Source: an uncultured Muribaculaceae bacterium (GTDB taxonomy: Bacteria > Bacillota_I > Bacilli_A > RF39 > UBA660). Taken from it: a DNA stretch of 62,100 nt. Below the pieces are notes generated by a model. That model searched no databases. It was not told the origin of the DNA and saw only the letters and a list, made by a program, of their open reading frames with translations. Location of the stretch: assembly GCA_964371705.1 (NCBI GenBank), contig CAYJNH010000001.1, positions 1-62,100 of the forward strand, read 5' to 3'. How positions within the stretch are numbered: the stretch's first letter is position 1; the number at the start of each line of letters is the position of its first letter. A program made the translations under genes and the position numbers. This document shows, piece by piece, positions 1-62,100 of the stretch.

Positions 1-192
1 GAAATGGAATACATAAGTGATTTTAATGAATTATTAAAATATAATGTTATGACGGTTCCAGCTTTAATAATAGATGAAAAAGTTGTATCAGTAGGAAAAA
101 AATTAAATCAAAAAGAAATAGAATCATTATTAAGTGGAAATAATGATTCTTGTGACAGTTCATGTTCTTCATGCAATTGTGATTGCAAATAA
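1..192 (+). CDS. small thioredoxin-fold protein (redox-active disulfide protein 2 / Thioredoxin_3 type), C-terminal part; 5' end is outside the window
   Basis: The ORF is open to the window edge. YNVMTVPALIIDEKVVSVGKK resembles the C-terminal strand-helix of small glutaredoxin-like thioredoxins. It ends in an unusual Cys-rich tail, CDSSCSSCNCDCK, with a TAA stop. Confidence 0.5.
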   Translation, partial: EMEYISDFNELLKYNVMTVPALIIDEKVVSVGKKLNQKEIESLLSGNNDSCDSSCSSCNCDCK

Positions 193-220
193 AAAATTGT
201 GTTTTTTATCACAATTTTTT
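191..220. terminator. bidirectional rho-independent terminator candidate between convergent genes
   Basis: Inverted repeat aaaaaattgtg (191-201) / cacaatttttt (210-220), with A and T runs on both sides. Confidence 0.5.
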
Positions 221-484
221 TTATGAATTAGAATTTTCTAACTCATCTTCAAGTTTATTTATTTCTTCACTTATTTTTGTACTTTCAGCGTTTTCTAGTT
301 GATACCAATTATTATTGTAAGCAAAATAATATAAATCTTTAGCTGTTTTACTAACATCTTTAAACATTGCAAAATATTTTTTATAAATATTATCACAACT
401 AGCTTCATTTAAACTAATAGCCATATTAACAGTCATATTTTTTTCTGATGCTAATATGTCAAATAAATAATATTTGTCATTCAT
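221..484 (-). CDS. CotF-like (Coat F domain) spore coat protein
   Basis: 87 aa helical protein. DILASEKNMTVNMAISLNEAS...LYYFAYNNNWYQL resembles the Coat F domain pattern. Its start overlaps the stop of the upstream gene at 484. Confidence 0.5.
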   Translation of the reverse strand: MNDKYYLFDILASEKNMTVNMAISLNEASCDNIYKKYFAMFKDVSKTAKDLYYFAYNNNWYQLENAESTKISEEINKLEDELENSNS

Positions 485-744
485 TATTTGCTTTCCTCCT
501 TTAAAATAGCAATAATTGTATTTGCATGATTAGTATGCATATCAATTAAACTAGAGAAAATAGTTTTCATATCTTCATCAGTAACCTCATTTATATATAA
601 TTTTAATTTGTTAATTATAATTAAATTCCAGTTAAACATATCACTAAGATAAGATAAATCTTTAGTACTAACCATATTAGGTGTTTTGTTCATAATCATT
701 TCCTTTCTAAGAATATTATGTATAAAAAAAACTGATTTATTCAT
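484..744 (-). CDS. hypothetical small helical protein, translationally coupled to the CotF-like gene
   Basis: 86 aa ORF in an operon-like minus-strand array. No motif recognised. An internal Met (MIMNKTPN) may be the true start. Confidence 0.35.
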   Translation of the reverse strand: MNKSVFFIHNILRKEMIMNKTPNMVSTKDLSYLSDMFNWNLIIINKLKLYINEVTDEDMKTIFSSLIDMHTNHANTIIAILKEESK

Positions 745-1567
745 CAGTTTTTTCTTTGTGATTTAATTTGTAAAGATTTATTGAAGGTGTATTAAATAAT
801 CTAAAAGGATATTTTTCAACTCCTAAACCATTAGAAACAAATATATGTGCATAATCACTAGATGATGGATAATGCATGTCAGTATATTTTTTAGCATTTT
901 CTTTATTTATAATCGGTCCAAAAAAAGGTAATCTAACTGATCCTCCAAGAGAATGACCACTTACAAATACATTAACTGTACCTTTAACTTTATCAATTAA
1001 ATCAGGTTCATGTATTAAAGTAATATTATAATTAGAAGTTATATTTTCATCTATTTTATAAATATCATCAGCATTAATATCCGTTATACCAGTAATAACT
1101 ATAGGGTCATTGCTATCATAAAATAAAGTATAAGATTCATTATCAAGGAATATAAAATTACTGTCATCCAAAATAGTTTTATAAGAATCAATATTTTTTA
1201 AATCATTGTCACCAGCAATAGCAAATTTATGTAATGAAACTTCTATATTTTTCAAACCTTCTATAATTTTTTCTTGCTCATTATCACTTAGTTTATACGT
1301 ATTATCAATTAAATCTCCAGTAAAAAATACTATATCAGGTTTTAATTTATTAATATCTACAATTAATTCCTCAAATTTTTTAATTGAATTATATTCATTA
1401 AACAAAACATCTGAAAAATGAACTATTTTTAAATCATTAAATGATGATGGAATATTCTCACTAGAAATAGTATATTGATTTATAGTAAATTCATTTATAG
1501 CTAAAAATCTAGAGTATAAAACAAATCCTACAATAACTATAATAACTAATAAAATTAATTTTTTCAT
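737..1567 (-). CDS. membrane-anchored metallophosphoesterase (calcineurin-like, YkuE-like)
   Basis: N-terminal TM helix. Phosphoesterase motifs HFSDVL, TGDLID, GDND, HEPD and GHSLGG appear in the canonical order. Confidence 0.8.
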   Translation of the reverse strand: MKKLILLVIIVIVGFVLYSRFLAINEFTINQYTISSENIPSSFNDLKIVHFSDVLFNEYNSIKKFEELIVDINKLKPDIVFFTGDLIDNTYKLSDNEQEKIIEGLKNIEVSLHKFAIAGDNDLKNIDSYKTILDDSNFIFLDNESYTLFYDSNDPIVITGITDINADDIYKIDENITSNYNITLIHEPDLIDKVKGTVNVFVSGHSLGGSVRLPFFGPIINKENAKKYTDMHYPSSSDYAHIFVSNGLGVEKYPFRLFNTPSINLYKLNHKEKTDE

Positions 1568-2286
1568 AAAGTTCCTCCTAAAATTATAAAAATAATTGCG
1601 ACTATATTATGTATCATATGCAAGGTGACAGAAGTCCATATATTGTTAGTTTTATGGTGCATTATTGCAAATGCAGCTCCTAAAATAGCATAAGGTATAA
1701 TATATATTAAACTGGCACCCATGACATGTATATAACCAAATAAAAGTGCACTGGTTATAATGTAATATTTTGTGTTGAAAAATGCATTTCTTATATTTAA
1801 TCTAAATATAATTTCTTCATTGAATGGAGCAATTATTCCCATAGTCAAGAATGATGCTAAAAATGTATTGGATAGTAAAGTTCTATTGCCTTCCTCGTTA
1901 GCAGCAATGTCACCAGTAAGAAAAACAATAATATAGTTAATAATCATCATTAAAACAAAACCTATTAACCACCATTTTAATCCTAAAACAAAGTCTTTGC
2001 CTTTAAAATTATCTAGGTCACTTACTATTTTTTTCCTAAAAATAATAAATAAAATAAAACCAAGTAATAAATATGAAAAAAGAAAATAAATAGTATCACT
2101 AATAAATACAGCAAAAATACTGTTCAAAATAGCACTAGAAAAAAAGTATCCTATTACATATAAAATACTTACTAAAATTTTATATTTATTTTTTTGTTCA
2201 CTAATTTTACTCATATAAATAAATATATCATATATAAGCAGTTTTATCAATTTATAATTGAATATAAAAAAGATATATGATAACAT
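1564..2286 (-). CDS. CPBP family intramembrane glutamic endopeptidase (CAAX protease-like)
   Basis: Polytopic membrane protein with FNEEIIFR, then GYIHV and HMIHN motifs. It overlaps the downstream gene with ATGA. The true start may be the internal Met at 2214 (MSKISEQ), which would leave room for divergent promoters. Confidence 0.7.
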   Translation of the reverse strand: MLSYIFFIFNYKLIKLLIYDIFIYMSKISEQKNKYKILVSILYVIGYFFSSAILNSIFAVFISDTIYFLFSYLLLGFILFIIFRKKIVSDLDNFKGKDFVLGLKWWLIGFVLMMIINYIIVFLTGDIAANEEGNRTLLSNTFLASFLTMGIIAPFNEEIIFRLNIRNAFFNTKYYIITSALLFGYIHVMGASLIYIIPYAILGAAFAIMHHKTNNIWTSVTLHMIHNIVAIIFIILGGTL

Positions 2287-2309
2287 TATTATAAGAGAGT
2301 AGGTACCAT

Positions 2310-3017
2310 ATGAAAAAATTGTTTTTGCTAATACTTATAATAATACCAACTACAATAAACGCAGCTTGTACATATGAACAGCAAGCAGATTTAAGAGAAG
2401 AAGCTTCATTAATTGAAATAAGTTATGAAGAAATGGAAAGAGAAATAAATTCAAATGAATATATTCAGACAGAAGGTCAATTAAATAATGAAGGCTCAGA
2501 TGCTCCAGTAATTATAATAGAAAATTATTTTGACATTAATATTTTGAACTTAAGTGAAGAATTGTATATTGAAGTAACAAATGATATAGACGACTCTATT
2601 ATCACAATAAGCAAAAATAATGATGATCAAATTTACCAGTTCGAACACAATAAATTGACAAATGTTTACACATACACTTTTCAGATTTATGGTTCAGAAA
2701 ATTCAAGTTGCGAAGGTGAAATTTTTAAAGTAGTGTATTTAAAAGTTCCAAAATTGAATGAATACTATAATTACGATGCTTGTAATATACATAAAAATGA
2801 AGATGTTTGTCAAAAGTATACTACATTAGAAAATATAAGCATAGACAAATTTTATGAAACTATAAACTCAATTAATATTAATGGTGATAATACAAATATA
2901 CCAGAAAAACATGATGAATTAGAAAAAAATAATTATATAATCTATATTATTTTTGGTACAGGCGCTATATTAATAACAATTGCTAGTATAGTAATTGTTA
3001 AAAAGAAAAGGACATAA
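2310..3017 (+). CDS. module 1 gene A: Sec-signal protein with conserved cysteines and a C-terminal TM anchor (paralog of 6525..7256)
   Basis: Signal peptide MKKLFLLILIIIPTTINA. C-terminal TM helix plus basic tail VKKKRT. Clear homology to 6525..7256 (shared C.YE(Q/E)QA, YFDI.ILN, CQKYTT). Confidence 0.6.
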   Translation: MKKLFLLILIIIPTTINAACTYEQQADLREEASLIEISYEEMEREINSNEYIQTEGQLNNEGSDAPVIIIENYFDINILNLSEELYIEVTNDIDDSIITISKNNDDQIYQFEHNKLTNVYTYTFQIYGSENSSCEGEIFKVVYLKVPKLNEYYNYDACNIHKNEDVCQKYTTLENISIDKFYETINSININGDNTNIPEKHDELEKNNYIIYIIFGTGAILITIASIVIVKKKRT

Positions 3018-3020
3018 ATT

Positions 3021-5978
3021 ATGAAAGAAAAACAATTTTACATTATACTAATAACTTTGTTTTTTTTGTTTGCTTTCGCTGGTGAAGTAAAAGCAAATGT
3101 TTCTGTACATACTATTTATGATGTAGCACATGAAAATATAGAAACGGGATTGAGAACACCAAATAAAAGTTATTCATGGAAAACAACTGACGTAACAAAT
3201 AAAAATGGAAATCCTTATATAAAAGATGAAAGTCATACTACAAATCATTCATATACAACAAAGAAATATAGTATGACAGTTAATGGTAAAATATATTATC
3301 TATATTGTTTGGATGCTAACTTAAATTCTGTGACAAGAAATGCATACTACCCAGAATATCAATTGTTTTATCATGAAAATTTAGAATCACAAGCTTATGA
3401 TGCTGGTATGTTAGAAATTTTGTCAAAAGGTTATCACAGAGATAATACGAGTTATTCTGGCATCTCAGGAAACGATTTTTATTATGCAACTATGATTGCT
3501 CTTAGAGCCTATAGTGTAGGTTTTTGGAATAAAGGAGAAAATACTTTTACAGGTTCTTATCCTGAATATGCAATAATTGCAGGGAATTATGGAGCATACT
3601 GGGCAGCAAATGCTCCAACAGGGATTGTAGCTGACTCTATAGGTCATTTAAGTAATAGAACAAATGGTGGAATTAAATTATATAATAGGTACTTAAATTC
3701 AGGTGTTCCAACAAGACCAGGGACTAATTTTTATTTCGCAGAAGATTATAAGGAAAATATTATAGATACAGCAAAGTATTTATTTTATTCAGGCATTGTA
3801 GCAGCTGAAGAACATGCTGCAAAATATGGGCAAAATGTAACTCCAGAAAAAAGTGGTACTATTTCAGACCCGGTAATGCATGAGTCTAAAATTACATTAA
3901 ATAATGAAGGTTTCAAAGAAATAACAAGAACATACACTATGAATGCAACAGATTTTAGTAATGGTAAAATTACTAGTTTTAATATAGAAAAAGACTTAAG
4001 TAGCGAAATGAATATTACGTCTCAAATTTATAAAATAGATGGAAGTGAAGTTCCTTCATTAATCAATGTAGATTTATCGACTAATCCGAAAATAGAAATA
4101 ATATTAAAAATAGAGGCGCTAAAAACAGAAGATTGCAGTAATTTTAATTATAAAATTAATTATGAATATAGTTCGGAAAATACTACAGAGTCAGCAGGTG
4201 GCGGTGGTTACATAAGAGACAATGGAACACAAAAATTATATTTTTATGATGCAGATGTTTCTTCAGGTGGATCAGAAACTAGTTCAACAGAAAAATCAAT
4301 AAATGCAAACATAAATTTATGTCCCATATCATGTGATATAGAAGCAAGTTTTAAAAATGATTGTCAGAATTTAGATGAAGATTTACATAGTATAGGGTAT
4401 ATCAAAGAAGAAACCAATATAGTAAATTGTGTAATTAATAATTTAGATGAAGCAGGAAATAGTTATGTTGCCACAGGATGTGAATTTACAGATGGAAATA
4501 TTTTAATACCTGATGAAAATTCTTCAGCAGAATTATTAAACAATAATCCTTATTGTAGTATATCTTGTAAAGAAGATTACACAGATATAAGATATCCTGG
4601 AAAACAAATTGTGCAGGCAGGAAGATATTTTACAATTGGTGCAGAAATATCAGGTACTAAAAGTTGTTATACTGATGTAATAGATAAAGATTTATATGAA
4701 GAAAATATTCAAGATATATTAGATAGCATTAGGCCGTTAGAAGAAATAAAAGCGGAAATAGAATTAGAAACAAAAAAATTAAATGCATGTAGTACATGGG
4801 AAATAGATTTCAAACAAACTCCAGAAATAAAATATAGTTATAATTCTGGATACATAGATTTATTAAAAGGTACAGACGACGAATATTTGAATTTGTCATC
4901 ACAGGAACTAGATTCTCCAAATGTATTATATTGTACTGGGGAACTAAAAAGTGATGAATATAACGAATGTGCTTCCTCGACAACGCCAAATGTAAGTACT
5001 AAAAATTATAATTATAATGGAAGTACAATTTCTGTGTCAGTCAATCAAGCAAAATACTACAAATACAGTACAAGTAAAATCATGAGTTTCAGTACACCAA
5101 AAGTATTTTATACAATAGTAGGTAGTGGAGATATAACTTATGGAAAACCAGCAGACACAGAATCAATACAAATAGATGGACTACCTTTAAAAATAGAAGT
5201 ACCAACAGGGTTATATAATTTCGAATTTTTCATAGATGGTTTAGGAAGTTATTATGGAGATGACAATAATTGTGAATTAGGAAGATTAATAGATTCTGAT
5301 ACTACAAAAGATTCAGTTGATGAAACATTATCCCCAACAGTATTTAAAGCAGACTATTTATGTGAGTATGAACATCCTTATATACCTACAGAAGAATGCG
5401 TAGATTGTGAAACTGGAGGAACATTAAATATTTGCCCAAATTGTATAGTAACAATCGGGGGATTATACTTTAGAGTTTATTCTTCAAATAATTTTGAACC
5501 TAATCCCAATAGAGATTTAGGTTATAACTGGAGTTATAACTATCAAACTAATGATATCTATGGATTCGTTGCAAATAAAGCAGCAATAACACTAGGTTAT
5601 GATCATCGATATGAAATAACTAATGATTTTGGAATACTAATCGAAGGTGAAGAAATATATGCAGAAACTCCAGTATTACGAGTTAATTTAACACCAGAAG
5701 TAGCAAATTATGTAAGAAATTACAATAATAGTGAATCAAGTTATACCAACAATACATTAGAGTGTTATGACTATACAGAAAATGGTGTAGTTTATGAAAA
5801 TGTATTTTGCTACAGTGAATTTTTAGATGATTTACAAGAAGATAACTCAACATTTGTTGAATTTGATTCAAGACCTTTAGACAATAGAGAAAAAAGTTCA
5901 TCGGGATATTTTGAAACTTTCACTGAAGGTATACCTGCGATAGGTCCAACAAGTGTTGGTGGACCATCGTGGAAGTAA
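3021..5978 (+). CDS. module 1 gene B: giant Cys-rich secreted protein (985 aa), paralog of 7256..10441
   Basis: Sec signal ...FAFAGEVKA. Blocks conserved with the paralog include NPYCSISCKEDY, GTKSCYTD, LNACSTWE and CVDCE.GGTLNICPNCIVTIG.LYFRVYSSNNF. Both share the C-terminus PTSVGGPSWK. No LPXTG motif or C-terminal TM helix. Confidence 0.7.
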   Translation: MKEKQFYIILITLFFLFAFAGEVKANVSVHTIYDVAHENIETGLRTPNKSYSWKTTDVTNKNGNPYIKDESHTTNHSYTTKKYSMTVNGKIYYLYCLDANLNSVTRNAYYPEYQLFYHENLESQAYDAGMLEILSKGYHRDNTSYSGISGNDFYYATMIALRAYSVGFWNKGENTFTGSYPEYAIIAGNYGAYWAANAPTGIVADSIGHLSNRTNGGIKLYNRYLNSGVPTRPGTNFYFAEDYKENIIDTAKYLFYSGIVAAEEHAAKYGQNVTPEKSGTISDPVMHESKITLNNEGFKEITRTYTMNATDFSNGKITSFNIEKDLSSEMNITSQIYKIDGSEVPSLINVDLSTNPKIEIILKIEALKTEDCSNFNYKINYEYSSENTTESAGGGGYIRDNGTQKLYFYDADVSSGGSETSSTEKSINANINLCPISCDIEASFKNDCQNLDEDLHSIGYIKEETNIVNCVINNLDEAGNSYVATGCEFTDGNILIPDENSSAELLNNNPYCSISCKEDYTDIRYPGKQIVQAGRYFTIGAEISGTKSCYTDVIDKDLYEENIQDILDSIRPLEEIKAEIELETKKLNACSTWEIDFKQTPEIKYSYNSGYIDLLKGTDDEYLNLSSQELDSPNVLYCTGELKSDEYNECASSTTPNVSTKNYNYNGSTISVSVNQAKYYKYSTSKIMSFSTPKVFYTIVGSGDITYGKPADTESIQIDGLPLKIEVPTGLYNFEFFIDGLGSYYGDDNNCELGRLIDSDTTKDSVDETLSPTVFKADYLCEYEHPYIPTEECVDCETGGTLNICPNCIVTIGGLYFRVYSSNNFEPNPNRDLGYNWSYNYQTNDIYGFVANKAAITLGYDHRYEITNDFGILIEGEEIYAETPVLRVNLTPEVANYVRNYNNSESSYTNNTLECYDYTENGVVYENVFCYSEFLDDLQEDNSTFVEFDSRPLDNREKSSSGYFETFTEGIPAIGPTSVGGPSWK

Positions 5979-6410
5979 GGGGGAAAAATAAATGAAAAGT
6001 GCATACTGGGGATATTGGTTAGTAATATTAGGAGTATTTATCGTAGTGGTAATGCTCCTGGTACAAAACCTAACAACAGGAAATACTCAAAGTTATTCAT
6101 TAATAAAAGAAATAAGTGAAGCATCAATGTTAGATGCGGTTGATTATGGATATTATAGAATATATGGAGAAGCAAAAATAAATAAAGAAAAATTCATGGA
6201 AAGTTTTATAAGAAGAATGGCAGAGTCTACAAGTGGTTCAACAACATACGAAATAGAATTCTATGAAATATATGAATCACCACCAAAAATAAGTGTAAGA
6301 GTATCAAGTAAATCATCTACATTTAATATAGTAGGAGATTCAACAGATTTTGATATAGTAGATAAAATAGATGCTGTATTAGAAGGTAAACCAATCAATG
6401 GATAAAAGGA
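5944..6410. repeat. copy 1 of a 467-bp direct repeat (copy 2 at 10407..10873)
   Basis: By eye the copies are identical base for base, from gtccaacaagtgttggtgg to gataaaagga at a constant offset of 4463 bp. The flanks diverge immediately on both sides. Confidence 0.85.
5992..6405 (+). CDS. module 1 gene C: 137 aa protein with short leader MKSAYWG followed by a hydrophobic helix (possible pseudopilin-like protein)
   Basis: Good RBS (gggggaaaaataaATG). Amino-acid sequence identical to 10455..10868. Confidence 0.6.
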   Translation: MKSAYWGYWLVILGVFIVVVMLLVQNLTTGNTQSYSLIKEISEASMLDAVDYGYYRIYGEAKINKEKFMESFIRRMAESTSGSTTYEIEFYEIYESPPKISVRVSSKSSTFNIVGDSTDFDIVDKIDAVLEGKPING

Positions 6411-6430
6411 TTATTTTAATCTTTTTTTTT
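6405..6430 (+). terminator. weak AT-rich hairpin plus T-run after module 1
   Basis: aaaaggatta / taatctttt stem followed by T9. Present only after copy 1; copy 2 runs straight into the next gene. Confidence 0.35.
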
Positions 6431-6524
6431 GCATCAACAAAGTAAAAACAGGCTTTATTACGACTTGTATTTTATATAATATTATGCTAAAATTAAAGAG
6501 TATATAAGAAAGGCGGAAGATAGA

Positions 6525-7256
6525 GTGAAAAAAACAATTTTAACACTTTTATTACTAATTTTTCCAACAACAATAAGTGCAGCGTCCGAATGTAGTTATG
6601 AGGAGCAAGCAAACTTAACAGATGGAGCAAATTTAATAAAAGTAAGTTATAAAGAAATGGAAGGGATAGTTGATCCAGATACTTATGTGCCTTCAGATGG
6701 AGTTTTAAGTGATCCAGATGCTTTAGAAAATTATGAAAAAACTTATAATTATTTTGATATAGAAATATTAAATATGACAGAAGATTATTATATAGTTATG
6801 AAAAATGACATTAATAGTGACGTTGTTACAATTAATTTTTCAGATTTAAATAATGGTATTTATGTGCATACACAAGAAGATTTACAAAATATATATTCAT
6901 ATACTTTTGAAATATATTCTTCAAGTAGCACTGGGTGTGAAGATGAAGTATACGGCATAAAATATTTAACTACGCCAAAACTTAATTTCTATGCATTATA
7001 TGATGTTTGTGAATCATATCAAGATGAAGCAATTTGTCAAAAATACACTACAATAGAAGGTATGAATGACTCTGATTTTTTTGATAAAATTTCAGATTTA
7101 GATGAACAAAAAGAAACTCAGGCAGAAGATGATCAGGAAAAGGGCGAATCAAGTAATATTATTGGAACTGTAATTTGGTTCATAATTATAACGTTATTAA
7201 TAATCAGTGGGGTTGTTTTATTAGTGATGATGCAAAAAAGAAGGAGAAAATTATAA
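6525..7256 (+). CDS. module 2 gene A: Sec-signal, C-terminally anchored Cys-containing protein (paralog of 2310..3017)
   Basis: GTG start after aaaggcggaag. Signal peptide ...IFPTTISA. C-terminal TM helix plus basic tail QKRRRKL. Confidence 0.6.
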   Translation: MKKTILTLLLLIFPTTISAASECSYEEQANLTDGANLIKVSYKEMEGIVDPDTYVPSDGVLSDPDALENYEKTYNYFDIEILNMTEDYYIVMKNDINSDVVTINFSDLNNGIYVHTQEDLQNIYSYTFEIYSSSSTGCEDEVYGIKYLTTPKLNFYALYDVCESYQDEAICQKYTTIEGMNDSDFFDKISDLDEQKETQAEDDQEKGESSNIIGTVIWFIIITLLIISGVVLLVMMQKRRRKL

Positions 7257-10200
7257 TGAATAAATTTTTAAAATTATTTATAATATCTATTTTTGCATTA
7301 ATTTTAGTTAATGTTCAAAATGTTGAAGCATATTTAACACCAGATAGAAATTATGTTGTACAAGCAGATAAAAGTAATTTTTTTACAGGATTATATTATT
7401 CTACACCTAAAAGTTATGGTGTAGAAAGTGTGCAACATGAAAATGGTATGCCTTATCAAAAAAGTGGTAATGGTTCATATAAATACAATACAACACGATA
7501 TTTCATACAAACAGAAAAAGGACTTACAGCAATATACTGTTTAGATCCTAATTTAGATGGTTCTTTACAAATATCTTATTCAACAGATGCAATGTTTATG
7601 AGAGCTGAGTCTTCTTTAGAACAAAGAAGTTACGAAGCTGGATTAATTGAAATATTAAATAATGGATTTAATAATGTAGGTAATAATTCATATACATATG
7701 ACGGAACTACAATATCAAGCGACGATTACTATTATGCTACTATGTTGGCAGTAAGAGCTTACGCTATAGGTTTTTGGAATTTTGGTTACGGAAACGGTGC
7801 TAATACTGGAACTTATAGACAACATGCTGCAGTTATAGGAAGTTATGGAGAATACTGGGGTAGTCGTACTGGAATTTTAAATTATCCAGAAACAGATGAA
7901 AACAAAACAGCAATATATGATTCGCTTAACATATTAAGTGAAAAATTTAATAATGAAAATGATATGACTACTAGATACGCTAATAGCGGTCTAGGTAAAG
8001 CTTATGATAATTTTTACTTTAATGTTCCATCAGGTGCTGCAGAAAAAACTATAATGTTAGTAGCTAGAGAATTATTTTATGATGGAGTAATTGGTGCTGG
8101 AGAATACGCTGAATCTCAAGAAAATGGTGAAGGTAGTGGTAAATTGGAAATGGGCACAGCAAGTGTTTCATCTACATATATAGATCCAACTACTGAAAAA
8201 CCTAATTTGCCTGAAGATACACAAAAAGCTCCAGAATTCTATCCTTTTGAAGTATATAAAAACATAATAGTAACTATTCCAGAAGATGAAAGTGATACAG
8301 ATGAAGATTCTGATACTGATACTGAAACTGAAGAGGAAAATGATTCATATTACAAAGTAGAATATAGAACTTATTTAATGACTGCTTCAGAATTTGGAGA
8401 AGGTAAAATTACTGCTTTTAGCATTGATTTTCCAGAAAATGAACAAGCAAAATTAAATAAAGTTGATTATTATGTAACAAATGAAGATGGAGTATATGAA
8501 AAAGTGGATACTCTAATTAATTTGGATTTATCAAGTAATCCGAAAATTAAATTTATAATGGAAGTGCAATCAAAAATAGATGGTTTAGTTAAATTTGATG
8601 ATTGTAATAATTCTAAATATACTATTAACTATTCATATGAAACTAAAAATGTTGGTCCAAGTGGAGAAGGGGCATTTTTAGGAAATGGGAATGCAAGTTA
8701 CCAAAGATTTGCGTTATGGGAAGCTGGTACAGATGTGCCGTTTGTAACTATAAATAAAACATATAAACCAGCAGAATGCGAAGTTCCAGAAGAAAAAAAT
8801 TGTGGAACTATAATGGATGTAGCAAATAATTGTACTGAATTTGGAGAAGGAGCATACGGGGATGCAATTAATGTTGGGTCTATTACTGCACCAGAAGATA
8901 TAATAAATTGTGTAGTAAATGGCGAAGATGATGCAGGAAATTCATATACAGCAGAAGGTTGTGCGCTTGATAACGAAAAAAATATATATGTTCCTGAAAC
9001 AACAGAAAACTTATTGACAGACAATCCGTACTGTAGCATTTCATGTAAAGAAGATTACGAATATTTCAAATTTCCAGGAATACAAGAAACACAAAACGGA
9101 AGATATTTCAGTATAGGAGCTGAAATAAAAGGAACAAAAAGTTGTTATACAGATCAAATTGATAAAAATCAATATAATCAAGACATCGAAGAAATAATTA
9201 ATTCTGGAAAGTCTTTTGAAGAAGTAAAAGAAGAAGTTGAAGAAGCAACTGCTAAATTAAATGCATGTAGTACATGGGAAGTTAATTTTAGTCAAAGTCC
9301 AGAAATTGAATATGAATATGATTCAGGATATTTTGATTTAATTCAAAATGATGAGCATAAAGAATTAGATTTAGTATCGCAAGATTTTGAAACGCCAAAT
9401 ACAATGTACTGTGCAGGAGCACTTACAGATGAAAAATATAATAGCTGCAACGGATCTAGTGAAAGAGAATTAAAAGAAGATGTAATACATTATCAAGGTC
9501 AAGAAATAACACTTTCAATTTATACAGCTGATTACTATAAATACAGTTCAACAAAAGTGATGAATTATACTACTCCAAAAGTATTTTATACAGTAATGGG
9601 TACAGGAGATATAATTTATGGTCAAGCTGGAGATGATGATACACTAGTAAATGGGTTACCAGTTAAGGTAGATGTTCCAGAAGGAATGCATAAATTCGAA
9701 TTTAATATTAAAAACCTAGGAAGTTTCTATGATGATAAAAATAATTGTACTACAGGAAGATTGATTGACAGTAGTCCAGATACGGAATCAGTAGCGGATG
9801 TTTTAGGTGTTAATGGATATAAAGGTGATTATACTTGTAGTTATGAAATTCCAGAACCTGAATGTGTAGACTGTGAAGTTGGAGGGACATTAAATATTTG
9901 TCCAAATTGTATAGTAACAATAGGAGATTTATATTTTAGAGTTTATTCATCAAATAACTTTAATCCAAACGACAGAGAATTAGGATATAACTGGAGTTAT
10001 GACTACGATGTTAATGATAAATTTGGATTCGTTATGGAAAAAGCAAATTTAACACTTAAAGGTGAAAATGGAATTGAAGAACTTAAAGAACAAGCTTATG
10101 AAAATGATCCTATTTTAACTGTAAGTTTAACACCAGATATGGCTGATGAAATCAGAGATTATAATAGTAATAATAGTTACACTAATAGTACACTTGTATG

Positions 10201-10441
10201 TTATGATACAGTAAGTGATACTGGTGAAGTATATGAAAATACACAATGTTATAGTTCATATTTAGACAGCTTATCTAGTGATAACAAACATAGTGACAAC
10301 TTCAACTTTATTGATAGTAGAAGTCCTGATGTAGAAGATAGAATAAGTAATAAAAATGAATATTTCGTTCCATTCTTCGGAGAAGAAACAACAATACCTG
10401 AAAATAGTCCAACAAGTGTTGGTGGACCATCGTGGAAGTAA
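7256..10441 (+). CDS. module 2 gene B: giant Cys-rich secreted protein (1061 aa from the internal ATG), paralog of 3021..5978
   Basis: The ORF track begins at 7175. However, RBS aaggag plus ATG at 7256 (TAATG overlap with the upstream stop) gives a proper signal peptide, MNKFLKLFIISIFALILVNVQNVEA. It has the same conserved Cys blocks and the PTSVGGPSWK C-terminus. Confidence 0.7.
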   Translation: MNKFLKLFIISIFALILVNVQNVEAYLTPDRNYVVQADKSNFFTGLYYSTPKSYGVESVQHENGMPYQKSGNGSYKYNTTRYFIQTEKGLTAIYCLDPNLDGSLQISYSTDAMFMRAESSLEQRSYEAGLIEILNNGFNNVGNNSYTYDGTTISSDDYYYATMLAVRAYAIGFWNFGYGNGANTGTYRQHAAVIGSYGEYWGSRTGILNYPETDENKTAIYDSLNILSEKFNNENDMTTRYANSGLGKAYDNFYFNVPSGAAEKTIMLVARELFYDGVIGAGEYAESQENGEGSGKLEMGTASVSSTYIDPTTEKPNLPEDTQKAPEFYPFEVYKNIIVTIPEDESDTDEDSDTDTETEEENDSYYKVEYRTYLMTASEFGEGKITAFSIDFPENEQAKLNKVDYYVTNEDGVYEKVDTLINLDLSSNPKIKFIMEVQSKIDGLVKFDDCNNSKYTINYSYETKNVGPSGEGAFLGNGNASYQRFALWEAGTDVPFVTINKTYKPAECEVPEEKNCGTIMDVANNCTEFGEGAYGDAINVGSITAPEDIINCVVNGEDDAGNSYTAEGCALDNEKNIYVPETTENLLTDNPYCSISCKEDYEYFKFPGIQETQNGRYFSIGAEIKGTKSCYTDQIDKNQYNQDIEEIINSGKSFEEVKEEVEEATAKLNACSTWEVNFSQSPEIEYEYDSGYFDLIQNDEHKELDLVSQDFETPNTMYCAGALTDEKYNSCNGSSERELKEDVIHYQGQEITLSIYTADYYKYSSTKVMNYTTPKVFYTVMGTGDIIYGQAGDDDTLVNGLPVKVDVPEGMHKFEFNIKNLGSFYDDKNNCTTGRLIDSSPDTESVADVLGVNGYKGDYTCSYEIPEPECVDCEVGGTLNICPNCIVTIGDLYFRVYSSNNFNPNDRELGYNWSYDYDVNDKFGFVMEKANLTLKGENGIEELKEQAYENDPILTVSLTPDMADEIRDYNSNNSYTNSTLVCYDTVSDTGEVYENTQCYSSYLDSLSSDNKHSDNFNFIDSRSPDVEDRISNKNEYFVPFFGEETTIPENSPTSVGGPSWK

Positions 10442-10873
10442 GGGGGAAAAATAAATGAAAAGTGCATACTGGGGATATTGGTTAGTAATATTAGGAGTAT
10501 TTATCGTAGTGGTAATGCTCCTGGTACAAAACCTAACAACAGGAAATACTCAAAGTTATTCATTAATAAAAGAAATAAGTGAAGCATCAATGTTAGATGC
10601 GGTTGATTATGGATATTATAGAATATATGGAGAAGCAAAAATAAATAAAGAAAAATTCATGGAAAGTTTTATAAGAAGAATGGCAGAGTCTACAAGTGGT
10701 TCAACAACATACGAAATAGAATTCTATGAAATATATGAATCACCACCAAAAATAAGTGTAAGAGTATCAAGTAAATCATCTACATTTAATATAGTAGGAG
10801 ATTCAACAGATTTTGATATAGTAGATAAAATAGATGCTGTATTAGAAGGTAAACCAATCAATGGATAAAAGGA
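10407..10873. repeat. copy 2 of the 467-bp identical direct repeat
   Basis: See copy 1 (5944..6410). Confidence 0.85.
10455..10868 (+). CDS. module 2 gene C: 137 aa leader-plus-hydrophobic-helix protein, identical to 5992..6405
   Basis: Protein identical to 5992..6405. Followed 15 nt later by the CpaB-like gene. Confidence 0.6.
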   Translation: MKSAYWGYWLVILGVFIVVVMLLVQNLTTGNTQSYSLIKEISEASMLDAVDYGYYRIYGEAKINKEKFMESFIRRMAESTSGSTTYEIEFYEIYESPPKISVRVSSKSSTFNIVGDSTDFDIVDKIDAVLEGKPING

Positions 10874-10883
10874 GGATAAAAAA

Positions 10884-11654
10884 GTGAAAGTATCAGGAGG
10901 AATAAAAAGATTTTTAACCAACAAAAATACTATTACTTTATTAGCTGTAATAGTAGGGATTATTGCACTATGGTTTTTCTATAGTATGAGAGTTAATGAT
11001 GCTATTGATCCAATAAATATCCCTTACGCAGTAGAAGAAATAGGAGCAACTCAAGAAATATTAGAGGAGAACATAAAGTTTGTAGAAGTTAATAGACAAC
11101 TTCTAGATACAATAGAAGTTATACAGTTAAGTAATCAACTTATTGGAAAATATGTAACAACAGGAACATCAATACCTGCAGGAGGATTCTTTTACAATAG
11201 TCAAGTTGTAGATAAACAAGAATTACCAAACGCAGTATTTGATGATATACCTGAAGGATATACACTATTTTCTTTAAACGTTGATATAAATTCAACTTAT
11301 GGTAACTCAATTTATCCAGGTGATAAAATAGACTTATACGTGCAAGCGAATGATGATGTTCAAGATAAAATAATGTTTGGTAAATTTGTAGAAAGTATAG
11401 AAGTTTTAGCCGTTAGAGATAGTGGACAAAATGATATTTTTGAAAGCACAACTACTGGAAATGCAAGTTTGTTATTATTTGCAGTAGATGATGACATGTT
11501 TCACTTGTTAAGTCAAGCTCAAACAATTAGTGGACTTCAAATAATACCAGTTCCTAGAAATAAGGAATATACTACAGAGTCGTCTACGACTGAGGTAAAA
11601 AGTGAATATATAAAACAATATATATTATCTAAAACATTAACAGTAGAAGAATAA
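10884..11654 (+). CDS. CpaB/RcpC-like pilus assembly protein (N-terminal TM anchor)
   Basis: GTG start 8 nt after GGAGG. Single N-terminal TM helix and beta-rich remainder. Sits directly upstream of the CpaF-like ATPase, as in Tad loci. The call is mostly contextual. Confidence 0.5.
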   Translation: MKVSGGIKRFLTNKNTITLLAVIVGIIALWFFYSMRVNDAIDPINIPYAVEEIGATQEILEENIKFVEVNRQLLDTIEVIQLSNQLIGKYVTTGTSIPAGGFFYNSQVVDKQELPNAVFDDIPEGYTLFSLNVDINSTYGNSIYPGDKIDLYVQANDDVQDKIMFGKFVESIEVLAVRDSGQNDIFESTTTGNASLLLFAVDDDMFHLLSQAQTISGLQIIPVPRNKEYTTESSTTEVKSEYIKQYILSKTLTVEE

Positions 11655-11681
11655 AAAAAAGAATAAAAGGTGGTGATTAGT

Positions 11682-12773
11682 GTGAATGATGCAATATTTT
11701 CACAATTAGATTTTGGTCCAATTAAAGAATTTTTAGAAGATGAAAATATAACAGATGTTTCATATACTAATGGCGGCCAAATATGGTTAAAAACACTAGA
11801 TAAAGGTGTATATCAAGTTGAAAAAGAAGGGATTAACAATGCCCTTCTTGAAAAACTTGCTTTCCAGTGTTCTAATGTAATGGGTACGACATTTAATATG
11901 GCACACCCTTTTTTAGATGCTGAAAGTGCTGAATTACGTTTAAACTTTGTTCACGAGTCAATAGCTACAAATGGTATTGCTTGTACAATACGTAAAACTC
12001 CAGCAAAAATAAGATTAAATAAAGAAAAATTACTAGATGAAAAATATGTTACTGAGGAATTACACAATTTCTTATTAACTTGTGTAAGTGGACATTGTAA
12101 TATAATTGTTAGTGGAGAAACAGGTTCAGGTAAAACAGAGTTAGTTAAATACCTAGCTTCACACACTAAAGAAAATGAGAAAATAATTACAATAGAAGAT
12201 ACATTAGAGTTACATTTAGATAAAATTTTTCCACACAGAGATATAATTGCAATGAAGACTAATAACATTGCTTCATATTCTGAAGTATTAGTTACATGTA
12301 TGAGACAAAATCCAAGATGGATTTTACTTTCAGAGGTAAGAACAGCAGAAGCTGTAACAGCAGTAAGAAACTCAATATCATCAGGACATAATATTATATC
12401 TACTATTCATTCAGATAGTGCTAGAAATGTACCAATGCGTTTATATAGTTTATTGGAATCTAATATAGATATAGATCAGTTTTTAAAATCTATACATAGA
12501 TATGTACAATTAGCTATACATGTTAAAGGGTATCTTAGTAAAGAATTAGGAAGATTTCAAAGAGAAATTGTTGAAGTGTGTGAATTTTATGTAAATGAAG
12601 AAAATGAACCACAACATAATATAATATATAAAAGAAATTTAGATGGTAAATTATTAATAAATAATCCGTCTAGTTCTTTAATAAATTATTTAGGTTCACA
12701 AGGAGTAGTTATTCCAGAAAACTTATTTGTGACTGAAAATGCAGAAGCAAATAGTTTTATTGAAAGTTTATAG
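11682..12773 (+). CDS. CpaF/TadA-type secretion ATPase (VirB11/T2SSE superfamily)
   Basis: Walker A motif SGETGSGKTE, then ITIEDTLEL, MRQNPRWILLSEVR and STIHS, at a size typical for CpaF. The ORF track starts at 11670; GTG at 11682 is better spaced from aaaggtggtga. Confidence 0.85.
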   Translation: MNDAIFSQLDFGPIKEFLEDENITDVSYTNGGQIWLKTLDKGVYQVEKEGINNALLEKLAFQCSNVMGTTFNMAHPFLDAESAELRLNFVHESIATNGIACTIRKTPAKIRLNKEKLLDEKYVTEELHNFLLTCVSGHCNIIVSGETGSGKTELVKYLASHTKENEKIITIEDTLELHLDKIFPHRDIIAMKTNNIASYSEVLVTCMRQNPRWILLSEVRTAEAVTAVRNSISSGHNIISTIHSDSARNVPMRLYSLLESNIDIDQFLKSIHRYVQLAIHVKGYLSKELGRFQREIVEVCEFYVNEENEPQHNIIYKRNLDGKLLINNPSSSLINYLGSQGVVIPENLFVTENAEANSFIESL

Positions 12774-12781
12774 GAGGTTTT

Positions 12782-13687
12782 ATGGTAGCGGGTATAGAAT
12801 TAGTTATAATTATAGCACTTGTAATATTTGTAATTATCTATAGAATGAATCCAGGTGAAAATGCTTATAAATCTATAGTTAAAAATGTTAACACAGTTTA
12901 CGATAAATATGCTCCTTATTCATATAAAGTAGTAAGAGAAAAAACAAAAGAATTAGGACAAGAATATAGTGCAAAACAGTATACTTCTCAAATAATTATA
13001 TTTGCAGGAGTAGCAGCAATAATATCATATTTTTACTTTTATAGTATAATTTGGTGTATATTTTATTCAGTAATAGCGATAGCTTTTGTTCCTTATTTAT
13101 CATATTTAAGAACTAAAAGAATTTATAGTGAGTACATATTTGAACAAATTCAAATATATACTACAAATGTAATAATGGAGTTCAATACGACTCAAAGTTT
13201 TATTAAGTCATTAGAGGGAGTTAGAGATTCAGGAATACTTGAAGATCCTGTATTATCTGATTTAAAAAGAATGATAGCTATGTCATATGAAAATGGTACT
13301 ATCGATGAATCAATAATATATTTTAATGAGAAATATCCATATTATATGGTTAAAAATATGAATCAATTATTCTTACAAATAACTAAAGAAGGGGCAAGAG
13401 ACTCAGGGCAAGCACTTGAAAATATGGCAATGGATATAGATGCTTTAGTAGAAGGTGTTTACAGAGATCAAATAGACAGAAAAAACTTCCATTCAAGATT
13501 TGTAAAATTTGGTATGGTTTTATTTGCTTTAGTAATAGCACTTCAATATATGTTAGGTAGAGATAATTATTTAGACATGCTGGATCTGTGGTATGTACAA
13601 ATAGTCTTACATTTAATTATTGCTGTAAATGCTTACTTTTTAGTAACAGGAGAAAAGTATTATAATGAAAATGTGGGGGTTGAATAA
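12782..13687 (+). CDS. TadB-like inner-membrane platform protein (T2SSF-like)
   Basis: RBS taggagg. TM helix, then a cytoplasmic helical domain, then C-terminal TM helices. One of a pair immediately after the ATPase. Confidence 0.55.
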   Translation: MVAGIELVIIIALVIFVIIYRMNPGENAYKSIVKNVNTVYDKYAPYSYKVVREKTKELGQEYSAKQYTSQIIIFAGVAAIISYFYFYSIIWCIFYSVIAIAFVPYLSYLRTKRIYSEYIFEQIQIYTTNVIMEFNTTQSFIKSLEGVRDSGILEDPVLSDLKRMIAMSYENGTIDESIIYFNEKYPYYMVKNMNQLFLQITKEGARDSGQALENMAMDIDALVEGVYRDQIDRKNFHSRFVKFGMVLFALVIALQYMLGRDNYLDMLDLWYVQIVLHLIIAVNAYFLVTGEKYYNENVGVE

Positions 13688-14475
13688 TGCAAATAGAAAT
13701 GATTATTATTACTGCCATAATATTATTAATAATGACTATAAATGGACATTTAAGTGTATCTAAATTAGTTACTGATAATGAAATTATATTTAGAAAATTA
13801 AAAGAAGAAGATTGGGATTTTTATGTAAGAGCAAGATACGGAGAACACGTTAATCCTAATGTTTTATTCAACAATAGAATAAAATATGGATTGCTAGTGT
13901 TTGCGATACTTATTATTGCATTTATTCAAGACTTTTCTAGTTTATCTATTTTAATATCATTAATTGCAGGTTTCTTAATGTTTAAATATAACTATGTACA
14001 AATAAAAGGATATTACAAAAAAAATATGCATCATATAGATTCAATGTTACCTCATTATCTTAAAAGTATAGAGATATTGATACAACATTATACAGTGCCG
14101 GTAGCTTTAGGTAAATCAATAGATGATGCACCAGAGATATTTAAACCAGGATTAAAAGAATTAATAAATGAAATAAATACAGGTGATGGAACAATAAACC
14201 CATATATGAATTTCGCTAAAAAATATCCAGTTAGAGATTCAATGAGAATGATGAGACTTTTATACCGTTTATCATTAGGTAGACAAGAAAGAAAACAAGA
14301 ACAAATACTTACATTTTCTAAATCTATTTCAAATTTACAACAAAAAGCAAGAGATACAAGATATAAAAATAGACTTGAAAAAATGGAAGGTAAAACAATG
14401 GCAATGTTAGTAGGTACAGGACTTGGAGTAATGGTTTTGCTTATCTTAGCCGTACTTCAATTAATGAATTTATAA
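13687..14475 (+). CDS. TadC-like inner-membrane platform protein (T2SSF-like)
   Basis: ATG overlaps the upstream stop (TAATG). LPHYLKSIEILIQHYTVPVALGKSI resembles the T2SSF core. TM helices at both ends. Confidence 0.55.
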   Translation: MQIEMIIITAIILLIMTINGHLSVSKLVTDNEIIFRKLKEEDWDFYVRARYGEHVNPNVLFNNRIKYGLLVFAILIIAFIQDFSSLSILISLIAGFLMFKYNYVQIKGYYKKNMHHIDSMLPHYLKSIEILIQHYTVPVALGKSIDDAPEIFKPGLKELINEINTGDGTINPYMNFAKKYPVRDSMRMMRLLYRLSLGRQERKQEQILTFSKSISNLQQKARDTRYKNRLEKMEGKTMAMLVGTGLGVMVLLILAVLQLMNL

Positions 14476-14501
14476 ACTTTACACAAATTGTAAAAAAAAA
14501 A

Positions 14502-14530
14502 TTGATATAAAATTAATAATAAGTTATAAT
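14502..14530 (+). promoter_or_regulatory. sigma-A-type promoter in front of the pilin genes
   Basis: TTGATA (14502-14507), 17 nt spacer, TATAAT (14525-14530). A strong RBS agaggagga follows. Confidence 0.55.
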
Positions 14531-14558
14531 AGTAATATAATAGAGGAGGAAATTTTTA

Positions 14559-14813
14559 ATGAAAGAAGCAACAGGAGAACTAAATATGACTGTAATAACA
14601 GTTGTAGCAATAGCAGCAGTAGGAGCATTTTTCTATGTGTTCGTATGGCCAGCAATACAAGGAAGTATAGAGCAAAACACAAGATGTGCAGCAGCACAAG
14701 CATGTACCACAAATGCTGATGGTACATCAATGACTTGTTCATATGACGAAGATGGCGATGGTACATTTGAAGTAACAAATTTACAGTGTCCAATAACAGA
14801 TGCAACGAATTAA
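14559..14813 (+). CDS. small pilin-like protein 1 (84 aa), leader MKEATG followed by a hydrophobic helix
   Basis: Strong RBS. Short charged leader ending in Gly, then a hydrophobic segment of about 22 aa and a small 4-Cys globular part ending in CPITDAT. Confidence 0.65.
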   Translation: MKEATGELNMTVITVVAIAAVGAFFYVFVWPAIQGSIEQNTRCAAAQACTTNADGTSMTCSYDEDGDGTFEVTNLQCPITDATN

Positions 14814-14825
14814 GAAGAAGATAAT

Positions 14826-15110
14826 ATGAAAGAAGCAACAGGAGAACTAAATATGACTGTAATAACAGTCGTAGCAATAGCAGCAGTAGGAGCATTTTTC
14901 TATGTGTTCGTATGGCCAGCAATACAAGGAAGTATAGAGCAAAATACAAGATGTGCAGCAGCGCAAGCTTGTACTGATAATGGTGATGGAACTATGTCGT
15001 GTTCATATGATGAAAATGGTGATGGCGATTTTACTGATACAAATGATGGAGATATGAATGGATCATTAATTTGTCCAATAACGGATGCAACTACAAACAC
15101 TGCACCATAA
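14826..15110 (+). CDS. small pilin-like protein 2 (94 aa), tandem duplicate of pilin 1
   Basis: The first 50 aa are identical to pilin 1, with only a few synonymous nucleotide differences. The C-terminal part has diverged. Confidence 0.6.
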   Translation: MKEATGELNMTVITVVAIAAVGAFFYVFVWPAIQGSIEQNTRCAAAQACTDNGDGTMSCSYDENGDGDFTDTNDGDMNGSLICPITDATTNTAP

Positions 15111-15130
15111 AAAAGAAAAGGAAATAAATT

Positions 15131-15361
15131 ATGAAAGAGGCTGTAGGAGAATTAAACACAACTGTAATTGTTGTACTAGCAATAGGGGCTTTTTCAGCCT
15201 TTTTTTTCACTGTGTTATGGCCTATGATAGATAATAATTTTGAAGAAAGTTCGAATTGTAGTGACGCTATTTGTGGTTCAGAAAAAAATGCAAATAACGA
15301 GGTAGAATGTTATATTAAAGGAAACGAAGATAATACATTCTTTTGTCCATATAAGGGGTGA
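15131..15361 (+). CDS. small pilin-like protein 3 (76 aa), leader MKEAVG
   Basis: Same architecture as pilins 1 and 2, with 4 Cys in the C-terminal part. Confidence 0.6.
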   Translation: MKEAVGELNTTVIVVLAIGAFSAFFFTVLWPMIDNNFEESSNCSDAICGSEKNANNEVECYIKGNEDNTFFCPYKG

Positions 15362-15367
15362 TTATAA

Positions 15368-16186
15368 ATGAAAGAAGCTATAGGAGGAACATTTTTATTC
15401 AATATAGTAATATTATTTATATTGCTTTTTACTGGAATAATGACTGTTACTATCAATAGATCCAAAGCTTTTGCAGTAAAAGATGATATTGTGGGTGTTA
15501 TAGAAAAAAACAATGGCGAAATAAGTTCTTTAGACGGTATACATGATGAAATAGTAGAAGCTATGACAAATGATTCATATAGAGCTGTAGGAACATGTCC
15601 TGATGGCTATACTGGTTATAATAGAGAAGGTGTATTATCTGGAGGTATATCAAATGCTTCAGAAGGATCGTCAATATGTATTCAAATGATAGAATCTGGT
15701 GATGTTATTGAAGAAGGTTCTCAAGGATCATATAATAAAATAACACCATCAGTGGATTATTACAAAGAATCAGGTAAATTAGTTCAAGTTAATTTATCAT
15801 ATGAAATTAATAGCGTTGAAAGCAAAAGAAAAATATTTTTATCATCATTTTATATGGAAAAAAATGGTAATAAAACCTATGATTACATAAGGGTTAACTA
15901 TGATATAGTAGATATTACTTTATCTGCCAAAGAAATGATTATTTATTATAAAGATGGAACTAAAATAGTAGGAGAAGTAAAAAGTATAGATGAAATAGAT
16001 TCTCCTCCAAATAATATATACAATATAAGTGATGGCAGTGAAACTGATATTACAGTAGAAAAAACTAGATCATGTTATTACAAAATAATGGTTTTTTATA
16101 ATCTGGATATACCAGTATTAAAAAGTATATTTAATTTTAATTTAATAGGTGAAACGAAGGTAGTAACAGGGTGTGATTTTAGTTAG
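15368..16186 (+). CDS. pseudopilin-like protein (272 aa; TadE/TadF/TadG-like role), leader MKEAIG
   Basis: Leader plus hydrophobic helix. Shares GTCPDGY/GKCP and the C-terminal ...FYNLDIPVL..FNF.L.GET motif with 16199..16645. Confidence 0.5.
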   Translation: MKEAIGGTFLFNIVILFILLFTGIMTVTINRSKAFAVKDDIVGVIEKNNGEISSLDGIHDEIVEAMTNDSYRAVGTCPDGYTGYNREGVLSGGISNASEGSSICIQMIESGDVIEEGSQGSYNKITPSVDYYKESGKLVQVNLSYEINSVESKRKIFLSSFYMEKNGNKTYDYIRVNYDIVDITLSAKEMIIYYKDGTKIVGEVKSIDEIDSPPNNIYNISDGSETDITVEKTRSCYYKIMVFYNLDIPVLKSIFNFNLIGETKVVTGCDFS

Positions 16187-16198
16187 GAGGAAATAAAA

Positions 16199-16645
16199 AT
16201 GAGAGAAGTACAAGGAACAACATGGATATTTGGTCTTGTTATTACTTTTATATTTTTATTTGCTGCTTTTTTAATTTTAGCAATAAATTATACTGATTCA
16301 TTTCGAATAAGAAATGATATTATTACTATAATAGAAGAGTATGAAGGTTATCACTCTACGAGTGCTGAAATTATAAATGATTTTTTACTTGCTGAAGGAT
16401 ATAAAACAACAGGAAAGTGTCCAACCAGTAATAATGAATCAGAACCAGTTTATCAAACTGTAAGTAACTTAGATTCATATACTGTTATAAATGCAGAAAA
16501 TGGTACAAACTATTCGTACTGTGTAAAAAATGAAGACGGCATATTTGAAATAATTTTATTTTATAAATTCAATTTGCCAGTGATTGGAAACTTTTTAACC
16601 TTTCAAATAAAAGGTACAACAAATAAAATAATGGATTTTGAATAA
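16199..16645 (+). CDS. pseudopilin-like protein (148 aa), leader MREVQG
   Basis: Strong RBS aggagg. Leader plus hydrophobic helix. Paralogous C-terminal motif FYKFNLPVIGNFLTFQIKGTT. Confidence 0.5.
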   Translation: MREVQGTTWIFGLVITFIFLFAAFLILAINYTDSFRIRNDIITIIEEYEGYHSTSAEIINDFLLAEGYKTTGKCPTSNNESEPVYQTVSNLDSYTVINAENGTNYSYCVKNEDGIFEIILFYKFNLPVIGNFLTFQIKGTTNKIMDFE

Positions 16646-16657
16646 ATAGGAGGATAT

Positions 16658-17650
16658 ATGAATGTAATAGTATCAAATAATTATCAAACACTTTTAGGTA
16701 CACTTGAAATAGATGTAATAAAAAGCATCAATGGAGTATTTGAAGTTTCGGAAATAATAAATCAATTTAAAAATTTCTTTTATAATAAAATGATTATTGA
16801 TGTAACTGCTATAAAAGATTATGAAAAAATAGAGGTCATTCAAGAATTATCAATGAATTTTGATATGAACAATGTAATATTACTATTAGATGATTCACAA
16901 ATAGTAAATTCACCTAGCTATTTATCACAGTTAGTATCAATGGGGATATATAACTTTACAAAAAAAGGTGAAGTTGTTACTTTTTTAATAGATAATCCAA
17001 ATTCATATAAAGATGTAGCAAATTATCAACATTTAAATAATCAACCAGAGAGTGAACAAATTAAATTAAATAGCAGTGCAGGTGTTGATAAAGGTTTTAT
17101 TGGTCAAAGAATTATTGGCATAAAAAATATGACAGTACATGCTGGTTCTACTACACTGGCATATATATTAAAAACACATTTACAAAAATATTATAGTGTT
17201 AAATGCATAGAACTAGATAAAAATGATTTTTCATATTTTGGAGATAAAGAACTTCTTAATACAACATCGGATAATATACATAATTTTATAAGAATGAATA
17301 GTGGAATAGAGGTAATTATAGTAGATTTAAATAATTCAGGTGAAATTCCAAATTCTGAAACATTATACTTAATTGAACCAGGAATTATTAAGTTAAATAA
17401 ATTAATCAAACAAAATAACAGAATATTTGATGCACTAAAAAACAGTAAAATAATATTAAATAGAAGTACACTAAATAGTAAAGATGTAGTAGATTTTGAA
17501 AAAGAATCAGGGAGTAAAGTATTTTCAAATATTCCTAATATAGATGATAAAATAGATAAAGAGGCTTCAATAGTAAGTTTGTTAACATTATTAGGTTTCA
17601 CAAGATTAAATGAAGATAAAGAAAATAAAGGTATTTTTGGTATATTTTAG
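16658..17650 (+). CDS. TadZ/CpaE-like localisation protein (receiver-like N-domain plus ParA/MinD-like domain with degenerate P-loop)
   Basis: IIGIKNMTVHAGSTTLAYIL occupies the position of the MinD-type KGGxGK[ST]T loop but lacks the Lys. No TM helix. Position in the Tad-like locus supports the call. Confidence 0.4.
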   Translation: MNVIVSNNYQTLLGTLEIDVIKSINGVFEVSEIINQFKNFFYNKMIIDVTAIKDYEKIEVIQELSMNFDMNNVILLLDDSQIVNSPSYLSQLVSMGIYNFTKKGEVVTFLIDNPNSYKDVANYQHLNNQPESEQIKLNSSAGVDKGFIGQRIIGIKNMTVHAGSTTLAYILKTHLQKYYSVKCIELDKNDFSYFGDKELLNTTSDNIHNFIRMNSGIEVIIVDLNNSGEIPNSETLYLIEPGIIKLNKLIKQNNRIFDALKNSKIILNRSTLNSKDVVDFEKESGSKVFSNIPNIDDKIDKEASIVSLLTLLGFTRLNEDKENKGIFGIF

Positions 17651-17704
17651 TTGACATAATAACTAATATTATATAGAATATAAAAAAGGAAAAGGAGTGA
17701 TTAT

Positions 17705-18148
17705 ATGTTAACGCTAGCATTTTGTGCAGAAACATGGTCAATATGGAAATTAGTAGGAGATATACTAACAATATTTAAAATAGTAATTCCTATAATTATA
17801 ATAATAATGGGAGCTATTGATTTAGGAAAAGCAGTAGTATCAAGTAAAGAAGATGAAATAAAAAAAGCAACAGGATCTTTAATGAGAAGATTTATTGCAG
17901 GTATTATAATATTCTTTATACCAACAATAGTAAGTGTAGTATTTAATGTACTAGATAACTTTGGAGAAATTAGAAAAGATTATACAATATGTTCGACATG
18001 TGTATCAACACCTAGCGAATGTAGAGCAGTAGCTCTTGATTATTGTGATTATAATGACGAAGGTGAAAGTCAATTAAACGAAGAAGAGGACAACGATTTA
18101 CCATGTTTAAGTGAAGATGAATTGTTTCCAGAAATAATTGAAGAGTAA
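17705..18148 (+). CDS. two-TM membrane protein with Cys-rich acidic C-terminal tail (paralog A)
   Basis: RBS aaaggag. The N-terminal region of about 95 aa is nearly identical to 18241..18639. Tail: CSTCVSTPSECRAVALDYCDYNDEGE... Confidence 0.55.
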   Translation: MLTLAFCAETWSIWKLVGDILTIFKIVIPIIIIIMGAIDLGKAVVSSKEDEIKKATGSLMRRFIAGIIIFFIPTIVSVVFNVLDNFGEIRKDYTICSTCVSTPSECRAVALDYCDYNDEGESQLNEEEDNDLPCLSEDELFPEIIEE

Positions 18149-18240
18149 AATCTTCTTTTTTTATGTAAAGTAAGTCAAATATATTGACTAAATAAAAAAA
18201 ATTTTGTAAAATAAGAATATAGAAAAGAGAGAGTGATTTT

Positions 18241-18639
18241 ATGTTAACATTAGCGTTTTGTGCAGAAACTTGGTCAATATGGAAATTAATTGGAGATATA
18301 CTAACGATATTTAAAATAGTAATTCCAGTAATTATAATAATAATGGGAGCTATTGATTTAGGAAAAGCAGTAGTATCAAGTAAAGAAGATGAAATAAAAA
18401 AAGCAACAGGATCTTTAATGAGAAGATTTATTGCAGGTATTATAATATTTTTTGTACCAACAATAGTAAATGTGGTATTTGGGGTAATTGATAATTTCAA
18501 TGGAGATGTTAAAAGTGACTTTTCAGTATGTTCAACTTGCTTAGCATCACCTAGTCAATGTCAATCTGCATCAAAAGAATACTGCGCAATTGCTGAAAAT
18601 GCTGCGGATTGTGTAGGTATTGTTTACGATACAGAATAA
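18241..18639 (+). CDS. two-TM membrane protein with Cys-rich C-terminal tail (paralog B)
   Basis: Near-identical N-terminal two-helix core. Diverged tail: CSTCLASPSQCQSASKEYCAIAENAADC. Confidence 0.55.
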   Translation: MLTLAFCAETWSIWKLIGDILTIFKIVIPVIIIIMGAIDLGKAVVSSKEDEIKKATGSLMRRFIAGIIIFFVPTIVNVVFGVIDNFNGDVKSDFSVCSTCLASPSQCQSASKEYCAIAENAADCVGIVYDTE

Positions 18640-18644
18640 TCAAC

Positions 18645-18675
18645 AAAAAAATGAACGAGAGTTCATTTTTATTTT
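18645..18675. terminator. bidirectional rho-independent terminator
   Basis: aaaaaatgaac / gttcattttt stem with GAGA loop and flanking A/T runs, between convergent genes. Confidence 0.65.
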
Positions 18676-19088
18676 GTTAAAGTATATATATTATAACTAT
18701 TTTTATTATTACAAGAAAGAGTAGTTTTAATGCTATAAGTATTTTCAGATATATAAGTTAATTTAGAATAACTATTTTTTAAAATACAATCATTTAAATC
18801 GTAAGTAAAGTTAGATAACTTATTTTCTTCAAATAATAATTTAAAATCTACAGTAACAGCTTCATTAAGTTTAGTTGGAAGCTCACTTTCGTTAAAATAT
18901 TCTATCGCTGCATTTTCAAATGATTGTAAATTAGAATTGAACTTAAGTTGCTCATCACTAGTTGGAGCAGTTGCTTTAGTAGTAAAATAAAACATTATAA
19001 CAAGTATAATACCTATTACTAAAAATATTCCGATTTTAATTAATAATATTTTCATATCAAGTGGTCTTTTAGGTATTTCTTCGTACAT
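18669..19088 (-). CDS. hypothetical N-terminally anchored extracytoplasmic protein
   Basis: 139 aa with a single TM helix (ILLIKIGIFLVIGIILVIMFYF). No motif recognised. Confidence 0.45.
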   Translation of the reverse strand: MYEEIPKRPLDMKILLIKIGIFLVIGIILVIMFYFTTKATAPTSDEQLKFNSNLQSFENAAIEYFNESELPTKLNEAVTVDFKLLFEENKLSNFTYDLNDCILKNSYSKLTYISENTYSIKTTLSCNNKNSYNIYTLTK

Positions 19089-19224
19089 AATTCATCTCCT
19101 AACTTTTAATTAATCGTTATTCTACCATAAATCATAAAAATAGTCAATGTATTTAATGTGATACAATATATATAAATTGATTAGATTATATATTTATGAT
19201 ATTATATAAAAGTAAGGAGAAAAT

Positions 19225-20118
19225 ATGAGTTTAATAATAGAAAATTTAAATAAAACATATGGAAGTAAAAAAGTAGTAAATAATATATCATTTAAATTAG
19301 AAAAACCTGGTATATTTGGATTACTCGGAACAAATGGCGCCGGAAAAACAACAACAATAAGAATGATTTTAGGTATCTTAAATAAAGATAGTGGAACTAT
19401 ATTATGGAATGATAAAGAAGTATCAAGAAAAGAAGTTAACTTTGGATATTTACCTGAAGAAAGAGGTTTATACCCAAAAAGTAAAATTTACGACCAAATA
19501 GTATACTTTGCAAAGCTTAAAGGAATGAAAAAAGAATTAATAGATAAAGAAATTAATTACTGGTTTAAAAGGTTAGAAGTAGAAGAATATAGAAACATGC
19601 TAGCAGAGCAGCTATCTAAAGGAAATCAACAAAAAATACAGTTTATTATATCAATAATACATAACCCTGATTTAATAGTCTTAGACGAACCTTTTTCTGG
19701 ATTAGATCCAGTTAATACAGAATTATTAAAAAGTGTTGTATTAGAGCTTATAAACAAGAATAAATACATAATAATGTCATCTCATCAAATGAATGCTATT
19801 GAAGAGTTTTGTACAGATATACTAATTCTTGATCATGGTAAAAATGTAATGCATGGCAATATAGAAAGTATAAAAGATACATATGATGCAAAAGAAGTAA
19901 TAGTAAACACTAAAGAAGACATAATATCTATTTTAAGTGATTTAAAATTTGATTACAATAAAATCAATAATACATATAGTATACAAATAAATAAGGAAAA
20001 AGACGCTCATAAAATAATAAATTTATTAATAGAAAACAAAGTATTTATTAATAAATTTGAAATAAAAAAACCAAGTTTACATGATATTTTTGTAGACAAA
20101 GTTAAAGGAGGGAAGTAA
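19225..20118 (+). CDS. ABC transporter ATP-binding protein (ABC-2 / NatA-like exporter)
   Basis: Walker A GTNGAGKTTT, signature LSKGNQQK, Walker B LDEPFSGLD. Confidence 0.9.
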   Translation: MSLIIENLNKTYGSKKVVNNISFKLEKPGIFGLLGTNGAGKTTTIRMILGILNKDSGTILWNDKEVSRKEVNFGYLPEERGLYPKSKIYDQIVYFAKLKGMKKELIDKEINYWFKRLEVEEYRNMLAEQLSKGNQQKIQFIISIIHNPDLIVLDEPFSGLDPVNTELLKSVVLELINKNKYIIMSSHQMNAIEEFCTDILILDHGKNVMHGNIESIKDTYDAKEVIVNTKEDIISILSDLKFDYNKINNTYSIQINKEKDAHKIINLLIENKVFINKFEIKKPSLHDIFVDKVKGGK

Positions 20119-20119
20119 T

Positions 20120-21358
20120 ATGTTAGATTTATATGAAGTAGGTAAATTTACTGTACTAGAACTCATAAGAAAGAAAGTTTTTATTATAACTAATATTATA
20201 TTTTTAATAATAATATTAATAGCTTTAAATATAAATAACATATTAAAATTATTTGATGTAAACATTGAAGATGCATTTATTGAACATGCACTGGTAATTG
20301 ATTCAGAAAATTTAATGAAAGATAATTTAGTTTCAAATGAAGTTCTTGAAAATACCATAACTTTTGACGTTGAAAATAAAAATTATACAAAAGAAGAAAT
20401 AAAAAATGTAGTAGATGAAAATGAATATGATTACGTAGTAGAATTAACTAAAACTGAAAATATAGATATCATTTATACATCTAGTAATGGTGAAACAACA
20501 TATAATTTTGAATTTTTATTATCATACATAAAAGAAACATATAAAATGGTTCAGCTTTATTCACTTAACTTAACTGAAGAAGAAATTAACAATGTTAATC
20601 CGATATTTGAACTTGAATTAGTTTCAACTAATCCAGAAGAAGAAACTGGAGCAGTTGGAGCGGGTATTGGAATAATTTTATCATCTATAATGTTTTTAGG
20701 AATATATATGTTTGCTTATCAAGTATCTGGAGCAGTAACAACAGAGAAAACATCTAAGATTGTAGAAACATTACTTACATCAACTAATAGTAAAAATATT
20801 ATTTTAGGAAAAACATTGGGTATAGGATTATTAGGAATATGTCAAATATTGTTTTTAACTATTTTCACTGTAGTTGGAGCATATATATTTTTACCAGCTG
20901 GTATAATTGAAGAAATTGCTTCACAAATAAATTTAACAATAGCACTAGTTAGCTTCATATATTTTGTACTAGGTTACTTATTATATTCATTTTTATTTGC
21001 TTTATCAGGAGCGATGGTAAATAGATTAGAAGATGTAAATATAGTAAATACTCCAGTAAATTTAATTGCGGTATTAGGATTTTATTTAGGATATTTTACA
21101 ATGACTGATACTAGTGGAATATTAAATAAAGTTGCTTCATACATTCCAATATCATCGATGTTTTCAATGCCATCAAGATATTTTATGGGAGTAGCATCGA
21201 TTACTGAGGTAATTATTTCAATAGGTATATTAATAATTACTATTATATTAATAGCGTATATATCAATAAGAATATATTCAAATGCAATATTAAATAATGG
21301 TAGCAAAATGAGCGTTAAAGGATTAATACAATTATATAAACAAAAAGATAAAATTTAA
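20120..21358 (+). CDS. ABC-2 type permease (NatB-like)
   Basis: Tightly coupled to the ATPase. N-terminal TM helix, large extracytoplasmic loop, then about 5 TM helices. Confidence 0.75.
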   Translation: MLDLYEVGKFTVLELIRKKVFIITNIIFLIIILIALNINNILKLFDVNIEDAFIEHALVIDSENLMKDNLVSNEVLENTITFDVENKNYTKEEIKNVVDENEYDYVVELTKTENIDIIYTSSNGETTYNFEFLLSYIKETYKMVQLYSLNLTEEEINNVNPIFELELVSTNPEEETGAVGAGIGIILSSIMFLGIYMFAYQVSGAVTTEKTSKIVETLLTSTNSKNIILGKTLGIGLLGICQILFLTIFTVVGAYIFLPAGIIEEIASQINLTIALVSFIYFVLGYLLYSFLFALSGAMVNRLEDVNIVNTPVNLIAVLGFYLGYFTMTDTSGILNKVASYIPISSMFSMPSRYFMGVASITEVIISIGILIITIILIAYISIRIYSNAILNNGSKMSVKGLIQLYKQKDKI

Positions 21359-21388
21359 AACAAACTTGATAAAAAAGTTTGTTTTTTT
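21357..21388 (+). terminator. rho-independent terminator
   Basis: aaaacaaactt / aagtttgtttt stem followed by a T-run. Confidence 0.7.
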
Positions 21389-21424
21389 AATGAGATAAGT
21401 GTTATAATTAAATGGGAATATTAT

Positions 21425-22504
21425 ATGAATAAAGAAATAAAAAAAGTTCTTAATAAAATTGAAAAAGAAGGATATGAAGCCTACATAGTAGGTGGTTTTG
21501 TTCGTGATAAAATATTAAACAGAAAATCTTTAGATGTAGATATATGTACTAATGCACTTCCCAAAGACATACATAGTATGTTTGTAAATAATACATTCAA
21601 TAATTATGGTGGTATTAATATTAAAATCAATAAATTTAATATAGATATTACAACATATAGACAAGAGTTAAGATATGAAGGAAGAAAACCTGTTGAAATA
21701 AAATATATAAATAATTTAATAGATGATTTAAAAAGAAGAGACTTTACAGTAAATACTTTATGTATGAATCAAAATGGAAAAATAATAGATTTACTAGATG
21801 GAAAAGCAGATATAAAAAAAAGACTGTTAAAAATTGTTGGTGATCCAGATAAAAAGTTAAGTGAGGATCCTTTAAGAATATTAAGGGCAATAAGATTTGC
21901 TTGTGTATTAAATTTTAATATAGATGATAATTTAAAATTATCCATTATTAACAATGCGTCATATGTAAAAACTTTATCTAATGAAAGAGTTAGAGAGGAA
22001 TTAAATAAAATATTATTATCTAAAAATTTTTATTATGGAATAACTTTATTAAAAGAATTAAATATAGCAAAAGAGTTAGATATTACATTTAATAATGTAA
22101 AATACTCAAGTGATTTATATGTGATGTATAGTCAATTAAACATATCAGAAAAATATTTCACAAAAAATGAAATAAATACAATAAATAAAATAAAAGAAAT
22201 TATAAAGTATGGTAAAATAGATTACATGACATTATATAACTATGGATTATATTTATGTATGATGACTGGTGAAACAATGGGGTATACACACTCAGGAATT
22301 AACAAAGTATATAAAACTATGGAATTAAATGAAAGTAAGCCTCTTGATATCAAATCAGATGAAATAATAAAAATATTAAATATAGAGCCAGGTATCAAAA
22401 TAAAAGAAATACAAAATGAAATAACAAATAAAATATTAGAAGGAAAATTGAAAAATAATAATAAGGAATTAAAAAAATACTTATTAAACAGGGTGGAAGT
22501 ATGA
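21425..22504 (+). CDS. cca: CCA-adding tRNA nucleotidyltransferase
   Basis: GGFVRD, D.D and RRDFTVN motifs of class II nucleotidyltransferases. Confidence 0.85.
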   Translation: MNKEIKKVLNKIEKEGYEAYIVGGFVRDKILNRKSLDVDICTNALPKDIHSMFVNNTFNNYGGINIKINKFNIDITTYRQELRYEGRKPVEIKYINNLIDDLKRRDFTVNTLCMNQNGKIIDLLDGKADIKKRLLKIVGDPDKKLSEDPLRILRAIRFACVLNFNIDDNLKLSIINNASYVKTLSNERVREELNKILLSKNFYYGITLLKELNIAKELDITFNNVKYSSDLYVMYSQLNISEKYFTKNEINTINKIKEIIKYGKIDYMTLYNYGLYLCMMTGETMGYTHSGINKVYKTMELNESKPLDIKSDEIIKILNIEPGIKIKEIQNEITNKILEGKLKNNNKELKKYLLNRVEV

Positions 22505-23121
22505 GAAAAGATAATAAAAAATTTGTAATTGATACTAAATATATAAAATATTCTTTATCAAAAGAGCTTAATATAAATGAATTTTTATTACTTATGTATT
22601 TTGAAAATGAATATGACCCGATATTTGATATAAATATTATACAAAAATTTACTTCTCTAAAAGAAGAAAGTATAATGGAAGCTTTTTCATCTTTGGTTTT
22701 AAAAAAAATAATAAATGTGGAATTAGGTAAAAATGAAAGTAATAAAACTGTTGAAAAAATAGTGTTAAATGATTTTTATGATAATTTAAAAACTGAAAGT
22801 AAAAAAACTGAAAAAAAAGAAACTACAAAAGATATTTTTAGTATATTTGAAGAAAAATTTGGAAGAACATTATCAGGTATGGATTTTGAAATAATTAAAG
22901 CCTGGATTGAAAAAGACTTTAAAGAAGAAATAATACTAGAAGCATTAAATGAAGCATCATATAACGGGGTAACTAATCTTAGATATATAGACAAAATTCT
23001 TTATGACTGGAATAAAAAAGGGATAAAAACAAAAGAAGATTTAACTAATAAAAATCAAGTAGAAAAAGAAGAAGAGTTTGAAACAAGTATTTTAAATTTC
23101 GATTGGTTAGACAATGAATAA
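22501..23121 (+). CDS. dnaD: DnaD-family replication initiation protein
   Basis: C-terminal DnaD/DnaB_2 repeat (FEEKFGRTLSGMDFEIIKAWIE...NLRYIDKILYDWNKKGIKT). Conserved dnaD-nth adjacency. Confidence 0.75.
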   Translation: MRKDNKKFVIDTKYIKYSLSKELNINEFLLLMYFENEYDPIFDINIIQKFTSLKEESIMEAFSSLVLKKIINVELGKNESNKTVEKIVLNDFYDNLKTESKKTEKKETTKDIFSIFEEKFGRTLSGMDFEIIKAWIEKDFKEEIILEALNEASYNGVTNLRYIDKILYDWNKKGIKTKEDLTNKNQVEKEEEFETSILNFDWLDNE

Positions 23122-23722
23122 TATTGAAGGCAAGTTAAATCAAATGTTTCCAAATCCTGTATGTGAACTAGAATATAATAAAGATTATGAATTATTAATA
23201 TCAACAATGTTGTCAGCTCAGTCTACGGATAAAAGAGTTAATAAAGTAGCAAAAGAGTTATATAAAAATAGTTTAATTGAATTAAGAGATATGGATATAA
23301 TAAAACTTGAAACCATCATTAGATCCGTTGGTTCATACCACAAAAAGGCTTTTTATATAAAAGAAATAACTAAGTCATTAATAAAAGATCAAAATAGTAT
23401 AGTTCCAAATAATAGAGAATATTTAGAAAGCCTACCTGGAGTCGGTAGAAAAACAACAAGCGTTGTATTAGCAAATTTATTTAATGAACCAAGCATAGCA
23501 GTAGATACTCATGTAACAAGAGTTTCAAATATTTTAGATATAGTAGATAATGAATACAATGTTGTGAAGATTGAAAAGCAAATAAAAAAAGAATTTGACA
23601 AAGAAATTTGGAATAAAATTAATAGTCAAATGGTTCTTTTTGGAAGATATATATGCAAGGCAAAAAAGCCTGATTGCATTAATTGTTCTTTTGAAAAAGA
23701 ATGCAAAAAAAAACCTATTTAG
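23114..23722 (+). CDS. nth: endonuclease III
   Basis: HhH-GPD fold (LPGVGRKTTSVVL, VDTHV) and a C-terminal 4-Cys Fe-S cluster loop (CKAKKPDCINCSFEKEC). Confidence 0.9.
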   Translation: MNNIEGKLNQMFPNPVCELEYNKDYELLISTMLSAQSTDKRVNKVAKELYKNSLIELRDMDIIKLETIIRSVGSYHKKAFYIKEITKSLIKDQNSIVPNNREYLESLPGVGRKTTSVVLANLFNEPSIAVDTHVTRVSNILDIVDNEYNVVKIEKQIKKEFDKEIWNKINSQMVLFGRYICKAKKPDCINCSFEKECKKKPI

Positions 23723-23730
23723 GTTTTTTT
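23705..23730. terminator. bidirectional terminator between nth and ponA
   Basis: aaaaaaacct / aggttttttt inverted repeat. Confidence 0.6.
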
Positions 23731-23741
23731 TAATTGAATAA

Positions 23742-26354
23742 TTATGGTGTACTTTCAGTTTCTGGTTTAGTGCTTTCTTCCTCAGTACCGTCTGTTACAG
23801 CATCATCTACATTAGAATCAGCTGTAGTTGTTATTTTTGTTTTAACGCCATCACTTTCCATTTGTTTGTATTTTGTTAATGATGATACTACAACAAAATT
23901 TTGAGTTTCCCCTGCTTTAAATTCATCATAGGTAAATGAATTAGTAGCAGTACTTCCAATAAGAGTTAACGTACCATTAGTATCTAAGTATATATCATAT
24001 ATCACATCACCCATATAAGAGTTATTGTAGTTTATTCTAGCTTCATAATATTTAGCAGCATGATCTCCATAATATTCATTAAAATATTCAGTAAGGAAAG
24101 TTGGATTTAAATAATCAGGAGTTTTAATTTTATCCCATGTAAGTTTAATTTCTTTTCCATCATATGTAGATTTTAAGTTAGTAACATCTTCAAGACTATC
24201 ATATCTACTAGAAACCTCAGTAGGTTGAGTACCACTTTTAAATTGAGCAGAAATAATTTCCTCTTCAGGAGTATTAGGTCCAGCTAATTGAAGTGGGTAA
24301 GTGCTTTTTTCTACTTGTACAGTAACTATATTAGCAGTGGAATTAGTAAATCTTTGATTTGCATTATATATCTGTTCGCCAACAGCTTTACTTAATCCGT
24401 TTCTAACAGGACCTGCAAGTGCACTAGTTAAGTAATATTCACTACTAAGTTTATCGTATCCAATCCAAGTAGAGAATGAATACTCTGGATTATAACTTGT
24501 AACCCAGTTATCCATTATAGCCCAAGAAGGAATACCTAGACTTTCAGCAGCTTTAGCATCAATAGTTGAGGTACCAGTTTTAGCAGCTAAATCAGTTCCA
24601 GAAACATATATTCCAGAAACACCACTTCCAACAAGCATATTATTTACCAAATATGCAGTTTCAGCACTCATTGCTCTTTCTTTAGTATATTTATGTTCAA
24701 TTACTTCTTCGCTGTCATTAATACTAACTTTGGTAACTGAGTAAGGTTCAATGTAATAACCATCTCTACCAAATGCAGCATAAGCAGCACTAAGTTCAAT
24801 AGGAGATACTCCATCAAATCCACCAATAGATGCAGATTCATAAAGGTCAGTACCATAATCAATTCCTAGGTTATGTACAAAGTCTTCAATATAACCTAAG
24901 TCAACTTCAGCTACTTGTTGAAAAGCAAGTAGAGCTGGAATATTTCTAGAAGCAACTAGTGCATCTTTCATAGTCATTTCTCCCCAGAACTGATTATCCC
25001 AGTTTCTCATAGCAGTTCCACCAGTATAATTAGCTGCTTCATCTAAAAAGAACGAAGATGGAGAACTGTTTAAATATTCAATATGTGGACCAAATGCAAA
25101 TATAGGTTTTGCTGTAGAACCTGGTTGTCTTCTTACATCAGCTCTATTAGTACCAGTAGGTTGATAGTCAACACCACCACTCATAGCAACTATTGAACCA
25201 TTTTCCATACTAGTAATAGCCATACCGAATTGTAAGTTACCATAACTATCAGGTATATCATAACTTTCTCCAGTTTCAACTTTATGTAATATTTGTTGAA
25301 TGTTAGGATCAATTGTAGTATATATTTTCATAGGAACATAATATGGATTTAATCCATCAGGATTAGCATCAGATTTTGTTAATTCTCTTACTTCTTCAAG
25401 TACATAATCAATAGGTGCTTGTAAATAATTTGAAGTAGTTTCAGATTGCTCTTTTAATAAAGACTCAACAGGTACATCTAATACAGCTTCTTTTTCATCT
25501 TCAGAAATATATCCATGTCTTACCATAAGAGTTAAAACTATTTCTTGTCTGCTTCTAGCACTTTCAGGATTTTTATATGGATTATGAGCATCAGGAGCTT
25601 GGAACATTCCAGCAAGTAGTGATGCTTCAGCAAGTGTTAACTCAGTAACTGATTTTCCAAACAAATATTCAGAACCTTGCTCCACACCTGTAATACCAGT
25701 ATAGTTAACATTGTTATCATTACCAAGCCATTGTGAATTAACATAAAATTCAATAATTTCTTCTTTTGTATAAGAACTTTCTAATTTAAAAATTGACATA
25801 TATACATCAGTTAATTTACGTATTATACCACTAATACCACTAGTTTCAGATGCATCTGTGTATGTGTTTTTTACAACTTGCATTGATAAAGTAGAAGCTC
25901 CACCAGCTTCATCGTTTCCTAGTAACTGACCTATAGTAGCTACTGCAAATCTAGGTGCATCAAGACCAGTATGTTGGAAAAATCTAGAATCTTCAGTAGC
26001 CACAATGGCATCAATTAATACCTGAGGTAACTCTTCATAAGAAACTAATTCAATATTATTTTCACCGGTTCTCATTAATTCATTTCCATTAACATCATAT
26101 ATTATAGTAGCTTCTTTTTCATATAATAATTCTTTGTTAAAGTCTGGAGCAGTAAGAATAACATATAATCCCAGTAAAAGAATAGAAGTAGTTAGTAGTA
26201 TAGCAATTGTAAGAATAGATCCCAATATAATTGCTTTTACATTAATTTTTTTCTTCTTTTTAGTAGTATCAATTTTTTTTGTTTTCTTTACTTTTTCAGC
26301 TTTAACCTTTGGGGCTTTCTTTTTTTTACTTTTATTTAATATTTTTAATTTCAT
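23742..26354 (-). CDS. ponA: bifunctional class A penicillin-binding protein (PBP1A-type)
   Basis: Glycosyltransferase motifs EDSRFFQHTGLD and RKL. Transpeptidase motifs STAKP, SRN and KTGT. N-terminal TM helix. recU-ponA arrangement as in Bacillus. Confidence 0.9.
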   Translation of the reverse strand: MKLKILNKSKKKKAPKVKAEKVKKTKKIDTTKKKKKINVKAIILGSILTIAILLTTSILLLGLYVILTAPDFNKELLYEKEATIIYDVNGNELMRTGENNIELVSYEELPQVLIDAIVATEDSRFFQHTGLDAPRFAVATIGQLLGNDEAGGASTLSMQVVKNTYTDASETSGISGIIRKLTDVYMSIFKLESSYTKEEIIEFYVNSQWLGNDNNVNYTGITGVEQGSEYLFGKSVTELTLAEASLLAGMFQAPDAHNPYKNPESARSRQEIVLTLMVRHGYISEDEKEAVLDVPVESLLKEQSETTSNYLQAPIDYVLEEVRELTKSDANPDGLNPYYVPMKIYTTIDPNIQQILHKVETGESYDIPDSYGNLQFGMAITSMENGSIVAMSGGVDYQPTGTNRADVRRQPGSTAKPIFAFGPHIEYLNSSPSSFFLDEAANYTGGTAMRNWDNQFWGEMTMKDALVASRNIPALLAFQQVAEVDLGYIEDFVHNLGIDYGTDLYESASIGGFDGVSPIELSAAYAAFGRDGYYIEPYSVTKVSINDSEEVIEHKYTKERAMSAETAYLVNNMLVGSGVSGIYVSGTDLAAKTGTSTIDAKAAESLGIPSWAIMDNWVTSYNPEYSFSTWIGYDKLSSEYYLTSALAGPVRNGLSKAVGEQIYNANQRFTNSTANIVTVQVEKSTYPLQLAGPNTPEEEIISAQFKSGTQPTEVSSRYDSLEDVTNLKSTYDGKEIKLTWDKIKTPDYLNPTFLTEYFNEYYGDHAAKYYEARINYNNSYMGDVIYDIYLDTNGTLTLIGSTATNSFTYDEFKAGETQNFVVVSSLTKYKQMESDGVKTKITTTADSNVDDAVTDGTEEESTKPETESTP

Positions 26355-26899
26355 TTATAATCCTCCATTAATTTATCTATACCTATTATGTAATCTAAAC
26401 CTTTATTATAATTATAATATATTTCTATACTATTTTCACATATATATTCATATGGTATACTTTTTCTTGTATAATTTTGTATAAAGTCTAATATAGTTAT
26501 CCCGTTTAAAATAAAATATTTGTTATTCATAGATAATATGATAAAAGCTATTCCTCCATGAGTAATAATATTTTTAATATGCTCCAACTGATGCATGTGG
26601 ATATTAGATAACGAATAAGAAGTTTTATTCATAGTTTCCTTAGCATCAAACTCAATATATTTACCATTATATATCCCATTATAATCAAGAGTAGATTGCT
26701 CTTTAAAATACGCATCTGTTATTTTTGAACCACAAGATTTTACTATACCAATAGGTGTAGGTTTTTTGTAAATAATTGCTATACTTTGTTCTAAATAATA
26801 AGAATTAGCATCATTTATTATACTTTCCAATACCATACCACGATTTGAATAACTTTTGAATTTGATAGTATTTTTTTTAATATTATTTGGATATTTCAC
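26351..26899 (-). CDS. recU: Holliday junction resolvase RecU
   Basis: Typical RecU N-terminus (...NRGM.LE..IN..N.YY) and an ATGA overlap with ponA. Confidence 0.8.
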   Translation of the reverse strand: MKYPNNIKKNTIKFKSYSNRGMVLESIINDANSYYLEQSIAIIYKKPTPIGIVKSCGSKITDAYFKEQSTLDYNGIYNGKYIEFDAKETMNKTSYSLSNIHMHQLEHIKNIITHGGIAFIILSMNNKYFILNGITILDFIQNYTRKSIPYEYICENSIEIYYNYNKGLDYIIGIDKLMEDYK

Positions 26900-27104
26900 C
26901 TAATCACCTTATATACATTATAACATATTTTAAAAAAATAATCTCTATAAAAATAATGAAATCTTTTGTCGAAAATAAATTTTGTTAATCACAATAGTGT
27001 AAAATGTAATTGGAGGATGGTTATGAGAGTAGATTTTTTCTTAAATGAATTAATAAAAAAGGTAAATTCAGCAAATTCTAAAATTTATAATTTATCTAAG
27101 CACC

Positions 27105-27134
27105 TTGACAAAGAAGGGTAAAATCAAGTATAAT
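27105..27134 (+). promoter_or_regulatory. sigma-A-type promoter upstream of gpsB/rnpB
   Basis: TTGACA (27105-27110), 18 nt spacer, TATAAT (27129-27134). Confidence 0.5.
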
Positions 27135-27158
27135 TTTTATTGTTAGAAGGTGTTTAAG

Positions 27159-27488
27159 ATGTATACTGATAGAATTTATTTAACTCCACAGGAACTATAT
27201 GAATATGATTTCAAACAAGATGCAGTAGGCTACAGAATGAAAGAAGTAGACAAAGTTCTTGATATGGTTATTAGAGATGAAACAGAGTACATTAATACAA
27301 TTAAAAGTCAAGAAAAACAAATAAAAGATTTAACTGACGATAATATAAAACTTAAGCAAGAACTTAGAAGAACTAAGATGGAGCTTGAAGAAATGGGAAA
27401 AATTGAACATTTAGGAGCCCCAAATAATGTAGACCTTCTAAAAAGAATTAGTCAGTTAGAAAAAATAGTATATGAAAAATTAGATTAA
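27159..27488 (+). CDS. gpsB: DivIVA-domain cell-cycle protein GpsB
   Basis: LTPQELYEYDFKQDAVGYRMKEVDKVLD is a DivIVA N-terminal domain. Short coiled coil. Position next to recU-ponA and rnpB as in B. subtilis. ATG at 27159 is preferred over the track start at 27150. Confidence 0.75.
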   Translation: MYTDRIYLTPQELYEYDFKQDAVGYRMKEVDKVLDMVIRDETEYINTIKSQEKQIKDLTDDNIKLKQELRRTKMELEEMGKIEHLGAPNNVDLLKRISQLEKIVYEKLD

Positions 27489-27834
27489 AACTGGGCAAAT
27501 GCTGCATAATTTTATTGTGTAGAGGAAAGTCCATGCTCGCATAAACTGAGATGTTTATAGTGTTTGTGTTTAGGGAAACAATAACCTAAAGTAACTTCGG
27601 TTAACGGCTTTGAAATAACCTTTAATGGTTAGAGTAAATTTAAAAGTGCCACAGAAACGAGTTTTTTAGGAAACTAAAAAAATGAAACGAGGTAAACCCC
27701 ACAAGCGAGAAACCCAAATTTTGGTAGGGGAACTTTTACAAGGGAATTTAACTAAGTAAAAGGCTAGTAATAGCAGATAAATATTTGCCGCTTTCAATAT
27801 GAAAGTACAGAACATGGCTTATAAGTTTTAATTT
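27484..27834 (+). ncRNA. rnpB: RNase P RNA, type B
   Basis: Hallmark strings GAGGAAAGTCCATGCTCGC, AGTGCCACAGAAACG, GGTAAACCCC, GCGAGAAACCCAAATTTTGGTAGGGGAAC and ACAGAACATGGCTTA. P1 pairing of attaaaact (27484-) with agttttaat (about 27825-27833). End positions are accurate to about 5 nt. Confidence 0.9.
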
Positions 27835-27857
27835 TTTTAAATATATTATAAAAAGGA

Positions 27858-28343
27858 GTGAAAAAAGTGGACGAGATAGGTAGTCTTTTAAAAGAGACAA
27901 GGGAATCGTCAGGAGTGAGCATCAGCGAAGCTTGTAAAGATTTAGATGTGAATGAACTCAGTATAGAAAATATAGAAAGTGGAAAAATAGGATCTTTTAA
28001 AGATGTTTTTGAATTAAAAAAATTAATATATGATTATTCAAAATATCTCGGTTTAGATTCTGATAAAATTATAGACGACTTTAATTATTATTTATTTGAA
28101 TATACTTCTAAAATACCAGTAAAAGAACTTGAAAAAACAATTGAGTTAAAATTTAAAGAAGAAAATGAAGAAAAAAATAAGGTTGTGTCACCTTATACTA
28201 AAGTTAAGAAAAAAGCAGACTCAAAGTATTACATACTAGTATATGTTTTAATAGCACTTTTAGTAGTTTTAGCAATGGCTTGGGCTATAAGACAAGTTAC
28301 TATAGCAAGGGATTCTGCAACTGTGATAAGTTATAGAAGATAA
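27858..28343 (+). CDS. RodZ-like cytoskeleton protein (XRE-type HTH plus TM anchor)
   Basis: N-terminal HTH (IGSLLKETRESSGVSISEACKDLDV), one TM helix near the C-terminus, and a position upstream of pgsA as ymfM/rodZ has in Bacillus. Confidence 0.6.
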   Translation: MKKVDEIGSLLKETRESSGVSISEACKDLDVNELSIENIESGKIGSFKDVFELKKLIYDYSKYLGLDSDKIIDDFNYYLFEYTSKIPVKELEKTIELKFKEENEEKNKVVSPYTKVKKKADSKYYILVYVLIALLVVLAMAWAIRQVTIARDSATVISYRR

Positions 28344-28354
28344 AGGAGTAAAAA

Positions 28355-28957
28355 ATGAAGTTGAATTTACCAAATAAAATAACACTTGCAAGAATATTTT
28401 TAGCAATTATTATACTTATAATGTTAATGGTTCCATGGGAATCATTTAATGTACAGTGGCCAGTGTATGTATATAAAGATATATTAATTAGTTTAGAATA
28501 TATTGTTGCAGGAATATTATTTTTAATAGCAGCATTAACAGATTTTTTAGATGGCTATATAGCAAGAAGTAGAAATTTAGTAACGGATTTTGGTAAAGTA
28601 GCAGACGCTATAGCAGACAAAATATTAGTTAACGGATTACTAGTAATACTTGCATATGAAAGAATTATTCCTGTAATCATCCCAGTGGTTATTATTACAA
28701 GAGATATTATTACTGATTCTTGTAAATCAATTTGTGGTAATAAAGGTAGTGTGGTAGCAGCATCAAATTTAGGGAAGTTAAAAACTATATTTATGATGGT
28801 TGGCTTAACGCTAGTAATGTTTTATGATTTTCCGTTTATATTATTCAATTTTAATATAGGCGAAATTTTATTAATGATTGCTACACTGTTATCAGTAGTT
28901 TCAGGAGTTGAATATGTATACAATTCAATGCCTTATTTATTTCCAAAGGACAAATAA
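28355..28957 (+). CDS. pgsA: CDP-diacylglycerol--glycerol-3-phosphate 3-phosphatidyltransferase
   Basis: CDP-alcohol phosphatidyltransferase motif DFLDGYIAR....T.FGK..D.IADK, plus multiple TM helices. Confidence 0.9.
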   Translation: MKLNLPNKITLARIFLAIIILIMLMVPWESFNVQWPVYVYKDILISLEYIVAGILFLIAALTDFLDGYIARSRNLVTDFGKVADAIADKILVNGLLVILAYERIIPVIIPVVIITRDIITDSCKSICGNKGSVVAASNLGKLKTIFMMVGLTLVMFYDFPFILFNFNIGEILLMIATLLSVVSGVEYVYNSMPYLFPKDK

Positions 28958-29031
28958 TGTCCTTTTTTTAATGAAATAACCTATATCAAAAATAATAATT
29001 TGAATAGTATAAGTTAGAGGAGGAATGTATT

Positions 29032-29370
29032 ATGAATAATTATTATGAAGGACATAGTGCATCTAATATGTTAAATGAAACAAATATGGAAGGAATGACC
29101 GAAGCAGTTGATCCAAATATGACAATGAATCAAAATATGGAAATGGGATGTTGTTTTGATCCATGTATGCAGCCTATGCCATGTGAACCAGTTTATGAAT
29201 GTCCACAAGAAAAAGTATGCCACAGGTACATAAATTACGAAGTGCCACACATTATGCCATGCAATACAAAAATTATTAATCATCATGTATATAAACATAC
29301 ATTTAAACCATGTTACTCATGTTGTGAAGAAAATGTAGTATGTAATGTTTACGGACCAAAATGTTGTTAA
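29032..29370 (+). CDS. CotD-like Cys/His/Met/Pro-rich spore coat protein
   Basis: RYINYEVPHIMPCNTKIINHHVYKHTFKP resembles the CotD repeat (V.P.....T...NHH...H). 15 Cys in 112 aa. Confidence 0.45.
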   Translation: MNNYYEGHSASNMLNETNMEGMTEAVDPNMTMNQNMEMGCCFDPCMQPMPCEPVYECPQEKVCHRYINYEVPHIMPCNTKIINHHVYKHTFKPCYSCCEENVVCNVYGPKCC

Positions 29371-29371
29371 G

Positions 29372-29396
29372 AAATCTCAGTTAGAGATTTTTTTCT
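29372..29396 (+). terminator. rho-independent terminator
   Basis: aaatctc / gagattt stem with T-run. Confidence 0.6.
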
Positions 29397-29402
29397 TACA
29401 CA

Positions 29403-29431
29403 TTGACTTTTTGTAACATTTTTGTTATAAT
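29403..29431 (+). promoter_or_regulatory. sigma-A-type promoter with extended -10
   Basis: TTGACT, 17 nt spacer (ending TGT), TATAAT. Confidence 0.55.
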
Positions 29432-29463
29432 TTATTTACTTATTTATTAAGTAGGGGGATAAT

Positions 29464-30006
29464 ATGGAAAATTTTAAAAGAGACATTATGGATAATTCAA
29501 TAGAAGAAATAACTGAATTACTAGAAAATTATTATTTAGAAGTTCACAAAAACAATGAAAGTTCGATATCATTTTTTGACAGTGTTTTTATATTACAAAT
29601 CATAAAAGATATGAAACCTAGTTTAAAAACTGCTGATGATATAAAAGAGTTCTTTAAGAATAACTATGAAAAATTAACAGCGATTCATAACAACAATTCT
29701 TATTTTAAACTTCATGGTTTAGCAATCAGTCTAATATCAGATAACAACAAAAAATTAGAAGAAAAACATAAATTGACGGTATTTTTTAAAGAAGACTATA
29801 TTTTATATTATGAAGTTAATGATGGTCAGTATATAACATCAACAAGCGAGCAAAAAAAGTTAGCTAAACAAACTCTTGAAACTAGTGATTTACCAGTATG
29901 TTTTAATACATTAAATTCCATGTTAAAAAGAATAATGATAGTTGATTATATTGAAAAACTTGAAAAAGATAAAAATTATAGCGAACTTCAAAGATTTATT
30001 GGGTAA
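29464..30006 (+). CDS. hypothetical protein, paralog pair member A
   Basis: 180 aa. Shares size and the C-terminal motif DLPVCFNTLNSMLKRI with 30091..30630 (GIPVCFITLSDMLMKL). Confidence 0.5.
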   Translation: MENFKRDIMDNSIEEITELLENYYLEVHKNNESSISFFDSVFILQIIKDMKPSLKTADDIKEFFKNNYEKLTAIHNNNSYFKLHGLAISLISDNNKKLEEKHKLTVFFKEDYILYYEVNDGQYITSTSEQKKLAKQTLETSDLPVCFNTLNSMLKRIMIVDYIEKLEKDKNYSELQRFIG

Positions 30007-30090
30007 GTATCAAACTTACTCTTTCATTTGCAATAAAATAGGTGTATAATCTTAATACCAGCAAAATAGTGGTGCATATAAAGGAGAAAA

Positions 30091-30630
30091 ATGGAAAATA
30101 CAATAAAATTGGAAAAAATATTTGTTGATGAATTAACTTTACTTTCAGAATTAAAGAAGGAAAAAAATCCAAATGTAAGATTAGACAGTATAGACTTTTT
30201 TATGAAAATGAAAGAAGTATATAATACAAATAACAATGAATATTTGTTAAAAATTTTAAAAGCAAAGAAGAAATTTTTATTAACTTATGGAAATGATCAT
30301 ACTTATGGAGTTGCAAAAAAAATTACAGCAAGTATGATACCTCAAGAAATGGAAAAATATACAGAAAAAGTAAATTTAGGACATTTTTATGAAGAAAACT
30401 ATCAGTTTATAAAAATTGTGCAAAATGTGGATAAAAACGGCATTATAAGTAATCAAGAAGTTTACACAACTGATGAAATGAAAGCTGAAGCAAAAACTTA
30501 TTTAGAAGAAAATGGTATACCTGTATGTTTTATTACATTAAGTGATATGTTGATGAAACTTTTAGAATTAAAAATAGAAAAACTAAGTATATCTAAAACA
30601 AGAATGACAAGAAAAAGAGCAAGAAAATAA
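30091..30630 (+). CDS. hypothetical protein, paralog pair member B
   Basis: 179 aa with RBS aaaggag. A terminator-like repeat aagagcaag / cttgctctt overlaps its 3' end. Confidence 0.5.
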   Translation: MENTIKLEKIFVDELTLLSELKKEKNPNVRLDSIDFFMKMKEVYNTNNNEYLLKILKAKKKFLLTYGNDHTYGVAKKITASMIPQEMEKYTEKVNLGHFYEENYQFIKIVQNVDKNGIISNQEVYTTDEMKAEAKTYLEENGIPVCFITLSDMLMKLLELKIEKLSISKTRMTRKRARK

Positions 30631-30683
30631 ACTTGCTCTTTATTTTGTGTAAAATATAAGTTATAATGTACATGGTGATAAAT

Positions 30684-31052
30684 ATGAATAATAAAGGCTT
30701 TACAACAATTGAACTTTTAATAGTAGTTGCAGTATTTACAATAATATACTTTATAGGTGTATCTAGTGTTTCATATGCGTTTAGTACCAGCGAAACAGAT
30801 CTTAAATATGATGATATTATAAACATTATTGAAGTGCAAGCTCAAACATATGCTGAAAATAATAGTGATATATTTAAAGAAGAAAACACAGTATATGTAT
30901 ATGTAAAAGATTTGATTGAAAATAAATATTTAGTAGCAAATGAAAATGGGAAAATAATGAACCCACAAGAACCAAATAAAGATTTAAATGATTTAAAAAT
31001 TAAGATAGAAAAAAAAGAAGATAAAATAGAAACTAATATAGTCGAAATTTAA
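30684..31052 (+). CDS. orphan type IV prepilin-like protein (N-terminal cleavage/methylation motif)
   Basis: MNNKG|FTTIELLIVVAVFTIIYFIG is a canonical class III signal with Glu at +5. ATG at 30684 is preferred (GGTGA RBS) over the track start at 30666. Confidence 0.7.
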   Translation: MNNKGFTTIELLIVVAVFTIIYFIGVSSVSYAFSTSETDLKYDDIINIIEVQAQTYAENNSDIFKEENTVYVYVKDLIENKYLVANENGKIMNPQEPNKDLNDLKIKIEKKEDKIETNIVEI

Positions 31053-31136
31053 ATGTAAAAAAGTGTAAAAATTATTAAAGAAATGTATTAACCTTTATAA
31101 TATATAGTAAAATATTATTGTAAGGGAGTGAGAGAA

Positions 31137-31340
31137 GTGTTATATCCATCAATAGATAAGATGCTAACAATAGTAGATTCAAAATATAAACTAGTTCACG
31201 TTGCATCACAAAGAAGTAAACAAATGTTAGAACATAGCCACTATCAAATGAAAGAGTGTGATTACACAAACAAAAAAGAATTAGGAAGAGCTATGGAAGA
31301 ATTAAATGAAAATTTAATAAATTTAACAGAAAAGAAATAA
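31137..31340 (+). CDS. rpoZ: RNA polymerase omega subunit
   Basis: MLYPSIDKMLTIVDSKYKLVHVASQRSKQM matches the omega N-terminus. GTG at 31137, 8 nt after AGGGAG. Confidence 0.8.
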   Translation: MLYPSIDKMLTIVDSKYKLVHVASQRSKQMLEHSHYQMKECDYTNKKELGRAMEELNENLINLTEKK

Positions 31341-31356
31341 AAATTCTAAAAAGTGC

Positions 31357-31385
31357 TTGATTAATGTCAAATATTATGATAAAAT
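31357..31385 (+). promoter_or_regulatory. sigma-A-type promoter for tRNA-Ala
   Basis: TTGATT, 17 nt spacer, TAAAAT, ending about 12 nt before the tRNA 5' end. Confidence 0.45.
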
Positions 31386-31397
31386 AATCATGCTTTT

Positions 31398-31474
31398 GGG
31401 GAATTAGCTCAGTTGGCTAGAGCACCTGCCTTGCACGCAGGGGGTCAAGGGTTCGAGTCCCTTATTCTCCACCA
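31398..31474 (+). tRNA. tRNA-Ala (anticodon UGC), CCA encoded
   Basis: Cloverleaf folded by hand: acceptor GGGGAAU/AUUCUCC with the G3:U70 identity pair, anticodon loop CUUGCAC, T-loop GGTTCGAGTCC, and a 3' CCA. Confidence 0.95.
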
Positions 31475-31485
31475 TTAGTATATAA

Positions 31486-31508
31486 AAACGCAGTAAGCGT
31501 TTTTTTTA
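31486..31508 (+). terminator. rho-independent terminator after tRNA-Ala
   Basis: aaacgc / gcgttt stem with T8. Confidence 0.65.
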
Positions 31509-31527
31509 TAAAAGAAAGTAGTAAAAT

Positions 31528-31899
31528 ATGGTATTACAAAAACTATTGAATAGTCCACTTAATATACAAAATAAAATGTCTCATACTATTATTATTAAAT
31601 ATCTAAGAAGTAACGAGCTTTTTAGAAAAAAAATACATAAAGAAGAAGAAGTAATAAATGTTTTCAAGTCTGTATTTCCATATATCGATAATTTACAAAA
31701 AATAGCTTTACTTGAGGAAATGAATAATCACGATAAAATAAAAAAATATTTATATGAAAATATTGAGTTTATGACAAAAATATTATTAAATAATAATACA
31801 GATTACTTTATAATAGTTAAAATATATTTAATAATAATAAAAAAACATATATATAAATTTGAAGATATAAAATATTTATTTGATAATTTATCAATTTAA
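31528..31899 (+). CDS. hypothetical protein (extremely AT-rich)
   Basis: 123 aa ORF with no motif. Contains KKYLYEN, which recurs at the N-terminus of the next ORF. Confidence 0.3.
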   Translation: MVLQKLLNSPLNIQNKMSHTIIIKYLRSNELFRKKIHKEEEVINVFKSVFPYIDNLQKIALLEEMNNHDKIKKYLYENIEFMTKILLNNNTDYFIIVKIYLIIIKKHIYKFEDIKYLFDNLSI

Positions 31900-31911
31900 C
31901 TGTTTTTGTAA

Positions 31912-32694
31912 ATGAAAAAATACTTATATGAAGATAATAATTTAAATTTTGATGAAGAAGAATTAAATAAATTAAAAAATTATATATTAGAATATTATAA
32001 CTGCAATAATAAAGAAATTGTGAAAAACATAGTTTCAAATCATTTACTATTAAATGAAAGTAAAGAAAAATTAGAAAAAAACAGAGAATTTTCAAGAAAA
32101 TTCGACGAAACATATAACAATTTTTTTGTATATTTAATAAATGATTTGCTAAAAGAACAAAATACAGATATACTAAATTTTAAAAAAATAAATTCAGGTG
32201 CATATTCTGTAGTGTATCAAATAAATGAAAAAATATTAAAAATAGGAATACCTAGATATACTCATAATATTCCCAATCATAAATTAATAATTCAGCCATT
32301 TATAAGGTATAATTTAGAATTTATTTATGTTGAAGTAATGGAGTTAGTCAAAACTAGTGATAATCTTACAAAAGAGGATGTATATTTAATTTATAAAGAA
32401 TTAAGAGAAACTGGAATTGTATGGGCATCACCAATGGTTAAAAATATAGGAATATTACAAAAGAGCAACTGTTCTTATATTAACAACAAAAAAATAGAAA
32501 TAAATCAGATAGCCAATGGTTTTGATCTAAATGCAAAAAAAATATTGTCTTCAGGAGATCTTGTTATTTTAGACACTGATCATTTGTTTTATGAAAATGA
32601 ATTTAATTTTATAGACGCTAAATTAATACCTGATTTAGAATATTATGAAACAAAATACCAATTTGATAAAATGTTTAATAGATTAAAAAAATAA
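31912..32694 (+). CDS. hypothetical protein with weak protein-kinase-like features
   Basis: INSGAYSVVYQINEKILKIG resembles a Gly-loop plus VAIK Lys. EVMEL is hinge-like and ILDTD is DFG-like. The catalytic loop is not canonical. Confidence 0.3.
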   Translation: MKKYLYEDNNLNFDEEELNKLKNYILEYYNCNNKEIVKNIVSNHLLLNESKEKLEKNREFSRKFDETYNNFFVYLINDLLKEQNTDILNFKKINSGAYSVVYQINEKILKIGIPRYTHNIPNHKLIIQPFIRYNLEFIYVEVMELVKTSDNLTKEDVYLIYKELRETGIVWASPMVKNIGILQKSNCSYINNKKIEINQIANGFDLNAKKILSSGDLVILDTDHLFYENEFNFIDAKLIPDLEYYETKYQFDKMFNRLKK

Positions 32695-32764
32695 AATAAT
32701 TTAATAGTGTTATTAACACTATTTTTCTTGTTTTAAACGCTAAAGTTTTATATAATAAATATAA

Positions 32765-34051
32765 ATGAAAGGAAGTAATATGAATATAGCAACTTTATTA
32801 CCAGCAGACAATTACAAAGTGATAAATAAAACTATATTAACAGATTTTGATCGTAAAATATTAGTTTCTTTTTATAGTCCCATAATGGGGCCAATAGCTA
32901 CAAGTTTATATTTAACTTTGTGGCAAGATTTGGATAATTTAGAATTATTTAGTCGAAATTTAATTCATCACCACTTGATGAGTATATTAAAATGTAGTTT
33001 AAAAGAAGTAAAAGAGTCAAGAGAATCATTAGAATCTCTAGGTTTATTAAAAACATATGTAAAAATTGGAGAAATTAACGAATATATATATGAATTATAT
33101 TCTCCTTTACAACCTTATGAATTTTTTAATCATCCTATATTAAATATAGTTTTATACAACAATATAGGAAGAGAAGAATATGAAAGGTTAAAAATTTTAT
33201 ATCAAAAAATAAAAATAGATACAAAAAATTATGAAGATATTACAAAAAAAATAGATGATGTATATAGAAGTGATAACGTGGCTTTTACAGATGATACAAG
33301 AGAAAGAAAAATTAATTCAATAAAAGTAAATGAAAAAATAGATTTTGATATGCTAGCATCTGCTATGCCTAAAGGAATTATTAATGATAAAGCATTTAAC
33401 AAAAAAACAAAAGAACTAATATGTTTATTAGCATTTATATATGATTTAGATACAATTAAGATGACTGAAATATTAAGAAGTGTATTAAATGAATTTGGTA
33501 TGATAGATAAATCTGAATTAAGAATAGCAACAAGAAAATATTATCAGTTTAAAAATAATGCGTTACCAACTCTTGTATACAGATCTCAGCCAGAATATTT
33601 AAAAAATCCAGAAGGCGATAACTCTATGAGAGGTAAAATAATAGCGCTCTTTGAAAATACTACACCATATGACTTTTTAAAAGGTAAAAATAAAGGAGCA
33701 AAACCAACTAATAGAGATTTAAAAACATTAGAAATGTTATTAATAGATTTGGAATTAACGCCAGCAGTAGTTAATGTGTTAATAGATTATGTATTAAGAA
33801 AAAACAATAATAGATTAACTATGGCATATGTAGAAACAATAGCTTCTCAGTGGAAAAGAGCAGGATTAAAAACAGCAAAGGAAGCAATGCAGTTTGCAGA
33901 AAAAGAACATAAAAAATATAGTAAAAAAAGTTATGGAACAGTAAAAAAAGAAACTAAAGTTCCTGTTTGGTTTAATGATTCAATAAAAAAAGAAGAAGTA
34001 ACTATTGAAGAAGAAGAAGAATTAAAAGATTTATTAAAGGAGTTTAAATAA
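32765..34051 (+). CDS. dnaB: replication initiation and membrane attachment protein (B. subtilis-type DnaB, not the replicative helicase)
   Basis: DnaB_2/DnaD-like C-terminal domain (YVETIASQWKRAGLKTAKEA). Immediately followed by dnaI. An alternative start lies at 32780. Confidence 0.7.
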   Translation: MKGSNMNIATLLPADNYKVINKTILTDFDRKILVSFYSPIMGPIATSLYLTLWQDLDNLELFSRNLIHHHLMSILKCSLKEVKESRESLESLGLLKTYVKIGEINEYIYELYSPLQPYEFFNHPILNIVLYNNIGREEYERLKILYQKIKIDTKNYEDITKKIDDVYRSDNVAFTDDTRERKINSIKVNEKIDFDMLASAMPKGIINDKAFNKKTKELICLLAFIYDLDTIKMTEILRSVLNEFGMIDKSELRIATRKYYQFKNNALPTLVYRSQPEYLKNPEGDNSMRGKIIALFENTTPYDFLKGKNKGAKPTNRDLKTLEMLLIDLELTPAVVNVLIDYVLRKNNNRLTMAYVETIASQWKRAGLKTAKEAMQFAEKEHKKYSKKSYGTVKKETKVPVWFNDSIKKEEVTIEEEEELKDLLKEFK

Positions 34052-34941
34052 TGGAAGGACTAAAAGGTATATTAACTAGGGAAAATGAAATATCAATTAA
34101 TAATGAATATCTAAATGCATTAAAAGATAATGATTTTAAAACTGTAGTCAATAAATTAAATTTAGAAGAAAATATAATAAAAAGAAATGTGACAAAGATA
34201 ATCGATACAATTGAAGAAATAAGAACATGTAAAAAATGTAGTGGATTATATAATTGTAAAAATAAGTTAGTAGGGCACGTACTTTTTCCGGAAAATAAAG
34301 AAGATACTTTGCAATTTACATACACGCCATGCAAATATCAAAAAAAATTTGATAAAGAAAAAGAAGAAAAACAAACAAGTAAAAAAGAAATAAATACAGT
34401 TAAAATGAAAGATATAGATATTACTGATAAAAAAAGAATTCCTCTAATCAAATGGATAAAAAATTTTTATGATGAATATTCTCCAAATAAAAATCAAAAA
34501 GGATTATATTTACATGGTTCGTTTGGCGCAGGAAAAACATTTTTAATAGCGGCATTATTTAATGAATTAGCTGATAAAAAATATGCAACAAAAGAAATAG
34601 TATATTTTCCAGAATTACTTAGAAGTTTGAAAGAAGATTTCTCATTAATGGAAATGAAGATGAATAATTTAAAAGAAGTTGACTTATTATTATTTGATGA
34701 CATAGGTGCTGAGAATGTTACAGAGTGGGGCAGAGATGAAATTTTAGGTGCGATACTTCAGTATAGAATGAATGAAGGAAAAACTACTTATTTTACTTCT
34801 AACTTAAGTATAGAAGATTTAGAGTCTCATTTATCAGTTACTAAAAATAGTGATGACAAAGTTAAAGCTAGAAGAATAGTACAAAGAATAAAGCAATTAA
34901 CAGAAAATCTGGAATTGCAAAGTGAAAATAGAAGAAAATAA
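34051..34941 (+). CDS. dnaI: primosomal helicase loader DnaI
   Basis: N-terminal Cys motif (CKKCSG...C), Walker A GSFGAGKTF, Walker B LLLFDDIGAE. Confidence 0.85.
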   Translation: MEGLKGILTRENEISINNEYLNALKDNDFKTVVNKLNLEENIIKRNVTKIIDTIEEIRTCKKCSGLYNCKNKLVGHVLFPENKEDTLQFTYTPCKYQKKFDKEKEEKQTSKKEINTVKMKDIDITDKKRIPLIKWIKNFYDEYSPNKNQKGLYLHGSFGAGKTFLIAALFNELADKKYATKEIVYFPELLRSLKEDFSLMEMKMNNLKEVDLLLFDDIGAENVTEWGRDEILGAILQYRMNEGKTTYFTSNLSIEDLESHLSVTKNSDDKVKARRIVQRIKQLTENLELQSENRRK

Positions 34942-34953
34942 AACATTTGTTCG
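34940..34953. promoter_or_regulatory. possible degenerate LexA (Cheo-type) box upstream of recA
   Basis: aaaAC-ATTT-GTTCG compared with CGAAC-N4-GTTCG. The right half is perfect and the left half matches 3 of 5. It lies just upstream of the -35. Confidence 0.3.
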
Positions 34954-34961
34954 TTTTTGTG

Positions 34962-34990
34962 TTGACAAGTGTTTTTTTTTGTTATACAAT
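34962..34990 (+). promoter_or_regulatory. sigma-A-type promoter of recA
   Basis: TTGACA, 17 nt spacer, TACAAT. Confidence 0.5.
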
Positions 34991-35022
34991 GACAATGTAT
35001 CAGAGTTACATTAGGAGGAAAA

Positions 35023-36048
35023 ATGAAAGTATCAAAAGACAGTAAAAATAAAGATAAAACTTTAGAACAGGTATTAGCAGACATAGAAAAACAATTTGGA
35101 GCAGGGGCCATAATGAAACTAGGAAGCGAAGATCACATAGAAATAGATGTGTGTTCTTCAGGTTCATTAGCCCTTGATGTAGCACTAGGAGTCGGTGGAT
35201 TTCCAAAAGGAAGAATAATAGAAATATATGGTCCAGAATCTAGTGGTAAAACAACAGTAGCACTTGAAGCAGTAGCGGCAGTTCAAAAATCAGGTGGAAG
35301 AGCAGCTTTTATTGATGCAGAACATGCACTGGATCCAGTATATGCAAAAGCTTTGGGAGTTAATATTAATGAATTACTATTATCTCAACCAGATACTGGA
35401 GAACAAGCATTAGAAATTTGTGAAGCTTTAGTAAGAAGTGAAGCAGTTAATATAATCATAATAGATTCAGTGGCAGCATTAGTTCCACAAGCAGAAATTG
35501 ATGGTGAGATGGGAGATTCTCATGTAGGTCTTCAAGCTAGGCTGATGTCTCAAGCTTTAAGAAAATTATCAGGTATAATGAATAAAACAAATACTATTGC
35601 TATTTTTATTAATCAGTTAAGAGAAAAAGTTGGTGTAATGTTTGGAAATCCAGAAACAACACCAGGAGGAAGAGCTTTAAAATTTTATTCTTCTATTAGA
35701 TTAGATATAAGAAGAGGAGAACAAATAAAATTAGGAGACCAAATTCTAGGTAATAAAACTAATATTAAAGTTGTTAAGAATAAAGTAGCTCCACCATTTA
35801 AAATAGCACAAGTTGATATTATGTACGGCGAAGGTATATCTAAAGAAGGAGAACTAATAGACTTAGCATCAGATTTGGGTATAATAGAAAAAAGTGGAGC
35901 ATGGTATTCATATAATAGTGATAAAATAGGACAAGGTAAAGAAAACGTAAAACAATATTTAAAGGAAAACTTAGAAACAACAAAAGAAATTGATGCAAAA
36001 GTTAGAGATTATTATGGTTTTAAAATCAAAGAAAAAGGCACTAAATAA
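35023..36048 (+). CDS. recA: recombinase RecA
   Basis: GPESSGKTT Walker [10 protein letters not shown] Walker B, and full-length similarity to RecA. Confidence 0.97.
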
Positions 36049-36139
36049 ATAAAATAGAGAAAAAACTTGCATAAATAGAAAATAACTTTTATAATAAACT
36101 TATAGAAGTTATTTTTATTCTATGAAAGAAGGAGAGAAA

Positions 36140-37693
36140 ATGGGTAATATTGAATTACCATTTATAACTCTATTTCTTGGTTTAGTAATTGGATTATTTA
36201 TTTCGTGGTTAATAAATGTTTTAAAAAAAACAAATACTGAAAAAAACGCTAATAAAATTATAGAAGAAGCAAAAAAAGAAGCAGACAAATATAAAAGAGA
36301 TAGTTTGTTTGAATTAAAAGAAGAATCTCATAAATTAAAACTGCAATCAGATGCAGAAATTAAAGAAAAGAAATCAGAAATTAAAGAAAGTGAAGAACGC
36401 CTTTTTACTAGAGAAAGTAATTTAGATAAAAGAGAAGAAATGATTCACAAAAGAGATAACTTAATTGATGAAAAAGAAAAAAATTTATTAGCGAAACAAA
36501 CAAGTTTACAAGAAAAAGAGGAAAAAATGGATAAGCTACTTAAAGATGAAGTAGCACAGTTAGAAAAAATATCAGGTTTAAGTAAAGAAAAGGCAAAGGA
36601 AAAAATATTAGAAATAGTAGAAAAAAATACTGCCTTAGAGATAGCAGATTATATTAAAACGGAAGAAGCAAAAGCAAAATTAGAAGCAAATGAAAAAGCA
36701 AAACAATTAATAGTAAGTAGTATGGAAAGATATTCAGACGATGTAGTTGGAGAACAGTCAGTATCAACAATTAATTTACCTAGTGATGATATGAAAGGTA
36801 GATTAATAGGTCGAGAAGGAAGAAACATACGTACGATTGAATCAATAACAGGAGTAGATTTAATAATTGATGACACACCTGAAACAATTGTTATATCATC
36901 ATTTGATCCACTTAGACGTGAAATTGCAAAGGTAACAATAGAAACTTTAATAAAAGATGGAAGAATACATCCGTCTAGAATAGAAGAGATATATGAAAAA
37001 GTTACAAATGATATTAATTCTAAAATAATGGAAATAGGTAATAAAACTATTACAGATTTAGGAATTGTTAAAGTAGATCCGGAAATAATAACATTAATTG
37101 GTAAACTTCATTTTAGAACAAGTTATGGTCAAAATGCACTAAAACATTCGATTGAAGTTGCTAACCTTACAGGATTAATGGCATCAGAAATTGGTGAAAA
37201 TATTGGATTAGCAAAAAGAGCCGGTTTATTACATGACATTGGAAAAGCAATTGACTTTGAAATAGAAGGATCGCATGTAGAAATAGGAGCTGACTTTGCA
37301 AAAAAATATAAAGAAAATGATATTGTAATAAACTCAATAGCGTCACATCATGGTGATGAAGAGGCTAAAAGTGTTATATCCGTATTGGTAGCAATAGCGG
37401 ACACATTATCAGCAGCAAGACCAGGTGCTAGAAATGATTCTTTAGAAAACTATATTAAAAGACTGGAACAATTAGAAGAAATAGGGAACTCTTATGAAGG
37501 TGTTGAAAAAACATACGCAATGCAAGCAGGAAGAGAACTAAGAGTAATGGTTAAACCAGGTGAAGTTGATGACGCTAGTAGTCATAAGATAGCTAGAGAT
37601 ATCAAAGAACGTATTGAAAAAGAAATGCAGTATCCTGGAACAGTTAAAATAACAGTTATCAGAGAAACAAGAGTACAAGAAGAAGCTAAATAG
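36140..37693 (+). CDS. rny: ribonuclease Y
   Basis: N-terminal TM helix, Lys/Glu-rich coiled coil, KH domain (GRLIGREGRNIR) and HD domain (LLHDIGKA). ATG at 36140 follows GAAGGAGAG. Confidence 0.93.
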   Translation: MGNIELPFITLFLGLVIGLFISWLINVLKKTNTEKNANKIIEEAKKEADKYKRDSLFELKEESHKLKLQSDAEIKEKKSEIKESEERLFTRESNLDKREEMIHKRDNLIDEKEKNLLAKQTSLQEKEEKMDKLLKDEVAQLEKISGLSKEKAKEKILEIVEKNTALEIADYIKTEEAKAKLEANEKAKQLIVSSMERYSDDVVGEQSVSTINLPSDDMKGRLIGREGRNIRTIESITGVDLIIDDTPETIVISSFDPLRREIAKVTIETLIKDGRIHPSRIEEIYEKVTNDINSKIMEIGNKTITDLGIVKVDPEIITLIGKLHFRTSYGQNALKHSIEVANLTGLMASEIGENIGLAKRAGLLHDIGKAIDFEIEGSHVEIGADFAKKYKENDIVINSIASHHGDEEAKSVISVLVAIADTLSAARPGARNDSLENYIKRLEQLEEIGNSYEGVEKTYAMQAGRELRVMVKPGEVDDASSHKIARDIKERIEKEMQYPGTVKITVIRETRVQEEAK

Positions 37694-37775
37694 CTTCTTT
37701 TTCTTTTTATTTTCCTCATTTTAAAAAAATATTTATTATCATTAATTAATGCAATAAAAAAATGCATTAAAGCAT

Positions 37776-39440
37776 TTATTTAACTTCCATAATAACAGGA
37801 AGTATTATTGGATGTCTACCAGTTAAAGTATTTATAAATGGTAAAACTTCTAATATAATTTGATTTTTTAAATCAGTATAGCTATAATTATTTTTACTAA
37901 GAAAATCTCTTACGACATAACTAATTTTTTCTTCTATTTTTTTCATCAAATCTAAATTTTCATTAACTAAAACAAATCCTCTAGCAGTAACATTAGGTTT
38001 AATTAATAGTTTTTTATTATTTACATCTATATTAAGTATTGATATTAATATTCCATCTTGACTCATTAATTTACGATCTTTAATTACAACACTACCTATA
38101 TCTCCAATTCTAGATCCATCTACATAAATGTCTCCAGCTGGAACTCTTCCTGCTTTTTTTACTGTACCATTTAAAAGTTCAATAACATCACCATTAGAAC
38201 AAATAAAAGTATTTTCTTCTGGAACATCACAAAGTGTAGCAAGTTCACAGTGAGCTTTTAACATTCTATATTCACCATGCATTGGCATAAAATATTTAGG
38301 TTTAATAATTCTAAGCATCCATTTAAGTTCATCTTCTTTAGCATGTCCAGATGTATGTATTTCTGAAAATTCAGAATTAGTAAATACTCTAACTCCTTTT
38401 AAATATAATTTATTAATTATTTTATTTATACTATCAGAGTTACCTGGTATTGGACTAGATGAGAATACTACTAAGTCATCAGGTATTAATGATATTTGTT
38501 TATGAACACCATTAGCAATTCTTGATAATGCAGCAAGTGGCTCACCTTGAGAACCGGTACATAAAATACAAATTTCTTGTTTTTTTAAACTTTTAGCTTC
38601 ATTTGGAGTAATAAACATAGATCTGTCACTTAAAAGTCCATTTTGAAGTGATAATTCTATGTTATTTTCCATACTACGACCAAAAACTATAATTTTTCTG
38701 TTGTGCTCTTTACAAGTATCAACAATATGTTTAAGTCTATATATATTAGATGCAAACGTTGCAATAATAACTCTTCCTAAATGTTTAGAAATAATATCAT
38801 TTAAAGTTTCATCTACAGAACTTTCACTTTTAGAAAATCCTGGAGATAAAGCATTAGTTGAATCACTTAATAATAAATCAATACCATTAGTTCCAGCTTC
38901 AGCCATTTTGTGTATATCTGCCATTGGTCCAATAGGTGTTAAATCAAATTTAAAATCTCCTGTTTCAAAAATTGTTCCGTTAGGAGTTTTTATTACTAAT
39001 GCAAATGAATCTGGAATAGAGTGAGTAGTATTAATAAAATTAATATTAAAATGTTTTGTTTCTATTTTACTATTCTCATCTATTTGCTCAAAATTATTAT
39101 AAGGGATATTTCTTTCATCAATTTTTTTTCTCATTAAATCTATAGCAATTCTTGGAGCCCAAATTTTTGGTACTTCAATAGAATTAAGTAGAAATGGTAC
39201 ACCACCAATATGATCTTCATGACCATGTGTTATTACTAAACCTTTTATTTTATCAGCATTTTTCTTTAAATAAGTAATATCTTGTATTACGTAATCAATT
39301 CCTAATAAATCATCCTCTGGAAACATAACCCCAGCATCAATTATTATTATTTCTTCTTCGTGAGTTAAAACATACATGTTTTTCCCAACTTCACCAAGTC
39401 CTCCTAAAGCTACAATAGTAGTAGCACTATTATTTTTCAT
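37776..39440 (-). CDS. rnj: ribonuclease J
   Basis: Metallo-beta-lactamase motif THGHEDHIGG, beta-CASP region and a C-terminal domain, with a typical N-terminus (ALGGLGEVGKNMY). Confidence 0.93.
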   Translation of the reverse strand: MKNNSATTIVALGGLGEVGKNMYVLTHEEEIIIIDAGVMFPEDDLLGIDYVIQDITYLKKNADKIKGLVITHGHEDHIGGVPFLLNSIEVPKIWAPRIAIDLMRKKIDERNIPYNNFEQIDENSKIETKHFNINFINTTHSIPDSFALVIKTPNGTIFETGDFKFDLTPIGPMADIHKMAEAGTNGIDLLLSDSTNALSPGFSKSESSVDETLNDIISKHLGRVIIATFASNIYRLKHIVDTCKEHNRKIIVFGRSMENNIELSLQNGLLSDRSMFITPNEAKSLKKQEICILCTGSQGEPLAALSRIANGVHKQISLIPDDLVVFSSSPIPGNSDSINKIINKLYLKGVRVFTNSEFSEIHTSGHAKEDELKWMLRIIKPKYFMPMHGEYRMLKAHCELATLCDVPEENTFICSNGDVIELLNGTVKKAGRVPAGDIYVDGSRIGDIGSVVIKDRKLMSQDGILISILNIDVNNKKLLIKPNVTARGFVLVNENLDLMKKIEEKISYVVRDFLSKNNYSYTDLKNQIILEVLPFINTLTGRHPIILPVIMEVK

Positions 39441-39550
39441 TTATATTCCTTCTTTCTTTTTATAAAGTTAATTGCTTTAAGCATTATACCATAAAACTGG
39501 TAATTTGTCTATTTCCTTTGATTATGATATACTGAAATTGGTGATTATAT

Positions 39551-39949
39551 ATGAAAGTATTAAGTCTTAAAGAACCATATGCTTCACTGATAAAAGAAGG
39601 TATAAAATTAGTTGAAACCAGAAGTTGGAAAACCAACTATCGTGGTGAAATTTATATACATGCAAGTTTAACTAAAGAAAAAACAAATCATAAACATGAT
39701 GATTTCTTTAAACTAACTGAAAACTTAAATAAAAATCCAGGATATATATTATGTAAAGTTAATTTAGTTGATTGTATTTTAATGGATGAGAGTTTTATTG
39801 AAAATCTAAAAAACAATAATAATAAAGAATATTTATGTGGTAGTTATGAAATAGGTAGATATGCTTGGGTTTTAGAAAATATAGAAGTCATTAAACCAAT
39901 AAAAGCAAAAGGACAACTTGGTATATGGAATTTCAATGAAAATATTTGA
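39551..39949 (+). CDS. ASCH domain protein
   Basis: LSLKEPYASLIKEGIKLVETRSW is typical of the ASCH/PUA-like fold. 132 aa. Confidence 0.6.
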   Translation: MKVLSLKEPYASLIKEGIKLVETRSWKTNYRGEIYIHASLTKEKTNHKHDDFFKLTENLNKNPGYILCKVNLVDCILMDESFIENLKNNNNKEYLCGSYEIGRYAWVLENIEVIKPIKAKGQLGIWNFNENI

Positions 39950-39991
39950 TATTAATAGGGATATAATTTATAATAGAAAAAGGTGATATAA

Positions 39992-40975
39992 ATGGGAATA
40001 TTTGATAAAATAAAAAATTTTATAAGTAAAAAAGAAACAAAAGAAGAAAAAGAAGAATTAAAAGTATATGAAAAAGGATTAGAAAAAACCAGAGAAGAGT
40101 TTTCAAATAAATTAGTAAGTTTATCAAAAAGTCATAAAAAAGTAACTGAAGAATATTTTGAAGAACTTGAAAACATTTTGATAATGGCTGATATAGGGGT
40201 AAATACTGTCATGGATTTTTTAGATCAACTAAGGTCTAGAGTAAAAAAAGAAAAAATTTCTAACTCAGAAGATTTAAAAGAAATAATAGTAGATGAATTA
40301 TTTATAATATATGTTAATAATGAAAGTTTAACAGATAAAATGAATATACAAGAAAATGAACCAACTGTAATTTTAGTAGTAGGAGTTAATGGAGTTGGAA
40401 AAACAACTACAATAGCTAAACTTGCACATAAATATCAAAAAGAAAACAAAAAAGTTTTACTCATTGCTGGAGACACATTCAGAGCAGGTGCAACAGAGCA
40501 ACTTAAAGTATGGGCGCAAAGAACGAATAGTTTATTTTATGGAAAAGAAAATTCTGATCCAGCTAGTGTAGTGTTTGATGGTTTAAAATATGGTAAAAAG
40601 GAAAATGCAGATATTATTTTAATAGATACAGCTGGAAGACTTCAAAATAAAGTTAACTTAATGAAGGAATTAGAAAAGATAAATAAAATCATAGGTAGAG
40701 AAATAGCAAGTGCACCTCATGAAACTTTATTAATAGTAGATGCATCAACTGGTCAAAATGGTATTATGCAAGCAGAAAGTTTTAAAGAAATTACTAACGT
40801 TAGTGGCCTAGTCTTAACTAAATTAGATGGTACTGCAAAAGGTGGAATAGTTTTAGCGATTAAGGAAAAAGTGAATATACCAGTAAAATTTATTGGTTTT
40901 GGAGAAAAAATGGAAGATTTAAAAACATTTGATATAGAAAATTATATATATGGTTTATTTAAGGATATGATGTAA
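39992..40975 (+). CDS. ftsY: signal recognition particle receptor FtsY
   Basis: NG domain motifs GVNGVGKTTT, DTAGR and TKLDGTAKGG. Confidence 0.95.
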   Translation: MGIFDKIKNFISKKETKEEKEELKVYEKGLEKTREEFSNKLVSLSKSHKKVTEEYFEELENILIMADIGVNTVMDFLDQLRSRVKKEKISNSEDLKEIIVDELFIIYVNNESLTDKMNIQENEPTVILVVGVNGVGKTTTIAKLAHKYQKENKKVLLIAGDTFRAGATEQLKVWAQRTNSLFYGKENSDPASVVFDGLKYGKKENADIILIDTAGRLQNKVNLMKELEKINKIIGREIASAPHETLLIVDASTGQNGIMQAESFKEITNVSGLVLTKLDGTAKGGIVLAIKEKVNIPVKFIGFGEKMEDLKTFDIENYIYGLFKDMM

Positions 40976-40976
40976 T

Positions 40977-41267
40977 ATGGATAAACTAATATATTTTAAC
41001 AAACTTTTTGATATATATGGAGAATTATTTACTGACAATCAAAAAGAATTATTTAAACTGTACTATGAAGAAAATTTAAGTTTACAAGAAATAGCAGATT
41101 TAAAAAAAGTTTCAAGAGCATTCGTTTCCAAATCTATTAATCAAACTGAAGAAAAATTAGAAGAATATGAAGTAATCATAAAAAGTTTATTACAAAAAGA
41201 AAAAATAAATAATATAATGAAATTAAATGATATAAATTTAATAAAAGAAGAATTAAATAAGTTATAA
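40977..41267 (+). CDS. ylxM: YlxM/UPF0122 family putative DNA-binding protein
   Basis: About 100 aa sigma-70 region-4-like HTH (LSLQEIADLKKVSRAFVSKSI), directly after ftsY. Confidence 0.75.
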   Translation: MDKLIYFNKLFDIYGELFTDNQKELFKLYYEENLSLQEIADLKKVSRAFVSKSINQTEEKLEEYEVIIKSLLQKEKINNIMKLNDINLIKEELNKL

Positions 41268-41422
41268 AGCATATCTTTTATTAGAGGTGTGAAATGAAAA
41301 AGATAATAGAAAATATCAAAAAATTTTTCAACGTTAAAAGTAGTGAAGAAAGCAATAAATAATTTGCTTTTTTTAGTGAAAAAAAATAAGTATTATGATA
41401 TTATTAAAATAGGTGAGAATAA

Positions 41423-42478
41423 ATGAAGTGTATAACAATAATTCCAGCATATGAGCCAGATAGTAAACTTATTAAATATGTAAAAGATATGCTAAAGAAA
41501 AATTTTTGTGAAATATTAATAATAAATGATGGAAGTAATATAGATAAAAAACATATATTTGATGAGCTTTCTAAAATAAAAAAATGTAAAGTTTTACATC
41601 ATGAAAAAAATATGGGAAAAGGAAAAGCTTTAAAAACAGCATTCACTTATGTAATAAATCATAAAAAAAATGTAGATATAGTGATTACAGCAGATGCAGA
41701 TGGACAGCACTTAGTTAGTGATGTTTATAAGATGTATAAAAGTGCATACAAAAGCCAAAATGATTTTATTTTAGGGGTAAGATCATTTGACAAAAATACG
41801 CCTTTAAGAAGTATGATAGGCAATAAAATATCAACTGTACTAATTAAAATATTACATAATATAAATTTAAAAGATACACAAACAGGATTAAGATTATTTA
41901 GAAAAAATCACTTAAAATGGTTAGAAAAAATAAAAGGTAATAGATTTGAATATGAATTAAATGTTTTGTTAGAATCAAAAAAAGAAAATATAAAATTTTC
42001 TGAAGTGCCTATTAAAACTGTGTATATAAATGATAATAAATCTAGTCATTTTAAACCAGTAAAAGATGCCTTTAGAATATTTATGCAATTGATTAAAGGT
42101 TCAAAATTATATGCGGCAAGCTCGCTATTAAGTGCAGGAATAGATATATTATTATTTACATTATTGACATTAGTATTTAATAATATATATGCAGCATTTG
42201 TAACAATAACTTTATCAACTGGTGTATCAAGAATAATTTCATCTCTAGTAAACTACAATTTAAATTTAAGAATATTCACAAACAATAAAAATATGAATGT
42301 ATCTTCAGTCATAAGATATTATGTTTTATGGTCAACTCAATTAATATTTTCAATATTATTAGTTTCATATTTTAGTACATATGTAGTAATTAATATGGTA
42401 TTAACTAAGATAATAATAGACACAGTATTATTTATTATTAGTTATCAAGTTCAATTAAGATGGGTTTTTAGAAAATGA
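41423..42478 (+). CDS. family 2 glycosyltransferase fused to a GtrA-like membrane domain
   Basis: IIPAYEPD ... DADGQH GT-A motifs, followed by 4 TM helices of GtrA type. Confidence 0.75.
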   Translation: MKCITIIPAYEPDSKLIKYVKDMLKKNFCEILIINDGSNIDKKHIFDELSKIKKCKVLHHEKNMGKGKALKTAFTYVINHKKNVDIVITADADGQHLVSDVYKMYKSAYKSQNDFILGVRSFDKNTPLRSMIGNKISTVLIKILHNINLKDTQTGLRLFRKNHLKWLEKIKGNRFEYELNVLLESKKENIKFSEVPIKTVYINDNKSSHFKPVKDAFRIFMQLIKGSKLYAASSLLSAGIDILLFTLLTLVFNNIYAAFVTITLSTGVSRIISSLVNYNLNLRIFTNNKNMNVSSVIRYYVLWSTQLIFSILLVSYFSTYVVINMVLTKIIIDTVLFIISYQVQLRWVFRK

Positions 42479-42533
42479 GTTTAAATACTCATTTTTTTTG
42501 TTGATATACATAAATTTTTATAAGAGGTGTTAT

Positions 42534-43673
42534 ATGAAAAAAATGTTAATTATAATTATAAGTTTTATATCATTTATAAATATTGTTAATGCACAAGATT
42601 TAGCAGTTAATTCTAAAAGTGCTATCTTAATTGAAAAATCAACAGGTGAAGTTCTTTATGAGAAAAATTCGAAAGAAAAATTATCTCCAGCATCAATGAC
42701 TAAAATAGCAAGTATGCTTTTGATAATGGAAGCAATAGACGAAGGAAAACTATCTTATGAAGACACAGTTACTATCAGTAGTGATGCTGCATCAATGGGT
42801 GGAAGTCAAATATTTTTAGAAGAAGGAGATGTATATAAAGTTAATGAGTTATTAAAAGGCGTAGCAATAGCTTCTGGTAACGATGCAGTATATGCTTTAG
42901 CAGAAAAAGTAGGCGGAACAAAAGATAATTTTGTAAAAATGATGAATGAAAAATGTGAAAGTTTAGGTTGTGAGTCTACCAATTTTATGAATCCTCATGG
43001 ACTTGATGAAGATAATCATTATTCTTCTGCATATGATATGGCTCTTTTAGCAAAGGAATTATTAAATTATGAAGATATACTAGAATACACAAGTATATAT
43101 GAAGAATATTTAAATAAACCAGATGGATCAAGTACTTGGCTTGTTAATACTAATAAACTTATAAGATATTATCCAGGAGTAGATGGTCTTAAAACAGGAT
43201 ATACCACACTAGCTGGATATTGTTTAACTGCAACAGCTCAAAAAAATGATTTAAGGTTAATAGCTGTATCAATGGGCGCATCATCCTCTGAAAATAGAAG
43301 TACAGATATTATAAATATGCTTCAATATGGATTTAATTCATATAAGCTATTTGTAATAAAAGATAAAGATGAATCAATTGGCAAAATAGATGTTATCGGA
43401 GGTAAAGTAGATGAAGTTGAAGTATATTTAAAAGAAGATGCAACAAAACTGCAAAAAGTTACTGAAAATAATTTAGAATATACATTTGATATTACTATAA
43501 ATAGTATAAAAGCTCCATTAAAAGAAAATGAAGTAATCGGAAAAGTAGATATAATAGATAGTGATAACAATAAAGTTGATACTCTTGATATAATAGTAAA
43601 AGAAGAAATAAAAAAAGCTAACTTAATCGATTATATAATTAAAAATATAAACGCAATTATAAACGGAAAATAA
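42534..43673 (+). CDS. D-alanyl-D-alanine carboxypeptidase (S11, PBP5-like)
   Basis: Signal peptide plus the SPASMTK (SxxK), SGN and KTG motifs. The start at 42534 follows AGAGGTG. Confidence 0.88.
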   Translation: MKKMLIIIISFISFINIVNAQDLAVNSKSAILIEKSTGEVLYEKNSKEKLSPASMTKIASMLLIMEAIDEGKLSYEDTVTISSDAASMGGSQIFLEEGDVYKVNELLKGVAIASGNDAVYALAEKVGGTKDNFVKMMNEKCESLGCESTNFMNPHGLDEDNHYSSAYDMALLAKELLNYEDILEYTSIYEEYLNKPDGSSTWLVNTNKLIRYYPGVDGLKTGYTTLAGYCLTATAQKNDLRLIAVSMGASSSENRSTDIINMLQYGFNSYKLFVIKDKDESIGKIDVIGGKVDEVEVYLKEDATKLQKVTENNLEYTFDITINSIKAPLKENEVIGKVDIIDSDNNKVDTLDIIVKEEIKKANLIDYIIKNINAIINGK

Positions 43674-43718
43674 TTTTAATTAATAAAGAATCATGGTATA
43701 CTAATTATAGAGGTATAT

Positions 43719-44750
43719 ATGATAAATCAAATAATTTTGTTAATAATATTAATATGCATAAATGCATTTTTTGCCGCTACTGAAATAGCATTCATATCAA
43801 TAAATGATATGAAATTTAAACAAAAGGCAAAAGAAAAAGATAAAAAAGCAATTGAAATAATGAAAATTCTTAAAACTCCTAGTGCTTTTTTAGCCACTAT
43901 TCAAATTGGAATAACTCTAGCGGGTTTTCTATCATCAGCTTTAGCATCGGAAGCTTTTGCAGAAAAATTAGCTCCAGTTTTACACAATATAATGCCGTTT
44001 ATAAGCTTAAGTACATTTAATGCGATATCTATAATAGTGGTAACTATTGTACTATCGTTTTTTATGCTTTTATTTGGTGAACTTATTCCAAAAAGAATAG
44101 CTATGAAACATGATGAGTACATAGTATACAAAAGTATAAATATTATTAAATTTATTTCAATTATTGCCAAACCATTTGTAGCTCTTTTAACTAGTATAAC
44201 TGATGGTGTTTCAAAAAAATTTGGTGTACAAGAATATGAAGAAGAACACATTACAGAAGAAGAAATTAGAATGATTATTAATCAAGGTAAAGAAAAAGGC
44301 GCTATTAAAAGATACGAACAAAATTTAATAAATAATGTGTTAGGTTTCAATGATAAAAAAGTAATAGAAATAACTATTTTAAAAGAAAATGTAGTAACTC
44401 TTGATATAAACTTGACTATAGATAAAACTTTATTGATTTTAAAAAAAGAAGGTTATAAATATAGTAGAATACCAGTGTATAATGATGATGAAAATACAAT
44501 AATAGGTATTTTATATACTAAAGATTTATTAAGAAATATAGATAAACCAGATATGATAATAAATAAAATTATATATGAGCCTTTATTTGTTTCATCAAAT
44601 GATTATGTTAATGTTGTATTCAATAAACTAAAAAGAAATAAAAAACAAATTGCTGTAGTACTAGATAATAACAAATACATGGGAATTGTATCCATGGAAA
44701 ACGTTTTAGAAGAAATTGTAGGAGATATAGTAGATGAATATGGAAACTAA
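43719..44750 (+). CDS. CNNM/TlyC-family transporter (DUF21 plus CBS pair), lacking the CorC_HlyC C-terminal domain
   Basis: N-terminal 4-TM DUF21 domain (FFAATEIAFIS), then a tandem CBS region. The protein ends shortly after the CBS pair. Confidence 0.75.
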   Translation: MINQIILLIILICINAFFAATEIAFISINDMKFKQKAKEKDKKAIEIMKILKTPSAFLATIQIGITLAGFLSSALASEAFAEKLAPVLHNIMPFISLSTFNAISIIVVTIVLSFFMLLFGELIPKRIAMKHDEYIVYKSINIIKFISIIAKPFVALLTSITDGVSKKFGVQEYEEEHITEEEIRMIINQGKEKGAIKRYEQNLINNVLGFNDKKVIEITILKENVVTLDINLTIDKTLLILKKEGYKYSRIPVYNDDENTIIGILYTKDLLRNIDKPDMIINKIIYEPLFVSSNDYVNVVFNKLKRNKKQIAVVLDNNKYMGIVSMENVLEEIVGDIVDEYGN

Positions 44751-47343
44751 AAAATATTATAAAGAAAGTGTAGAGCAAATTTTAAATGAATTAGAGAGTA
44801 ATAAAAATGGATTAACAGAAAAAGAAATTAAATTAAGATTAGAAAAATATGGATCTAATAAATTAGAAGAAAAGAAAAAGAAAAGCAGTATTATAAAATT
44901 TTTTGAACAATTTAAAGATATAATGGTGTTAATATTAATATGTGCAGCAGTATTAAGTTTCATAATATCTTTAAGGGAAAAAGAGTCTTTTTTAGAAAGT
45001 TACATAATATTAGCCATAATTATATTAAATGCAATTTTAGGTTTCATTCAAGAAGCTAAAGCTGATAAAGCAATTGATGCATTAAAAAAAATGTCTACTA
45101 CAAGTGTAAAAGTTAAAAGAAATAATGAAATAAAAAAAATTAACGTTCAAGAGCTTGTTCCAGGAGATATATTAATTTTAGAAGCAGGAGATTATGTCCC
45201 AGCTGATGCAAGGTTATTTTATGTATCATCCCTTAAAGTAGAAGAAGCTTCATTAACTGGAGAATCGGGTTCAGTTGAAAAGAATTTAGAATTAATTAAA
45301 GAAGATGTAATAATTAGTGATAGAAAAAACATGATATATTCAGGTAGTAGTGTAGTATATGGAAAATGTGAAGCAATTGTTACATCTACAGGTATGAATA
45401 CAGAACTTGGAAAAATAGCACTATCATTAACAACAGAAAAAGAAGTAAAAACATTACTTCAGATAAAAATACATAATATAAGTAAAGTTCTTAGTTATAT
45501 CATAGCAGTAATAGTAGTAATTATGCTTTTAATAGGTATAGTTAATGATATGGATATTATGCATGTATTTATCATGGCAATATCACTGGCTGTAGCTGCT
45601 ATACCAGAAGGGTTACCTACGGTTATCACAGTAATATTATCCTTAGGTATGACAAAGCTTGCTAAAAAAAATGCAGTAGTACGTAAAATATCATCTGTAG
45701 AAACTTTGGGTAGTACACAAGTTATAGCCTCAGATAAAACAGGTACAATTACAAAAAATGAAATGACTGTAAGAAAATTTTATATAGATGAAAAAATTGT
45801 TGATAGTGCAGATAATAAAATGCTTAATAAAATCATGTGGCAATGTATAGATGTAACTAAAGATAAAAATAAATATCTTGGTGATCCTACAGAAATAGCT
45901 TTATATAAATATGTAGAAAAAAACAATATGAATTTAATTGAAAAACACGAAAAAATATTTGAGTTTCCTTTCGATTCTGACCGTAAATTAATGAGTGTAA
46001 TAACTAAAGATAATGAAGGGGTAGAAGTTCTTACCAAAGGAAGTTTAAATAGTATGCTTGCTATATGTAAAAAAATATTAGTTAATAATAAAGAAGTTAA
46101 TTTAACAAATGCATTTATAGATAAAATATTAGAAGCAGAAAAAAATATGTCTGATAGTGCTCTTAGATGTCTTGCTTTTGGTTATAAAAAAATCAAAGAA
46201 AAAAAAGAATATAATATAAAAGAAGTTGAGAGTGATTTAGTTTTAGTAGGTTTAGTTGCAATGATAGATCCTCCAAGAGACTCAGTAAATAACGCTATAA
46301 AAACTTGTTTGCAAGCAGGCATTAAACCTATTATGATAACTGGAGATAGTATAAATACAGCTAAAGCAATAGCTAAAGAAGTAGGAATTTATAAAGAAGG
46401 AGATTCAGCTCTTGAGGGAATCACTTTGGAAAAAATGAGTGACACAGATTTAAAAAAAGCTGTAAATAATGTGGTAGTATATGCAAGAGTAACGCCAGAG
46501 CATAAACTTAGAATTGTTAAAGCTTTAAAAGCAAATGGTAAAGTTGTAGCAATGACAGGTGATGGAGTAAATGATGCACCAGCACTTAAAGTATCCGATG
46601 TTGGTGTTGGTATGGGAATTACTGGTACAGAAGTATCAAAAAATGTTTCAGACATAGTTTTATTGGATGATTCGTTTAATACAATAGTAGTAGCAGTAGA
46701 AGAAGGAAGAAATATTTTTGAAAATATTAGAAAAGCTATATGTTATTTATTAACTGCTAATATAGCAGAAATAATAATAGTTTTTGTAGCAATGATTTTT
46801 AACGCTAGCATATTTTTACCAATACATTTGCTATATATTAATTTGGTTACTGATTCCCTTCCAGCAATAGCACTATCTTTTGAAAAAAATGATAAAGATA
46901 TTATGAAAAGAAAACCAAGAAAAAATACAAATACACTTTTTACACCATTATTAATATCAAGAATAGCTTTATCAGCAATATTAAAATCAATTGCAGTATT
47001 GGCATTATATTTTACATCTAATATAATATTTGGCCCAGAAAAAAGTACAACAATTGCATTCTTAGGATTAATATTATTAGAAATGACATTTGCGCTTACT
47101 AGCCGTAATCTATATAAAAATATATTTAATAAAGAATTTTTATCAAATAGAATTATGAATTTATCAATGATCATTTTAATAATACTTCAATTAATACTAT
47201 TTTTAACACCTGCTAGAACATTGTTTGAAATAGTTACATTAAATTTTAAAGAATTTATATACATATTAGTATATGTTATTGCAGTGTTTGGATTAAATGA
47301 AGTCATAAAACCATTTTTATTAAGATCATTTAAAGATGAATGA
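44734..47343 (+). CDS. P-type cation-transporting ATPase (Ca2+-ATPase-like, P2 type)
   Basis: TGES, DKTGTIT, TGD and GDGVNDAPALK motifs, and 10 TM helices. 17-nt overlap with the upstream gene. Confidence 0.92.
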   Translation: MNMETKKYYKESVEQILNELESNKNGLTEKEIKLRLEKYGSNKLEEKKKKSSIIKFFEQFKDIMVLILICAAVLSFIISLREKESFLESYIILAIIILNAILGFIQEAKADKAIDALKKMSTTSVKVKRNNEIKKINVQELVPGDILILEAGDYVPADARLFYVSSLKVEEASLTGESGSVEKNLELIKEDVIISDRKNMIYSGSSVVYGKCEAIVTSTGMNTELGKIALSLTTEKEVKTLLQIKIHNISKVLSYIIAVIVVIMLLIGIVNDMDIMHVFIMAISLAVAAIPEGLPTVITVILSLGMTKLAKKNAVVRKISSVETLGSTQVIASDKTGTITKNEMTVRKFYIDEKIVDSADNKMLNKIMWQCIDVTKDKNKYLGDPTEIALYKYVEKNNMNLIEKHEKIFEFPFDSDRKLMSVITKDNEGVEVLTKGSLNSMLAICKKILVNNKEVNLTNAFIDKILEAEKNMSDSALRCLAFGYKKIKEKKEYNIKEVESDLVLVGLVAMIDPPRDSVNNAIKTCLQAGIKPIMITGDSINTAKAIAKEVGIYKEGDSALEGITLEKMSDTDLKKAVNNVVVYARVTPEHKLRIVKALKANGKVVAMTGDGVNDAPALKVSDVGVGMGITGTEVSKNVSDIVLLDDSFNTIVVAVEEGRNIFENIRKAICYLLTANIAEIIIVFVAMIFNASIFLPIHLLYINLVTDSLPAIALSFEKNDKDIMKRKPRKNTNTLFTPLLISRIALSAILKSIAVLALYFTSNIIFGPEKSTTIAFLGLILLEMTFALTSRNLYKNIFNKEFLSNRIMNLSMIILIILQLILFLTPARTLFEIVTLNFKEFIYILVYVIAVFGLNEVIKPFLLRSFKDE

Positions 47344-47352
47344 AAGGAAAAT

Positions 47353-47679
47353 ATGTATAATTTAGAACTAGAAAAAAATGAAGAAATAATAGTTATTGAA
47401 GATGATATAATTGTTTCAAATAAAGATAAAAGTAAAATATCGACTGTAGCATTAACTAATAAGAGATTACTATTTTTAGATTTACCATTAAATACAACAG
47501 ATGAGAGTATTAGGTTAGCAAATGCATCTGATTATATTAAAATAAAAGAAGTATATTACTCAGTTAATTTAAATCAAATAAAATCAGTTATTAAAGATTA
47601 TATAATATTAGATAATAACCAAGAGATAATAATAGCAAGTAAAAATATTATAAAAAGATTACAGATATTAAGCAAATAG
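47353..47679 (+). CDS. hypothetical protein (possible bacterial PH-like domain)
   Basis: 108 aa. ALTNKRLLFLD is reminiscent of bPH/GRAM-like folds. The call is weak. Confidence 0.35.
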   Translation: MYNLELEKNEEIIVIEDDIIVSNKDKSKISTVALTNKRLLFLDLPLNTTDESIRLANASDYIKIKEVYYSVNLNQIKSVIKDYIILDNNQEIIIASKNIIKRLQILSK

Positions 47680-47687
47680 TCATTTAT

Positions 47688-47715
47688 TTGACAAACGAAA
47701 AGAAAATGATATAAT
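47688..47715 (+). promoter_or_regulatory. sigma-A-type promoter with extended -10 for the argS leader
   Basis: TTGACA, 16 nt spacer ending in TGA, TATAAT. Confidence 0.55.
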
Positions 47716-47721
47716 ATTTAT

Positions 47722-47937
47722 ATAAATGCAAAGGAAAAAAGTAGTAATAAGTAATTTATTTTAAAGTGAGTTTATGGTTAGTGCGAATAAGCAAATAATC
47801 TTATGAATGAATTTTTCCAGCAGGCTATAAGCTCGCAGAAATGCGTTATATATGAAGATGATAGTATTTTGCTATAAGTAAGGTGGTACCGCGGGTTTAA
47901 TCTCGTCCTTACAAATTGCAGGATGCTTTTTATTTTG
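47722..47937 (+). promoter_or_regulatory. T-box leader (tRNA-sensing riboswitch) upstream of argS
   Basis: Conserved T-box sequence AAGGTGGTACCGCG (47880-47893). Stem I elements AGTAGTA (S-turn side), AGTGAG and GGTTAGTGCGA (distal loop). Short hairpin cgtcct/aggatg followed by a T-run. Confidence 0.85.
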
Positions 47938-47951
47938 AAGGGAGAAAATAT

Positions 47952-49628
47952 ATGTATATTGAAAAGCTAAAGGAAATAATCAACGAAGGTTTTAAATCAT
48001 GCGGGTATGATAATGAGTCAAATGTTACAGTTTCAAATAGGCCAGAACTTTGTGATTATCAGTGTAATGATTTGTTTAAAATAGCTAAAAGCTACGGGAA
48101 AAATCCAAAAGAAATAGGAGAAGAAGTAGTTGAAATTTTATCAGATAATAACGCATTTAAAAAAGTGGAGTTTTGCAGTCCAGGATTTATTAATATGACA
48201 TTATCAGATCAATTTATAAACAGTTACTTAAAAGAATATAATAAGGATTTAAAAAATTCTATAACTTCTCAAGTAAAAGAAAAAGTAGTAATAGATTATG
48301 GTGGACCAAATGTTGCAAAACCACTTCATGTAGGACATATGAGAACAACTAATATTGGAGAGTCAATAAAAAGAATTATTGAGTTTTATGGTCATGATGT
48401 TATTAGTGATGTTCATTTAGGAGATATTGGACTTCAAATAGGTCAAGTTATATATAAAGTAATTGAAGATAATTTAAATATAAATGACATAAATATTGCC
48501 TATTTAGATAAAACATATCCATTAATGAGTAAAGCCTGTAAAGAAGATGATGAATTAAAAGAAAAGTGTGCCTTAATTACAAAAGAACTTCAAGATGGTA
48601 ATGCACAGTATCAAATGATATGGAAAAAAATATGTGAAATATCAGTTGAAGATATGAAAAAAAGTTATAAAAAATTAGGTACACATTTTGATTATTGGTA
48701 CGGAGAATCTGATTCATTTAAATATTTGAATGAAACTACAAAAATAATGGATAAAGTACTTGAAAAAAGTAACGGAGCATTAATTGTAGATATAAAAAAG
48801 GAAACAGATAAAAACGAATTGCCTCCGCTTATATATAAGAAAAGTAATGGCGCTTATTTGTATGGTTCAACAGATTTAGCTACTATATATCAAAGAAAAA
48901 CAGAATTTAATGCTGAAAGAATAATATATGTAACAGATTTAAGACAAAATTTACATTTTACACAAGTATTTAGAGCAAGTGATAAAGCAGGATTATTTCC
49001 TGAAAATAAACTTGAACATATTGGATATGGTACAGCTAATGGAATCGATAATAAGCCATATAAAACTAGAGGGGGAGAAACTCCTAAATTAGAAAGTTTA
49101 CTAGAAGATGCTAAATCAATATTCGTATCAAAAAGAGAAGATAATAAAAATTTAAGTGAAGAAAATTTAAATAAAATAACAACTTCTATATTAAAATTTG
49201 CTGATCTTAGTACAACTTATGAAAAAGATTATATATTTGATTTAAATAAATTTTCAGAAGTAAATGGAAAAACGGGACCATATCTTCTATATACTTATCT
49301 AAGAATTAATAAAATAATCAATTCTAGTGAAATAAAACAAGAATTATCTAATCAAATATATAATGAAAGTGATAGAAATTTAAGATTAAAAATATTAGAA
49401 TTAGGAAGATTATTAGATTTAGCTTATGAAGAAAGAAAACCAAATTACATTTGTGATTATGTATACAATTTAGCTTCTAATGCAAATATATTTTATGGTA
49501 TAAATCATATAAATAATGAAGAAAATCAAATAATTAAAAACGATTTGACATATGTACTAAATTTAACAAACAAAATTATTGAAAATCTTTTATATTTGCT
49601 AGGTATAGAAATACCATCTGAAATGTAA
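47952..49628 (+). CDS. argS: arginine--tRNA ligase
   Basis: DYGGPNVAKPLHVGHMRTT (HIGH region) and HLGDIGLQIG resemble E. coli-type ArgRS. ATG at 47952 follows GAAGGGAG; the track start at 47916 lies inside the leader terminator. Confidence 0.9.
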   Translation: MYIEKLKEIINEGFKSCGYDNESNVTVSNRPELCDYQCNDLFKIAKSYGKNPKEIGEEVVEILSDNNAFKKVEFCSPGFINMTLSDQFINSYLKEYNKDLKNSITSQVKEKVVIDYGGPNVAKPLHVGHMRTTNIGESIKRIIEFYGHDVISDVHLGDIGLQIGQVIYKVIEDNLNINDINIAYLDKTYPLMSKACKEDDELKEKCALITKELQDGNAQYQMIWKKICEISVEDMKKSYKKLGTHFDYWYGESDSFKYLNETTKIMDKVLEKSNGALIVDIKKETDKNELPPLIYKKSNGAYLYGSTDLATIYQRKTEFNAERIIYVTDLRQNLHFTQVFRASDKAGLFPENKLEHIGYGTANGIDNKPYKTRGGETPKLESLLEDAKSIFVSKREDNKNLSEENLNKITTSILKFADLSTTYEKDYIFDLNKFSEVNGKTGPYLLYTYLRINKIINSSEIKQELSNQIYNESDRNLRLKILELGRLLDLAYEERKPNYICDYVYNLASNANIFYGINHINNEENQIIKNDLTYVLNLTNKIIENLLYLLGIEIPSEM

Positions 49629-49629
49629 T

Positions 49630-49660
49630 AAAAACTATTAATAAAAAATAGTTTTTTTAT
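49630..49660 (+). terminator. rho-independent terminator after argS
   Basis: aaaaactatt / aatagttttt stem followed by a T-run. Confidence 0.65.
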
Positions 49661-49735
49661 TTGTCATAAATTTGAAAAAAATAATTGATAAAAAAAATAA
49701 AGTATGTTATTATTTTATAGTAGGTGAGGTATAAA

Positions 49736-50347
49736 ATGGGTGTAATAAAAAAAATAATAATAGGTGTGTTAATAACAGTGTTTTTTGCAATAGCCATAAC
49801 TATGTCAATATTGCTATTAAATACAAACAAAGAATTTGGAGTAACTCAGTTTGAAAATTCTTCTTTATTGATAATAGATGGAGAGATATCATCTCCTAAA
49901 TATGAAAAAGGTGATTTAGTAATAACTGAAAAAAAACCTTTAGATAGTATAAATGTTGGAGATGAAGTTTTTATATTTAAAATCAATGACAATGATAAAA
50001 TAAGTATAGAATTAGGTTTTGTAGGAGAAGTATTTGTTGATGAAGATGCAATATCTTTAGAAAATGGAGCAACTTATTCTTCAAAATTTATAGCAGGAAC
50101 AGCAACAGATGTATATAGTGGGCTAGGAACAATAGTGAGTTTATTACAATCTACATGGATATTCTTTTTCTTAATAGTAGTACCATGTTTCTTGATTTTT
50201 ATATACCAAATATATTCATTAATAGTAGAAATTAAATTTGGCGGAGATGAACCATATACAAAATCTGAAAGAAAAGAAAAGTCAGAAAAAAAAGAAAGTA
50301 GACCTAAAAAAAGCAAAACGACAACAACAAGAAGTAGTAGATATTAA
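49736..50347 (+). CDS. SipW-like pseudo-peptidase (S26B fold and topology, catalytic Ser/His absent)
   Basis: It has an N-terminal TM helix, a beta-rich domain, a C-terminal TM helix and a basic tail. GEISSPKYEKGDLVITEKK...VGDEVFIF aligns with GSMEPKYEVGDVLISIEK...KGDAISY of the SipW at 55533. GSMEP, the TH(R/E) His and KGD.N are all missing. Confidence 0.6.
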   Translation: MGVIKKIIIGVLITVFFAIAITMSILLLNTNKEFGVTQFENSSLLIIDGEISSPKYEKGDLVITEKKPLDSINVGDEVFIFKINDNDKISIELGFVGEVFVDEDAISLENGATYSSKFIAGTATDVYSGLGTIVSLLQSTWIFFFLIVVPCFLIFIYQIYSLIVEIKFGGDEPYTKSERKEKSEKKESRPKKSKTTTTRSSRY

Positions 50348-50459
50348 TCTCTTCTTTTTTTTTACATATACATAAAAAATACTAAAAAAACTTATTGTAA
50401 AAAAATGTCTTATATGATAAAATTAAATAGAATAATAGTTTAGAATAGGAAGGTAGTTT

Positions 50460-52853
50460 ATGAGGTCTAGTGGTAGTACTAATAAAGTGTTAAAAAAAGC
50501 TACTAACATAACATTAGATATATTAATTTTTATATTTGGGATTATATTGCTAGTTTCCTTATATAACGTAGTACAAGTTAAAATACTGGGAAATGACTAT
50601 TCCAGTTTTTTTGGTTATACAATATTTGAAGTCCAAACTGGAAGTATGGAACCGGAAATTAGTGCAGGAGACTGGATAATAGTAAAAGAAAAAAAGAGTT
50701 TTGCTCTTGATGATGTAATAACGTTCCAACAAGATGGTAATTTTATAACTCATAGAATAATAGAAAAGTACAGTGACACCTTTATTACAAAAGGAGACGC
50801 TAACAACTCAGAAGATGATCCAATTAACGCTGATCAAATCGTGGGAGAAGTCGTTAGTGTAATACCGCTATTTGGATTATTTAGGATGACACTGTTTAAT
50901 CCATATATATTAATAGCACTTATAATAACAATATACATATATAATATGAAATCAATAAAAAAAGGAGGTATAATAAAGGTGATAAATAAAGTAAAAGAAT
51001 TTTTCGCAAAATTTGCAAAAGGTAAAGAAAAAAAAGAAACAGAAGACTTTTTCAAAGAAGATAACAAGAAATCATTTGAAAATATACCTTCACAACCAAG
51101 GTTTAGAGACTATGAAGAAAGATTAGAAGATCATACTAAACACAACGTAGACGAAGAAGAGGAAATCAAAGAAGAAAAAATAATAGATGAAGATAAAGAA
51201 GAAGAATTAAGTAAAACAATGTTCTTCAGAATGGTATCAGTTGATGAAGATGAAAATGAAAACAAGGTTGTTGAAGATTTTGAAAATGACCAACAACCTA
51301 TAATAACAGGAGATGAACCATTAGATACATTTGAAACTAAAGAAGAACTTAATGTTTTTGAAACTGAAGATAAAGAAGAAGCAAATGTATTCGAAAGTGA
51401 AATAGACGATGATTTTGAAAAAACAGTAAATCAATATGAAGAGCCAAAAAGGGAAACAGATTCATTTATTATCAGCACTGATGATGGAGATTATGAGTAT
51501 GAAAAACCAGAAGAAGAAATAGATGAAGAAATAGAAGTTGAAGAAACAAAAAATGAAATTGAAGTTGAAGAAGAAGTTGAAGAAACAAAAGAAGACAAAG
51601 AAGATGAAGCAAAATTTACTTTAGAAATGATTTTCAATAAACCAGAATATAAAAGAAGCAAGAACATCATAGCTAGAACAATGGCTATTAAAGAAGAAGA
51701 AATAAATAAAACAATAGATTTTATATTTGGTGAAAGTAAAATGCTTGCAAATGAAGCTACGATAAAAAAATCTTTAATCAAATCATATATAGAATCTAAA
51801 TATTACAATATTTTTAGTGAAAAAGTAGCATTACTAGAAACTAAAAAAACAGCTCAAAAGAAACCGAAATATGCAAATTTAAGCAGTATAAGTTTAATTA
51901 GTGAAAAAAATGGATTTGATAGAGCATACGCTACAAGAGTAAAAAAAGTAATAAACAGAGTGTCATATGCTCTTGAAGAAGATAGTGCTAAACTAGCAAG
52001 TATGTATTCAGGTAATGATAAAACTTACGAAGAAAAACTAGTAAAATATTCAAGTTTAATATTGCTTATTTCTAAATTAGAATACTTAGTTGATTTAGAT
52101 ATAAACATGAGAAGTAAAAAGATATTATATACAAAAGAAATTATTAAATTTATAAGTGATTATAATATAGAAAACGATAATATAGAGTACACTGTTAAGG
52201 AAATCATACATTCTCAAAAGCATTTTAGAAGTGCTTCAAAATATTTCTTGGATAGACTTAATACTGAAATGTTTGAATTAATATACCATCCGTTTAAAAC
52301 GGATAAAGCTAAATTTTTATTAGATTTAAAACATAATATAAGTTTCTCGCAAGTTTATAGTGATAGAGTAGTAGATAAAGCATATCAAGAAGGAATAGTT
52401 GCAGAAGATAAATTAAATGTATTATTAACTCTTCTTCAAGCAAGATTGTCACACGATATGCTAACTAGTGAGTTTGTTAATGAATATGTAGTATTGCTTC
52501 CAGATTCATTATGTTTAAAAGATACAAAATTTGAAAGATTATTTAAACAAAATAATGAAGAATACGCTAAGAAAAATATAGTATATTTAATAAGTTATGA
52601 TATTTTTATGAAAAAAGCTGCTAGCATTAAAAATCTAAGGAAAAATGGATTTAGAATAGCAATGTATATTAATGATGATACAAAGTTTGCTAGTAAAAAT
52701 AAAACAGGAATAGCATTAGCAGAATACATATTCATAGATAAACAAACAAAAAAAATAATAGAGTTAGAAAAATTGGTTTTTGACAATTTTAAAAACAAAA
52801 TAATAAAAGACGATATTGATAATAAATTAGAAATTAAGAAGGAGGAAAGATAA
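50460..52853 (+). CDS. SipW-type (archaeal/ER-type, S26B) signal peptidase I fused to a cytoplasmic extension of about 620 aa
   Basis: Residues 1 to about 165 carry a TM helix, QTGSMEPEISAGDWIIV, ITHRII, TKGDANNSEDDP and a second TM helix. An acidic low-complexity linker follows (IEVEETKNEIEVEEEVEETKEDKEDE), then an uncharacterised domain of about 400 aa. Confidence 0.8.
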   Translation: MRSSGSTNKVLKKATNITLDILIFIFGIILLVSLYNVVQVKILGNDYSSFFGYTIFEVQTGSMEPEISAGDWIIVKEKKSFALDDVITFQQDGNFITHRIIEKYSDTFITKGDANNSEDDPINADQIVGEVVSVIPLFGLFRMTLFNPYILIALIITIYIYNMKSIKKGGIIKVINKVKEFFAKFAKGKEKKETEDFFKEDNKKSFENIPSQPRFRDYEERLEDHTKHNVDEEEEIKEEKIIDEDKEEELSKTMFFRMVSVDEDENENKVVEDFENDQQPIITGDEPLDTFETKEELNVFETEDKEEANVFESEIDDDFEKTVNQYEEPKRETDSFIISTDDGDYEYEKPEEEIDEEIEVEETKNEIEVEEEVEETKEDKEDEAKFTLEMIFNKPEYKRSKNIIARTMAIKEEEINKTIDFIFGESKMLANEATIKKSLIKSYIESKYYNIFSEKVALLETKKTAQKKPKYANLSSISLISEKNGFDRAYATRVKKVINRVSYALEEDSAKLASMYSGNDKTYEEKLVKYSSLILLISKLEYLVDLDINMRSKKILYTKEIIKFISDYNIENDNIEYTVKEIIHSQKHFRSASKYFLDRLNTEMFELIYHPFKTDKAKFLLDLKHNISFSQVYSDRVVDKAYQEGIVAEDKLNVLLTLLQARLSHDMLTSEFVNEYVVLLPDSLCLKDTKFERLFKQNNEEYAKKNIVYLISYDIFMKKAASIKNLRKNGFRIAMYINDDTKFASKNKTGIALAEYIFIDKQTKKIIELEKLVFDNFKNKIIKDDIDNKLEIKKEER

Positions 52854-54364
52854 TGGATACAGTTTTAAGATTTTTATACGAATTTTTTGATAATTTTGTG
52901 TCAGGACTACAATCTATTTGGGAAGGTATAGTAGGGATATTTAATTTTGGAAATTATGTCAAAATAATTAATAATTATAGCAAAGAGTTCGAAGGACCGG
53001 AATGGCTATTCATTTTAATAGCTGTAGCATTAATCCTAATTATTCTTGGTTTAATAGGATTTGTAATATTTATTTATGTAAAAAGATTTATAAGAAATAA
53101 AACACACAAAGTAAGTAATGAATCTCTTTTAGAAGAGGTAGATAAACTAAATAATCAAGTTAGAAAACTAATGAAAGAAAATGCTGAATTGATGGCAATG
53201 AAAGTATCTCAATTAGGATTAAATCCGGATGATGAAGATGGTGTCAACCCAGAAGAAGAAGTAGATGAAGAAACTAAAGAAAATGCACATAGGTTCCCTA
53301 AACTTGAACTTATAGATGAAGAGTTTAAGGATTATACAGTTCAAAATTATAATAACAATTTTACATTAGAAGAATTAACAGATAATTTAAGAGCATTTTC
53401 TGCAAGTACATTAAAGCTTTATTATGATTATTCTTTATTAAGAACATTTATTGCTGGTTTAGCATCAAGTAGATTGATAATACTACAAGGTATATCAGGA
53501 ACAGGAAAAACATCATTAGCATACGCTTGGGGTAAATTTGTAGCAAATGATTCAGTAGTAGCATCTGTTCAACCTTCATGGAAAGATAAAACAGAATTTT
53601 TAGGTTACTTCAATGAATTTACTAAAAAATTCACAGAAACGGAAGCGTTAGGAGAAATTTATGCAGCTAGTTTTGATGATAATGTACATACGATAATACT
53701 AGATGAAATGAATATAGCAAGAGTAGAGTATTACTTTGCAGAAATGTTATCAGTTCTTGAAATACCAGCAAGAAGCGAGTGGGTAATAGAATTAGTAACA
53801 AGTGGGTGGCCACATGATGCAGCAAAACTTGACAATGGTAAATTGTTATTACCAGGTAACTTATGGTATATAGGAACAATCAATAACGATGATTCTACAT
53901 ACATGGTAACAGATAAAGTTTATGATAGAGCAGTTCCAATAGATATAAATAAAAAAATCAAACCATTTGATTCTCGTAAACAAGATGCAGTTCCAATAAA
54001 TGCAACATATTTAGAAGGATTATTTGCTGAAGCAATAGAAAAAAATCCTGTTTCTAAAGATGGATTAGATAAATTAGCTTTGATTGATGATTATGTTATT
54101 AAACATTTTAGAATAGCTTTTGGTAATCGTATTATGAAACAATTGACAACATTTGCTCCAGTATATGTAGCATGTGGTGGTCAAGAAATTGAAGCGATTG
54201 ATTACTTTATTGCAAGAAAAATATTAAGAAAATTTGAACAATTAAATATTGCGTTTATACGTGATGAGTTAGATCCATTTATCTCATTTTTAAATAAAGA
54301 ATGTGGTAAAGGAGTTATGAAAGAGTGTATTGAGTTTATAGAGTATATTAAAAAATCAATATAG
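52853..54364 (+). CDS. membrane-anchored McrB-family AAA+ NTPase
   Basis: One TM helix (WLFILIAVALILIILGLIGFVIFIYV, with a KRFIRNK-positive cytoplasmic side) is followed by a coiled coil. McrB-type motifs then appear in order: LQGISGTGKTS, IILDEMNIARVEYYFAEMLSVLE, NLWYIGTINNDDSTY and DKVYDRAVPIDI. The start overlaps the upstream stop by 1 nt. Confidence 0.75.
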   Translation: MDTVLRFLYEFFDNFVSGLQSIWEGIVGIFNFGNYVKIINNYSKEFEGPEWLFILIAVALILIILGLIGFVIFIYVKRFIRNKTHKVSNESLLEEVDKLNNQVRKLMKENAELMAMKVSQLGLNPDDEDGVNPEEEVDEETKENAHRFPKLELIDEEFKDYTVQNYNNNFTLEELTDNLRAFSASTLKLYYDYSLLRTFIAGLASSRLIILQGISGTGKTSLAYAWGKFVANDSVVASVQPSWKDKTEFLGYFNEFTKKFTETEALGEIYAASFDDNVHTIILDEMNIARVEYYFAEMLSVLEIPARSEWVIELVTSGWPHDAAKLDNGKLLLPGNLWYIGTINNDDSTYMVTDKVYDRAVPIDINKKIKPFDSRKQDAVPINATYLEGLFAEAIEKNPVSKDGLDKLALIDDYVIKHFRIAFGNRIMKQLTTFAPVYVACGGQEIEAIDYFIARKILRKFEQLNIAFIRDELDPFISFLNKECGKGVMKECIEFIEYIKKSI

Positions 54365-54385
54365 ATTAAGAAGGGAAAAAAGAGT

Positions 54386-55525
54386 ATGGCAGACTTATTA
54401 AACAAGGATATAAATAGCGAAACTAAAAAGAAAAACAAAGCATTTTTCGATAAAATAACATCAGATATGAGTTATAAAGCAAAAATGAATGGCGATGCTA
54501 TAAATTTTGATTGGATAGATATTGTTGAACAGTCTTGTCCATATCTAGATAATGTTGTAAGAAATCCTAAATTGATACTAGTAAATGAAGCTGAAGTTGA
54601 GTTAATAGAAAAAGCGAAAAAAATTACAGTAGAAAGTATTAAAGATTTAGCAGTGCACAACTATTATATAGATGATGTAACAAAAAATGGAGATGTAAGG
54701 CCTTCTAAAATACTAAATATCAAAAGTGAAGAGACATACAATATTTATGAAAATAGATTTTTATATACAGTAATTTATTTTCTAAATAGATTTCTTCAAA
54801 AAAAAGAAAAAGAGTTGGATGAACTATTAATTGATAGAACTCGTAAGTTAGAATACATTGGTACAACTAGAGTTGCTAATGAAGAAGTAAAAATGCAAGT
54901 TCTACTTAAAGCAACAGACGTATCAAAGCCTGATTTAAACAAAGATTTATTAGATGAAATCGCTAGTATTAGAAAAAGAATGAACAGGGTTAAAGATTAT
55001 ATTTCTTCTTGGTACAGAAGTGAGTTATTTAAACAATTAGAAAAAGCTAGAGTTAAATTAGTTAATCCCCCAATTAAAAAAACAAATATTATACTAAAAA
55101 ACCCAAATTTCAAAATGGCAGTTGAATTATGGAATTTTTTATACAATTATGTGGAAAACGAAGGAAGCAAAAGAAAAGGATTGGATTCTGATGGATCAGA
55201 ATTATTAATGGGACTTTTAGATCATGCCTTTTTAGTAGATTTTTATGTTCTTGAAAGTGTATGTAAAACAAAAAAAGAACAAAAAGAAAAATTAAATCAC
55301 TACGCATTATCTTTAATAAATGATGAAATCAGAAGATTATTAGATTTACTTAAAAAGTGTGGTTTTAAAATAACAGATGATGAAATTCTTGAATTAATTG
55401 CAAACAATTTAGGTAATGATAATCATAATATGGAAGATAAATCAAAAATAGCAAATCAAGATATTAAAAATAAATTTAAAAGTGCGATGGATGATTACTT
55501 AGAAAGGGTACAAGAATACTTGTAA
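54386..55525 (+). CDS. McrC-N-terminal-like partner protein without a recognisable PD-(D/E)xK nuclease motif
   Basis: SEETYNIYENRFLYTVIYFL resembles the NEDT.ANRIIK segment of McrC and DUF2357-type proteins. It sits directly downstream of the McrB-like gene. The remainder is helical and charged, and I could find no D...(D/E)xK signature. Confidence 0.45.
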   Translation: MADLLNKDINSETKKKNKAFFDKITSDMSYKAKMNGDAINFDWIDIVEQSCPYLDNVVRNPKLILVNEAEVELIEKAKKITVESIKDLAVHNYYIDDVTKNGDVRPSKILNIKSEETYNIYENRFLYTVIYFLNRFLQKKEKELDELLIDRTRKLEYIGTTRVANEEVKMQVLLKATDVSKPDLNKDLLDEIASIRKRMNRVKDYISSWYRSELFKQLEKARVKLVNPPIKKTNIILKNPNFKMAVELWNFLYNYVENEGSKRKGLDSDGSELLMGLLDHAFLVDFYVLESVCKTKKEQKEKLNHYALSLINDEIRRLLDLLKKCGFKITDDEILELIANNLGNDNHNMEDKSKIANQDIKNKFKSAMDDYLERVQEYL

Positions 55526-55532
55526 AAGCAAT

Positions 55533-56105
55533 ATGGAAAGAAAAAAAGAAAACAAAATATTCTCAATTATAAAATTAATATTCAAAATTATAATAATATT
55601 ATTTGTTGTTTCATTTATTTTAATGGTAGTGCTTCAAAGGGTAAGTAAAAATGAATTTTCTTTCCTTAATATAAGATTATTTAGTGTACTAACAGGTAGT
55701 ATGGAACCTAAATACGAAGTAGGAGATGTCTTAATAAGCATAGAAAAAGAACCAGAAGATATAAAAAAAGGTGATGCGATAAGTTATCTAGGAAAAGAAG
55801 GTACTTTTGATGGCAAAGTTGTAACACACGAAGTAATAGATATAGAAACAGGGGAAGATGGCAAGTTATTATTTACAACTAAAGGTATAGCAAATACCGC
55901 AATAGATCCGATAGTTTCAGAAGATCAAGTATACGGAGTTGTTTTATTTGAAGCTGTTCCTTTAAGTTTCATATATGGAATAATCAGTAAACCACTGGGA
56001 ATGTATTTACTAATTATAGTACCTATTTTATTCATAATTGGGTATGAAATTGTAAGTAGAATGTTAGAAAAAGAAGAAAAAAGAAGAAGTAATTATAGAG
56101 ATTAA
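55533..56105 (+). CDS. sipW: signal peptidase I, SipW type (S26B)
   Basis: N-terminal TM helix, LTGSMEPKYEVGDVLI, VTHEVIDI, TKGIANTAIDP and a C-terminal TM helix. 190 aa. Confidence 0.85.
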   Translation: MERKKENKIFSIIKLIFKIIIILFVVSFILMVVLQRVSKNEFSFLNIRLFSVLTGSMEPKYEVGDVLISIEKEPEDIKKGDAISYLGKEGTFDGKVVTHEVIDIETGEDGKLLFTTKGIANTAIDPIVSEDQVYGVVLFEAVPLSFIYGIISKPLGMYLLIIVPILFIIGYEIVSRMLEKEEKRRSNYRD

Positions 56106-56119
56106 ATGGAGGGATACAA

Positions 56120-57346
56120 ATGAAAATAATGTCAATAAGCAAATTAAAAGTAATGGTATTAATATTTGCAGTTCTTGCATTTGTGTCCGTTACATATGCA
56201 TGGTTTACTTATACTACTGAAGTTGGAACAAAATTAAATGTTGATGTTATGGCTTGGAATGTAGAATTTACAGATGAATCAACATCAGTAACAAATAGTA
56301 TAGTAATAACATCTGCAGAAATTTTTCCTGGCATGGATACAATAACAGAGTATATAGAAATAAATAACTATGGAGATGCTGATGCAAAACTAACTACTTT
56401 TGTTGAGTCAGCAAGAATATTTGATCAAGATTTATATTTAGTTGATCCAGTTAGAACAAGTGAACAATTAGAAGATGCTCTAGCACATGATTATCCATTT
56501 CATATTGATATTGTATTAAGTGATAATTATTTGAAACATCAAACAGGAAAAAGTGTTTTTGAAGTATCGATTTCATGGCCTCTTGATACAGATAATGATA
56601 AAGAAGATAGTAAATGGGGTTTAGATGCATACAATTTTGCAGTAAGTGAAAACGATAAACTTTTATTAGATTCATCATATGAAATTAGAAATCCTATAGA
56701 GGTTGTAATATCTGTAACTGCAGAGCAACAGATTGAAACTTCAGATATAGCCTCTGATAAAGATTATAGATTAGGTGATACAATTTTATTTGATGTAATA
56801 ACAAATAAATCTTGTACTACAATAAGTTCAAGTTGTTTAAAAACTAATGTAATAGATATAGATAATAAATATTCAGATTCAACAGTAACGCTACTTCCTG
56901 ATATAAAATCGACTTATGCTACTAGTACTTTTACAGGGTATAATGCAATTTTAGCTAATACAGTGGCCACTTGGTCAGTAAATACAAGAGCACTAGAAAC
57001 AGATGATTTACTTAATATAATTTCAAAAGATATAGTAACAAGTTATATTGAAAGAGAAAATTTTTCAGATATAATTATTGGATCAACGAATTATGAAAAT
57101 AGAGCAGATAAAAAAATAAATAGTACAATAGCTTATGGAGGTAATTTTACATTTTTAAATGATAAATTTAATTTCTTATATACAGCTAACTGTGTTTGGT
57201 CAAATACACAGTATGGTGTAGATAGTTCATTTGCATTAAAAGATATAGATGCAACAAGAAGTCAATTATATTCGTTAAGCAACACAGAATACTGTAAAGT
57301 AGTTCCAGTAATAATAGCAGACAAAACAGCATTAAGCACTATATAA
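56120..57346 (+). CDS. TasA/camelysin-like secreted protein with SipW-cognate signal peptide (408 aa)
   Basis: The signal ends in ...FVSVTYAWFTYTTEV (compare TasA ...GTWAAFND). EYIEINNYGDADA is an N.G strand motif. Last gene of the plus-strand operon. Confidence 0.6.
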   Translation: MKIMSISKLKVMVLIFAVLAFVSVTYAWFTYTTEVGTKLNVDVMAWNVEFTDESTSVTNSIVITSAEIFPGMDTITEYIEINNYGDADAKLTTFVESARIFDQDLYLVDPVRTSEQLEDALAHDYPFHIDIVLSDNYLKHQTGKSVFEVSISWPLDTDNDKEDSKWGLDAYNFAVSENDKLLLDSSYEIRNPIEVVISVTAEQQIETSDIASDKDYRLGDTILFDVITNKSCTTISSSCLKTNVIDIDNKYSDSTVTLLPDIKSTYATSTFTGYNAILANTVATWSVNTRALETDDLLNIISKDIVTSYIERENFSDIIIGSTNYENRADKKINSTIAYGGNFTFLNDKFNFLYTANCVWSNTQYGVDSSFALKDIDATRSQLYSLSNTEYCKVVPVIIADKTALSTI

Positions 57347-57386
57347 TGTCTGTTTTTTTTTTTTTTTTGCAATAAAAAACAAGTAA

Positions 57387-58010
57387 TTAAATTACCTGTT
57401 CAAATTTTAAATTAGCATTTATAGTAATAACTAAATCTTCTAGTGAAGCTTGATGTCCAACAGTAGTATCTACTTCATCAGTCATAGTGTTAGTATCTCC
57501 ATCATACCATTCAAAGTAAACTCTAATAACAAATTTTTCATGCTTATAATTTTCTATACCCTTATTAAATATCATTGTGTTTTCTATTACTCCACCAGTT
57601 ATAGAAACTCCATTAAGTGGATTACTAGTAGAAGCTCCGTTTTCAAGAATTTCGTATTTATTTATTATAAAATCTGGTACTTCAGTGCTTACAGCAGATA
57701 ATTCAATGTTATACCTAAATGATAAATCAACATTAGTTGGGTCAACTTCTATATCAAAGTATCCAGTTGATGTAGGAGCAAGTTTGTTGCTACTTACATT
57801 ATTATTAGTTTCAATAGTAGGAGTAAATTCAATAGTAGAAGTAGAATTTTGAACTATATCCGTTTCATTAACTAGTATTTGCCATCTAGATAATGATACA
57901 TCTACATTACCAGTTGTATCAGCAACATACCGAGAATATGTACTACTTATCATGCTAAGAGTAATTACCATCGATACAAACAAAAATAATAATCTAACTC
58001 GTTTTTTCAT
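57387..58010 (-). CDS. TasA/camelysin-like secreted protein, short form (207 aa)
   Basis: The signal ends in ...MISSTYSRYVADTTGN. All-beta composition. Shared late motif IRVYFEWYDGDTN. Confidence 0.55.
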   Translation of the reverse strand: MKKRVRLLFLFVSMVITLSMISSTYSRYVADTTGNVDVSLSRWQILVNETDIVQNSTSTIEFTPTIETNNNVSSNKLAPTSTGYFDIEVDPTNVDLSFRYNIELSAVSTEVPDFIINKYEILENGASTSNPLNGVSITGGVIENTMIFNKGIENYKHEKFVIRVYFEWYDGDTNTMTDEVDTTVGHQASLEDLVITINANLKFEQVI

Positions 58011-58060
58011 ATTAACTCCTTTTTACATTTTAATTATATATATATAATGTACATATATCA

Positions 58061-58096
58061 ATATAAAAAACGTAAATACTATATAAAAAACGTAAA
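58061..58096. repeat. two copies of a 16-bp direct repeat, ATATAAAAAACGTAAA, spaced 20 bp start to start
   Basis: Copies at 58061-58076 and 58081-58096, in the divergent intergenic region. Confidence 0.7.
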
Positions 58097-58114
58097 ATTT
58101 TACACAAAAACAAT

Positions 58115-58143
58115 TTGACATGTTGCTATTATTAAGCTAATAT
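58115..58143 (+). promoter_or_regulatory. sigma-A consensus-like promoter P1 for the 58296 operon
   Basis: TTGACA, 17 nt spacer, TAATAT. Confidence 0.5.
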
Positions 58144-58184
58144 TACGCTTTACATTTTTATTCGACAAAAAGCAACAATATATA

Positions 58185-58213
58185 TTGACTATCAATACAT
58201 AATTTTATATAAT
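58185..58213 (+). promoter_or_regulatory. sigma-A consensus-like promoter P2 for the 58296 operon
   Basis: TTGACT, 17 nt spacer, TATAAT. Confidence 0.55.
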
Positions 58214-58295
58214 AAAGTTGTATTATAGATAAGATGTCAATACAAGTTAGAGAGTAAATATATATCTCTTGTTGATATCAAGGAGATTGATGGAT

Positions 58296-58994
58296 ATGGA
58301 AGAAAGTAAATTTACAATCGATGCGAAAAAAATAAGAAGGGATAAGCAGTTACTAAAAATAGCAAAGCTAGCTATAGTAATAATTATTCTTGCCATTATA
58401 TTTTCGTACTTAGTAATTGGTTTTGTTTATAATAGTGGTAATTTTACCATAACGCTCGATAAGAATTCGTTTTATGAGAAAGGTTTAATCATATATGATG
58501 ATCCTAATTATAAAACATACAGATCAGAGTTGATTGCAGAGTCGATTGATACTTTCGATAATGTAGCAGAGTTATGGTTACCTGCTGACTTAGATTCGCA
58601 TGGGGGCGGTTCTAATAATGGAGATAACTATATATCTTATACATTCTATATCGAAAATACAGGAGAAGCTGCAACTGATTACTATTCTGAAATACTTATT
58701 GATGATGTTATAAAAAATGTTGACGAGGCTGTAAGAATTAAAGTTTACAAGAATGGTGAGTCAATCACTTATGCGAAAGAATCTGCTTCCGGAGATCCTG
58801 AAGAAGGAACAGTGCCTTTTGATTCTGATAAACGAGTAGTATTTGATGAAAACAAGGATTTCAAACCAGGTGATATTACAAAATATACTATTGTAATATG
58901 GCTTGAAGGTTCAGATCCTGAAACAACTAATAATATTATTGGTGGTGAAATTAAATTACACATGGAATTCAATTCAGAAATAGTCGAAAAATAG
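58296..58994 (+). CDS. membrane-anchored short member of the same TasA-like family
   Basis: The TM helix LAIVIIILAIIFSYLVIGFVY lacks the TYAWF cleavage motif. YISYTFYIENTGEAA and ITKYTIVIWLEGSDPE...IKLHMEF match motifs of the 441 and 436 aa proteins. ATG at 58296 (or 58290) follows AAGGAG; the track start at 58269 is unlikely. Confidence 0.55.
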   Translation: MEESKFTIDAKKIRRDKQLLKIAKLAIVIIILAIIFSYLVIGFVYNSGNFTITLDKNSFYEKGLIIYDDPNYKTYRSELIAESIDTFDNVAELWLPADLDSHGGGSNNGDNYISYTFYIENTGEAATDYYSEILIDDVIKNVDEAVRIKVYKNGESITYAKESASGDPEEGTVPFDSDKRVVFDENKDFKPGDITKYTIVIWLEGSDPETTNNIIGGEIKLHMEFNSEIVEK

Positions 58995-59011
58995 GAGGAA
59001 AGAGAGAAGTT

Positions 59012-60337
59012 ATGCAAAAAAGAAACGCAAAACAAAAAAGAAACGTAAGAAATTTAGCTGCAGTAACAACGTTAACTGCGATTATCTTGATAGTTTCAAC
59101 TTATGCATGGTTTATTGGTCTTGACGAAGTAAGAGTAGAAGATTTTACTGTTAAAATCGCTGCTGTTGATAGTTTAGAACTATCACTTAACGGAGCTGAT
59201 TGGTCAGATACAATAAATATTGATCCAGATACAATTGAAGATGTAACTGGAACAAGTGCATATGTAGGAAACACAAATTCATGGACTGGTAGACTTGATA
59301 CTGACACTGACGGAGATGGTGTAAATGATCCAGTTGGATTAATACCAGTGTCATCAGTAGGTCAAATGGACACTGCTTCTTCAAGATTAGTAATGTATGA
59401 AAAAGCTAGTTTAAGTCCAACACCACCATATGGAACAAGATTAATGGCAAGTCAAGTACAAAATCATGTAGATGCTGATACTGGTACTGCTGGTCACCAA
59501 CCAGTAGATGAAGTAGATGGATATATTGCTTTTGACTTATTTGTTAAAAATTATACTGGAGCACAATATATAGAAGCTTTAAATCAAGCTGATGAAGAAG
59601 CTATTTACTTAATAGACGAATCAAATGTAGCCGTTACATTAACAGGAGATAACGGTGGAACAACTGATGCTGCAGAAGATGCAATTAGAGAAGCTTCAGG
59701 AATCGAAAATTCTGTTCGTGTAGCATTTGCTCAAGTAGGACGTGTTAAAGGTACTGAAACTGATGCTGCAACTATTACAGGAATTTCTTGTACAAGTGAA
59801 GCTGGTGTAGTTACTGGTATTTGTAGAACTGCAAGTATTTGGGAACCAAATGATACTGCTCACGTAGACGGTGCAATTAATTACTATAATAATAACTGTG
59901 GTTATAGAGGAACTGCAACTGCTCCAACTGGTGCTGGGTTTACAGCTAAAGGTTGTGTAGCAATAGCTGATGGAACTGCTGCTCCAACATATGCAGTAGC
60001 AACAGATATTTCATCTGACATGGATGTTAACATTTATGATGGTGGATATAACGGTTTAGCTGTACCAGAAGTACCAGCTACAATGCCTGATGGAACAACT
60101 GCTTATCCAAATGCTGGAGATGCAACTTTAGAAGCTTTTGATACATTTACAGATAGTGAAAAAATATTAAATGCTGATGAAAGACCATCAATTATGACTT
60201 TAGCACCAAACAGTATTACAAAAATAAGAGTATATATTTACTTAGAAGGTCAAGACGTAGATAACTATGACTGGGCTATCGAAGGAAAACAAATAACTGT
60301 TGACTTTGGATTCAGTAAACAAATATATGAAGCATAA
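59012..60337 (+). CDS. major TasA-like secreted protein 1 (441 aa) with SipW-cognate signal
   Basis: The signal ends in ...IILIVSTYAWFIGLDEV. Motifs include GYIAFDLFVKNYTGAQYIE, ENSVRVAFAQVGRV and ITKIRVYIYLEGQDVDNYD...ITVDFGFSKQ. Codon usage is visibly shifted to GCT/GGT/ACT/GTA/CGT. Confidence 0.7.
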   Translation: MQKRNAKQKRNVRNLAAVTTLTAIILIVSTYAWFIGLDEVRVEDFTVKIAAVDSLELSLNGADWSDTINIDPDTIEDVTGTSAYVGNTNSWTGRLDTDTDGDGVNDPVGLIPVSSVGQMDTASSRLVMYEKASLSPTPPYGTRLMASQVQNHVDADTGTAGHQPVDEVDGYIAFDLFVKNYTGAQYIEALNQADEEAIYLIDESNVAVTLTGDNGGTTDAAEDAIREASGIENSVRVAFAQVGRVKGTETDAATITGISCTSEAGVVTGICRTASIWEPNDTAHVDGAINYYNNNCGYRGTATAPTGAGFTAKGCVAIADGTAAPTYAVATDISSDMDVNIYDGGYNGLAVPEVPATMPDGTTAYPNAGDATLEAFDTFTDSEKILNADERPSIMTLAPNSITKIRVYIYLEGQDVDNYDWAIEGKQITVDFGFSKQIYEA

Positions 60338-60359
60338 TAGAAAGATATAGGAGGAAAAT

Positions 60360-61670
60360 ATGCGTAATAAAAGTAAAAAAACGAAAAAAGTCCAAAATAT
60401 CTTGATATTTGCTGGGTTTAGTGCAATTATCTTAATTGTATCTACTTATGCATGGTTTATTGGGTTACAAGAAGTAACAGTAAGCGAATTTCAAGTGGAA
60501 ATCGCTTCAACTGATAACCTACTAATATCATTAAATGGACTTGAATGGGGAGAAACTGTTACTTTAAATGAAGGAACATGGACTGCTTATGATGATGCAG
60601 CAGCTACTCCAAGCCAAGTGTATGATGGTCATACAAATAGCTGGGGTGGAAATGGATTAAAACCAATATCAACAGTAGGAACTGTTGATGCAACTTCTTC
60701 TACAATGGAACTTTTTGAAAGAGGAAGTTATACTCACACAGGTGGTGGATTTAGACTTGTTGCTGATAGATTAGCAAACAATGTAGAAGAAACTGCTGAC
60801 AGTGGAATTTATAATGAAGTTGATGGATATGTTGCATTCGATTTATTCATTAAAAACTTTACTGGAGCTCAATATATTGAAGAATATAACCCAGCTGATG
60901 AAGAAGATATTTATTTACTTACTGATTCAGGTGTAGCAGTTGCTGAGGCTGGTACTACTAATGCTGATGGAGATGATTTAGGATATATTGGTGCAGCTAG
61001 TCACGGTATTGAAAATTCAGTTCGTATAGCATTTGCACAAATAGGGCGTGTTAACGGAACAAGTGAAGATGGAAGCTTAATTGGTGGTATTTCATGTACT
61101 ACTGGTGGAGGAGTTACTTCAATTTGTAACGACGCTGTTATTTATGAACCAAACGAAAGAAAACATGAAACTAATGCAATAACTTGGTTTAATACATACT
61201 GTGATAACAGATCTGCTGATGCAGCTGGAGCTTCAGTATATACTAACGACCAATGTAATGTTTCTACTCCAGATACAGGAGCAGACGGAGACTTTACTGA
61301 TGGAAACGTTGAACCAGGATATACTACATTTGCTAATGATCTAGAATTAGATACTTGGGCAGTAAGTGCTCCAATTAATTCTGCAGCTAGATTTGATATC
61401 TATGATGGGCACAATACATTTGATCCAGTTGCTGCTGGTACAAGCGTAGAAAATGTAGAAACATTTACTGATGCTGAAAAAATGATAGCAGGTAATGATA
61501 GACCAGCATTCATGACTTTAGCACCAAATAGTATAACAAAAATAAGAGTATACGTTTACTTAGAAGGTAACGATTTAGATAATATGGATCTTGCTACTGA
61601 AGGAAAACAAATACTTGTTAACTTTGGATTTACAAAACAAAAATTTACAGAAGCTGACTTTACACCATAA
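60360..61670 (+). CDS. major TasA-like secreted protein 2 (436 aa), paralog of 59012..60337
   Basis: Same signal (IILIVSTYAWFIGLQEV) and conserved blocks. Strong RBS taggagga. Confidence 0.7.
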   Translation: MRNKSKKTKKVQNILIFAGFSAIILIVSTYAWFIGLQEVTVSEFQVEIASTDNLLISLNGLEWGETVTLNEGTWTAYDDAAATPSQVYDGHTNSWGGNGLKPISTVGTVDATSSTMELFERGSYTHTGGGFRLVADRLANNVEETADSGIYNEVDGYVAFDLFIKNFTGAQYIEEYNPADEEDIYLLTDSGVAVAEAGTTNADGDDLGYIGAASHGIENSVRIAFAQIGRVNGTSEDGSLIGGISCTTGGGVTSICNDAVIYEPNERKHETNAITWFNTYCDNRSADAAGASVYTNDQCNVSTPDTGADGDFTDGNVEPGYTTFANDLELDTWAVSAPINSAARFDIYDGHNTFDPVAAGTSVENVETFTDAEKMIAGNDRPAFMTLAPNSITKIRVYVYLEGNDLDNMDLATEGKQILVNFGFTKQKFTEADFTP

Positions 61671-61722
61671 TCTAATCATTATTGATGTAATAATATTCGT
61701 AAATAAAATAAATTAGGATATA

Positions 61723-61748
61723 AAGGGGTAACCTAATGGTTACTCCTT
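61723..61748 (+). terminator. strong hairpin after the second major subunit gene (attenuator, partial terminator or mRNA stabiliser)
   Basis: aaggggtaacc / ggttactcctt is an 11-bp stem with one G.U pair and a TAAT loop. There is no clean T-run afterwards. Confidence 0.4.
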
Positions 61749-61771
61749 AATCTTAGTTATAGAGGGAAAAA

Positions 61772-62100
61772 ATGGCTAGTAATAAAAATAAAAAAAATAA
61801 AAAGCAATTAGACATAAAAAGGAGAAAGATTAATTTTAATATATTATTAATTTTTGCTTTTTGTGTCGGATTAATATTAATAGTTGTAACATATGCATGG
61901 TTTTCATCATCATTAGATGCAACAGTTGATTTTGTTAGATTAACAGTAAATAGGGAAACAGGTTTGTATGCATCTCTTGATGGAGTAAACTATGGTAGTG
62001 AACTAATTATTAATGAAGAAAATATTATTAATGGAATAATAGATGAGTACGAAACTCATAATAATAAATGGGCTTCAGGAGGTTTAATTCCTACTTCATC
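61772..62100 (+). CDS. further TasA-like family member, 5' part (runs off the window)
   Basis: Not in the ORF track because it has no stop. ATG follows agagggaaaaa. A basic N-terminus precedes ...LILIVVTYAWFSSSLDATVDF. HNNKWASGGLIPTS parallels HTNSWGGNGLKPIS of the paralog. Confidence 0.6.
   Translation, partial: MASNKNKKNKKQLDIKRRKINFNILLIFAFCVGLILIVVTYAWFSSSLDATVDFVRLTVNRETGLYASLDGVNYGSELIINEENIINGIIDEYETHNNKWASGGLIPTS

Follow-up and report, generated by a model that had tools for sequence, protein, structure and literature searches.

In this study, we identified two tandem cassettes for giant secreted proteins at the head of a Tad-like pilus (type IV filament) operon; this head is variable, whereas the operon, approximately 16 kb long, is conserved. 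The window, which is the whole stretch of 62,100 nucleotides analyzed here, comes from an uncultured, very low-GC gut Bacilli bacterium, and all features described below lie on its forward strand. A perfect 467-nt repeat carries the end of each giant gene together with a gene for a 137-aa protein of the DUF5411 family, and it likely marks the point where adhesin and pilus machine meet. We suggest that variable cassettes stand in front of a conserved pilus block, that the repeat was copied recently, and that a C-terminal tag docks the adhesin onto DUF5411; we hold this combined reading to be probable, with a confidence slightly above even.

Each cassette begins with an anchor gene (A1, 235 aa, 2310..3017; A2, 243 aa with a GTG start, 6525..7256), which is followed by a gene for a Cys-rich giant (G1, 985 aa with 21 Cys, 3021..5978; G2, 1061 aa, 7256..10441). 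Behind each giant lies a gene for the same 137-aa protein (copy 1, 5992..6405; copy 2, 10455..10868), which belongs to Pfam family PF17424 (DUF5411). The translations bear out the gene content given in a sequence-only reading of this DNA, including the identity of the two 137-aa proteins. The start codon of G2 (ATG 7256) overlaps the stop codon of A2 in the sequence TAATG, which couples their translation; in both cassettes we take anchor and giant to be translationally coupled, and G1 and G2 end in the same terminal tag. A1 starts with a Sec signal peptide; its ectodomain, in which four Cys are conserved, is joined by an acidic linker to a TM helix at the C-terminus, after which comes KKKRT. 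A2 likewise has a signal peptide and a TM segment at its C-terminal end. As was also proposed from the sequence, the first two genes of the modules are homologous but diverged (G1 and G2 are 39% identical at the protein level, and A1 and A2 37%), and the best match of A2 is the A2 of the nearest relative (49%). The residues C23, C138, C162, C171, and N83 are invariant in the anchor family, for which we found no Pfam relative and, with the family profile searched against PDB, no PDB relative.

The loci of 78 related species were used for comparison. DUF5411 is located just upstream of the CpaB-like gene in 74 of them and sits 7–20 nt 3′ of a giant gene in most. Tandem cassettes were present in seven other species, from independent assemblies: the nearest relative (L005), L006, L010, L038, L053, L070, and L080. 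Five of these seven (L005, L006, L038, L070, and L080) have a single DUF5411 gene, and two (L010 and L053) have two copies, one behind each giant. There is no DUF5411 gene behind giant 1 in L005 and L006, and a hairpin directly follows the first giant in all four two-cassette species inspected (L005, L006, L053, and L070). An anchor homolog precedes every giant in the related loci. The duplicating unit is therefore a two-gene cassette of anchor and giant, and DUF5411 belongs to the conserved pilus block; copy 2 is the first gene of this block, in the ancestral position. The earlier description as a three-gene module does not hold, since DUF5411 is single-copy in most other two-cassette species, including the closest relative. 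By the same count, the extra copy in the window is most simply a recent gain rather than a third gene of ancestral date that has been kept uniform.

The region 5944–6410 is identical to 10407–10873 over exactly 467 nt, confirming the base-for-base identity noted from the sequence, and this is the longest exact run at the fixed offset of 4463 nt. The exact-run scan and the sliding identity window both place sharp edges on the two sides. Outside the repeat, the modules share only 45–70% identity. In their global alignment, the anchor and giant genes are 37–82% identical per 100-column window, and a single window, consisting mostly of gaps, falls to 17%. From the giant's final 11 codons to 5 nt past the DUF5411 stop codon, identity is 100%. 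Copy 1 of the repeat (5944..6410) thus contains the end of G1 (11 codons and the stop), a spacer of 13 nt in which GGGGG serves as ribosome-binding site, the DUF5411 gene, and the following 5 nt, and copy 2 was delimited at 10407..10873 by the exact-run scan. The repeat holds the tag codons, the spacer, DUF5411, and nothing else. Similarity to the nearest species breaks off at position 2413 of the window and returns at 10409, within 2 nt of the left edge of the repeat.

This identity is far higher than expected from related genomes. The DUF5411 orthologs of the window and the nearest species are 84% identical in nucleotides and 91% in amino acids, and the two DUF5411 copies within one genome are 79% (L010) or 75.5% (L053) identical in nucleotides; chance identity is therefore excluded. 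The sequence-only reading had offered, as an alternative to gene conversion, a homogenising constraint on the 137-aa protein and the tag. DUF5411 and the tag are strongly conserved at the protein level, as purifying selection would require, but the identity takes in all synonymous sites and the non-coding spacer, and orthologs that agree so well in amino acids have diverged at the nucleotide level. Moreover, when the tag-coding ends of the two giants are compared over 33 positions, L005 has 4 differences, each of them synonymous or conservative, and the window has none. Because paralogous copies elsewhere have drifted to 76–79%, selection cannot explain the identity, and this comparison of synonymous sites refutes purifying selection as its sole cause to near certainty. 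The other half of the earlier proposal, recent gene conversion, is supported in that the identity stems from copying by recombination not long ago, whether as gene conversion or as a duplicative insertion. Judged from these sequence comparisons, the perfect identity probably reflects very recent non-reciprocal copying or gene conversion.

In the event that we propose, the segment behind giant 2 would have been copied to behind giant 1 very recently and non-reciprocally. The left junction would lie in the tag codons, the only homology present beforehand, and the right junction in a 7-nt A-rich microhomology (AAAAGGA) with the terminator stem of giant 1. By parsimony over few genomes, the direction is most simply a gain behind giant 1 rather than the conversion of an older copy. 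Alternatively, two DUF5411 copies may have pre-existed, as in L010 and L053, so that a gene-conversion tract erased their differences and nothing was inserted. Those two species do have DUF5411 behind each of two giants, and the tract ends on both sides exactly where homology between the modules would end. This alternative, however, needs extra losses because L005, the nearest relative examined, and L006 have no copy behind giant 1; copies at 76–79% identity would offer few long identical runs to start recombination; and the right edge lies inside a terminator stem that directly follows giant 1 in relatives. We therefore regard pre-existing copies as unlikely. Unequal crossing-over between the tags was rejected as an origin, as it would yield three cassettes or one, not an extra DUF5411. 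A search for an invertible switch found only AT-rich inverted repeats of low complementarity.

An assembly artefact, either a mis-resolved repeat or a strain chimera, was also considered. The contig comes from a metagenome assembly, the exact repeat is longer than the reads, and no independent assembly was found: exact-protein look-ups with the window proteins gave no match, nor did two metagenome DNA scans, one with the tag–DUF5411 junction and one with a conserved DUF5411 stretch. Against this, the assembler path requires both the DUF5411–hairpin–anchor 2 and the DUF5411–CpaB-like junctions in the reads, and these edges admit no linear path other than the tandem order. Such tandem cassettes also occur in the seven other independently assembled species, two of which have two-DUF5411 loci, and an artefact is thus very improbable.

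The right edge of copy 1 runs into a weak A/U hairpin with a U9 run (6404..6431), whose 5′ arm starts inside the repeat with 7 nt (AAAAGGA). The terminator-like feature noted earlier behind copy 1 is real in having the A/U stem and the U9 run, but it is weak: its folding energy is −5.8 kcal/mol (z = −2.6), and a scan for consensus terminators leaves it uncalled. In relatives that lack DUF5411 copy 1, a hairpin directly follows the stop codon of giant 1. Copy 2 reads into the pilus assembly genes as expected, with the GTG start of the CpaB-like gene at 10884 preceded by AAGGAGG. The new copy may provide the first cassette, which is separately terminated, with its own coupled DUF5411. The 467-nt direct repeats could also delete cassette 2 via recombination.

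The conserved block downstream encodes a Tad-like machine. The CpaB/RcpC-like protein (256 aa, 10884..11654) matches PF16976 marginally (E 7.5e-7, 29.5 bits against a cutoff of 28.8) and TIGR03177 below its cutoff (E 7.9e-9, 35 bits against 71). It is followed by a CpaF/TadA-like pilus assembly ATPase (367 aa, 11670..12773; PF00437 T2SSE, E 2e-28) and by two polytopic membrane proteins of 301 and 262 aa (12782..14475), which are placed in the TadB/TadC position by conserved synteny and have no Pfam match, T2SSF included. Three small pilin genes (84, 94, and 76 aa; 14559..15361) share the leader MKEA(T/V)G↓ELN, in which the arrow marks the putative cleavage site. The first two of these genes are 94% identical over 167 nt. 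Two larger pilin-like proteins of 272 and 148 aa (15368..16645), with leaders MKEAIG↓G and MREVQG↓T, are candidate minor pilins and resemble each other as homologs over the N-terminal 110 aa (hhalign probability 100%). A conserved 330-aa protein and two T4SS_pilin-like (PF18895) membrane proteins (16658..18639) form the 3′ end of the conserved operon, and this synteny is retained in nearly all loci that reach far enough. The pilins begin MKEATG↓ELNMTV, with neither the Flp-type G/xxxxEY motif nor a Flp match, and they have a sub-threshold match to archaeal Pilin_N (E 0.064). A motif scan for a prepilin peptidase (TadV, A24) found no GxGD[VI]K in any ORF of the window or the 78 loci; the gene may lie elsewhere in the genome. 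In a few species, the putative cleavage site is preceded by A or V. Both observations weigh against our combined reading.

Conservation across the loci changes at the end of the giant gene. Median identity to the window is 31% for the anchors and 28–31% for the giants, and the cassette genes share approximately 30–37% amino-acid identity even with the nearest species. Median values are 64% for DUF5411, 48% for the CpaB-like protein, 81% for the ATPase, 70% and 65% for the TadB-like and TadC-like proteins, and 43–53% for the small pilins. From the last ~10 residues of the adhesin onward, everything is conserved: the tag, DUF5411, the CpaB-like protein, the ATPase, the platform proteins, and the pilins.

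Sequence motifs and modeling show a predicted thioester-type adhesin domain in the Sec-secreted giants. The AF2 model of G1 (pLDDT 75.8) consists of a signal peptide, an N-terminal thioester-like domain (Cys96 and Gln404), and Ig-like sandwiches; a conserved C-terminal region of approximately 430 aa that is rich in Cys comes next, and a flexible tail leads to the terminal tag PTSVGGPSWK. The top Foldseek match of the model is the B. anthracis TIE protein BaTIE (6fwv_A, E 2.2e-4, probability 1.0), with low TM-scores for this multi-domain model. The giant family profile matches Cpa (2xi9, E 1.1e-3), and the Pfam TED matches two of 40 family members (best E 7.6e-5); the window giants themselves have no Pfam match. 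A word-index protein search with G1 gave two weak relatives only and missed the paralog, and an exhaustive profile search, which was required to recover the family, returned 304 clusters. G2 is entry P0124 (1061 aa) in the profile-search set. Among the 40 members over which conservation was counted, the Cys of [YF]C[LIM][DN] is invariant (Y-C-L-D in G1, Cys96), and the candidate bond-forming Gln (Gln404 in G1) is present in 39, mostly as xQR[FLY]hh. Behind the helical lobe comes a sandwich, and Gln404 falls in one of its predicted strands. The bond-forming motifs of TEDs have been defined as a [YFL]C-hydrophobic-hydrophilic Cys motif and a weak hydrophobic-Q-hydrophilic-hydrophobic-hydrophobic Gln motif in a later β-strand (PMC6194298), and the motifs of the giants fit both. 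The TQxxhW motif of helix α2 of TEDs was absent: the aligned segment of the giants is A-T-x-[IL]-A-[LV]-R, in which Gln is rare and Trp is absent. The Gln and Trp of TQxxhW are dispensable for forming the thioester bond (PMC6194298). Taking this ATQ-like segment as the site of the thioester Gln, which would mean that the Gln is lost, was rejected because that motif is not bond-forming (PMC6194298) and Gln404 is conserved. The matches to BaTIE, Cpa, and TED and the low identity among giants agree with the earlier suggestion that the large ectodomains diversify as adhesins do. The giants have no LPXTG with hydrophobic segment and charged tail, and end in GGPSWK-COOH without a hydrophobic segment.

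The tag itself is a family signature. Of 78 giants, 72 end in GP[SA][WFY][KR]-COOH, and no other ORF among 8774 carries this ending. The tail of the giant is predicted as coil with low pLDDT in the monomer AF2 model. The sequence-only reading had singled out the tag and the 137-aa protein as the constrained parts, and the conservation of both supports this. DUF5411 matches PF17424 strongly (E 1.8e-55, 187 bits against a cutoff of 30, 133 of 134 profile positions covered). Its N-terminus (MKSAYWG↓YWL...) forms a hydrophobic helix that precedes an extracytoplasmic α/β domain, and the low-confidence AF2 model (pLDDT 62) has a helix at residues 3–49 followed by a sheet. The topology is pilin-like, with an M-K-x-x-x-W-G leader. 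Long DUF5411 variants have Cys-rich C-terminal extensions; the C-terminus is therefore outside the cell. The fold search gave no meaningful PDB match and the profile search no PDB relative, and the comparison with the pilin-like families of the operon was not significant (hhalign probability 9%). The conservation of DUF5411, far above that of the operon's pilins, would fit a component of the membrane machine at least as well as a minor pilin.

In the proposed docking, the tag would be a peptide that attaches whichever adhesin is made to DUF5411, and DUF5411 would be a bitopic protein of pilin-like topology that links the adhesin to the pilus tip or the assembly complex. Such a fixed interface would let the adhesin heads diversify or be swapped. 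Covariation of deviant tags with conserved DUF5411 positions gave no clear signal in a test confounded by phylogeny, and a cis version, DUF5411 ending in the tag, was looked for in the long variants, which bear an unrelated Cys-rich extension instead. Alternatively, the tag and DUF5411 may serve export, with the Tad-like machine acting as a type II secretion pseudopilus that pushes Sec-exported giants through the wall. DUF5411 would in that case work in the membrane, in assembly or in recognition, and the tag would be a secretion signal. Consistent with export, DUF5411 is conserved like the platform proteins and unlike the pilins, it is not demonstrably homologous to pilins, and a Clostridia operon containing DUF5411 has been classed as 'secretion-related' (PMC9523054). 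However, three major-pilin-like and two minor-pilin-like genes are what a real fiber is expected to have, a thioester adhesin domain is most useful when held on the cell or pilus, and a membrane anchor partner accompanies each giant. Export is a possible but rather doubtful reading, and docking is the one we prefer. A more specific form of docking is that covalent thioester adhesins sit on the tip of the Tad-like pilus, where a universal five-residue tag, GP[SA]WK-COOH, inserts in trans into DUF5411 as a tip or initiation subunit not recognized before. We put this forward tentatively, as speculation that may well be wrong. If true, adhesin cassettes could be duplicated, swapped, and diversified against a fixed DUF5411 socket. 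No tip adhesin that works by trans strand addition would then have been known earlier from a type IV filament of Tad type or of a monoderm, and thioester adhesins would be linked to type IV pili for the first time.

The repeat itself is ordinary recombination, and its significance lies in its boundaries, which trace a functional seam: what was copied, the tag and DUF5411 exactly, is also what is conserved across the 78 species. Docking thus provides a testable hypothesis for what DUF5411, a family of unknown function, does. It addresses how the type IV-like pilus of wall-bearing gut bacteria holds a large non-pilin adhesin and how thioester adhesins can be put to use in the absence of sortase. 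Animal and human guts harbor the carriers as uncultured commensals, and a conserved docking tag would make the C-terminal GP[SA]WK a simple sequence handle to catalogue their adhesin repertoire.

Gene conversion in surface-protein cassettes is known from Neisseria pilE/pilS and Mycoplasma genitalium MgPar, where paralogs of surface structures, tandem or dispersed, are copied non-reciprocally and tracts are bounded by conserved sequence. Here, by contrast, the conserved, putative docking end was copied rather than the variable part, and we see neither a repertoire of silent cassettes nor a switching system. Among gut Firmicutes, predicted operons with DUF5411 in Roseburia, Ruminococcus, and Eubacterium (PMC9523054), compared by the paper's description only, have in common with the present operon an ATPase of the CpaF type, a platform protein, and a large adhesion/invasion-like protein. 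Their hosts are Clostridia, whereas ours belongs to Bacilli, and the tag, anchor partner, thioester domain, and cassette duplication are not described there (PMC9523054). Caulobacter CpaL/TadG is likewise a large protein associated with the Tad-pilus tip, and its extreme C-terminus is needed for assembly (PMC13533445, PMC12607857). CpaL, however, has its own pilin-like N-terminal domain and provides its strand in cis, whereas the signal peptide of the giant is an ordinary one and the small membrane protein is encoded by a separate gene.

The TIE adhesins (S. pyogenes Cpa and B. anthracis BaTIE; PMC6194298) share with the giants an N-terminal thioester-like domain with Cys and Gln motifs, Ig-like domains after it, and a pilus-associated role; Cpa is the tip adhesin of a sortase pilus (PMC6194298). 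The giants differ in having neither an LPXTG/sortase signal nor a TM segment after the C-terminal motif, in their degenerate TQxxhW, in a Cys-rich domain without known relatives as their C-terminal 430 aa, and in their link to a type IV (Tad-like) rather than a sortase pilus. The closest parallel for the tag is found in PilC/PilY1 and MshQ (PMC13533445). These tip adhesins are also large (~1000 aa), Sec-secreted, non-pilin proteins encoded beside small pilin-like genes of a type IV filament, with a variable body and with their function located in ~10 conserved residues at the very C-terminus. In PilC/PilY1, the last ~10 residues add a β-strand to the minor pilin PilK in trans (PMC13533445). 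The head is a β-propeller there and a thioester-type domain, known from sequence and model, here; the partner is PilK there and putatively DUF5411, not demonstrably a pilin, here; and the present system combines a Tad-like machine in a monoderm with a membrane-anchored partner that is always present.

With the two gene modules aligned at a constant 4463-nt offset, their longest exact match is 467 nt (5944–6410 = 10407–10873) and comprises the last 11 codons of the giant gene (the tag PTSVGGPSWK plus stop), a 13-nt spacer, the entire 137-aa gene (5992–6405 and 10455–10868), and 5 nt more. It is preceded in each module by an anchor gene for a membrane-anchored four-Cys protein (2310–3017 and 6525–7256) and a giant gene for a secreted, Cys-rich adhesin-like protein (3021–5978 and 7256–10441), all on the forward strand; giant 2 starts at ATG 7256, in a TAATG overlap with the stop codon of anchor 2. 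Global alignment of these first two genes gave 37–82% identity per 100 columns, with one window at only 17%, largely gaps, before a jump to 100%. Protein identity is 39% between the giants and 37% between the 235-aa and 243-aa anchors. The exact-run scan and the windowed alignment thus confirmed the sequence-only reading of a perfect 467-bp block amid diverged paralogs. On the 3′ side, folding indicates a weak A/U hairpin with a U9 run (−5.8 kcal/mol) behind copy 1, and copy 2 is followed by AAGGAGG and the GTG of a CpaB-like gene.

The 137-aa protein matches Pfam DUF5411 (E 1.8e-55), and homologs 60–90% identical occur among many uncultured gut "Bacilli" MAGs. Two anchor–giant cassettes are present in eight species, including that of the window. 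Five of them (the nearest relative L005, and L006, L038, L070, and L080) have a single DUF5411 gene, located after the distal cassette, and the other three have two, which are 100% identical in the window, 79% in L010, and 75.5% in L053. Identical DNA is thus no general feature of the family, and the 100% in the window cannot be put down to selection; homogenizing constraint on the 137-aa protein, proposed earlier as one cause, does not hold, while the recent recombinational copying proposed beside it is supported. Because copy 1 is missing from both L005 and L006, its recent gain is the most economical reading of the sequence comparison; in the main alternative, an older, diverged copy 1 was overwritten by conversion. 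Under the gain reading, a stretch starting at the tag codons and ending 5 nt beyond DUF5411 would have been copied from its place after giant 2 into the position after giant 1. Its left junction falls within the tag codons, the only homologous stretch, at which the two giants differ in 4/33 positions in L005 and 0/33 in the window. The right junction lies within AAAAGGA, which at copy 2 belongs to the CpaB-like gene's ribosome-binding site and at copy 1 opens the 5′ arm of the hairpin. Since AAAAGGA is present at both copies and the stop codon of the first giant is directly followed by a hairpin in L005, L006, L053, and L070, the right junction may be a microhomology joint at the former giant 1 terminator. 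An assembly error behind the identical block is unlikely, as both unique junctions must be present in the reads; exact-protein look-ups and metagenome DNA scans found no second assembly of this species. The repeat itself is ordinary recombination, and an inverted-repeat search gave no evidence of a programmed switch. With a hairpin of its own at the end, cassette 1 now has a coupled DUF5411 gene, and the direct repeats could recombine, deleting cassette 2 and placing giant 1 directly ahead of the pilus genes.

A scan of species-representative genomes yielded 78 related loci. DUF5411 is located just upstream of a CpaB-like gene and an ATPase in 74 of them, a giant (Cys-rich, roughly 900–2000 aa) ends 7–20 nt upstream of DUF5411 in most, an anchor homolog (~245 aa) precedes every giant, and T4SS_pilin-like genes come last in the operon in nearly all loci reaching far enough. 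This synteny defines a conserved layout, [anchor-giant]n - DUF5411 - CpaB - ATPase - platform - pilins - p330 - T4SS_pilin-like. Two tandem CpaB-like genes are present in many species (L015–L019, L021, and many others; about 10.4–12 kb) versus one in the window. In L063, the first giant ends in GPAKK in place of the usual tag and is immediately followed by an extra CpaB-like gene (5563–6345). In L005, a 100-N scaffold gap (9617–9716) lies within giant 2, which is split in the annotation. Many of the closest relatives (L005–L011, L013, L041, L055, L056, L066, L067, and L069) are titled "uncultured Muribaculaceae bacterium" (Bacteroidota); these labels look wrong because the sequences are low-GC and Bacillota-like with the same Bacilli-type operon. 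The contig itself belongs to the low-GC Bacillota, judging from its class B RNase P RNA (27487–27826) and GC content of ~26%.

DUF5411 copy 2 is followed by genes for a CpaB/RcpC-like protein, an ATPase of the T2SSE family, a pair of polytopic proteins located where TadB/TadC would be expected, three small pilins (leader MKEATG|ELN), two pilin-like proteins of larger size, a 330-aa protein that is conserved, and two T4SS_pilin-like proteins. The last are odd company for a Tad-like pilus; one or two follow the 330-aa gene at the operon 3′ end in nearly all related loci, and the tandem pair in the window (PF18895; 147 and 132 aa) is 93% identical over 267 nt (17695–17961 and 18231–18497). Small pilin genes 1 and 2 share 167 nt at 94% (14559–14725 and 14826–14992), covering the leader and hydrophobic N-terminal half, and differ in their Cys-rich C-terminal halves, the same mosaic pattern as the 467-nt repeat on a smaller scale. 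A motif scan found GxGD[VI]K (A24 prepilin peptidase) in no ORF of the window (1–62,100) or the 78 loci, so the gene for the pilin peptidase probably lies away from the operon. Upstream of anchor 2, intergenic sequence alignable to L005 (6453–6493; about 6262–6275 in L005) contains a TG-extended −10-like element, TGCTAAAAT, suggesting that cassette 2 and the pilus genes may have their own promoter. Upstream on the opposite strand, genes for an Rce1/CPBP-family intramembrane protease and a metallophosphoesterase (1564–2286 and 737–1567) are kept in the nearest relative, not in more distant loci. The window also contains tRNA-Ala(TGC) (31398–31474), a T-box leader (47722–47913) upstream of a 570-aa ORF (47916–49628), and another tandem paralog pair (59012–60337 and 60360–61670; 441 and 436 aa) sharing 141 nt at 71%.

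Compared with L005, flanking DNA is 71–80% identical and DUF5411 has 91% amino acid identity, but the giants share only 33–37% and the anchors 33–49%. Nucleotide similarity ends at 2413, inside the anchor 1 signal peptide, and resumes at 10409, ≤2 nt from the left edge of the repeat. Across all loci, median identities are 81% for the ATPase, 70% for TadB-like, 65% for TadC-like, 64% for DUF5411, 48% for CpaB-like, 43–53% for small pilins, 40% for the 148-aa pilin-like protein, 31% for the anchor, and 28–31% for the giant; the anchor always travels with its giant and diverges with it. The ending GP[SA][WFY][KR]-COOH terminates 72/78 giants and no other ORF (8774 ORFs in ~1.3 Mb of loci). Sequence comparison thus establishes that a hypervariable adhesin cassette adjoins a conserved pilus block, the two meeting at a terminal peptide that is universally conserved, with DUF5411 after it. 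In L005, both giants keep the tag despite synonymous differences in its codons, and giant 1 has no DUF5411 behind it, indicating protein-level selection on the tag, independent of the repeat.

Neither giants nor anchors have any Pfam or NCBIfam match, and LPXTG is absent from the giants. An exhaustive profile search placed the giant family in 304 clusters at 50% identity, the conserved portion being a C-terminal region of ~430 aa. The AF2 model of the giant (pLDDT 75.8) begins with a beta/helical lobe at the N-terminus, contains Ig-like sandwiches and a C-terminal region rich in Cys, and ends in a coil tail. Its best Foldseek match is the B. anthracis TIE protein (E 2.2e-4); the family profile matches the S. 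pyogenes pilus tip adhesin Cpa (E 1.1e-3), with YC(L/I)D aligned with the thioester Cys, and Pfam TED matches 2/40 family members. Cys96 is invariant (40/40) and Gln404 (xQRhhh) is present in 39/40, in agreement with the bond-forming motifs of thioester domains (PMC6194298); the TQxxhW motif is degenerate in giants and not essential in such domains (PMC6194298). These matches and conserved residues make the giants very probably thioester-type adhesins.

The low-confidence AF2 model of DUF5411 (pLDDT 62) begins with a 47-residue helix at the N-terminus, which leads into a small alpha/beta domain; fold and profile searches with DUF5411 gave no PDB match. Its N-terminus, M-K-x-x-x-W-G|Y-W-L (Gly is A/V in a few species), is similar to the short leaders of the operon's pilins, and hhalign against the operon's pilin-like families was not significant. 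Long variants (230–285 aa: P0066, P0096, P0097, P0099, P0104, P0111; L027 9986–10741; L053 1193–2050) have an added Cys-rich C-terminal domain, which places the DUF5411 C-terminus outside the cell. Several end in ...YC[KNR], and in L053 the long copy separates the first-cassette anchor from its giant. We infer that the tag may be a docking peptide through which the adhesin would attach to DUF5411 and the initiation complex of the pilus. The main rival, in which DUF5411 would be a membrane component serving secretion, fits the high conservation of DUF5411 and the "secretion-related" label on Clostridia DUF5411 operons (PMC9523054). The repeat exposes a combined system of thioester adhesin, anchor, terminal tag, DUF5411, and Tad-like pilus, a combination not found described in the searchable literature and best filed as a type IV filament whose tip adhesin would be docked in trans. 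The closest precedent for the proposed tag docking is PilC/PilY1 and MshQ, whose final ~10 residues contribute a strand to the minor pilin PilK in trans; in CpaL/TadG of Tad pili, the same strand addition occurs in cis (PMC13533445).

Follow-up and report, generated by a model that had tools for sequence, protein, structure and literature searches.

The gene cluster at the end of the window (the whole stretch of DNA analyzed, 62,100 nt) appears, on balance, to encode a GTP-coupled, signal-peptidase-based machine for the assembly of surface fibers, and it is not a DNA restriction system. Its 11 genes are lettered A to K in order, and the cluster runs past the window end. The first-pass annotation had considered the arrangement not to be a described system, but exactly such an architecture received the name CoCoPALM from Bell et al. 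(2024; PMC11090510), who gave it one paragraph with a supplementary figure, and the cluster therefore belongs to a kind that has been named but not studied. It is a conserved, chromosomal, vertically inherited cluster of the CoCoPALM type found in small-genome gut Bacilli.

The open reading frames A to K have the coordinates, strands, and order given by the first-pass annotation, except that K starts at 61772 and not at 61773, and the gene identities and tight packing that it described were also recovered. Genes B and C overlap by 1 nt at 52853, and the intergenic gaps are 112 nt (A-B), 21 nt (C-D), 7 nt (D-E), and 14 nt (E-F). On the plus strand between 50460 and 57346, the sole terminator-like call (50585-50606) lies within the coding sequence of B. 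Divergent promoter-like sites, which are consensus matches only (11/12 each), precede G (58061-58033, minus strand) and H (58185-58213, plus strand), and a terminator-like hairpin was called from the sequence 3′ of J (61723-61748, plus strand). A T-box-argS unit in a housekeeping context lies upstream of the cluster, and genes for IscS and NifU follow the cluster in a related locus (L085). In the closest relative (L084), a K-type gene of 347 aa is followed by a 50-aa gene and a 551-aa gene, with which the cluster ends.

The window contains three signal-peptidase-family genes, of which B and E are predicted to encode active archaeal/ER-type signal peptidases and A a dead paralogue, with the catalytic parts predicted to lie outside the cell. 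Gene E (55533-56105, plus strand, 190 aa), proposed earlier to be a canonical SipW, encodes a stand-alone SipW-type signal peptidase I that matches TIGR02228 with 89.5 bits (E = 2e-25; cut-off 51.85) and keeps the Ser and His of the conserved GSM and TH(R/E) motifs. Gene B (50460-52853, plus strand, 797 aa) also passes the TIGR02228 cut-off (74.4 bits, 9e-21), retains the motifs GSM, THR, and GDAN, and matches SEC11 in the PDB at 3e-7. After its peptidase part (residues 1-165, about 50460-50954) come TM2 and a variable linker of acidic character (about 50955-51611), and the remainder is a cytoplasmic C-domain of about 410 aa (about 51612-52850) that is conserved; this layout agrees with the earlier description of a SipW fused to a large cytoplasmic domain. 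This C-domain had neither a Pfam nor a PDB match in profile searches. In four other loci (L141, L150, L158, and L159), a B-type C-domain is encoded by a separate gene of 319-342 aa immediately upstream of the GTPase gene, and its existence as a separate gene in those lineages is a new observation. The product of gene A (49724-50347, plus strand, 207 aa; the start is possibly the ATG at 49736) is a faint SipW relative, matching TIGR02228 with 17 bits (E = 0.004) against the cut-off of 51.85 and E with 28% identity, and has TM segments at the N- and C-termini and a tail rich in K/E/S. The catalytic Ser (GSM) and His (TH(R/E)) are missing in 25/25 aligned orthologues, as the annotation of a catalytically dead SipW-like protein had anticipated.

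Gene C (52853-54364, plus strand, 503 aa) encodes a cytoplasmic McrB-type N-x-D GTPase that a single TM helix and a short zipper attach to the membrane. The N-terminus begins with a conserved, acidic tail of about 50 aa, predicted to be extracellular, and continues into a single TM segment (within residues 45-81, taken as about 52-78) with a K/R-rich C-side, a leucine zipper of about five heptads in a 4-3-4-3 run (about 92-116), and an acidic linker. No DNA-binding family matched the N-terminus, and the tail, TM helix, and zipper stand in its place, in keeping with the earlier proposal that a membrane anchor had replaced the DNA-binding N-domain. The GTPase domain carries Walker A (GISGTGKT), Walker B (ILDEMN), and signature (GTINNDDST) motifs, all invariant in the alignment. 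Within the last of these, N344-N-D346 is invariant and the following residue is D, E, or Q in distant homologues (NNDD, NHDE, and NSDQ); the N-x-D call hinges on the invariant Asp, as NNDD aligned without gaps to the NTAD of Escherichia coli would read N-x-x-D. The sole PDB matches of the family profile are to E. coli McrB (E = 2.7e-5, spanning all three of these motifs), and C also matches the NCBIfam McrB model (E = 3.6e-4). Homologues of C fall into >8000 clusters at >60% identity, with 712 clusters at the 50% level having E ≤ 1e-30, and the GTPase is encoded in at least 476 species genomes.

The adjoining gene D (54386-55525, plus strand, 379 aa) encodes an McrC N-terminal-domain (DUF2357) protein, which matches Pfam PF09823 at 6.5e-8 (32.5 bits; gathering score 23.3), as do 32/32 orthologues. 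No TM segment was found in D. Sequence profiles detected a nuclease or McrC Pfam family in 0/32 orthologues, the PDB sequence search returned no match to McrC or any other entry, and in the alignment (A5) no D...(D/E)xK with a plausible spacing is conserved. Judged by its sequence, D is without a recognizable PD-(D/E)xK nuclease, as had been claimed for an McrC-N-like partner, although it may have an inactivated fold of the nuclease type. The McrC-N homologues in distant loci are 500-1057 aa long, compared to 379 aa for D.

The pair formed by C and D resembles CoCoPALM in its N-x-D McrB-like GTPase on a TM and coiled-coil anchor, its adjoining DUF2357 McrC homologue, and its flanking signal-peptidase-family genes, although the coiled coil in the window has only about five heptads and the McrC-N protein is short. 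The published description of CoCoPALM includes no exported substrates, pseudo-peptidase, fusion data, or experiments. With the type IV restriction system McrBC (E. coli, PDB 6HZ4/6UT6), the pair shares the AAA+ GTPase core, Walker A/B, a signature Asn/Asp motif, and a DUF2357 partner that is expected to sit as a plug in the hexamer; however, the window GTPase has a TM-zipper in place of the DNA-binding N-domain and N-x-D in place of N-x-x-D, and its partner lacks a detectable PD-(D/E)xK. The CoCoNuT systems (CnuB/CnuC) are a sister clade of N-x-D GTPases with a GTPase domain 35-47% identical, and their McrC homologues are frequently without a nuclease. Unlike the window proteins, the CoCoNuT proteins are soluble; their coiled coils are very long, they carry HEPN or other nucleases, and their genes are often located on mobile elements.

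A total of 80 species genomes and 80 distant loci from metagenomes share the gene order of the cluster, a recurrence far above chance, and gene-neighborhood searches thus showed the co-occurrence not to be sporadic. Among the close loci, D and E are each present in 63/63, F in 62/63, G in 55/63 (downstream on the minus strand), B in 54/58, and A in 53/58. In the distant metagenomic loci, where GTPase identity falls to 34-47%, the McrC-N gene is present in 38/38, at least one SipW-like gene in 37/38, and an exported protein of the H, I, F, G, or camelysin-like kind in 37/38. That an McrBC remnant came by chance to lie inside an unrelated sipW operon of one genome has nothing in its favor other than the classic tapA-sipW-tasA operons without an NTPase; given this recurrent synteny in close and distant loci, as well as the fusion of SipW to the GTPase-adjacent domain, such an origin is exceedingly improbable and was rejected. 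Divergence across loci is correlated with that of the GTPase for A, D, E, F, and G (rho 0.67-0.84) and for B, H, and I (rho 0.36-0.60). Because the synteny is conserved, the divergence is correlated, and the SipW and C-domain parts undergo fusion/fission, a functional tie of the NTPase pair to the peptidases and their substrates is supported.

The ancestry of the pair in McrBC also raises the question of a membrane-tethered anti-phage or abortive-infection system, in which the GTPase and McrC-N would sense invading nucleic acid or infection, with the peptidases and exported proteins serving as effectors or being mere neighbors. Residues 92-304 of C match PADLOC PDC-M26A at 1e-34, covering part of the 724-position profile, but the second and any other PDC-M26 component were absent from the block. 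The nearest relatives of the GTPase domain outside the family are long CoCoNuT-like AAA and DUF2357 pairs on plasmids (25-39% identity), yet 72,556 plasmids and 50,697 phage records contained no full-length copy of the GTPase, and searches detected no DNA-binding N-domain, nuclease, HEPN, or other effector. In the comparison with the closest relative, the GTPase (89%) and McrC-N (90.5%) diverge more slowly than the neighboring ArgRS (76%), which is the opposite of the usual turnover of defense genes, and the context is fixed and co-diverging across loci with housekeeping genes on either side. A defense function is thus unlikely, and the option of a defense module nested in a fiber operon, as raised in the first-pass annotation, is rejected by the steady synteny, in which the NTPase pair is never missing and practically never without peptidases, and by the slow divergence of GTPase and McrC-N.

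Downstream of E, the cluster encodes five or more predicted exported, beta-rich proteins with a common, conserved signal and putative cleavage motif. The motif T-Y-[A/S]-x-[F/Y] is present in F, G, I, J, and the truncated K, and T-x-A|W-F-x-G and S-x-T-Y-S|R-Y-V are conserved around the predicted cleavage site. F (56120-57346, plus strand, 408 aa) is a core member of the cluster with the signal ...VSVTYA|WF and four conserved Cys. G (57387-58010, minus strand, 207 aa; signal ...SSTYS|RY) is a beta-sandwich protein whose gene is convergent with F; AF2 models it as a jelly-roll (pLDDT 70.8), and its full length is covered by the protein L001_183 in tblastn (23%, E = 6e-4). I (59012-60337, plus strand, 441 aa; signal ...VSTYA|WFIG) belongs to a variable, multi-copy family of 2639 homologues, many of which have an inserted Ig-like PF16403 domain. 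J (60360-61670, plus strand) is a paralogue of I by BLAST with 43% identity. K (61772-62100, plus strand; ...VVTYA|WF) is the 5′ part of an I-like gene cut by the window end, and K-type proteins are distant relatives of I (23-26%). H (58269-58994, plus strand, 241 aa) is a TM signal-anchor protein with a basic N-tail and without the T-Y-[A/S]-x-[F/Y] motif; its TTG start is uncertain, with an in-frame ATG at 58290. H is the exported partner most widely kept in distant loci, with HMM matches there down to ≤1e-60. The earlier count of at least six paralogues with TYAWF or TYSRY signals consequently stands for the motif in five proteins but not for H, and clear paralogy extends only to I, J, and K. 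By BLAST, paralogy in the window is limited to the I/J pair, and F, G, and H are joined by weak profile matches only, such as that between the C-termini of H and the I family (E = 1.6e-4).

The assignment of these proteins to a TasA/camelysin type was overstated. No window protein, F to J included, matches Pfam Peptidase_M73 (PF12389) or any of the NCBIfam SipW-substrate models, and F and H have no Pfam matches at all. Direct hhalign comparison with TasA gave E = 0.013 for G, in the signal region only, and was not significant for I, F, and H. The model of G retrieved TasA (8AUR and 5OF2) among many weak Foldseek matches (E about 0.01), with TM scores of 0.33-0.34 that are at noise level, and the model of I (pLDDT 78, pTM 0.81) had no fold match in the PDB, TasA included, or in BFVD. 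A transitive link passes through a 184-aa camelysin-like, Peptidase_M73-positive family (A7) found in 45 related loci, of which 10/37 members match Peptidase_M73 (best 1e-5) and which aligns to TasA at E = 1.2e-4. Against A7, the N-terminal 90 aa of F gave E = 7.7e-7 (probability 92%), the N-terminal 46 aa of G gave E = 4.4e-8, and H gave E = 6e-5. No member of A7 is encoded in the window or in the closest relative, and by these profile matches any kinship of the window proteins to TasA is weak and via A7 only.

In the proposed fiber-assembly machine, the exported proteins would be subunits of a cell-surface fiber or matrix, with F, G, and H as its conserved core or base and I, J, and K as a variable, Ig-decorated shaft or adhesin. 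Sec would insert these proteins, their signal helices would hold them in the membrane, and SipW cleavage after T-Y-A/S would release them. Cleavage may free a conserved N-terminal strand for donor-strand-type polymerization, as in TasA; the AF2 models have low-confidence segments at or just past the cleavage site (G 23-42 and I 31-38), followed by beta-rich bodies. The dead SipW (A) may be a holder or chaperone that does not cleave, analogous to the SipA/LepA of streptococcal pili. The GTPase, as a hexamer whose pore is occupied by McrC-N, may dock on the C-domain of B, and GTP hydrolysis could gate or power subunit release, polymerization, or extrusion through the wall. We infer this GTPase step from linkage and the gene fusion alone, since TasA-type fibers elsewhere are not known to need an NTPase.

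The very high conservation of the GTPase, which exceeds that of ArgRS, would also suit a housekeeping role in the envelope. An FtsB/FtsL-like anchored GTPase could relay a cytoplasmic signal through the membrane in the manner of FtsEX and thereby turn SipW on or off, and the exported proteins could form or remodel an envelope layer or be shed upon regulated cleavage. Bell et al. (2024; PMC11090510) termed the anchor FtsB-like, H looks non-cleavable and membrane-anchored and is the most widely retained partner, and the fold of I is unlike that of TasA. The TM-zipper of C matches FtsL, FtsL_2, and DivIC in 5-8 of 34 orthologues, but always below the family threshold and possibly through the shared TM-plus-coiled-coil architecture only. 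In addition, I, J, and K are multi-copy, fast-diverging, and Ig-decorated, resembling surface adhesin or fiber subunits more than division factors, and camelysin-family members are present in related loci. Such an envelope- or division-linked regulatory machine seems rather doubtful.

Several known systems can be set beside the cluster. As in tapA-sipW-tasA of Bacillus subtilis, sipW-calY/tasA of Bacillus cereus, and sipW-bsaABC of Clostridium perfringens, the cluster combines SipW-type peptidase with exported beta-sandwich proteins; the G/S-T-x-A-x-F-type signal is common to both, and a TasA/camelysin (PF12389) member is found in loci related to that of the window. These operons encode a single SipW, which is active, and neither a pseudo-SipW nor an NTPase, and the window differs in all three respects; its proteins are also below PF12389, and the I/J fold is unmatched. 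Pilus polymerization in Streptococcus pyogenes requires SipA/LepA, a homologue of signal peptidases that lacks the catalytic residues. SipA/LepA chains (PDB 4N31 and 4K8W) are weak matches of the SipW profile, but SipA is a bacterial P-type homologue that works with sortases, whereas A is of the ER/archaeal type and the cluster has no sortase. The export of BsaA in C. perfringens depends partly on type IV pilus proteins (PMC11580942), which is a precedent for the energized export of TasA-like polymers. Conceptually, type IV pili, Tad, and type II secretion are similar in that their subunits are held in the membrane, a peptidase is dedicated to them, and the NTPase is a hexamer in the cytoplasm, but they use unrelated proteins, PilB-type ATPases, and a class III signal cut on the cytoplasmic side, unlike the cleavage predicted here, which would occur outside and C-terminal to the hydrophobic segment. 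A Tad-like ATPase locus is also present within the window, and the organism thus has a further appendage system, a point against the fiber-assembly reading.

The gene cluster comprises A (49724-50347), a pseudo-SipW; B (50460-52853), a SipW joined to a cytoplasmic domain; C (52853-54364), a membrane-anchored McrB-family GTPase; D (54386-55525), its partner with a DUF2357 (McrC N-terminal) domain; and E (55533-56105), a stand-alone SipW. Downstream are the genes for the exported proteins F (56120-57346), G (57387-58010, minus strand), H (58269-58994), I (59012-60337), J (60360-61670), and K, which starts at 61772 and is cut by the window end. The first-pass annotation had placed the open reading frames at the same coordinates and in the same order. 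B and C overlap by 1 base, the gaps between C and D, D and E, and E and F are 21, 7, and 14 nt, and the sole terminator-like site on the plus strand from B to F lies inside the coding sequence of B (50585-50606). A terminator-like hairpin follows J (61723-61748), and the G-H intergene contains divergent promoter-like sites. G+C is 0.33 over I, J, and K (58000-62100) compared with ~0.26 elsewhere, and Thr, Ala, Gly, and Asp are abundant in these three proteins.

This gene block is real, far beyond what chance would produce. The GTPase is found at full length and >60% identity in over 8000 clusters (90% identity level). The source MAGs carry the labels Bacilli, Tenericutes, Mollicutes, Clostridium sp. 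CAG:628 and CAG:567, and Candidatus Coprovivens. Contigs that are complete and carry the gene span 1.2-1.5 Mb, and the gene is present in at least 476 GTDB species genomes. Among 81 close loci, counted where at least 4.5 kb of flank was present, D and E lie 3' of the GTPase gene in 63 of 63 and F in 62 of 63, and 55 of 63 have G on the other strand; on the 5' side, 54 of 58 have B and 53 of 58 have A. Genes for H, I, and J were seen in 29-36 loci, with positions and copy numbers that vary. Across loci, A, D, E, F, and G vary in identity together with the GTPase (Spearman 0.67-0.84); as judged from these comparisons, linkage of the cluster is obligatory and its parts co-diverge. In the closest relative of the window (L084/L085, GCA_964368535.1), identity to the window is 89% for the GTPase, 90.5% for D, 93% for I, and 87% for H, compared with 76% for the adjoining ArgRS and 68-73% for A, B, E, and F. 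The GTPase core is more constrained than an aminoacyl-tRNA synthetase, and across hundreds of species it stays tied to signal peptidases. The cluster of this relative ends ~3 kb past the window end, after K (347 aa) and a closing pair of 50-aa and 551-aa genes, and is followed by IscS and NifU; a 50-aa and 550-aa pair is also found in related clusters.

The association extends to distant lineages. A metagenome scan used an alignment of distant full-length GTPase representatives, 35-47% identical to the window protein, and in the 38 distant loci with enough flank a DUF2357 gene lies directly downstream in all 38, at least one SipW-like gene is present in 37, and H-, I-, F-, G-, or camelysin-like genes are present in 37. 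The DUF2357 homologue of the distant loci (L087-L166) is longer (500-1057 aa), and their SipW genes encode the peptidase alone. Of the exported partners, H is retained most strongly in distant lineages (E down to <=1e-60). At L155, one DUF2357 gene sits between two GTPase genes. Related clusters (L001:1592-6762, L002:249-7315, and ~40 other loci) also contain further conserved genes that are absent from the window, including those for a 756-1232-aa protein with sub-threshold OmpL47-type domain matches, a 184-aa camelysin-like protein, and a 295-300-aa protein with the signal ...SYAKYVSD.

C begins with a conserved net-acidic tail of ~50 residues, followed by one strong transmembrane helix (~52-78) and the sequence KRFIRNKTHK, from which the positive-inside rule predicts an N-out, C-in orientation. 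After the helix is a leucine-zipper-like segment of five heptads. In the AAA+ domain the NTPase motifs are intact, and Walker A (GISGTGKT), Walker B (ILDEMN), and the signature motif GTINNDDST are invariant among 32 homologues. Because the signature of distant homologues reads NNDD, NHDE, or NSDQ, it represents an N-x-D variant with an invariant Asp at N+2. In the PDB, E. coli McrB is the sole match of the C family profile (E=2.7e-5, spanning both Walker motifs and the signature), and C matches NCBIfam McrB (E=3.6e-4) and, over residues 92-304, the PADLOC candidate PDC-M26A (1e-34). D has no transmembrane segment and matches DUF2357 above the Pfam threshold, as do 32 of 32 orthologues. No nuclease family was detected in D or in any of the 32 orthologues, and McrC chains in the PDB were not found with the McrC-N family profile of D.

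An N-x-D GTPase, an anchor with transmembrane and coiled-coil architecture, a DUF2357 protein, and signal peptidases are features shared with CoCoPALM, a class named by Bell et al. (PMC11090510), who deferred its treatment to a forthcoming paper. The window cluster is a member of this named, uncharacterised class, and the earlier view that it was not a described system has to be withdrawn. A literature search found no later CoCoPALM paper, and the supplements of the same paper, which covers the soluble sister clade CoCoNuT, contain no CoCoPALM detail. Bell et al. describe the CoCoPALM anchor as FtsB-like; the matches of the C anchor to FtsB/DivIC are all sub-threshold. The same complex could serve an envelope-regulatory or division-linked role, a reading that we consider improbable.

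McrBC is the textbook GTP-dependent restriction motor, and a defence module nested in a fibre operon had been one of two options raised for the locus. Unlike restriction McrBC, the GTPase and its partner include neither a DNA-binding domain nor a detectable nuclease, and plasmid and phage records hold no full-length relative of the GTPase. These observations stand against defence, which we regard as a very unlikely role, and the nested-module option is rejected. Plasmid and phage records contain relatives of the GTPase domain only, with 25-39% identity. The one plasmid relative inspected (Deinococcus plasmid) is a long AAA and DUF2357 pair of the CoCoNuT type, and the phage contigs MT835511.1 (40037-41104) and MT837127.1 ('Bacteriophage sp.', human faeces, unannotated) encode relatives of the GTPase domain (31% identity, coverage 34-58%). 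Rather than a mobile island, the window is a stretch of ordinary Bacillota chromosome. Its G+C content is ~26%, and it carries a class A PBP, RNase Y, RNase J, a class B RNase P RNA (27487-27826, 278 bits), a single tRNA-Ala(UGC) (31398-31474), and a T-box leader (47722-47913) directly upstream of argS (47916-49628). The argS gene immediately precedes the cluster here and is also adjacent to it in close relatives (L004, L005, and L084). A sporulation link, considered from neighbours in L001 and L002 that are SleB-like or amidases, was rejected because neither the window nor L084 conserves them.

The N-terminal 165 aa of B and the whole of E score 74.4 and 89.5 bits, respectively, against TIGR02228 (archaeal/ER-type signal peptidase I, cut-off 51.85). 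In the PDB, the SipW-type profile of the B family matches eukaryotic SEC11 catalytic subunits and, weakly, the SipA/LepA chains of S. pyogenes. Alignments of A, B, and E (25 orthologues per protein) show that B and E retain the Ser of GSM(E)P, the His of TH(R/E), and the G(D)AN..D box, and that none of these occurs in any of the 25 A orthologues. Since the catalytic motifs are missing in every orthologue, a sequencing accident is excluded and A is a true pseudo-peptidase; by motif, the cluster encodes one dead and two active peptidases. Each of the three has N-terminal and C-terminal hydrophobic segments and is predicted to adopt the SipW topology with an extracellular active site. Beyond its second transmembrane segment, B continues with an acidic linker of variable length and a conserved ~410-aa cytoplasmic domain, which does not resemble D and is unmatched in Pfam, NCBIfam, PADLOC, and the PDB. 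At L141, L150, L158, and L159, this C-terminal domain is encoded by its own gene (319-342 aa) directly upstream of the GTPase gene, and the peptidase is separate. Such fusion and fission is the strongest evidence available for joint action of the extracytoplasmic peptidase and a cytoplasmic partner of the GTPase in one complex.

Among the exported proteins, the motif T-Y-[A/S]-x-[F/Y] comes after an N-terminal hydrophobic helix in F, G, I, J, and K, and H has a basic tail and a signal-anchor without this motif. The flanks of the predicted cleavage site are among the best-conserved residues (S-x-T-Y-S-R-Y-V in the G family and T-x-A-W-F-x-G in the I family). A class III (type IV pilin) signal was rejected because the motif is C-terminal, not N-terminal, to the hydrophobic segment. 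F-J match no Pfam or NCBIfam family, ten distant H-family members match no Pfam family, and paralogy by BLAST is limited to I and J. AlphaFold2 models from family alignments gave a jelly-roll beta-sandwich with a helical signal for G (pLDDT 70.8; residues 23-42 low-confidence) and a confident beta-rich fold for I (pLDDT 78.4, pTM 0.81; residues 31-38 low-confidence). Foldseek matched the G model to many weak jelly-rolls in the PDB, including TasA (8AUR, 5OF2; E ~0.01, TM 0.33-0.34); these are generic, with TasA indistinguishable from noise. The I model had no match in the PDB or BFVD (best E 0.02, TM ~0.1), and PDB sequence matches of the G and I family profiles were spurious designed-repeat hits only. 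With a TasA query identical to the 8AUR sequence, hhalign gave E=0.013 for G, limited to the signal region, and no significant alignment for F, H, or I.

A connection to TasA comes from A7, the ~184-aa camelysin-like family, which is present in 45 related loci and absent from the window and its closest relative. Peptidase_M73 is matched by 10 of 37 A7 members (best 1e-5; one at 22.6 bits against a cut-off of 22.5), and the alignment of A7 to TasA (E=1.2e-4) takes in the L.L..L.PGD...F.F.N block. Profile links join A7 to G (E=4.4e-8 over the N-terminal 46 aa; 23% identity at full length by tblastn), F (7.7e-7 over 90 aa), and H (6e-5), while H and I have a common C-terminal block (1.6e-4) and F and I a common N-terminus (3.9e-5). 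By these links, F-K form a loose network at superfamily level, connected to the camelysin/TasA family indirectly and via A7 only. The "TasA-like" label of the first-pass annotation is justified in this loose sense only: it is demonstrated for no window protein, and the exported proteins fail the TasA/camelysin profile test. Many I homologues contain an inserted Ig-like domain (PF16403), which suits a role as a surface-exposed variable subunit. Four Cys are conserved in the F family and four in the I family, which would point to extracellular disulfides in an anaerobe.

Energised fibre assembly, the other option raised for the locus, is the best-supported reading and a somewhat probable one, although unproven. 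Subunits would be Sec-inserted and held by their signal helices, and A may hold substrates without cutting them, for which S. pyogenes SipA/LepA is an analogue. A GTPase hexamer with D could dock on the cytoplasmic domain of B and couple GTP hydrolysis to release, polymerisation, or wall passage. After cleavage outside the cell following T-Y-A/S, by B and/or E, the subunits would polymerise through the freed N-terminal strand, which is stated to be established for TasA (PMC9674648). Export of a TasA-like polymer in an energy-dependent manner has a precedent in the BsaA of C. perfringens, which is partly dependent on type IV pilus proteins (PMC11580942). A more specific proposal, put forward tentatively, is an uncharacterised GTP-powered assembly of Gram-positive surface fibres, in which an McrBC-derived hexameric motor would be mechanically coupled across the membrane to SipW-type peptidases, via the peptidase-fused cytoplasmic domain and the pseudo-peptidase, and would drive subunit release and polymerisation. 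It would give the McrBC module its first job outside defence and nucleic acids and would count as a core trait in a large clade of gut Bacilli that are uncultured. If the GTPase drives or gates surface-polymer assembly, it would represent a new use of an AAA+ defence motor and a new principle of Gram-positive pilus or matrix assembly, and would provide a handle on host or partner attachment by these abundant, small-genome bacteria. To a class so far only named, the analysis adds the dead SipW, the fused and split forms of the SipW-cytoplasmic-domain protein, a conserved F, G, and H core as opposed to a variable I, J, and K set, and the predicted cleavage motif.

A second appendage-like locus lies on the plus strand at 2310-14475. 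It contains a tandemly duplicated three-gene cassette (2310-6405, encoding 235, 985, and 137 aa; 6525-10868, encoding 243, 1088, and 137 aa), whose 137-aa products are identical to each other, and a DNA repeat with 98% identity between its copies (5931-6230 and 10394-10693). The Cys-rich 985-aa and 1088-aa proteins have no Pfam match. The cassettes are followed by a T2SSE-family ATPase (11670-12773; PF00437, 2e-28) and then two polytopic membrane proteins. A 167-nt direct repeat at 14559-14992, with two copies 267 nt apart and 94% identical, underlies a low-complexity minus-strand ORF (14524-14949).

Follow-up and report, generated by a model that had tools for sequence, protein, structure and literature searches.

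A predicted membrane-anchored McrB-type GTPase and its DUF2357 partner in a conserved SipW and secreted-protein operon of uncultured gut Bacilli

Described relatives of the pair

McrBC is the textbook GTP-driven restriction motor, and the known AAA+ rings that carry a McrC-type plug act as mechanochemical devices. Among McrB-like GTPases, the NxD branch has a signature in which NxD is usually followed by D or E (PMC11090510, section 7). The CoCoNuT systems (CnuB/CnuC) are always tied to nucleases, HEPN or other, as well as to helicases, with CnuH in types II and III (PMC11090510). The CoCoPALM class, named in 2024 by Bell et al., received a one-paragraph computational description (PMC11090510, section 7), and its GTPase is fused to an FtsB-like TM and coiled-coil domain (PMC11090510). 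SipW-dependent fibre operons, i.e. tapA-sipW-tasA of B. subtilis and sipW-bsaA of C. perfringens (PMC11580942), form another point of comparison. In the window, the 62,100-nt stretch of DNA that was analysed, we examined the following gene pair:

52853..54364, + strand: McrB-like NxD-type AAA+ GTPase, 503 aa (ORF, profile, AF2, alignment)
54386..55525, + strand: McrC-like partner, 379 aa (DUF2357, alignment, AF2)

By its architecture and gene context, we assign the pair to the class CoCoPALM. It shares with that class the NxD(D/E) signature in a McrB-like GTPase, the N-terminal TM and coiled-coil fusion on the GTPase, a DUF2357 partner with coiled-coil segments, so that both the McrB and the McrC homologues carry coiled coils, and the operonic link to signal-peptidase-family genes; nothing contradicts membership. 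Beyond the main text of PMC11090510, the locus adds three SipW paralogues (one inactive), a SipW fused to a cytoplasmic domain, putative substrates with 'TYA|WF' signals, core-like conservation in gut Bacilli MAGs, and a predicted N-out/C-in topology opposite to that of FtsB. The published CoCoPALM description had escaped the initial annotation, as had the conserved SipW and secreted-protein operon, which is the functional clue.

The type IV restriction enzyme McrBC of E. coli and Thermococcus (PDB 6HZ4, 6UT6, 7VSR, 6UT3) resembles the pair in its AAA+ GTPase core, where both Walker motifs, an N..D signature and Arg are present, and in having the partner gene directly downstream, DUF2357 being the N-terminal module of McrC. 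In contrast to McrBC, the N-terminal DNA-binding domain of McrB is replaced here by a TM helix and coiled coil, the signature is of the NxD(D/E) type, the PD-(D/E)xK nuclease of McrC is not detected in the partner, and the genes lie in an envelope operon instead of a restriction-modification or defence island. The CoCoNuTs share the NxD GTPase branch, the coiled-coil fusions and McrC homologues that often have no active nuclease, but no such nuclease or helicase occurs here and the GTPase is membrane-anchored. As in the SipW-dependent fibre operons, an ER/archaeal-type signal peptidase gene stands beside the genes of its putative substrates, whose hydrophobic signals finish with a T-[YWF]-A-x-F-like motif. 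No NTPase is encoded in the known operons, whereas this one encodes three SipW paralogues, the GTPase and its partner, and putative substrates for which no sequence similarity to TasA, camelysin or BsaA was detected. The PilB/PilT/FlaI ATPases of pili and the archaellum offer a functional analogy only, as hexameric cytoplasmic NTPases at the membrane that are encoded with a dedicated signal peptidase and substrates, the GTPase here being a presumed hexamer. They are secretion ATPases from a superfamily unrelated to AAA+ McrB, are not themselves membrane-anchored, and are served by a prepilin peptidase, unlike the SPase I found here.

The GTPase and its DUF2357 partner

The GTPase is made up of the following parts:

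Residues 1-51: conserved amphipathic N-segment
Residues 52-76 (nt 53006-53080): TM helix
About residues 86-120 (nt 53108-53212): coiled coil
Between coiled coil and AAA+ core: acidic linker
About residues 170-503: AAA+ core
Residues 213-221 (nt 53489-53512): Walker A, GISGTGKTS
D284/E285: Walker B, DEMNIARVEYYFAEMLSVLE
Residues 340-349: signature IGTINNDDST, with N-N-D-D at nt 53882-53893
R359: Arg motif, DRAVPIDI

The initial annotation had described a 503-aa McrB-family NTPase with these motifs, and the description holds: both ORFs are real, all quoted strings are present, and PDB, profile and hhalign searches support the family. Specifically, the PDB matches are to McrB alone (E=0.003 with the single sequence, 2e-5 with the family profile), hhalign pairs the protein with E. 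coli McrB at 96.7% probability (E=3e-10), and IGTINNDDST aligns gap-free to IGLMNTADRS of EcMcrB. With the NCBIfam McrB model the protein reaches 3.6e-4, well short of the equivalog cut-off, and Pfam AAA_5 gives no match at the thresholds used. The Foldseek neighbours of the AF2 model (pLDDT 72) are AAA+ proteins, namely MCM, McrB, RavA, dynein and BrxL, of which McrB has the highest sequence identity. Judged by these comparisons, the similarity to McrB is weak but specific. The signature GT[AI]N-x-D-[DE]-ST is present in the 150 best representatives, with NNDDS, NKDDS, NRDES, NQDES and similar variants among the relatives, and GISGTGKT, ILDEMN, DRA (R359) and N344-N-D346-D347 are invariant in an alignment of 36 homologues. 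By its signature motif, we assign the protein to the NxD branch of McrB-type AAA+ NTPases, with Walker A, Walker B, sensor/signature and Arg motifs intact.

Residues 1-145 consist of the amphipathic segment, TM helix, coiled coil and acidic linker, and include no N-terminal DNA-binding (specificity) domain. The replacement of that McrB domain by a TM helix and coiled coil, as originally proposed, is supported by the N-terminal alignment and by the AF2 model, which shows one unbroken helix at residues 51-120; hydropathy, charge and heptad analysis agree with AF2 on both elements, where the coiled-coil calls, for GTPase and partner alike, come from a simple heptad score and not from a dedicated predictor. 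The coiled coil forms a stalk of ~35 residues between TM helix and ring domain. The segment KRFIRNK supplies a positive cytoplasmic flank after the TM helix, and the charge distribution predicts an N-out/C-in topology with a cytoplasmic coiled coil. The start codon is supported by AAGGAGG 7 nt upstream of the ATG and by the 1-nt overlap of this ATG with the stop of the upstream SipW-long gene (TAATG). At least 120 homologues, all of the matches listed, keep the TM helix and the 50 N-terminal residues with 100% length coverage, and the invariant positions of the 36-sequence alignment include M1, T3, F7, E10, F15, G25, Y35, Y42 and F46. Because of these start-codon signals and the conserved N-terminus, the TM segment is not a mis-called N-terminal extension, a doubt that the initial annotation had raised and that can now be set aside.

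The TM and coiled-coil architecture resembles FtsB/FtsL (PMC11090510), and an envelope or division regulator has to be considered, in which the FtsB/FtsL-like region would set a GTPase switch at the membrane. Such a switch would act on septation, on the remodelling of the cell wall or on the activity of SipW, and would not move fibre subunits mechanically. FtsL, DivIC and FtsL_2 models match this region below threshold (E 0.003-0.35), the large cytoplasmic domain of SipW-long could be a regulated target, and cell-wall amidase and hydrolase genes lie near the cluster in some loci. However, many bitopic proteins that are unrelated match the region at least as well as FtsB/FtsL, the coiled coil of FtsB/FtsL is extracellular whereas the one here must be cytoplasmic, the conserved core contains no division genes, and the mechanochemical character of known plugged AAA+ rings speaks against a mere switch. 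We consider such a regulator unlikely.

Two regions stand out in the partner:

Residues 54-151 (nt 54545-54838): DUF2357 match
Residues 124-152 and 179-214: heptad-like helices

The Pfam DUF2357 model (PF09823) matches the partner with E=6.5e-8, above the gathering score, and 36 of 36 aligned family members (best E 3.9e-11), in line with the McrC/DUF2357 N-terminal domain first suggested for it. The strings EETYNIYENRFLYT and VDFYVLESVCK are both present, and in 81/83 loci a homologue immediately follows the GTPase gene. The proposal that the protein has no nuclease also stands, since no PD-(D/E)xK, HNH or HEPN signal was found with Pfam, NCBIfam, PADLOC or the PDB profile search; the family alignment contains no conserved D...(D/E)xK strand motif, and direct sequence similarity to EcMcrC is absent. 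On this sequence evidence the partner is a DUF2357-only McrC homologue in which no nuclease is detected. A highly divergent nuclease fold is conceivable, because the AF2 model of the partner has low confidence (pLDDT 58.5); for residues 186-378 this model shows nothing but helices.

Organisation and conservation of the operon

The pair is embedded in a cluster of signal peptidase and secreted-protein genes:

49724..50347, + strand: pseudo-SipW, 207 aa (weak TIGR02228 and SipW matches)
50460..52853, + strand: SipW-long, 797 aa (TIGR02228, 9e-21)
55533..56105, + strand: SipW-short, 190 aa (TIGR02228, 2e-25)
56120..57346, + strand: secreted protein, 408 aa, SipW-type signal peptide (..VSVTYA|WF..)
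57387..58010, - strand: secreted protein, 207 aa, related signal (..SSTYS|RYV..), convergent with the operon
58269..58994, + strand: signal-anchored protein, 241 aa, first gene of a second transcription unit, start codon approximate
59012..61670, + strand: two tandem paralogues, 441 and 436 aa, 'STYA|WFIG' SipW-type signal peptides
61723..61748, + strand: terminator-like hairpin with 11-bp stem, closing the second transcription unit

The order pseudo-SipW, SipW-long, GTPase, DUF2357 partner, SipW-short, followed by secreted proteins with SipW-type "TYA|WF" signals, is conserved in 80 or more loci from MAGs of uncultured gut Bacilli ("Tenericutes/Mollicutes"), among 83 loci compared, which come from a set of at least 476 species-level genomes that have relatives. 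The intergenic gaps are -1, 21, 7 and 14 nt, and the SipW-type genes around the pair are kept in 78-80 of the 83 loci. SipW-long begins with an ER/archaeal-type signal peptidase I with intact Ser/His/Asp; another TM helix and an acidic linker lead from there to a ~400-aa C-terminal domain, which is conserved and predicted to be cytoplasmic. The family profile of SipW-long matches SEC11A/C in the PDB (5.8e-7). SipW-short, found in 80/83 loci, is a signal peptidase I of the same type with intact Ser and His. The pseudo-SipW, with a homologue upstream in 61/83 loci, is still built like SipW from a TM helix, a beta-domain and another TM helix, but its catalytic Ser and His positions are replaced, and the SGSME and THR motifs are gone in the alignment with the other two paralogues. 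From these residues, SipW-long and SipW-short are apparently active and the third paralogue inactive.

In an N-terminal alignment of the secreted proteins, the T-Y-A|W-F motif is conserved among the SipW-type signals. The 408-aa protein, present in 77/83 loci, has four invariant Cys in its family alignment, and the 207-aa secreted protein occurs in 65/83 loci, many of these loci being truncated; in size the latter is TasA-like. The 441- and 436-aa paralogues, whose genes have a G+C above that of the surrounding sequence, are candidate major fibre or surface subunits. TIGR04088 matches 5/34 members of the 441-aa protein family at E<=0.05 (best 7e-4) and Bact_surface_Ig-like matches 2/34, while against the window's own proteins TIGR04088 gives E 0.067 (408-aa) and 0.7, below its curated cut-off. 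No Pfam, NCBIfam or PDB profile match, including TasA, camelysin (Peptidase_M73) and BsaA, was obtained for the 408-, 207-, 441- and 436-aa proteins. Because of these negative searches and the sub-cut-off SipW-signal score, the label "fibre" or "pilus" for the secreted proteins is an assumption. The hairpin at 61723..61748 is the sole strong + strand candidate terminator downstream of the cluster.

The GTPase is the most conserved protein of the cluster, and it is 79-80% identical to its homologues in L004/L005, where the adjacent arginyl-tRNA synthetase (ArgS) is 64-67% identical. In a distant locus (L087), the GTPase homologue is 46% identical, the gene order and SipW genes are kept together with a homologue of the 241-aa signal-anchored protein, and GGDEF and EAL genes are found as flanks. 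This conservation bears on the possibility that the pair acts independently of its neighbours, as a degenerate restriction remnant fixed by chance inside a surface-protein operon. Related TM-anchored pairs do occur without SipW, alone or in other contexts (L086, L085, L088). Against a remnant stand the invariance of all NTPase motifs, the top rank of the GTPase in conservation, its overlap with the SipW-long gene, the close spacing of the downstream genes and the gene order kept down to 46% identity, and we regard a chance remnant as very improbable. Other TM-anchored relatives adjoin giant surface proteins. Among the closest representatives without a TM helix, many measure 700-870 aa and have long N-terminal extensions, a further point in common with the CoCoNuTs.

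Membrane-associated anti-phage defence would be a different explanation, with a McrBC-derived sensor/motor that detects infection (e.g. DNA injection or pilus-dependent adsorption) and triggers a non-nuclease effector (e.g. a disturbed membrane or export apparatus). All characterised and most predicted relatives are defence systems (McrBC, CoCoNuT; PMC11090510), the GTPase has its strongest library match in PDC-M26A, which PADLOC treats as a candidate defence protein (1e-34, residues 92-304), and a distant homologue (L089) adjoins a phage holin gene. However, the candidate system PDC-M26 is incomplete here, as the GTPase matches alone and the partner matches no PADLOC partner model. No nuclease or other known effector was found with Pfam, PADLOC and NCBIfam, and no gene of the conserved cluster encodes a HEPN, another nuclease or a CnuH helicase according to Pfam, NCBIfam and locus comparison. 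Additionally, the SipW synteny does not vary across 80 or more species-level loci, the cluster is flanked by housekeeping genes and not by defence islands, the GTPase evolves more slowly than ArgS, opposite to typical defence genes, and searches of 72,556 plasmids and 50,697 phages found no full-length copy (>=80% coverage). Taken together, a defence role appears improbable.

Proposed function

We propose, with a probability of roughly 60%, that the locus encodes a CoCoPALM-class pair, a McrBC-derived GTPase module re-used for cell-envelope work. The likeliest picture is that of a GTPase ring tethered to the membrane, with a McrC-like plug and a housekeeping role, in which GTP hydrolysis would be coupled to SipW-dependent processing or assembly of a surface fibre and not to DNA restriction. 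The non-DNA task suspected in the initial annotation is strongly suggested by the conserved SipW and secreted-protein operon; the functional link of the GTPase to the peptidases and secreted proteins is drawn purely from synteny.

By analogy with McrBC structures, six GTPase subunits would form a ring under the membrane, hung from six TM/coiled-coil stalks, and the DUF2357 protein would enter this ring and stimulate GTP hydrolysis. The genomic context suggests that the nucleotide-driven movement, instead of pulling DNA to a nuclease, may travel through the stalks to the extracytoplasmic N-segment of the GTPase and/or to the cytoplasmic domain of SipW-long, where it could drive or gate the steps by which fibre ("pilus") subunits anchored in the membrane are cleaved, released and polymerised. 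An uncultured lineage of gut Bacilli would then inherit the system vertically, as a housekeeping machine for a surface structure and not as a restriction system. Against this reading, TasA-type fibres in Bacillus are not known to need an NTPase.

A more specific and only tentative version holds that the GTPase ring and DUF2357 plug are the dedicated assembly/extrusion engine of a previously unseen Gram-positive surface fibre, whose subunits are SipW-signal-anchored and released by the three-paralogue SipW set including the pseudo-peptidase. If true, such an engine would represent a new GTP-driven route of pilus biogenesis, the first McrBC-derived machine acting on protein and not nucleic acid, and a core trait of a gut Bacilli lineage (formerly 'Tenericutes') that is uncultured and has reduced genomes.

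If the broader envelope reading is correct, a motor without DNA-binding domain and nuclease, provided with a membrane anchor and fixed in a signal-peptidase/surface-protein operon, would exemplify the re-use of a defence motor for envelope biogenesis. Conserved above a tRNA synthetase, the cluster is probably central to surface building or attachment of its hosts. The operon has clear limits and clear parts, occurs in many variants in nature, and thereby offers concrete constructs for biochemistry and cryo-EM of the CoCoPALM class, which is known by description alone. The hosts are abundant, uncultured gut Bacilli with small genomes.

A membrane-anchored GTPase of the McrB family

Both open reading frames proposed in the initial annotation, at 52853-54364 (503 aa, the GTPase) and 54386-55525 (379 aa, the partner), were recovered along with all the motifs cited for them. 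The window has a G+C content of about 25%, at which stop codons are common, so open reading frames of this length are not due to chance, and each protein has thousands of homologues. Searched against solved structures, the single GTPase sequence (6HZ4, E=0.003) and its family profile (E=2e-5) matched McrB only, the ring protein of the GTP-driven restriction motor McrBC. Profile comparison with E. coli McrB (96.7% probability, E=3e-10) spans the whole GTPase domain and aligns Walker A GISGTGKT and Walker B ILDEMN, the signature INNDDST to MNTADRS and the Arg motif DRA to RRR. These McrB-only matches and the motif-by-motif alignment bear out the proposed McrB-family assignment. Structure comparison with the AF2 model of the GTPase (pLDDT 72) returned MCM, McrB, RavA, dynein and BrxL as neighbours, the McrB chains ranking 3-4 with the top sequence identity. 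Mean pLDDT is about 80-95 across most of residues 370-500, and stretches of weak confidence inside the core lie at 240-260 and 288-296.

An exhaustive search across 1.84 billion representatives retrieved 8083 relatives with E<=1e-3, of which 712 reached E<=1e-30. The 150 best share the signature GT[AI]N-x-D-[DE]-ST (e.g. NNDDS, NKDDS, NRDES, NQDES), so the residues kept are N, the D two positions on and then an acidic residue. This agrees with the description by Bell et al. (eLife, PMC11090510, section 7) of the NxD branch of McrB GTPases, in which NxD is strictly conserved and the next residue is usually E or another D.

The N-terminus begins with an amphipathic helix (residues 1-30, hydrophobic moment about 0.6) within a segment of net charge -4 (residues 1-53). 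A strongly hydrophobic segment at residues 52-76 (Kyte-Doolittle score 3.3) comes next, with the basic stretch KRFIRNKTHK behind it, while residues 86-120 show heptad periodicity; in the AF2 model, residues 51 to 120 form one unbroken helix. Hydropathy, charge, heptads and model thus agree on the TM helix and coiled coil first noticed by eye. The possibility that the TM segment is a mis-called N-terminal extension was tested and ruled out. Specifically, AAGGAGG lies 7 nt 5' of the ATG, which shares one base with the stop of the preceding gene (TAATG), and all 120 homologues among the matches listed align over 100% of the GTPase, with identities of 62-100%. Among the first 50 residues, positions invariant in an alignment of 36 sequences include M1, T3, F7, E10, F15, G25, Y35, Y42 and F46, and the TM helix and adjoining basic cluster are likewise kept. 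The conserved N-terminus and TM helix, together with the full-length homologues, therefore show that the TM segment is real. From the positive-inside rule, and because nucleotide is needed, the coiled coil and AAA+ ring are predicted to be cytoplasmic (N-out/C-in), and the conserved 50-residue N-segment would lie on the outer membrane face. TM helices N-terminal to Walker A, numbering one, two or four, are found in 85 of the 150 closest representatives; the remaining ones are 700-870 aa long and extend far at the N-terminus.

The DUF2357 partner and the signal peptidase operon

The pair lies in a tightly spaced operon, with intergenic gaps of -1, 21, 7 and 14 nt around it. SipW denotes ER/archaeal-type signal peptidase I.

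Features of the gene cluster
49724-50347: pseudo-SipW, a SipW-like protein of 207 aa
50460-52853: SipW-long, 797 aa (TIGR02228, 9e-21; family profile matches SEC11A/C at 5.8e-7)
52853-54364, 54386-55525: GTPase, then partner
55533-56105: SipW-short, 190 aa (TIGR02228, 2e-25)
56120-57346: secreted protein of 408 aa
57387-58010, minus strand: secreted protein of 207 aa, convergent with the operon
Second transcription unit: encodes proteins of 241, 441 and 436 aa
61723-61748: terminator-like hairpin, ending the second transcription unit

Pfam DUF2357 matches residues 54-151 of the partner (E=6.5e-8, above the gathering score) and all 36 aligned members of its family, and PF09823 was present in every homologue among the matches listed. 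The eLife paper (PMC11090510) treats DUF2357 as the N-terminal domain of McrC; a short motif had already led the initial annotation to suspect this domain in the partner. Direct comparison of the partner family with E. coli McrC by hhalign or hmmsearch --max gave no match, so the McrC link rests on the Pfam match. We found no nuclease family in the partner in Pfam, NCBIfam or PADLOC, no PDB chain matching the family profile, and no conserved D...(D/E)xK strand motif in the family alignment. Foldseek returned nothing at E<=0.001 with the AF2 model, whose confidence (pLDDT 58.5) is too low for the search to inform. In this weak model, residues 120-210 form two helices with a long beta-hairpin between them, and from 186 to 378 the only predicted elements are helices. 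VDFYVLESVCK, which had already been discounted as a nuclease motif for its spacing, sits within a predicted helix. The view that the partner carries no PD-(D/E)xK signature held throughout the database, profile and alignment searches, and the best reading is that it is nuclease-less, a very divergent fold being formally possible.

Alignment of the three SipW paralogues reveals unequal retention of the catalytic residues. In SipW-long, Ser, His and Asp are all intact (SGSME, THR, KGDAN..D), and SipW-short keeps Ser and His with the first Asp of KGDAN replaced by I or L. Pseudo-SipW retains both TM helices and the beta-domain, and its SGSME has become DGEISS and THR is lost; with catalytic Ser and His both gone, it is a conserved pseudo-peptidase. 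In SipW-long, the N-terminal signal peptidase (50460-50990) is followed by a second TM helix and then by an acidic linker that leads into a conserved domain of about 400 aa. The SipW-long gene is probably translationally coupled to that of the GTPase because the stop and start codons overlap.

The linker of SipW-long is of low complexity, and the part C-terminal to the peptidase (50990-52853, residues about 165-797) is apparently a separate gene at roughly half the related loci. F605, F629, Y633, Y642, Y676, K687 and K690 are among the invariant residues of the C-terminal domain, for which neither a family nor a PDB match was found. A degenerate EAL (c-di-GMP) domain was considered because of the stretch 'NGFRIAMYINDD...IFIDK' (the last 100 residues looking EAL-like) and EAL/GGDEF neighbours at a related locus (L087), and was rejected as unsupported (hhalign E=0.14, 0.4% probability; Pfam EAL absent in 8 fragments). 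A promoter scan of the window gave fewer matches than shuffled sequence and is uninformative in AT-rich DNA.

At their N-termini, the secreted proteins have in common a basic stretch, a hydrophobic helix and then S-T-Y-A|W-F or T-Y-S|R-Y-V, a pattern that resembles the SipW-cognate signal, and the families are alike in this region only. TIGR04088 matches the 408-aa protein at E=0.067 and 5 of the 34 proteins in the 441-aa family at E<=0.05 (best 7e-4); two relatives of the latter family carry a Bact_surface_Ig-like domain. None of the secreted proteins matches TasA, camelysin, BsaA or a PDB chain by sequence or profile, so a TasA, camelysin or BsaA identity was dropped, and the role of fibre subunit is one that we infer. 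That the GTPase and partner specifically serve surface-fibre biogenesis has close to an even chance of being right.

Four cysteines (C232, C239, C358, C392) never vary within the 408-aa family, nor do many Trp, Pro and Gly residues, which suggests a disulfide-stabilised extracellular domain; this would be unusual in an anaerobic gut Firmicute. The 441- and 436-aa proteins, encoded in tandem at 59012-61670, are 48% identical and rich in G, T, A and D, and their genes have a G+C of 0.33-0.36 versus about 0.25 for the rest of the window. Some related genomes hold three or more copies of this type of gene, and the products may be highly expressed major surface subunits.

Conservation and distribution of the cluster

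Across 83 loci, gene order is essentially invariant: pseudo-SipW, SipW-long, GTPase, DUF2357 partner, SipW, the 408-aa protein and, on the minus strand, the 207-aa protein. The partner is present in 81, SipW in 80 and the 408-aa protein in 77 of them, absences falling mostly at contig ends; that the pair is an unrelated remnant is very improbable. The GTPase is the most conserved cluster member, with a median identity of 60% versus 40-50% for the others. At the two loci that retain the adjacent gene for arginyl-tRNA synthetase (ArgS), identity to the window is 64-67% for ArgS, 79-80% for the GTPase and 65-68% for the partner. Conservation of the GTPase above ArgS points to a core gene under strong purifying selection, unlike a fast-evolving mobile defence gene. 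A defence function, for which McrBC itself would be the precedent, is unlikely. Additionally, no homologue spanning >=80% of the GTPase was found in 72,556 plasmids or 50,697 phage records, which yielded only relatives of the GTPase domain at <=39% identity; this is mild evidence against defence, since those collections under-sample the host lineage.

With one genome scanned per GTDB species, at least 476 genomes encode a relative. The best 80 of these are MAGs of gut or digester origin that carry the labels Bacilli, Tenericutes, Mollicutes, Candidatus Coprovivens (placed in Bacilli incertae sedis), Clostridium sp. CAG:628 or CAG:567 and similar. Many MAGs with this low-G+C Bacilli-type cluster (L004-L007, L018, L019 and others among the compared loci) bear the labels 'uncultured Muribaculaceae bacterium', 'Ignavibacteriales', 'Actinomycetes' or 'Lachnospiraceae'; gene content and closest relatives suggest that these labels are wrong.

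Class membership, proposed mechanism and wider family

The locus combines the NxD motif, a TM and coiled-coil fusion, association with signal peptidases and coiled coils, and it very probably (about 0.9) belongs to CoCoPALM, a class that Bell et al. named and left for a later paper (PMC11090510), rather than being a restriction enzyme. The associated nuclease expected of the related CoCoNuT class was not detected at the locus. The TM and coiled-coil region matches FtsB/DivIC/FtsL at sub-threshold values (E 0.003-0.35) amid many unrelated bitopic families. FtsB and the GTPase have this architecture in common, their homology being unproven, and the predicted orientation of the GTPase is opposite to that of FtsB/FtsL, the comparison drawn by the eLife authors. 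A role for the pair as an envelope or division regulator is improbable. CoCoPALM membership joined with a surface-fibre role, taken as one statement, is somewhat favoured.

Our literature search found no follow-up paper on CoCoPALM, and the supplementary files of the eLife paper that we searched hold no further mention of it. The observation and interpretation of the initial annotation thus hold as the re-discovery of an already named class, whose defining SipW context had been overlooked. To this known, experimentally uncharacterised class the window adds a member. New are the trio of SipW paralogues, one a pseudo-peptidase and one fused to a further domain; the TYA|WF signal common to neighbouring proteins; the predicted N-out/C-in topology; the evidence that conservation in uncultured gut Bacilli resembles that of a core gene; and a wider family of NxD GTPases with one, two or four TM helices adjoining large surface proteins.

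Domain architecture, intact NTPase motifs, topology prediction, lack of a detectable nuclease, operon structure, synteny and conservation were established directly, and a mechanism can be proposed around them. By analogy with McrBC structures, the GTPase would form a hexameric ring whose pore takes in the DUF2357 protein, boosting GTP hydrolysis. From its context, the ring would hang under the membrane from six TM and coiled-coil stalks, which could relay nucleotide-driven asymmetry to the conserved outer N-segment, predicted to share its membrane face with the SipW active sites and the TYA|WF cleavage sites. The movement may also reach the SipW-long domain predicted to be cytoplasmic. In this way the ring might drive or gate how signal-anchored subunits are cleaved, released and polymerised, and pseudo-SipW could hold a signal-like segment without cutting.

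More distant relatives occur in several settings. At L087 (485-14295), a 46%-identical homologue with one TM helix is still accompanied by two SipW genes, by a longer DUF2357 partner (623 aa) and by a homologue of the 241-aa protein. It is flanked by one GGDEF gene and two EAL genes, a hint of c-di-GMP control as in biofilm-matrix systems. Further TM-anchored relatives stand alone or adjoin giant surface proteins (>3176 aa; >2750 aa with LRR_5 repeats). Relatives with two or four TM helices are found at L085 (4475-11585) and L086 (2899-6741). L085 has two tandem GTPase-partner pairs adjoining the protein of >3176 aa, the first partner with a weak DUF2357 match and the second (669 aa) with no DUF2357 match on record. 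L086 has a lone pair, whose downstream 663-aa protein is weakly like the window partner (tblastn E=0.003). Neither locus has a SipW gene, so membrane-anchored, apparently nuclease-less McrBC-like pairs extend beyond the SipW-linked form. The 40%-identical homologue at L089 (3317-8267) has a Phage_holin_1 gene and a DUF859 protein among its neighbours, and this region may be a prophage.
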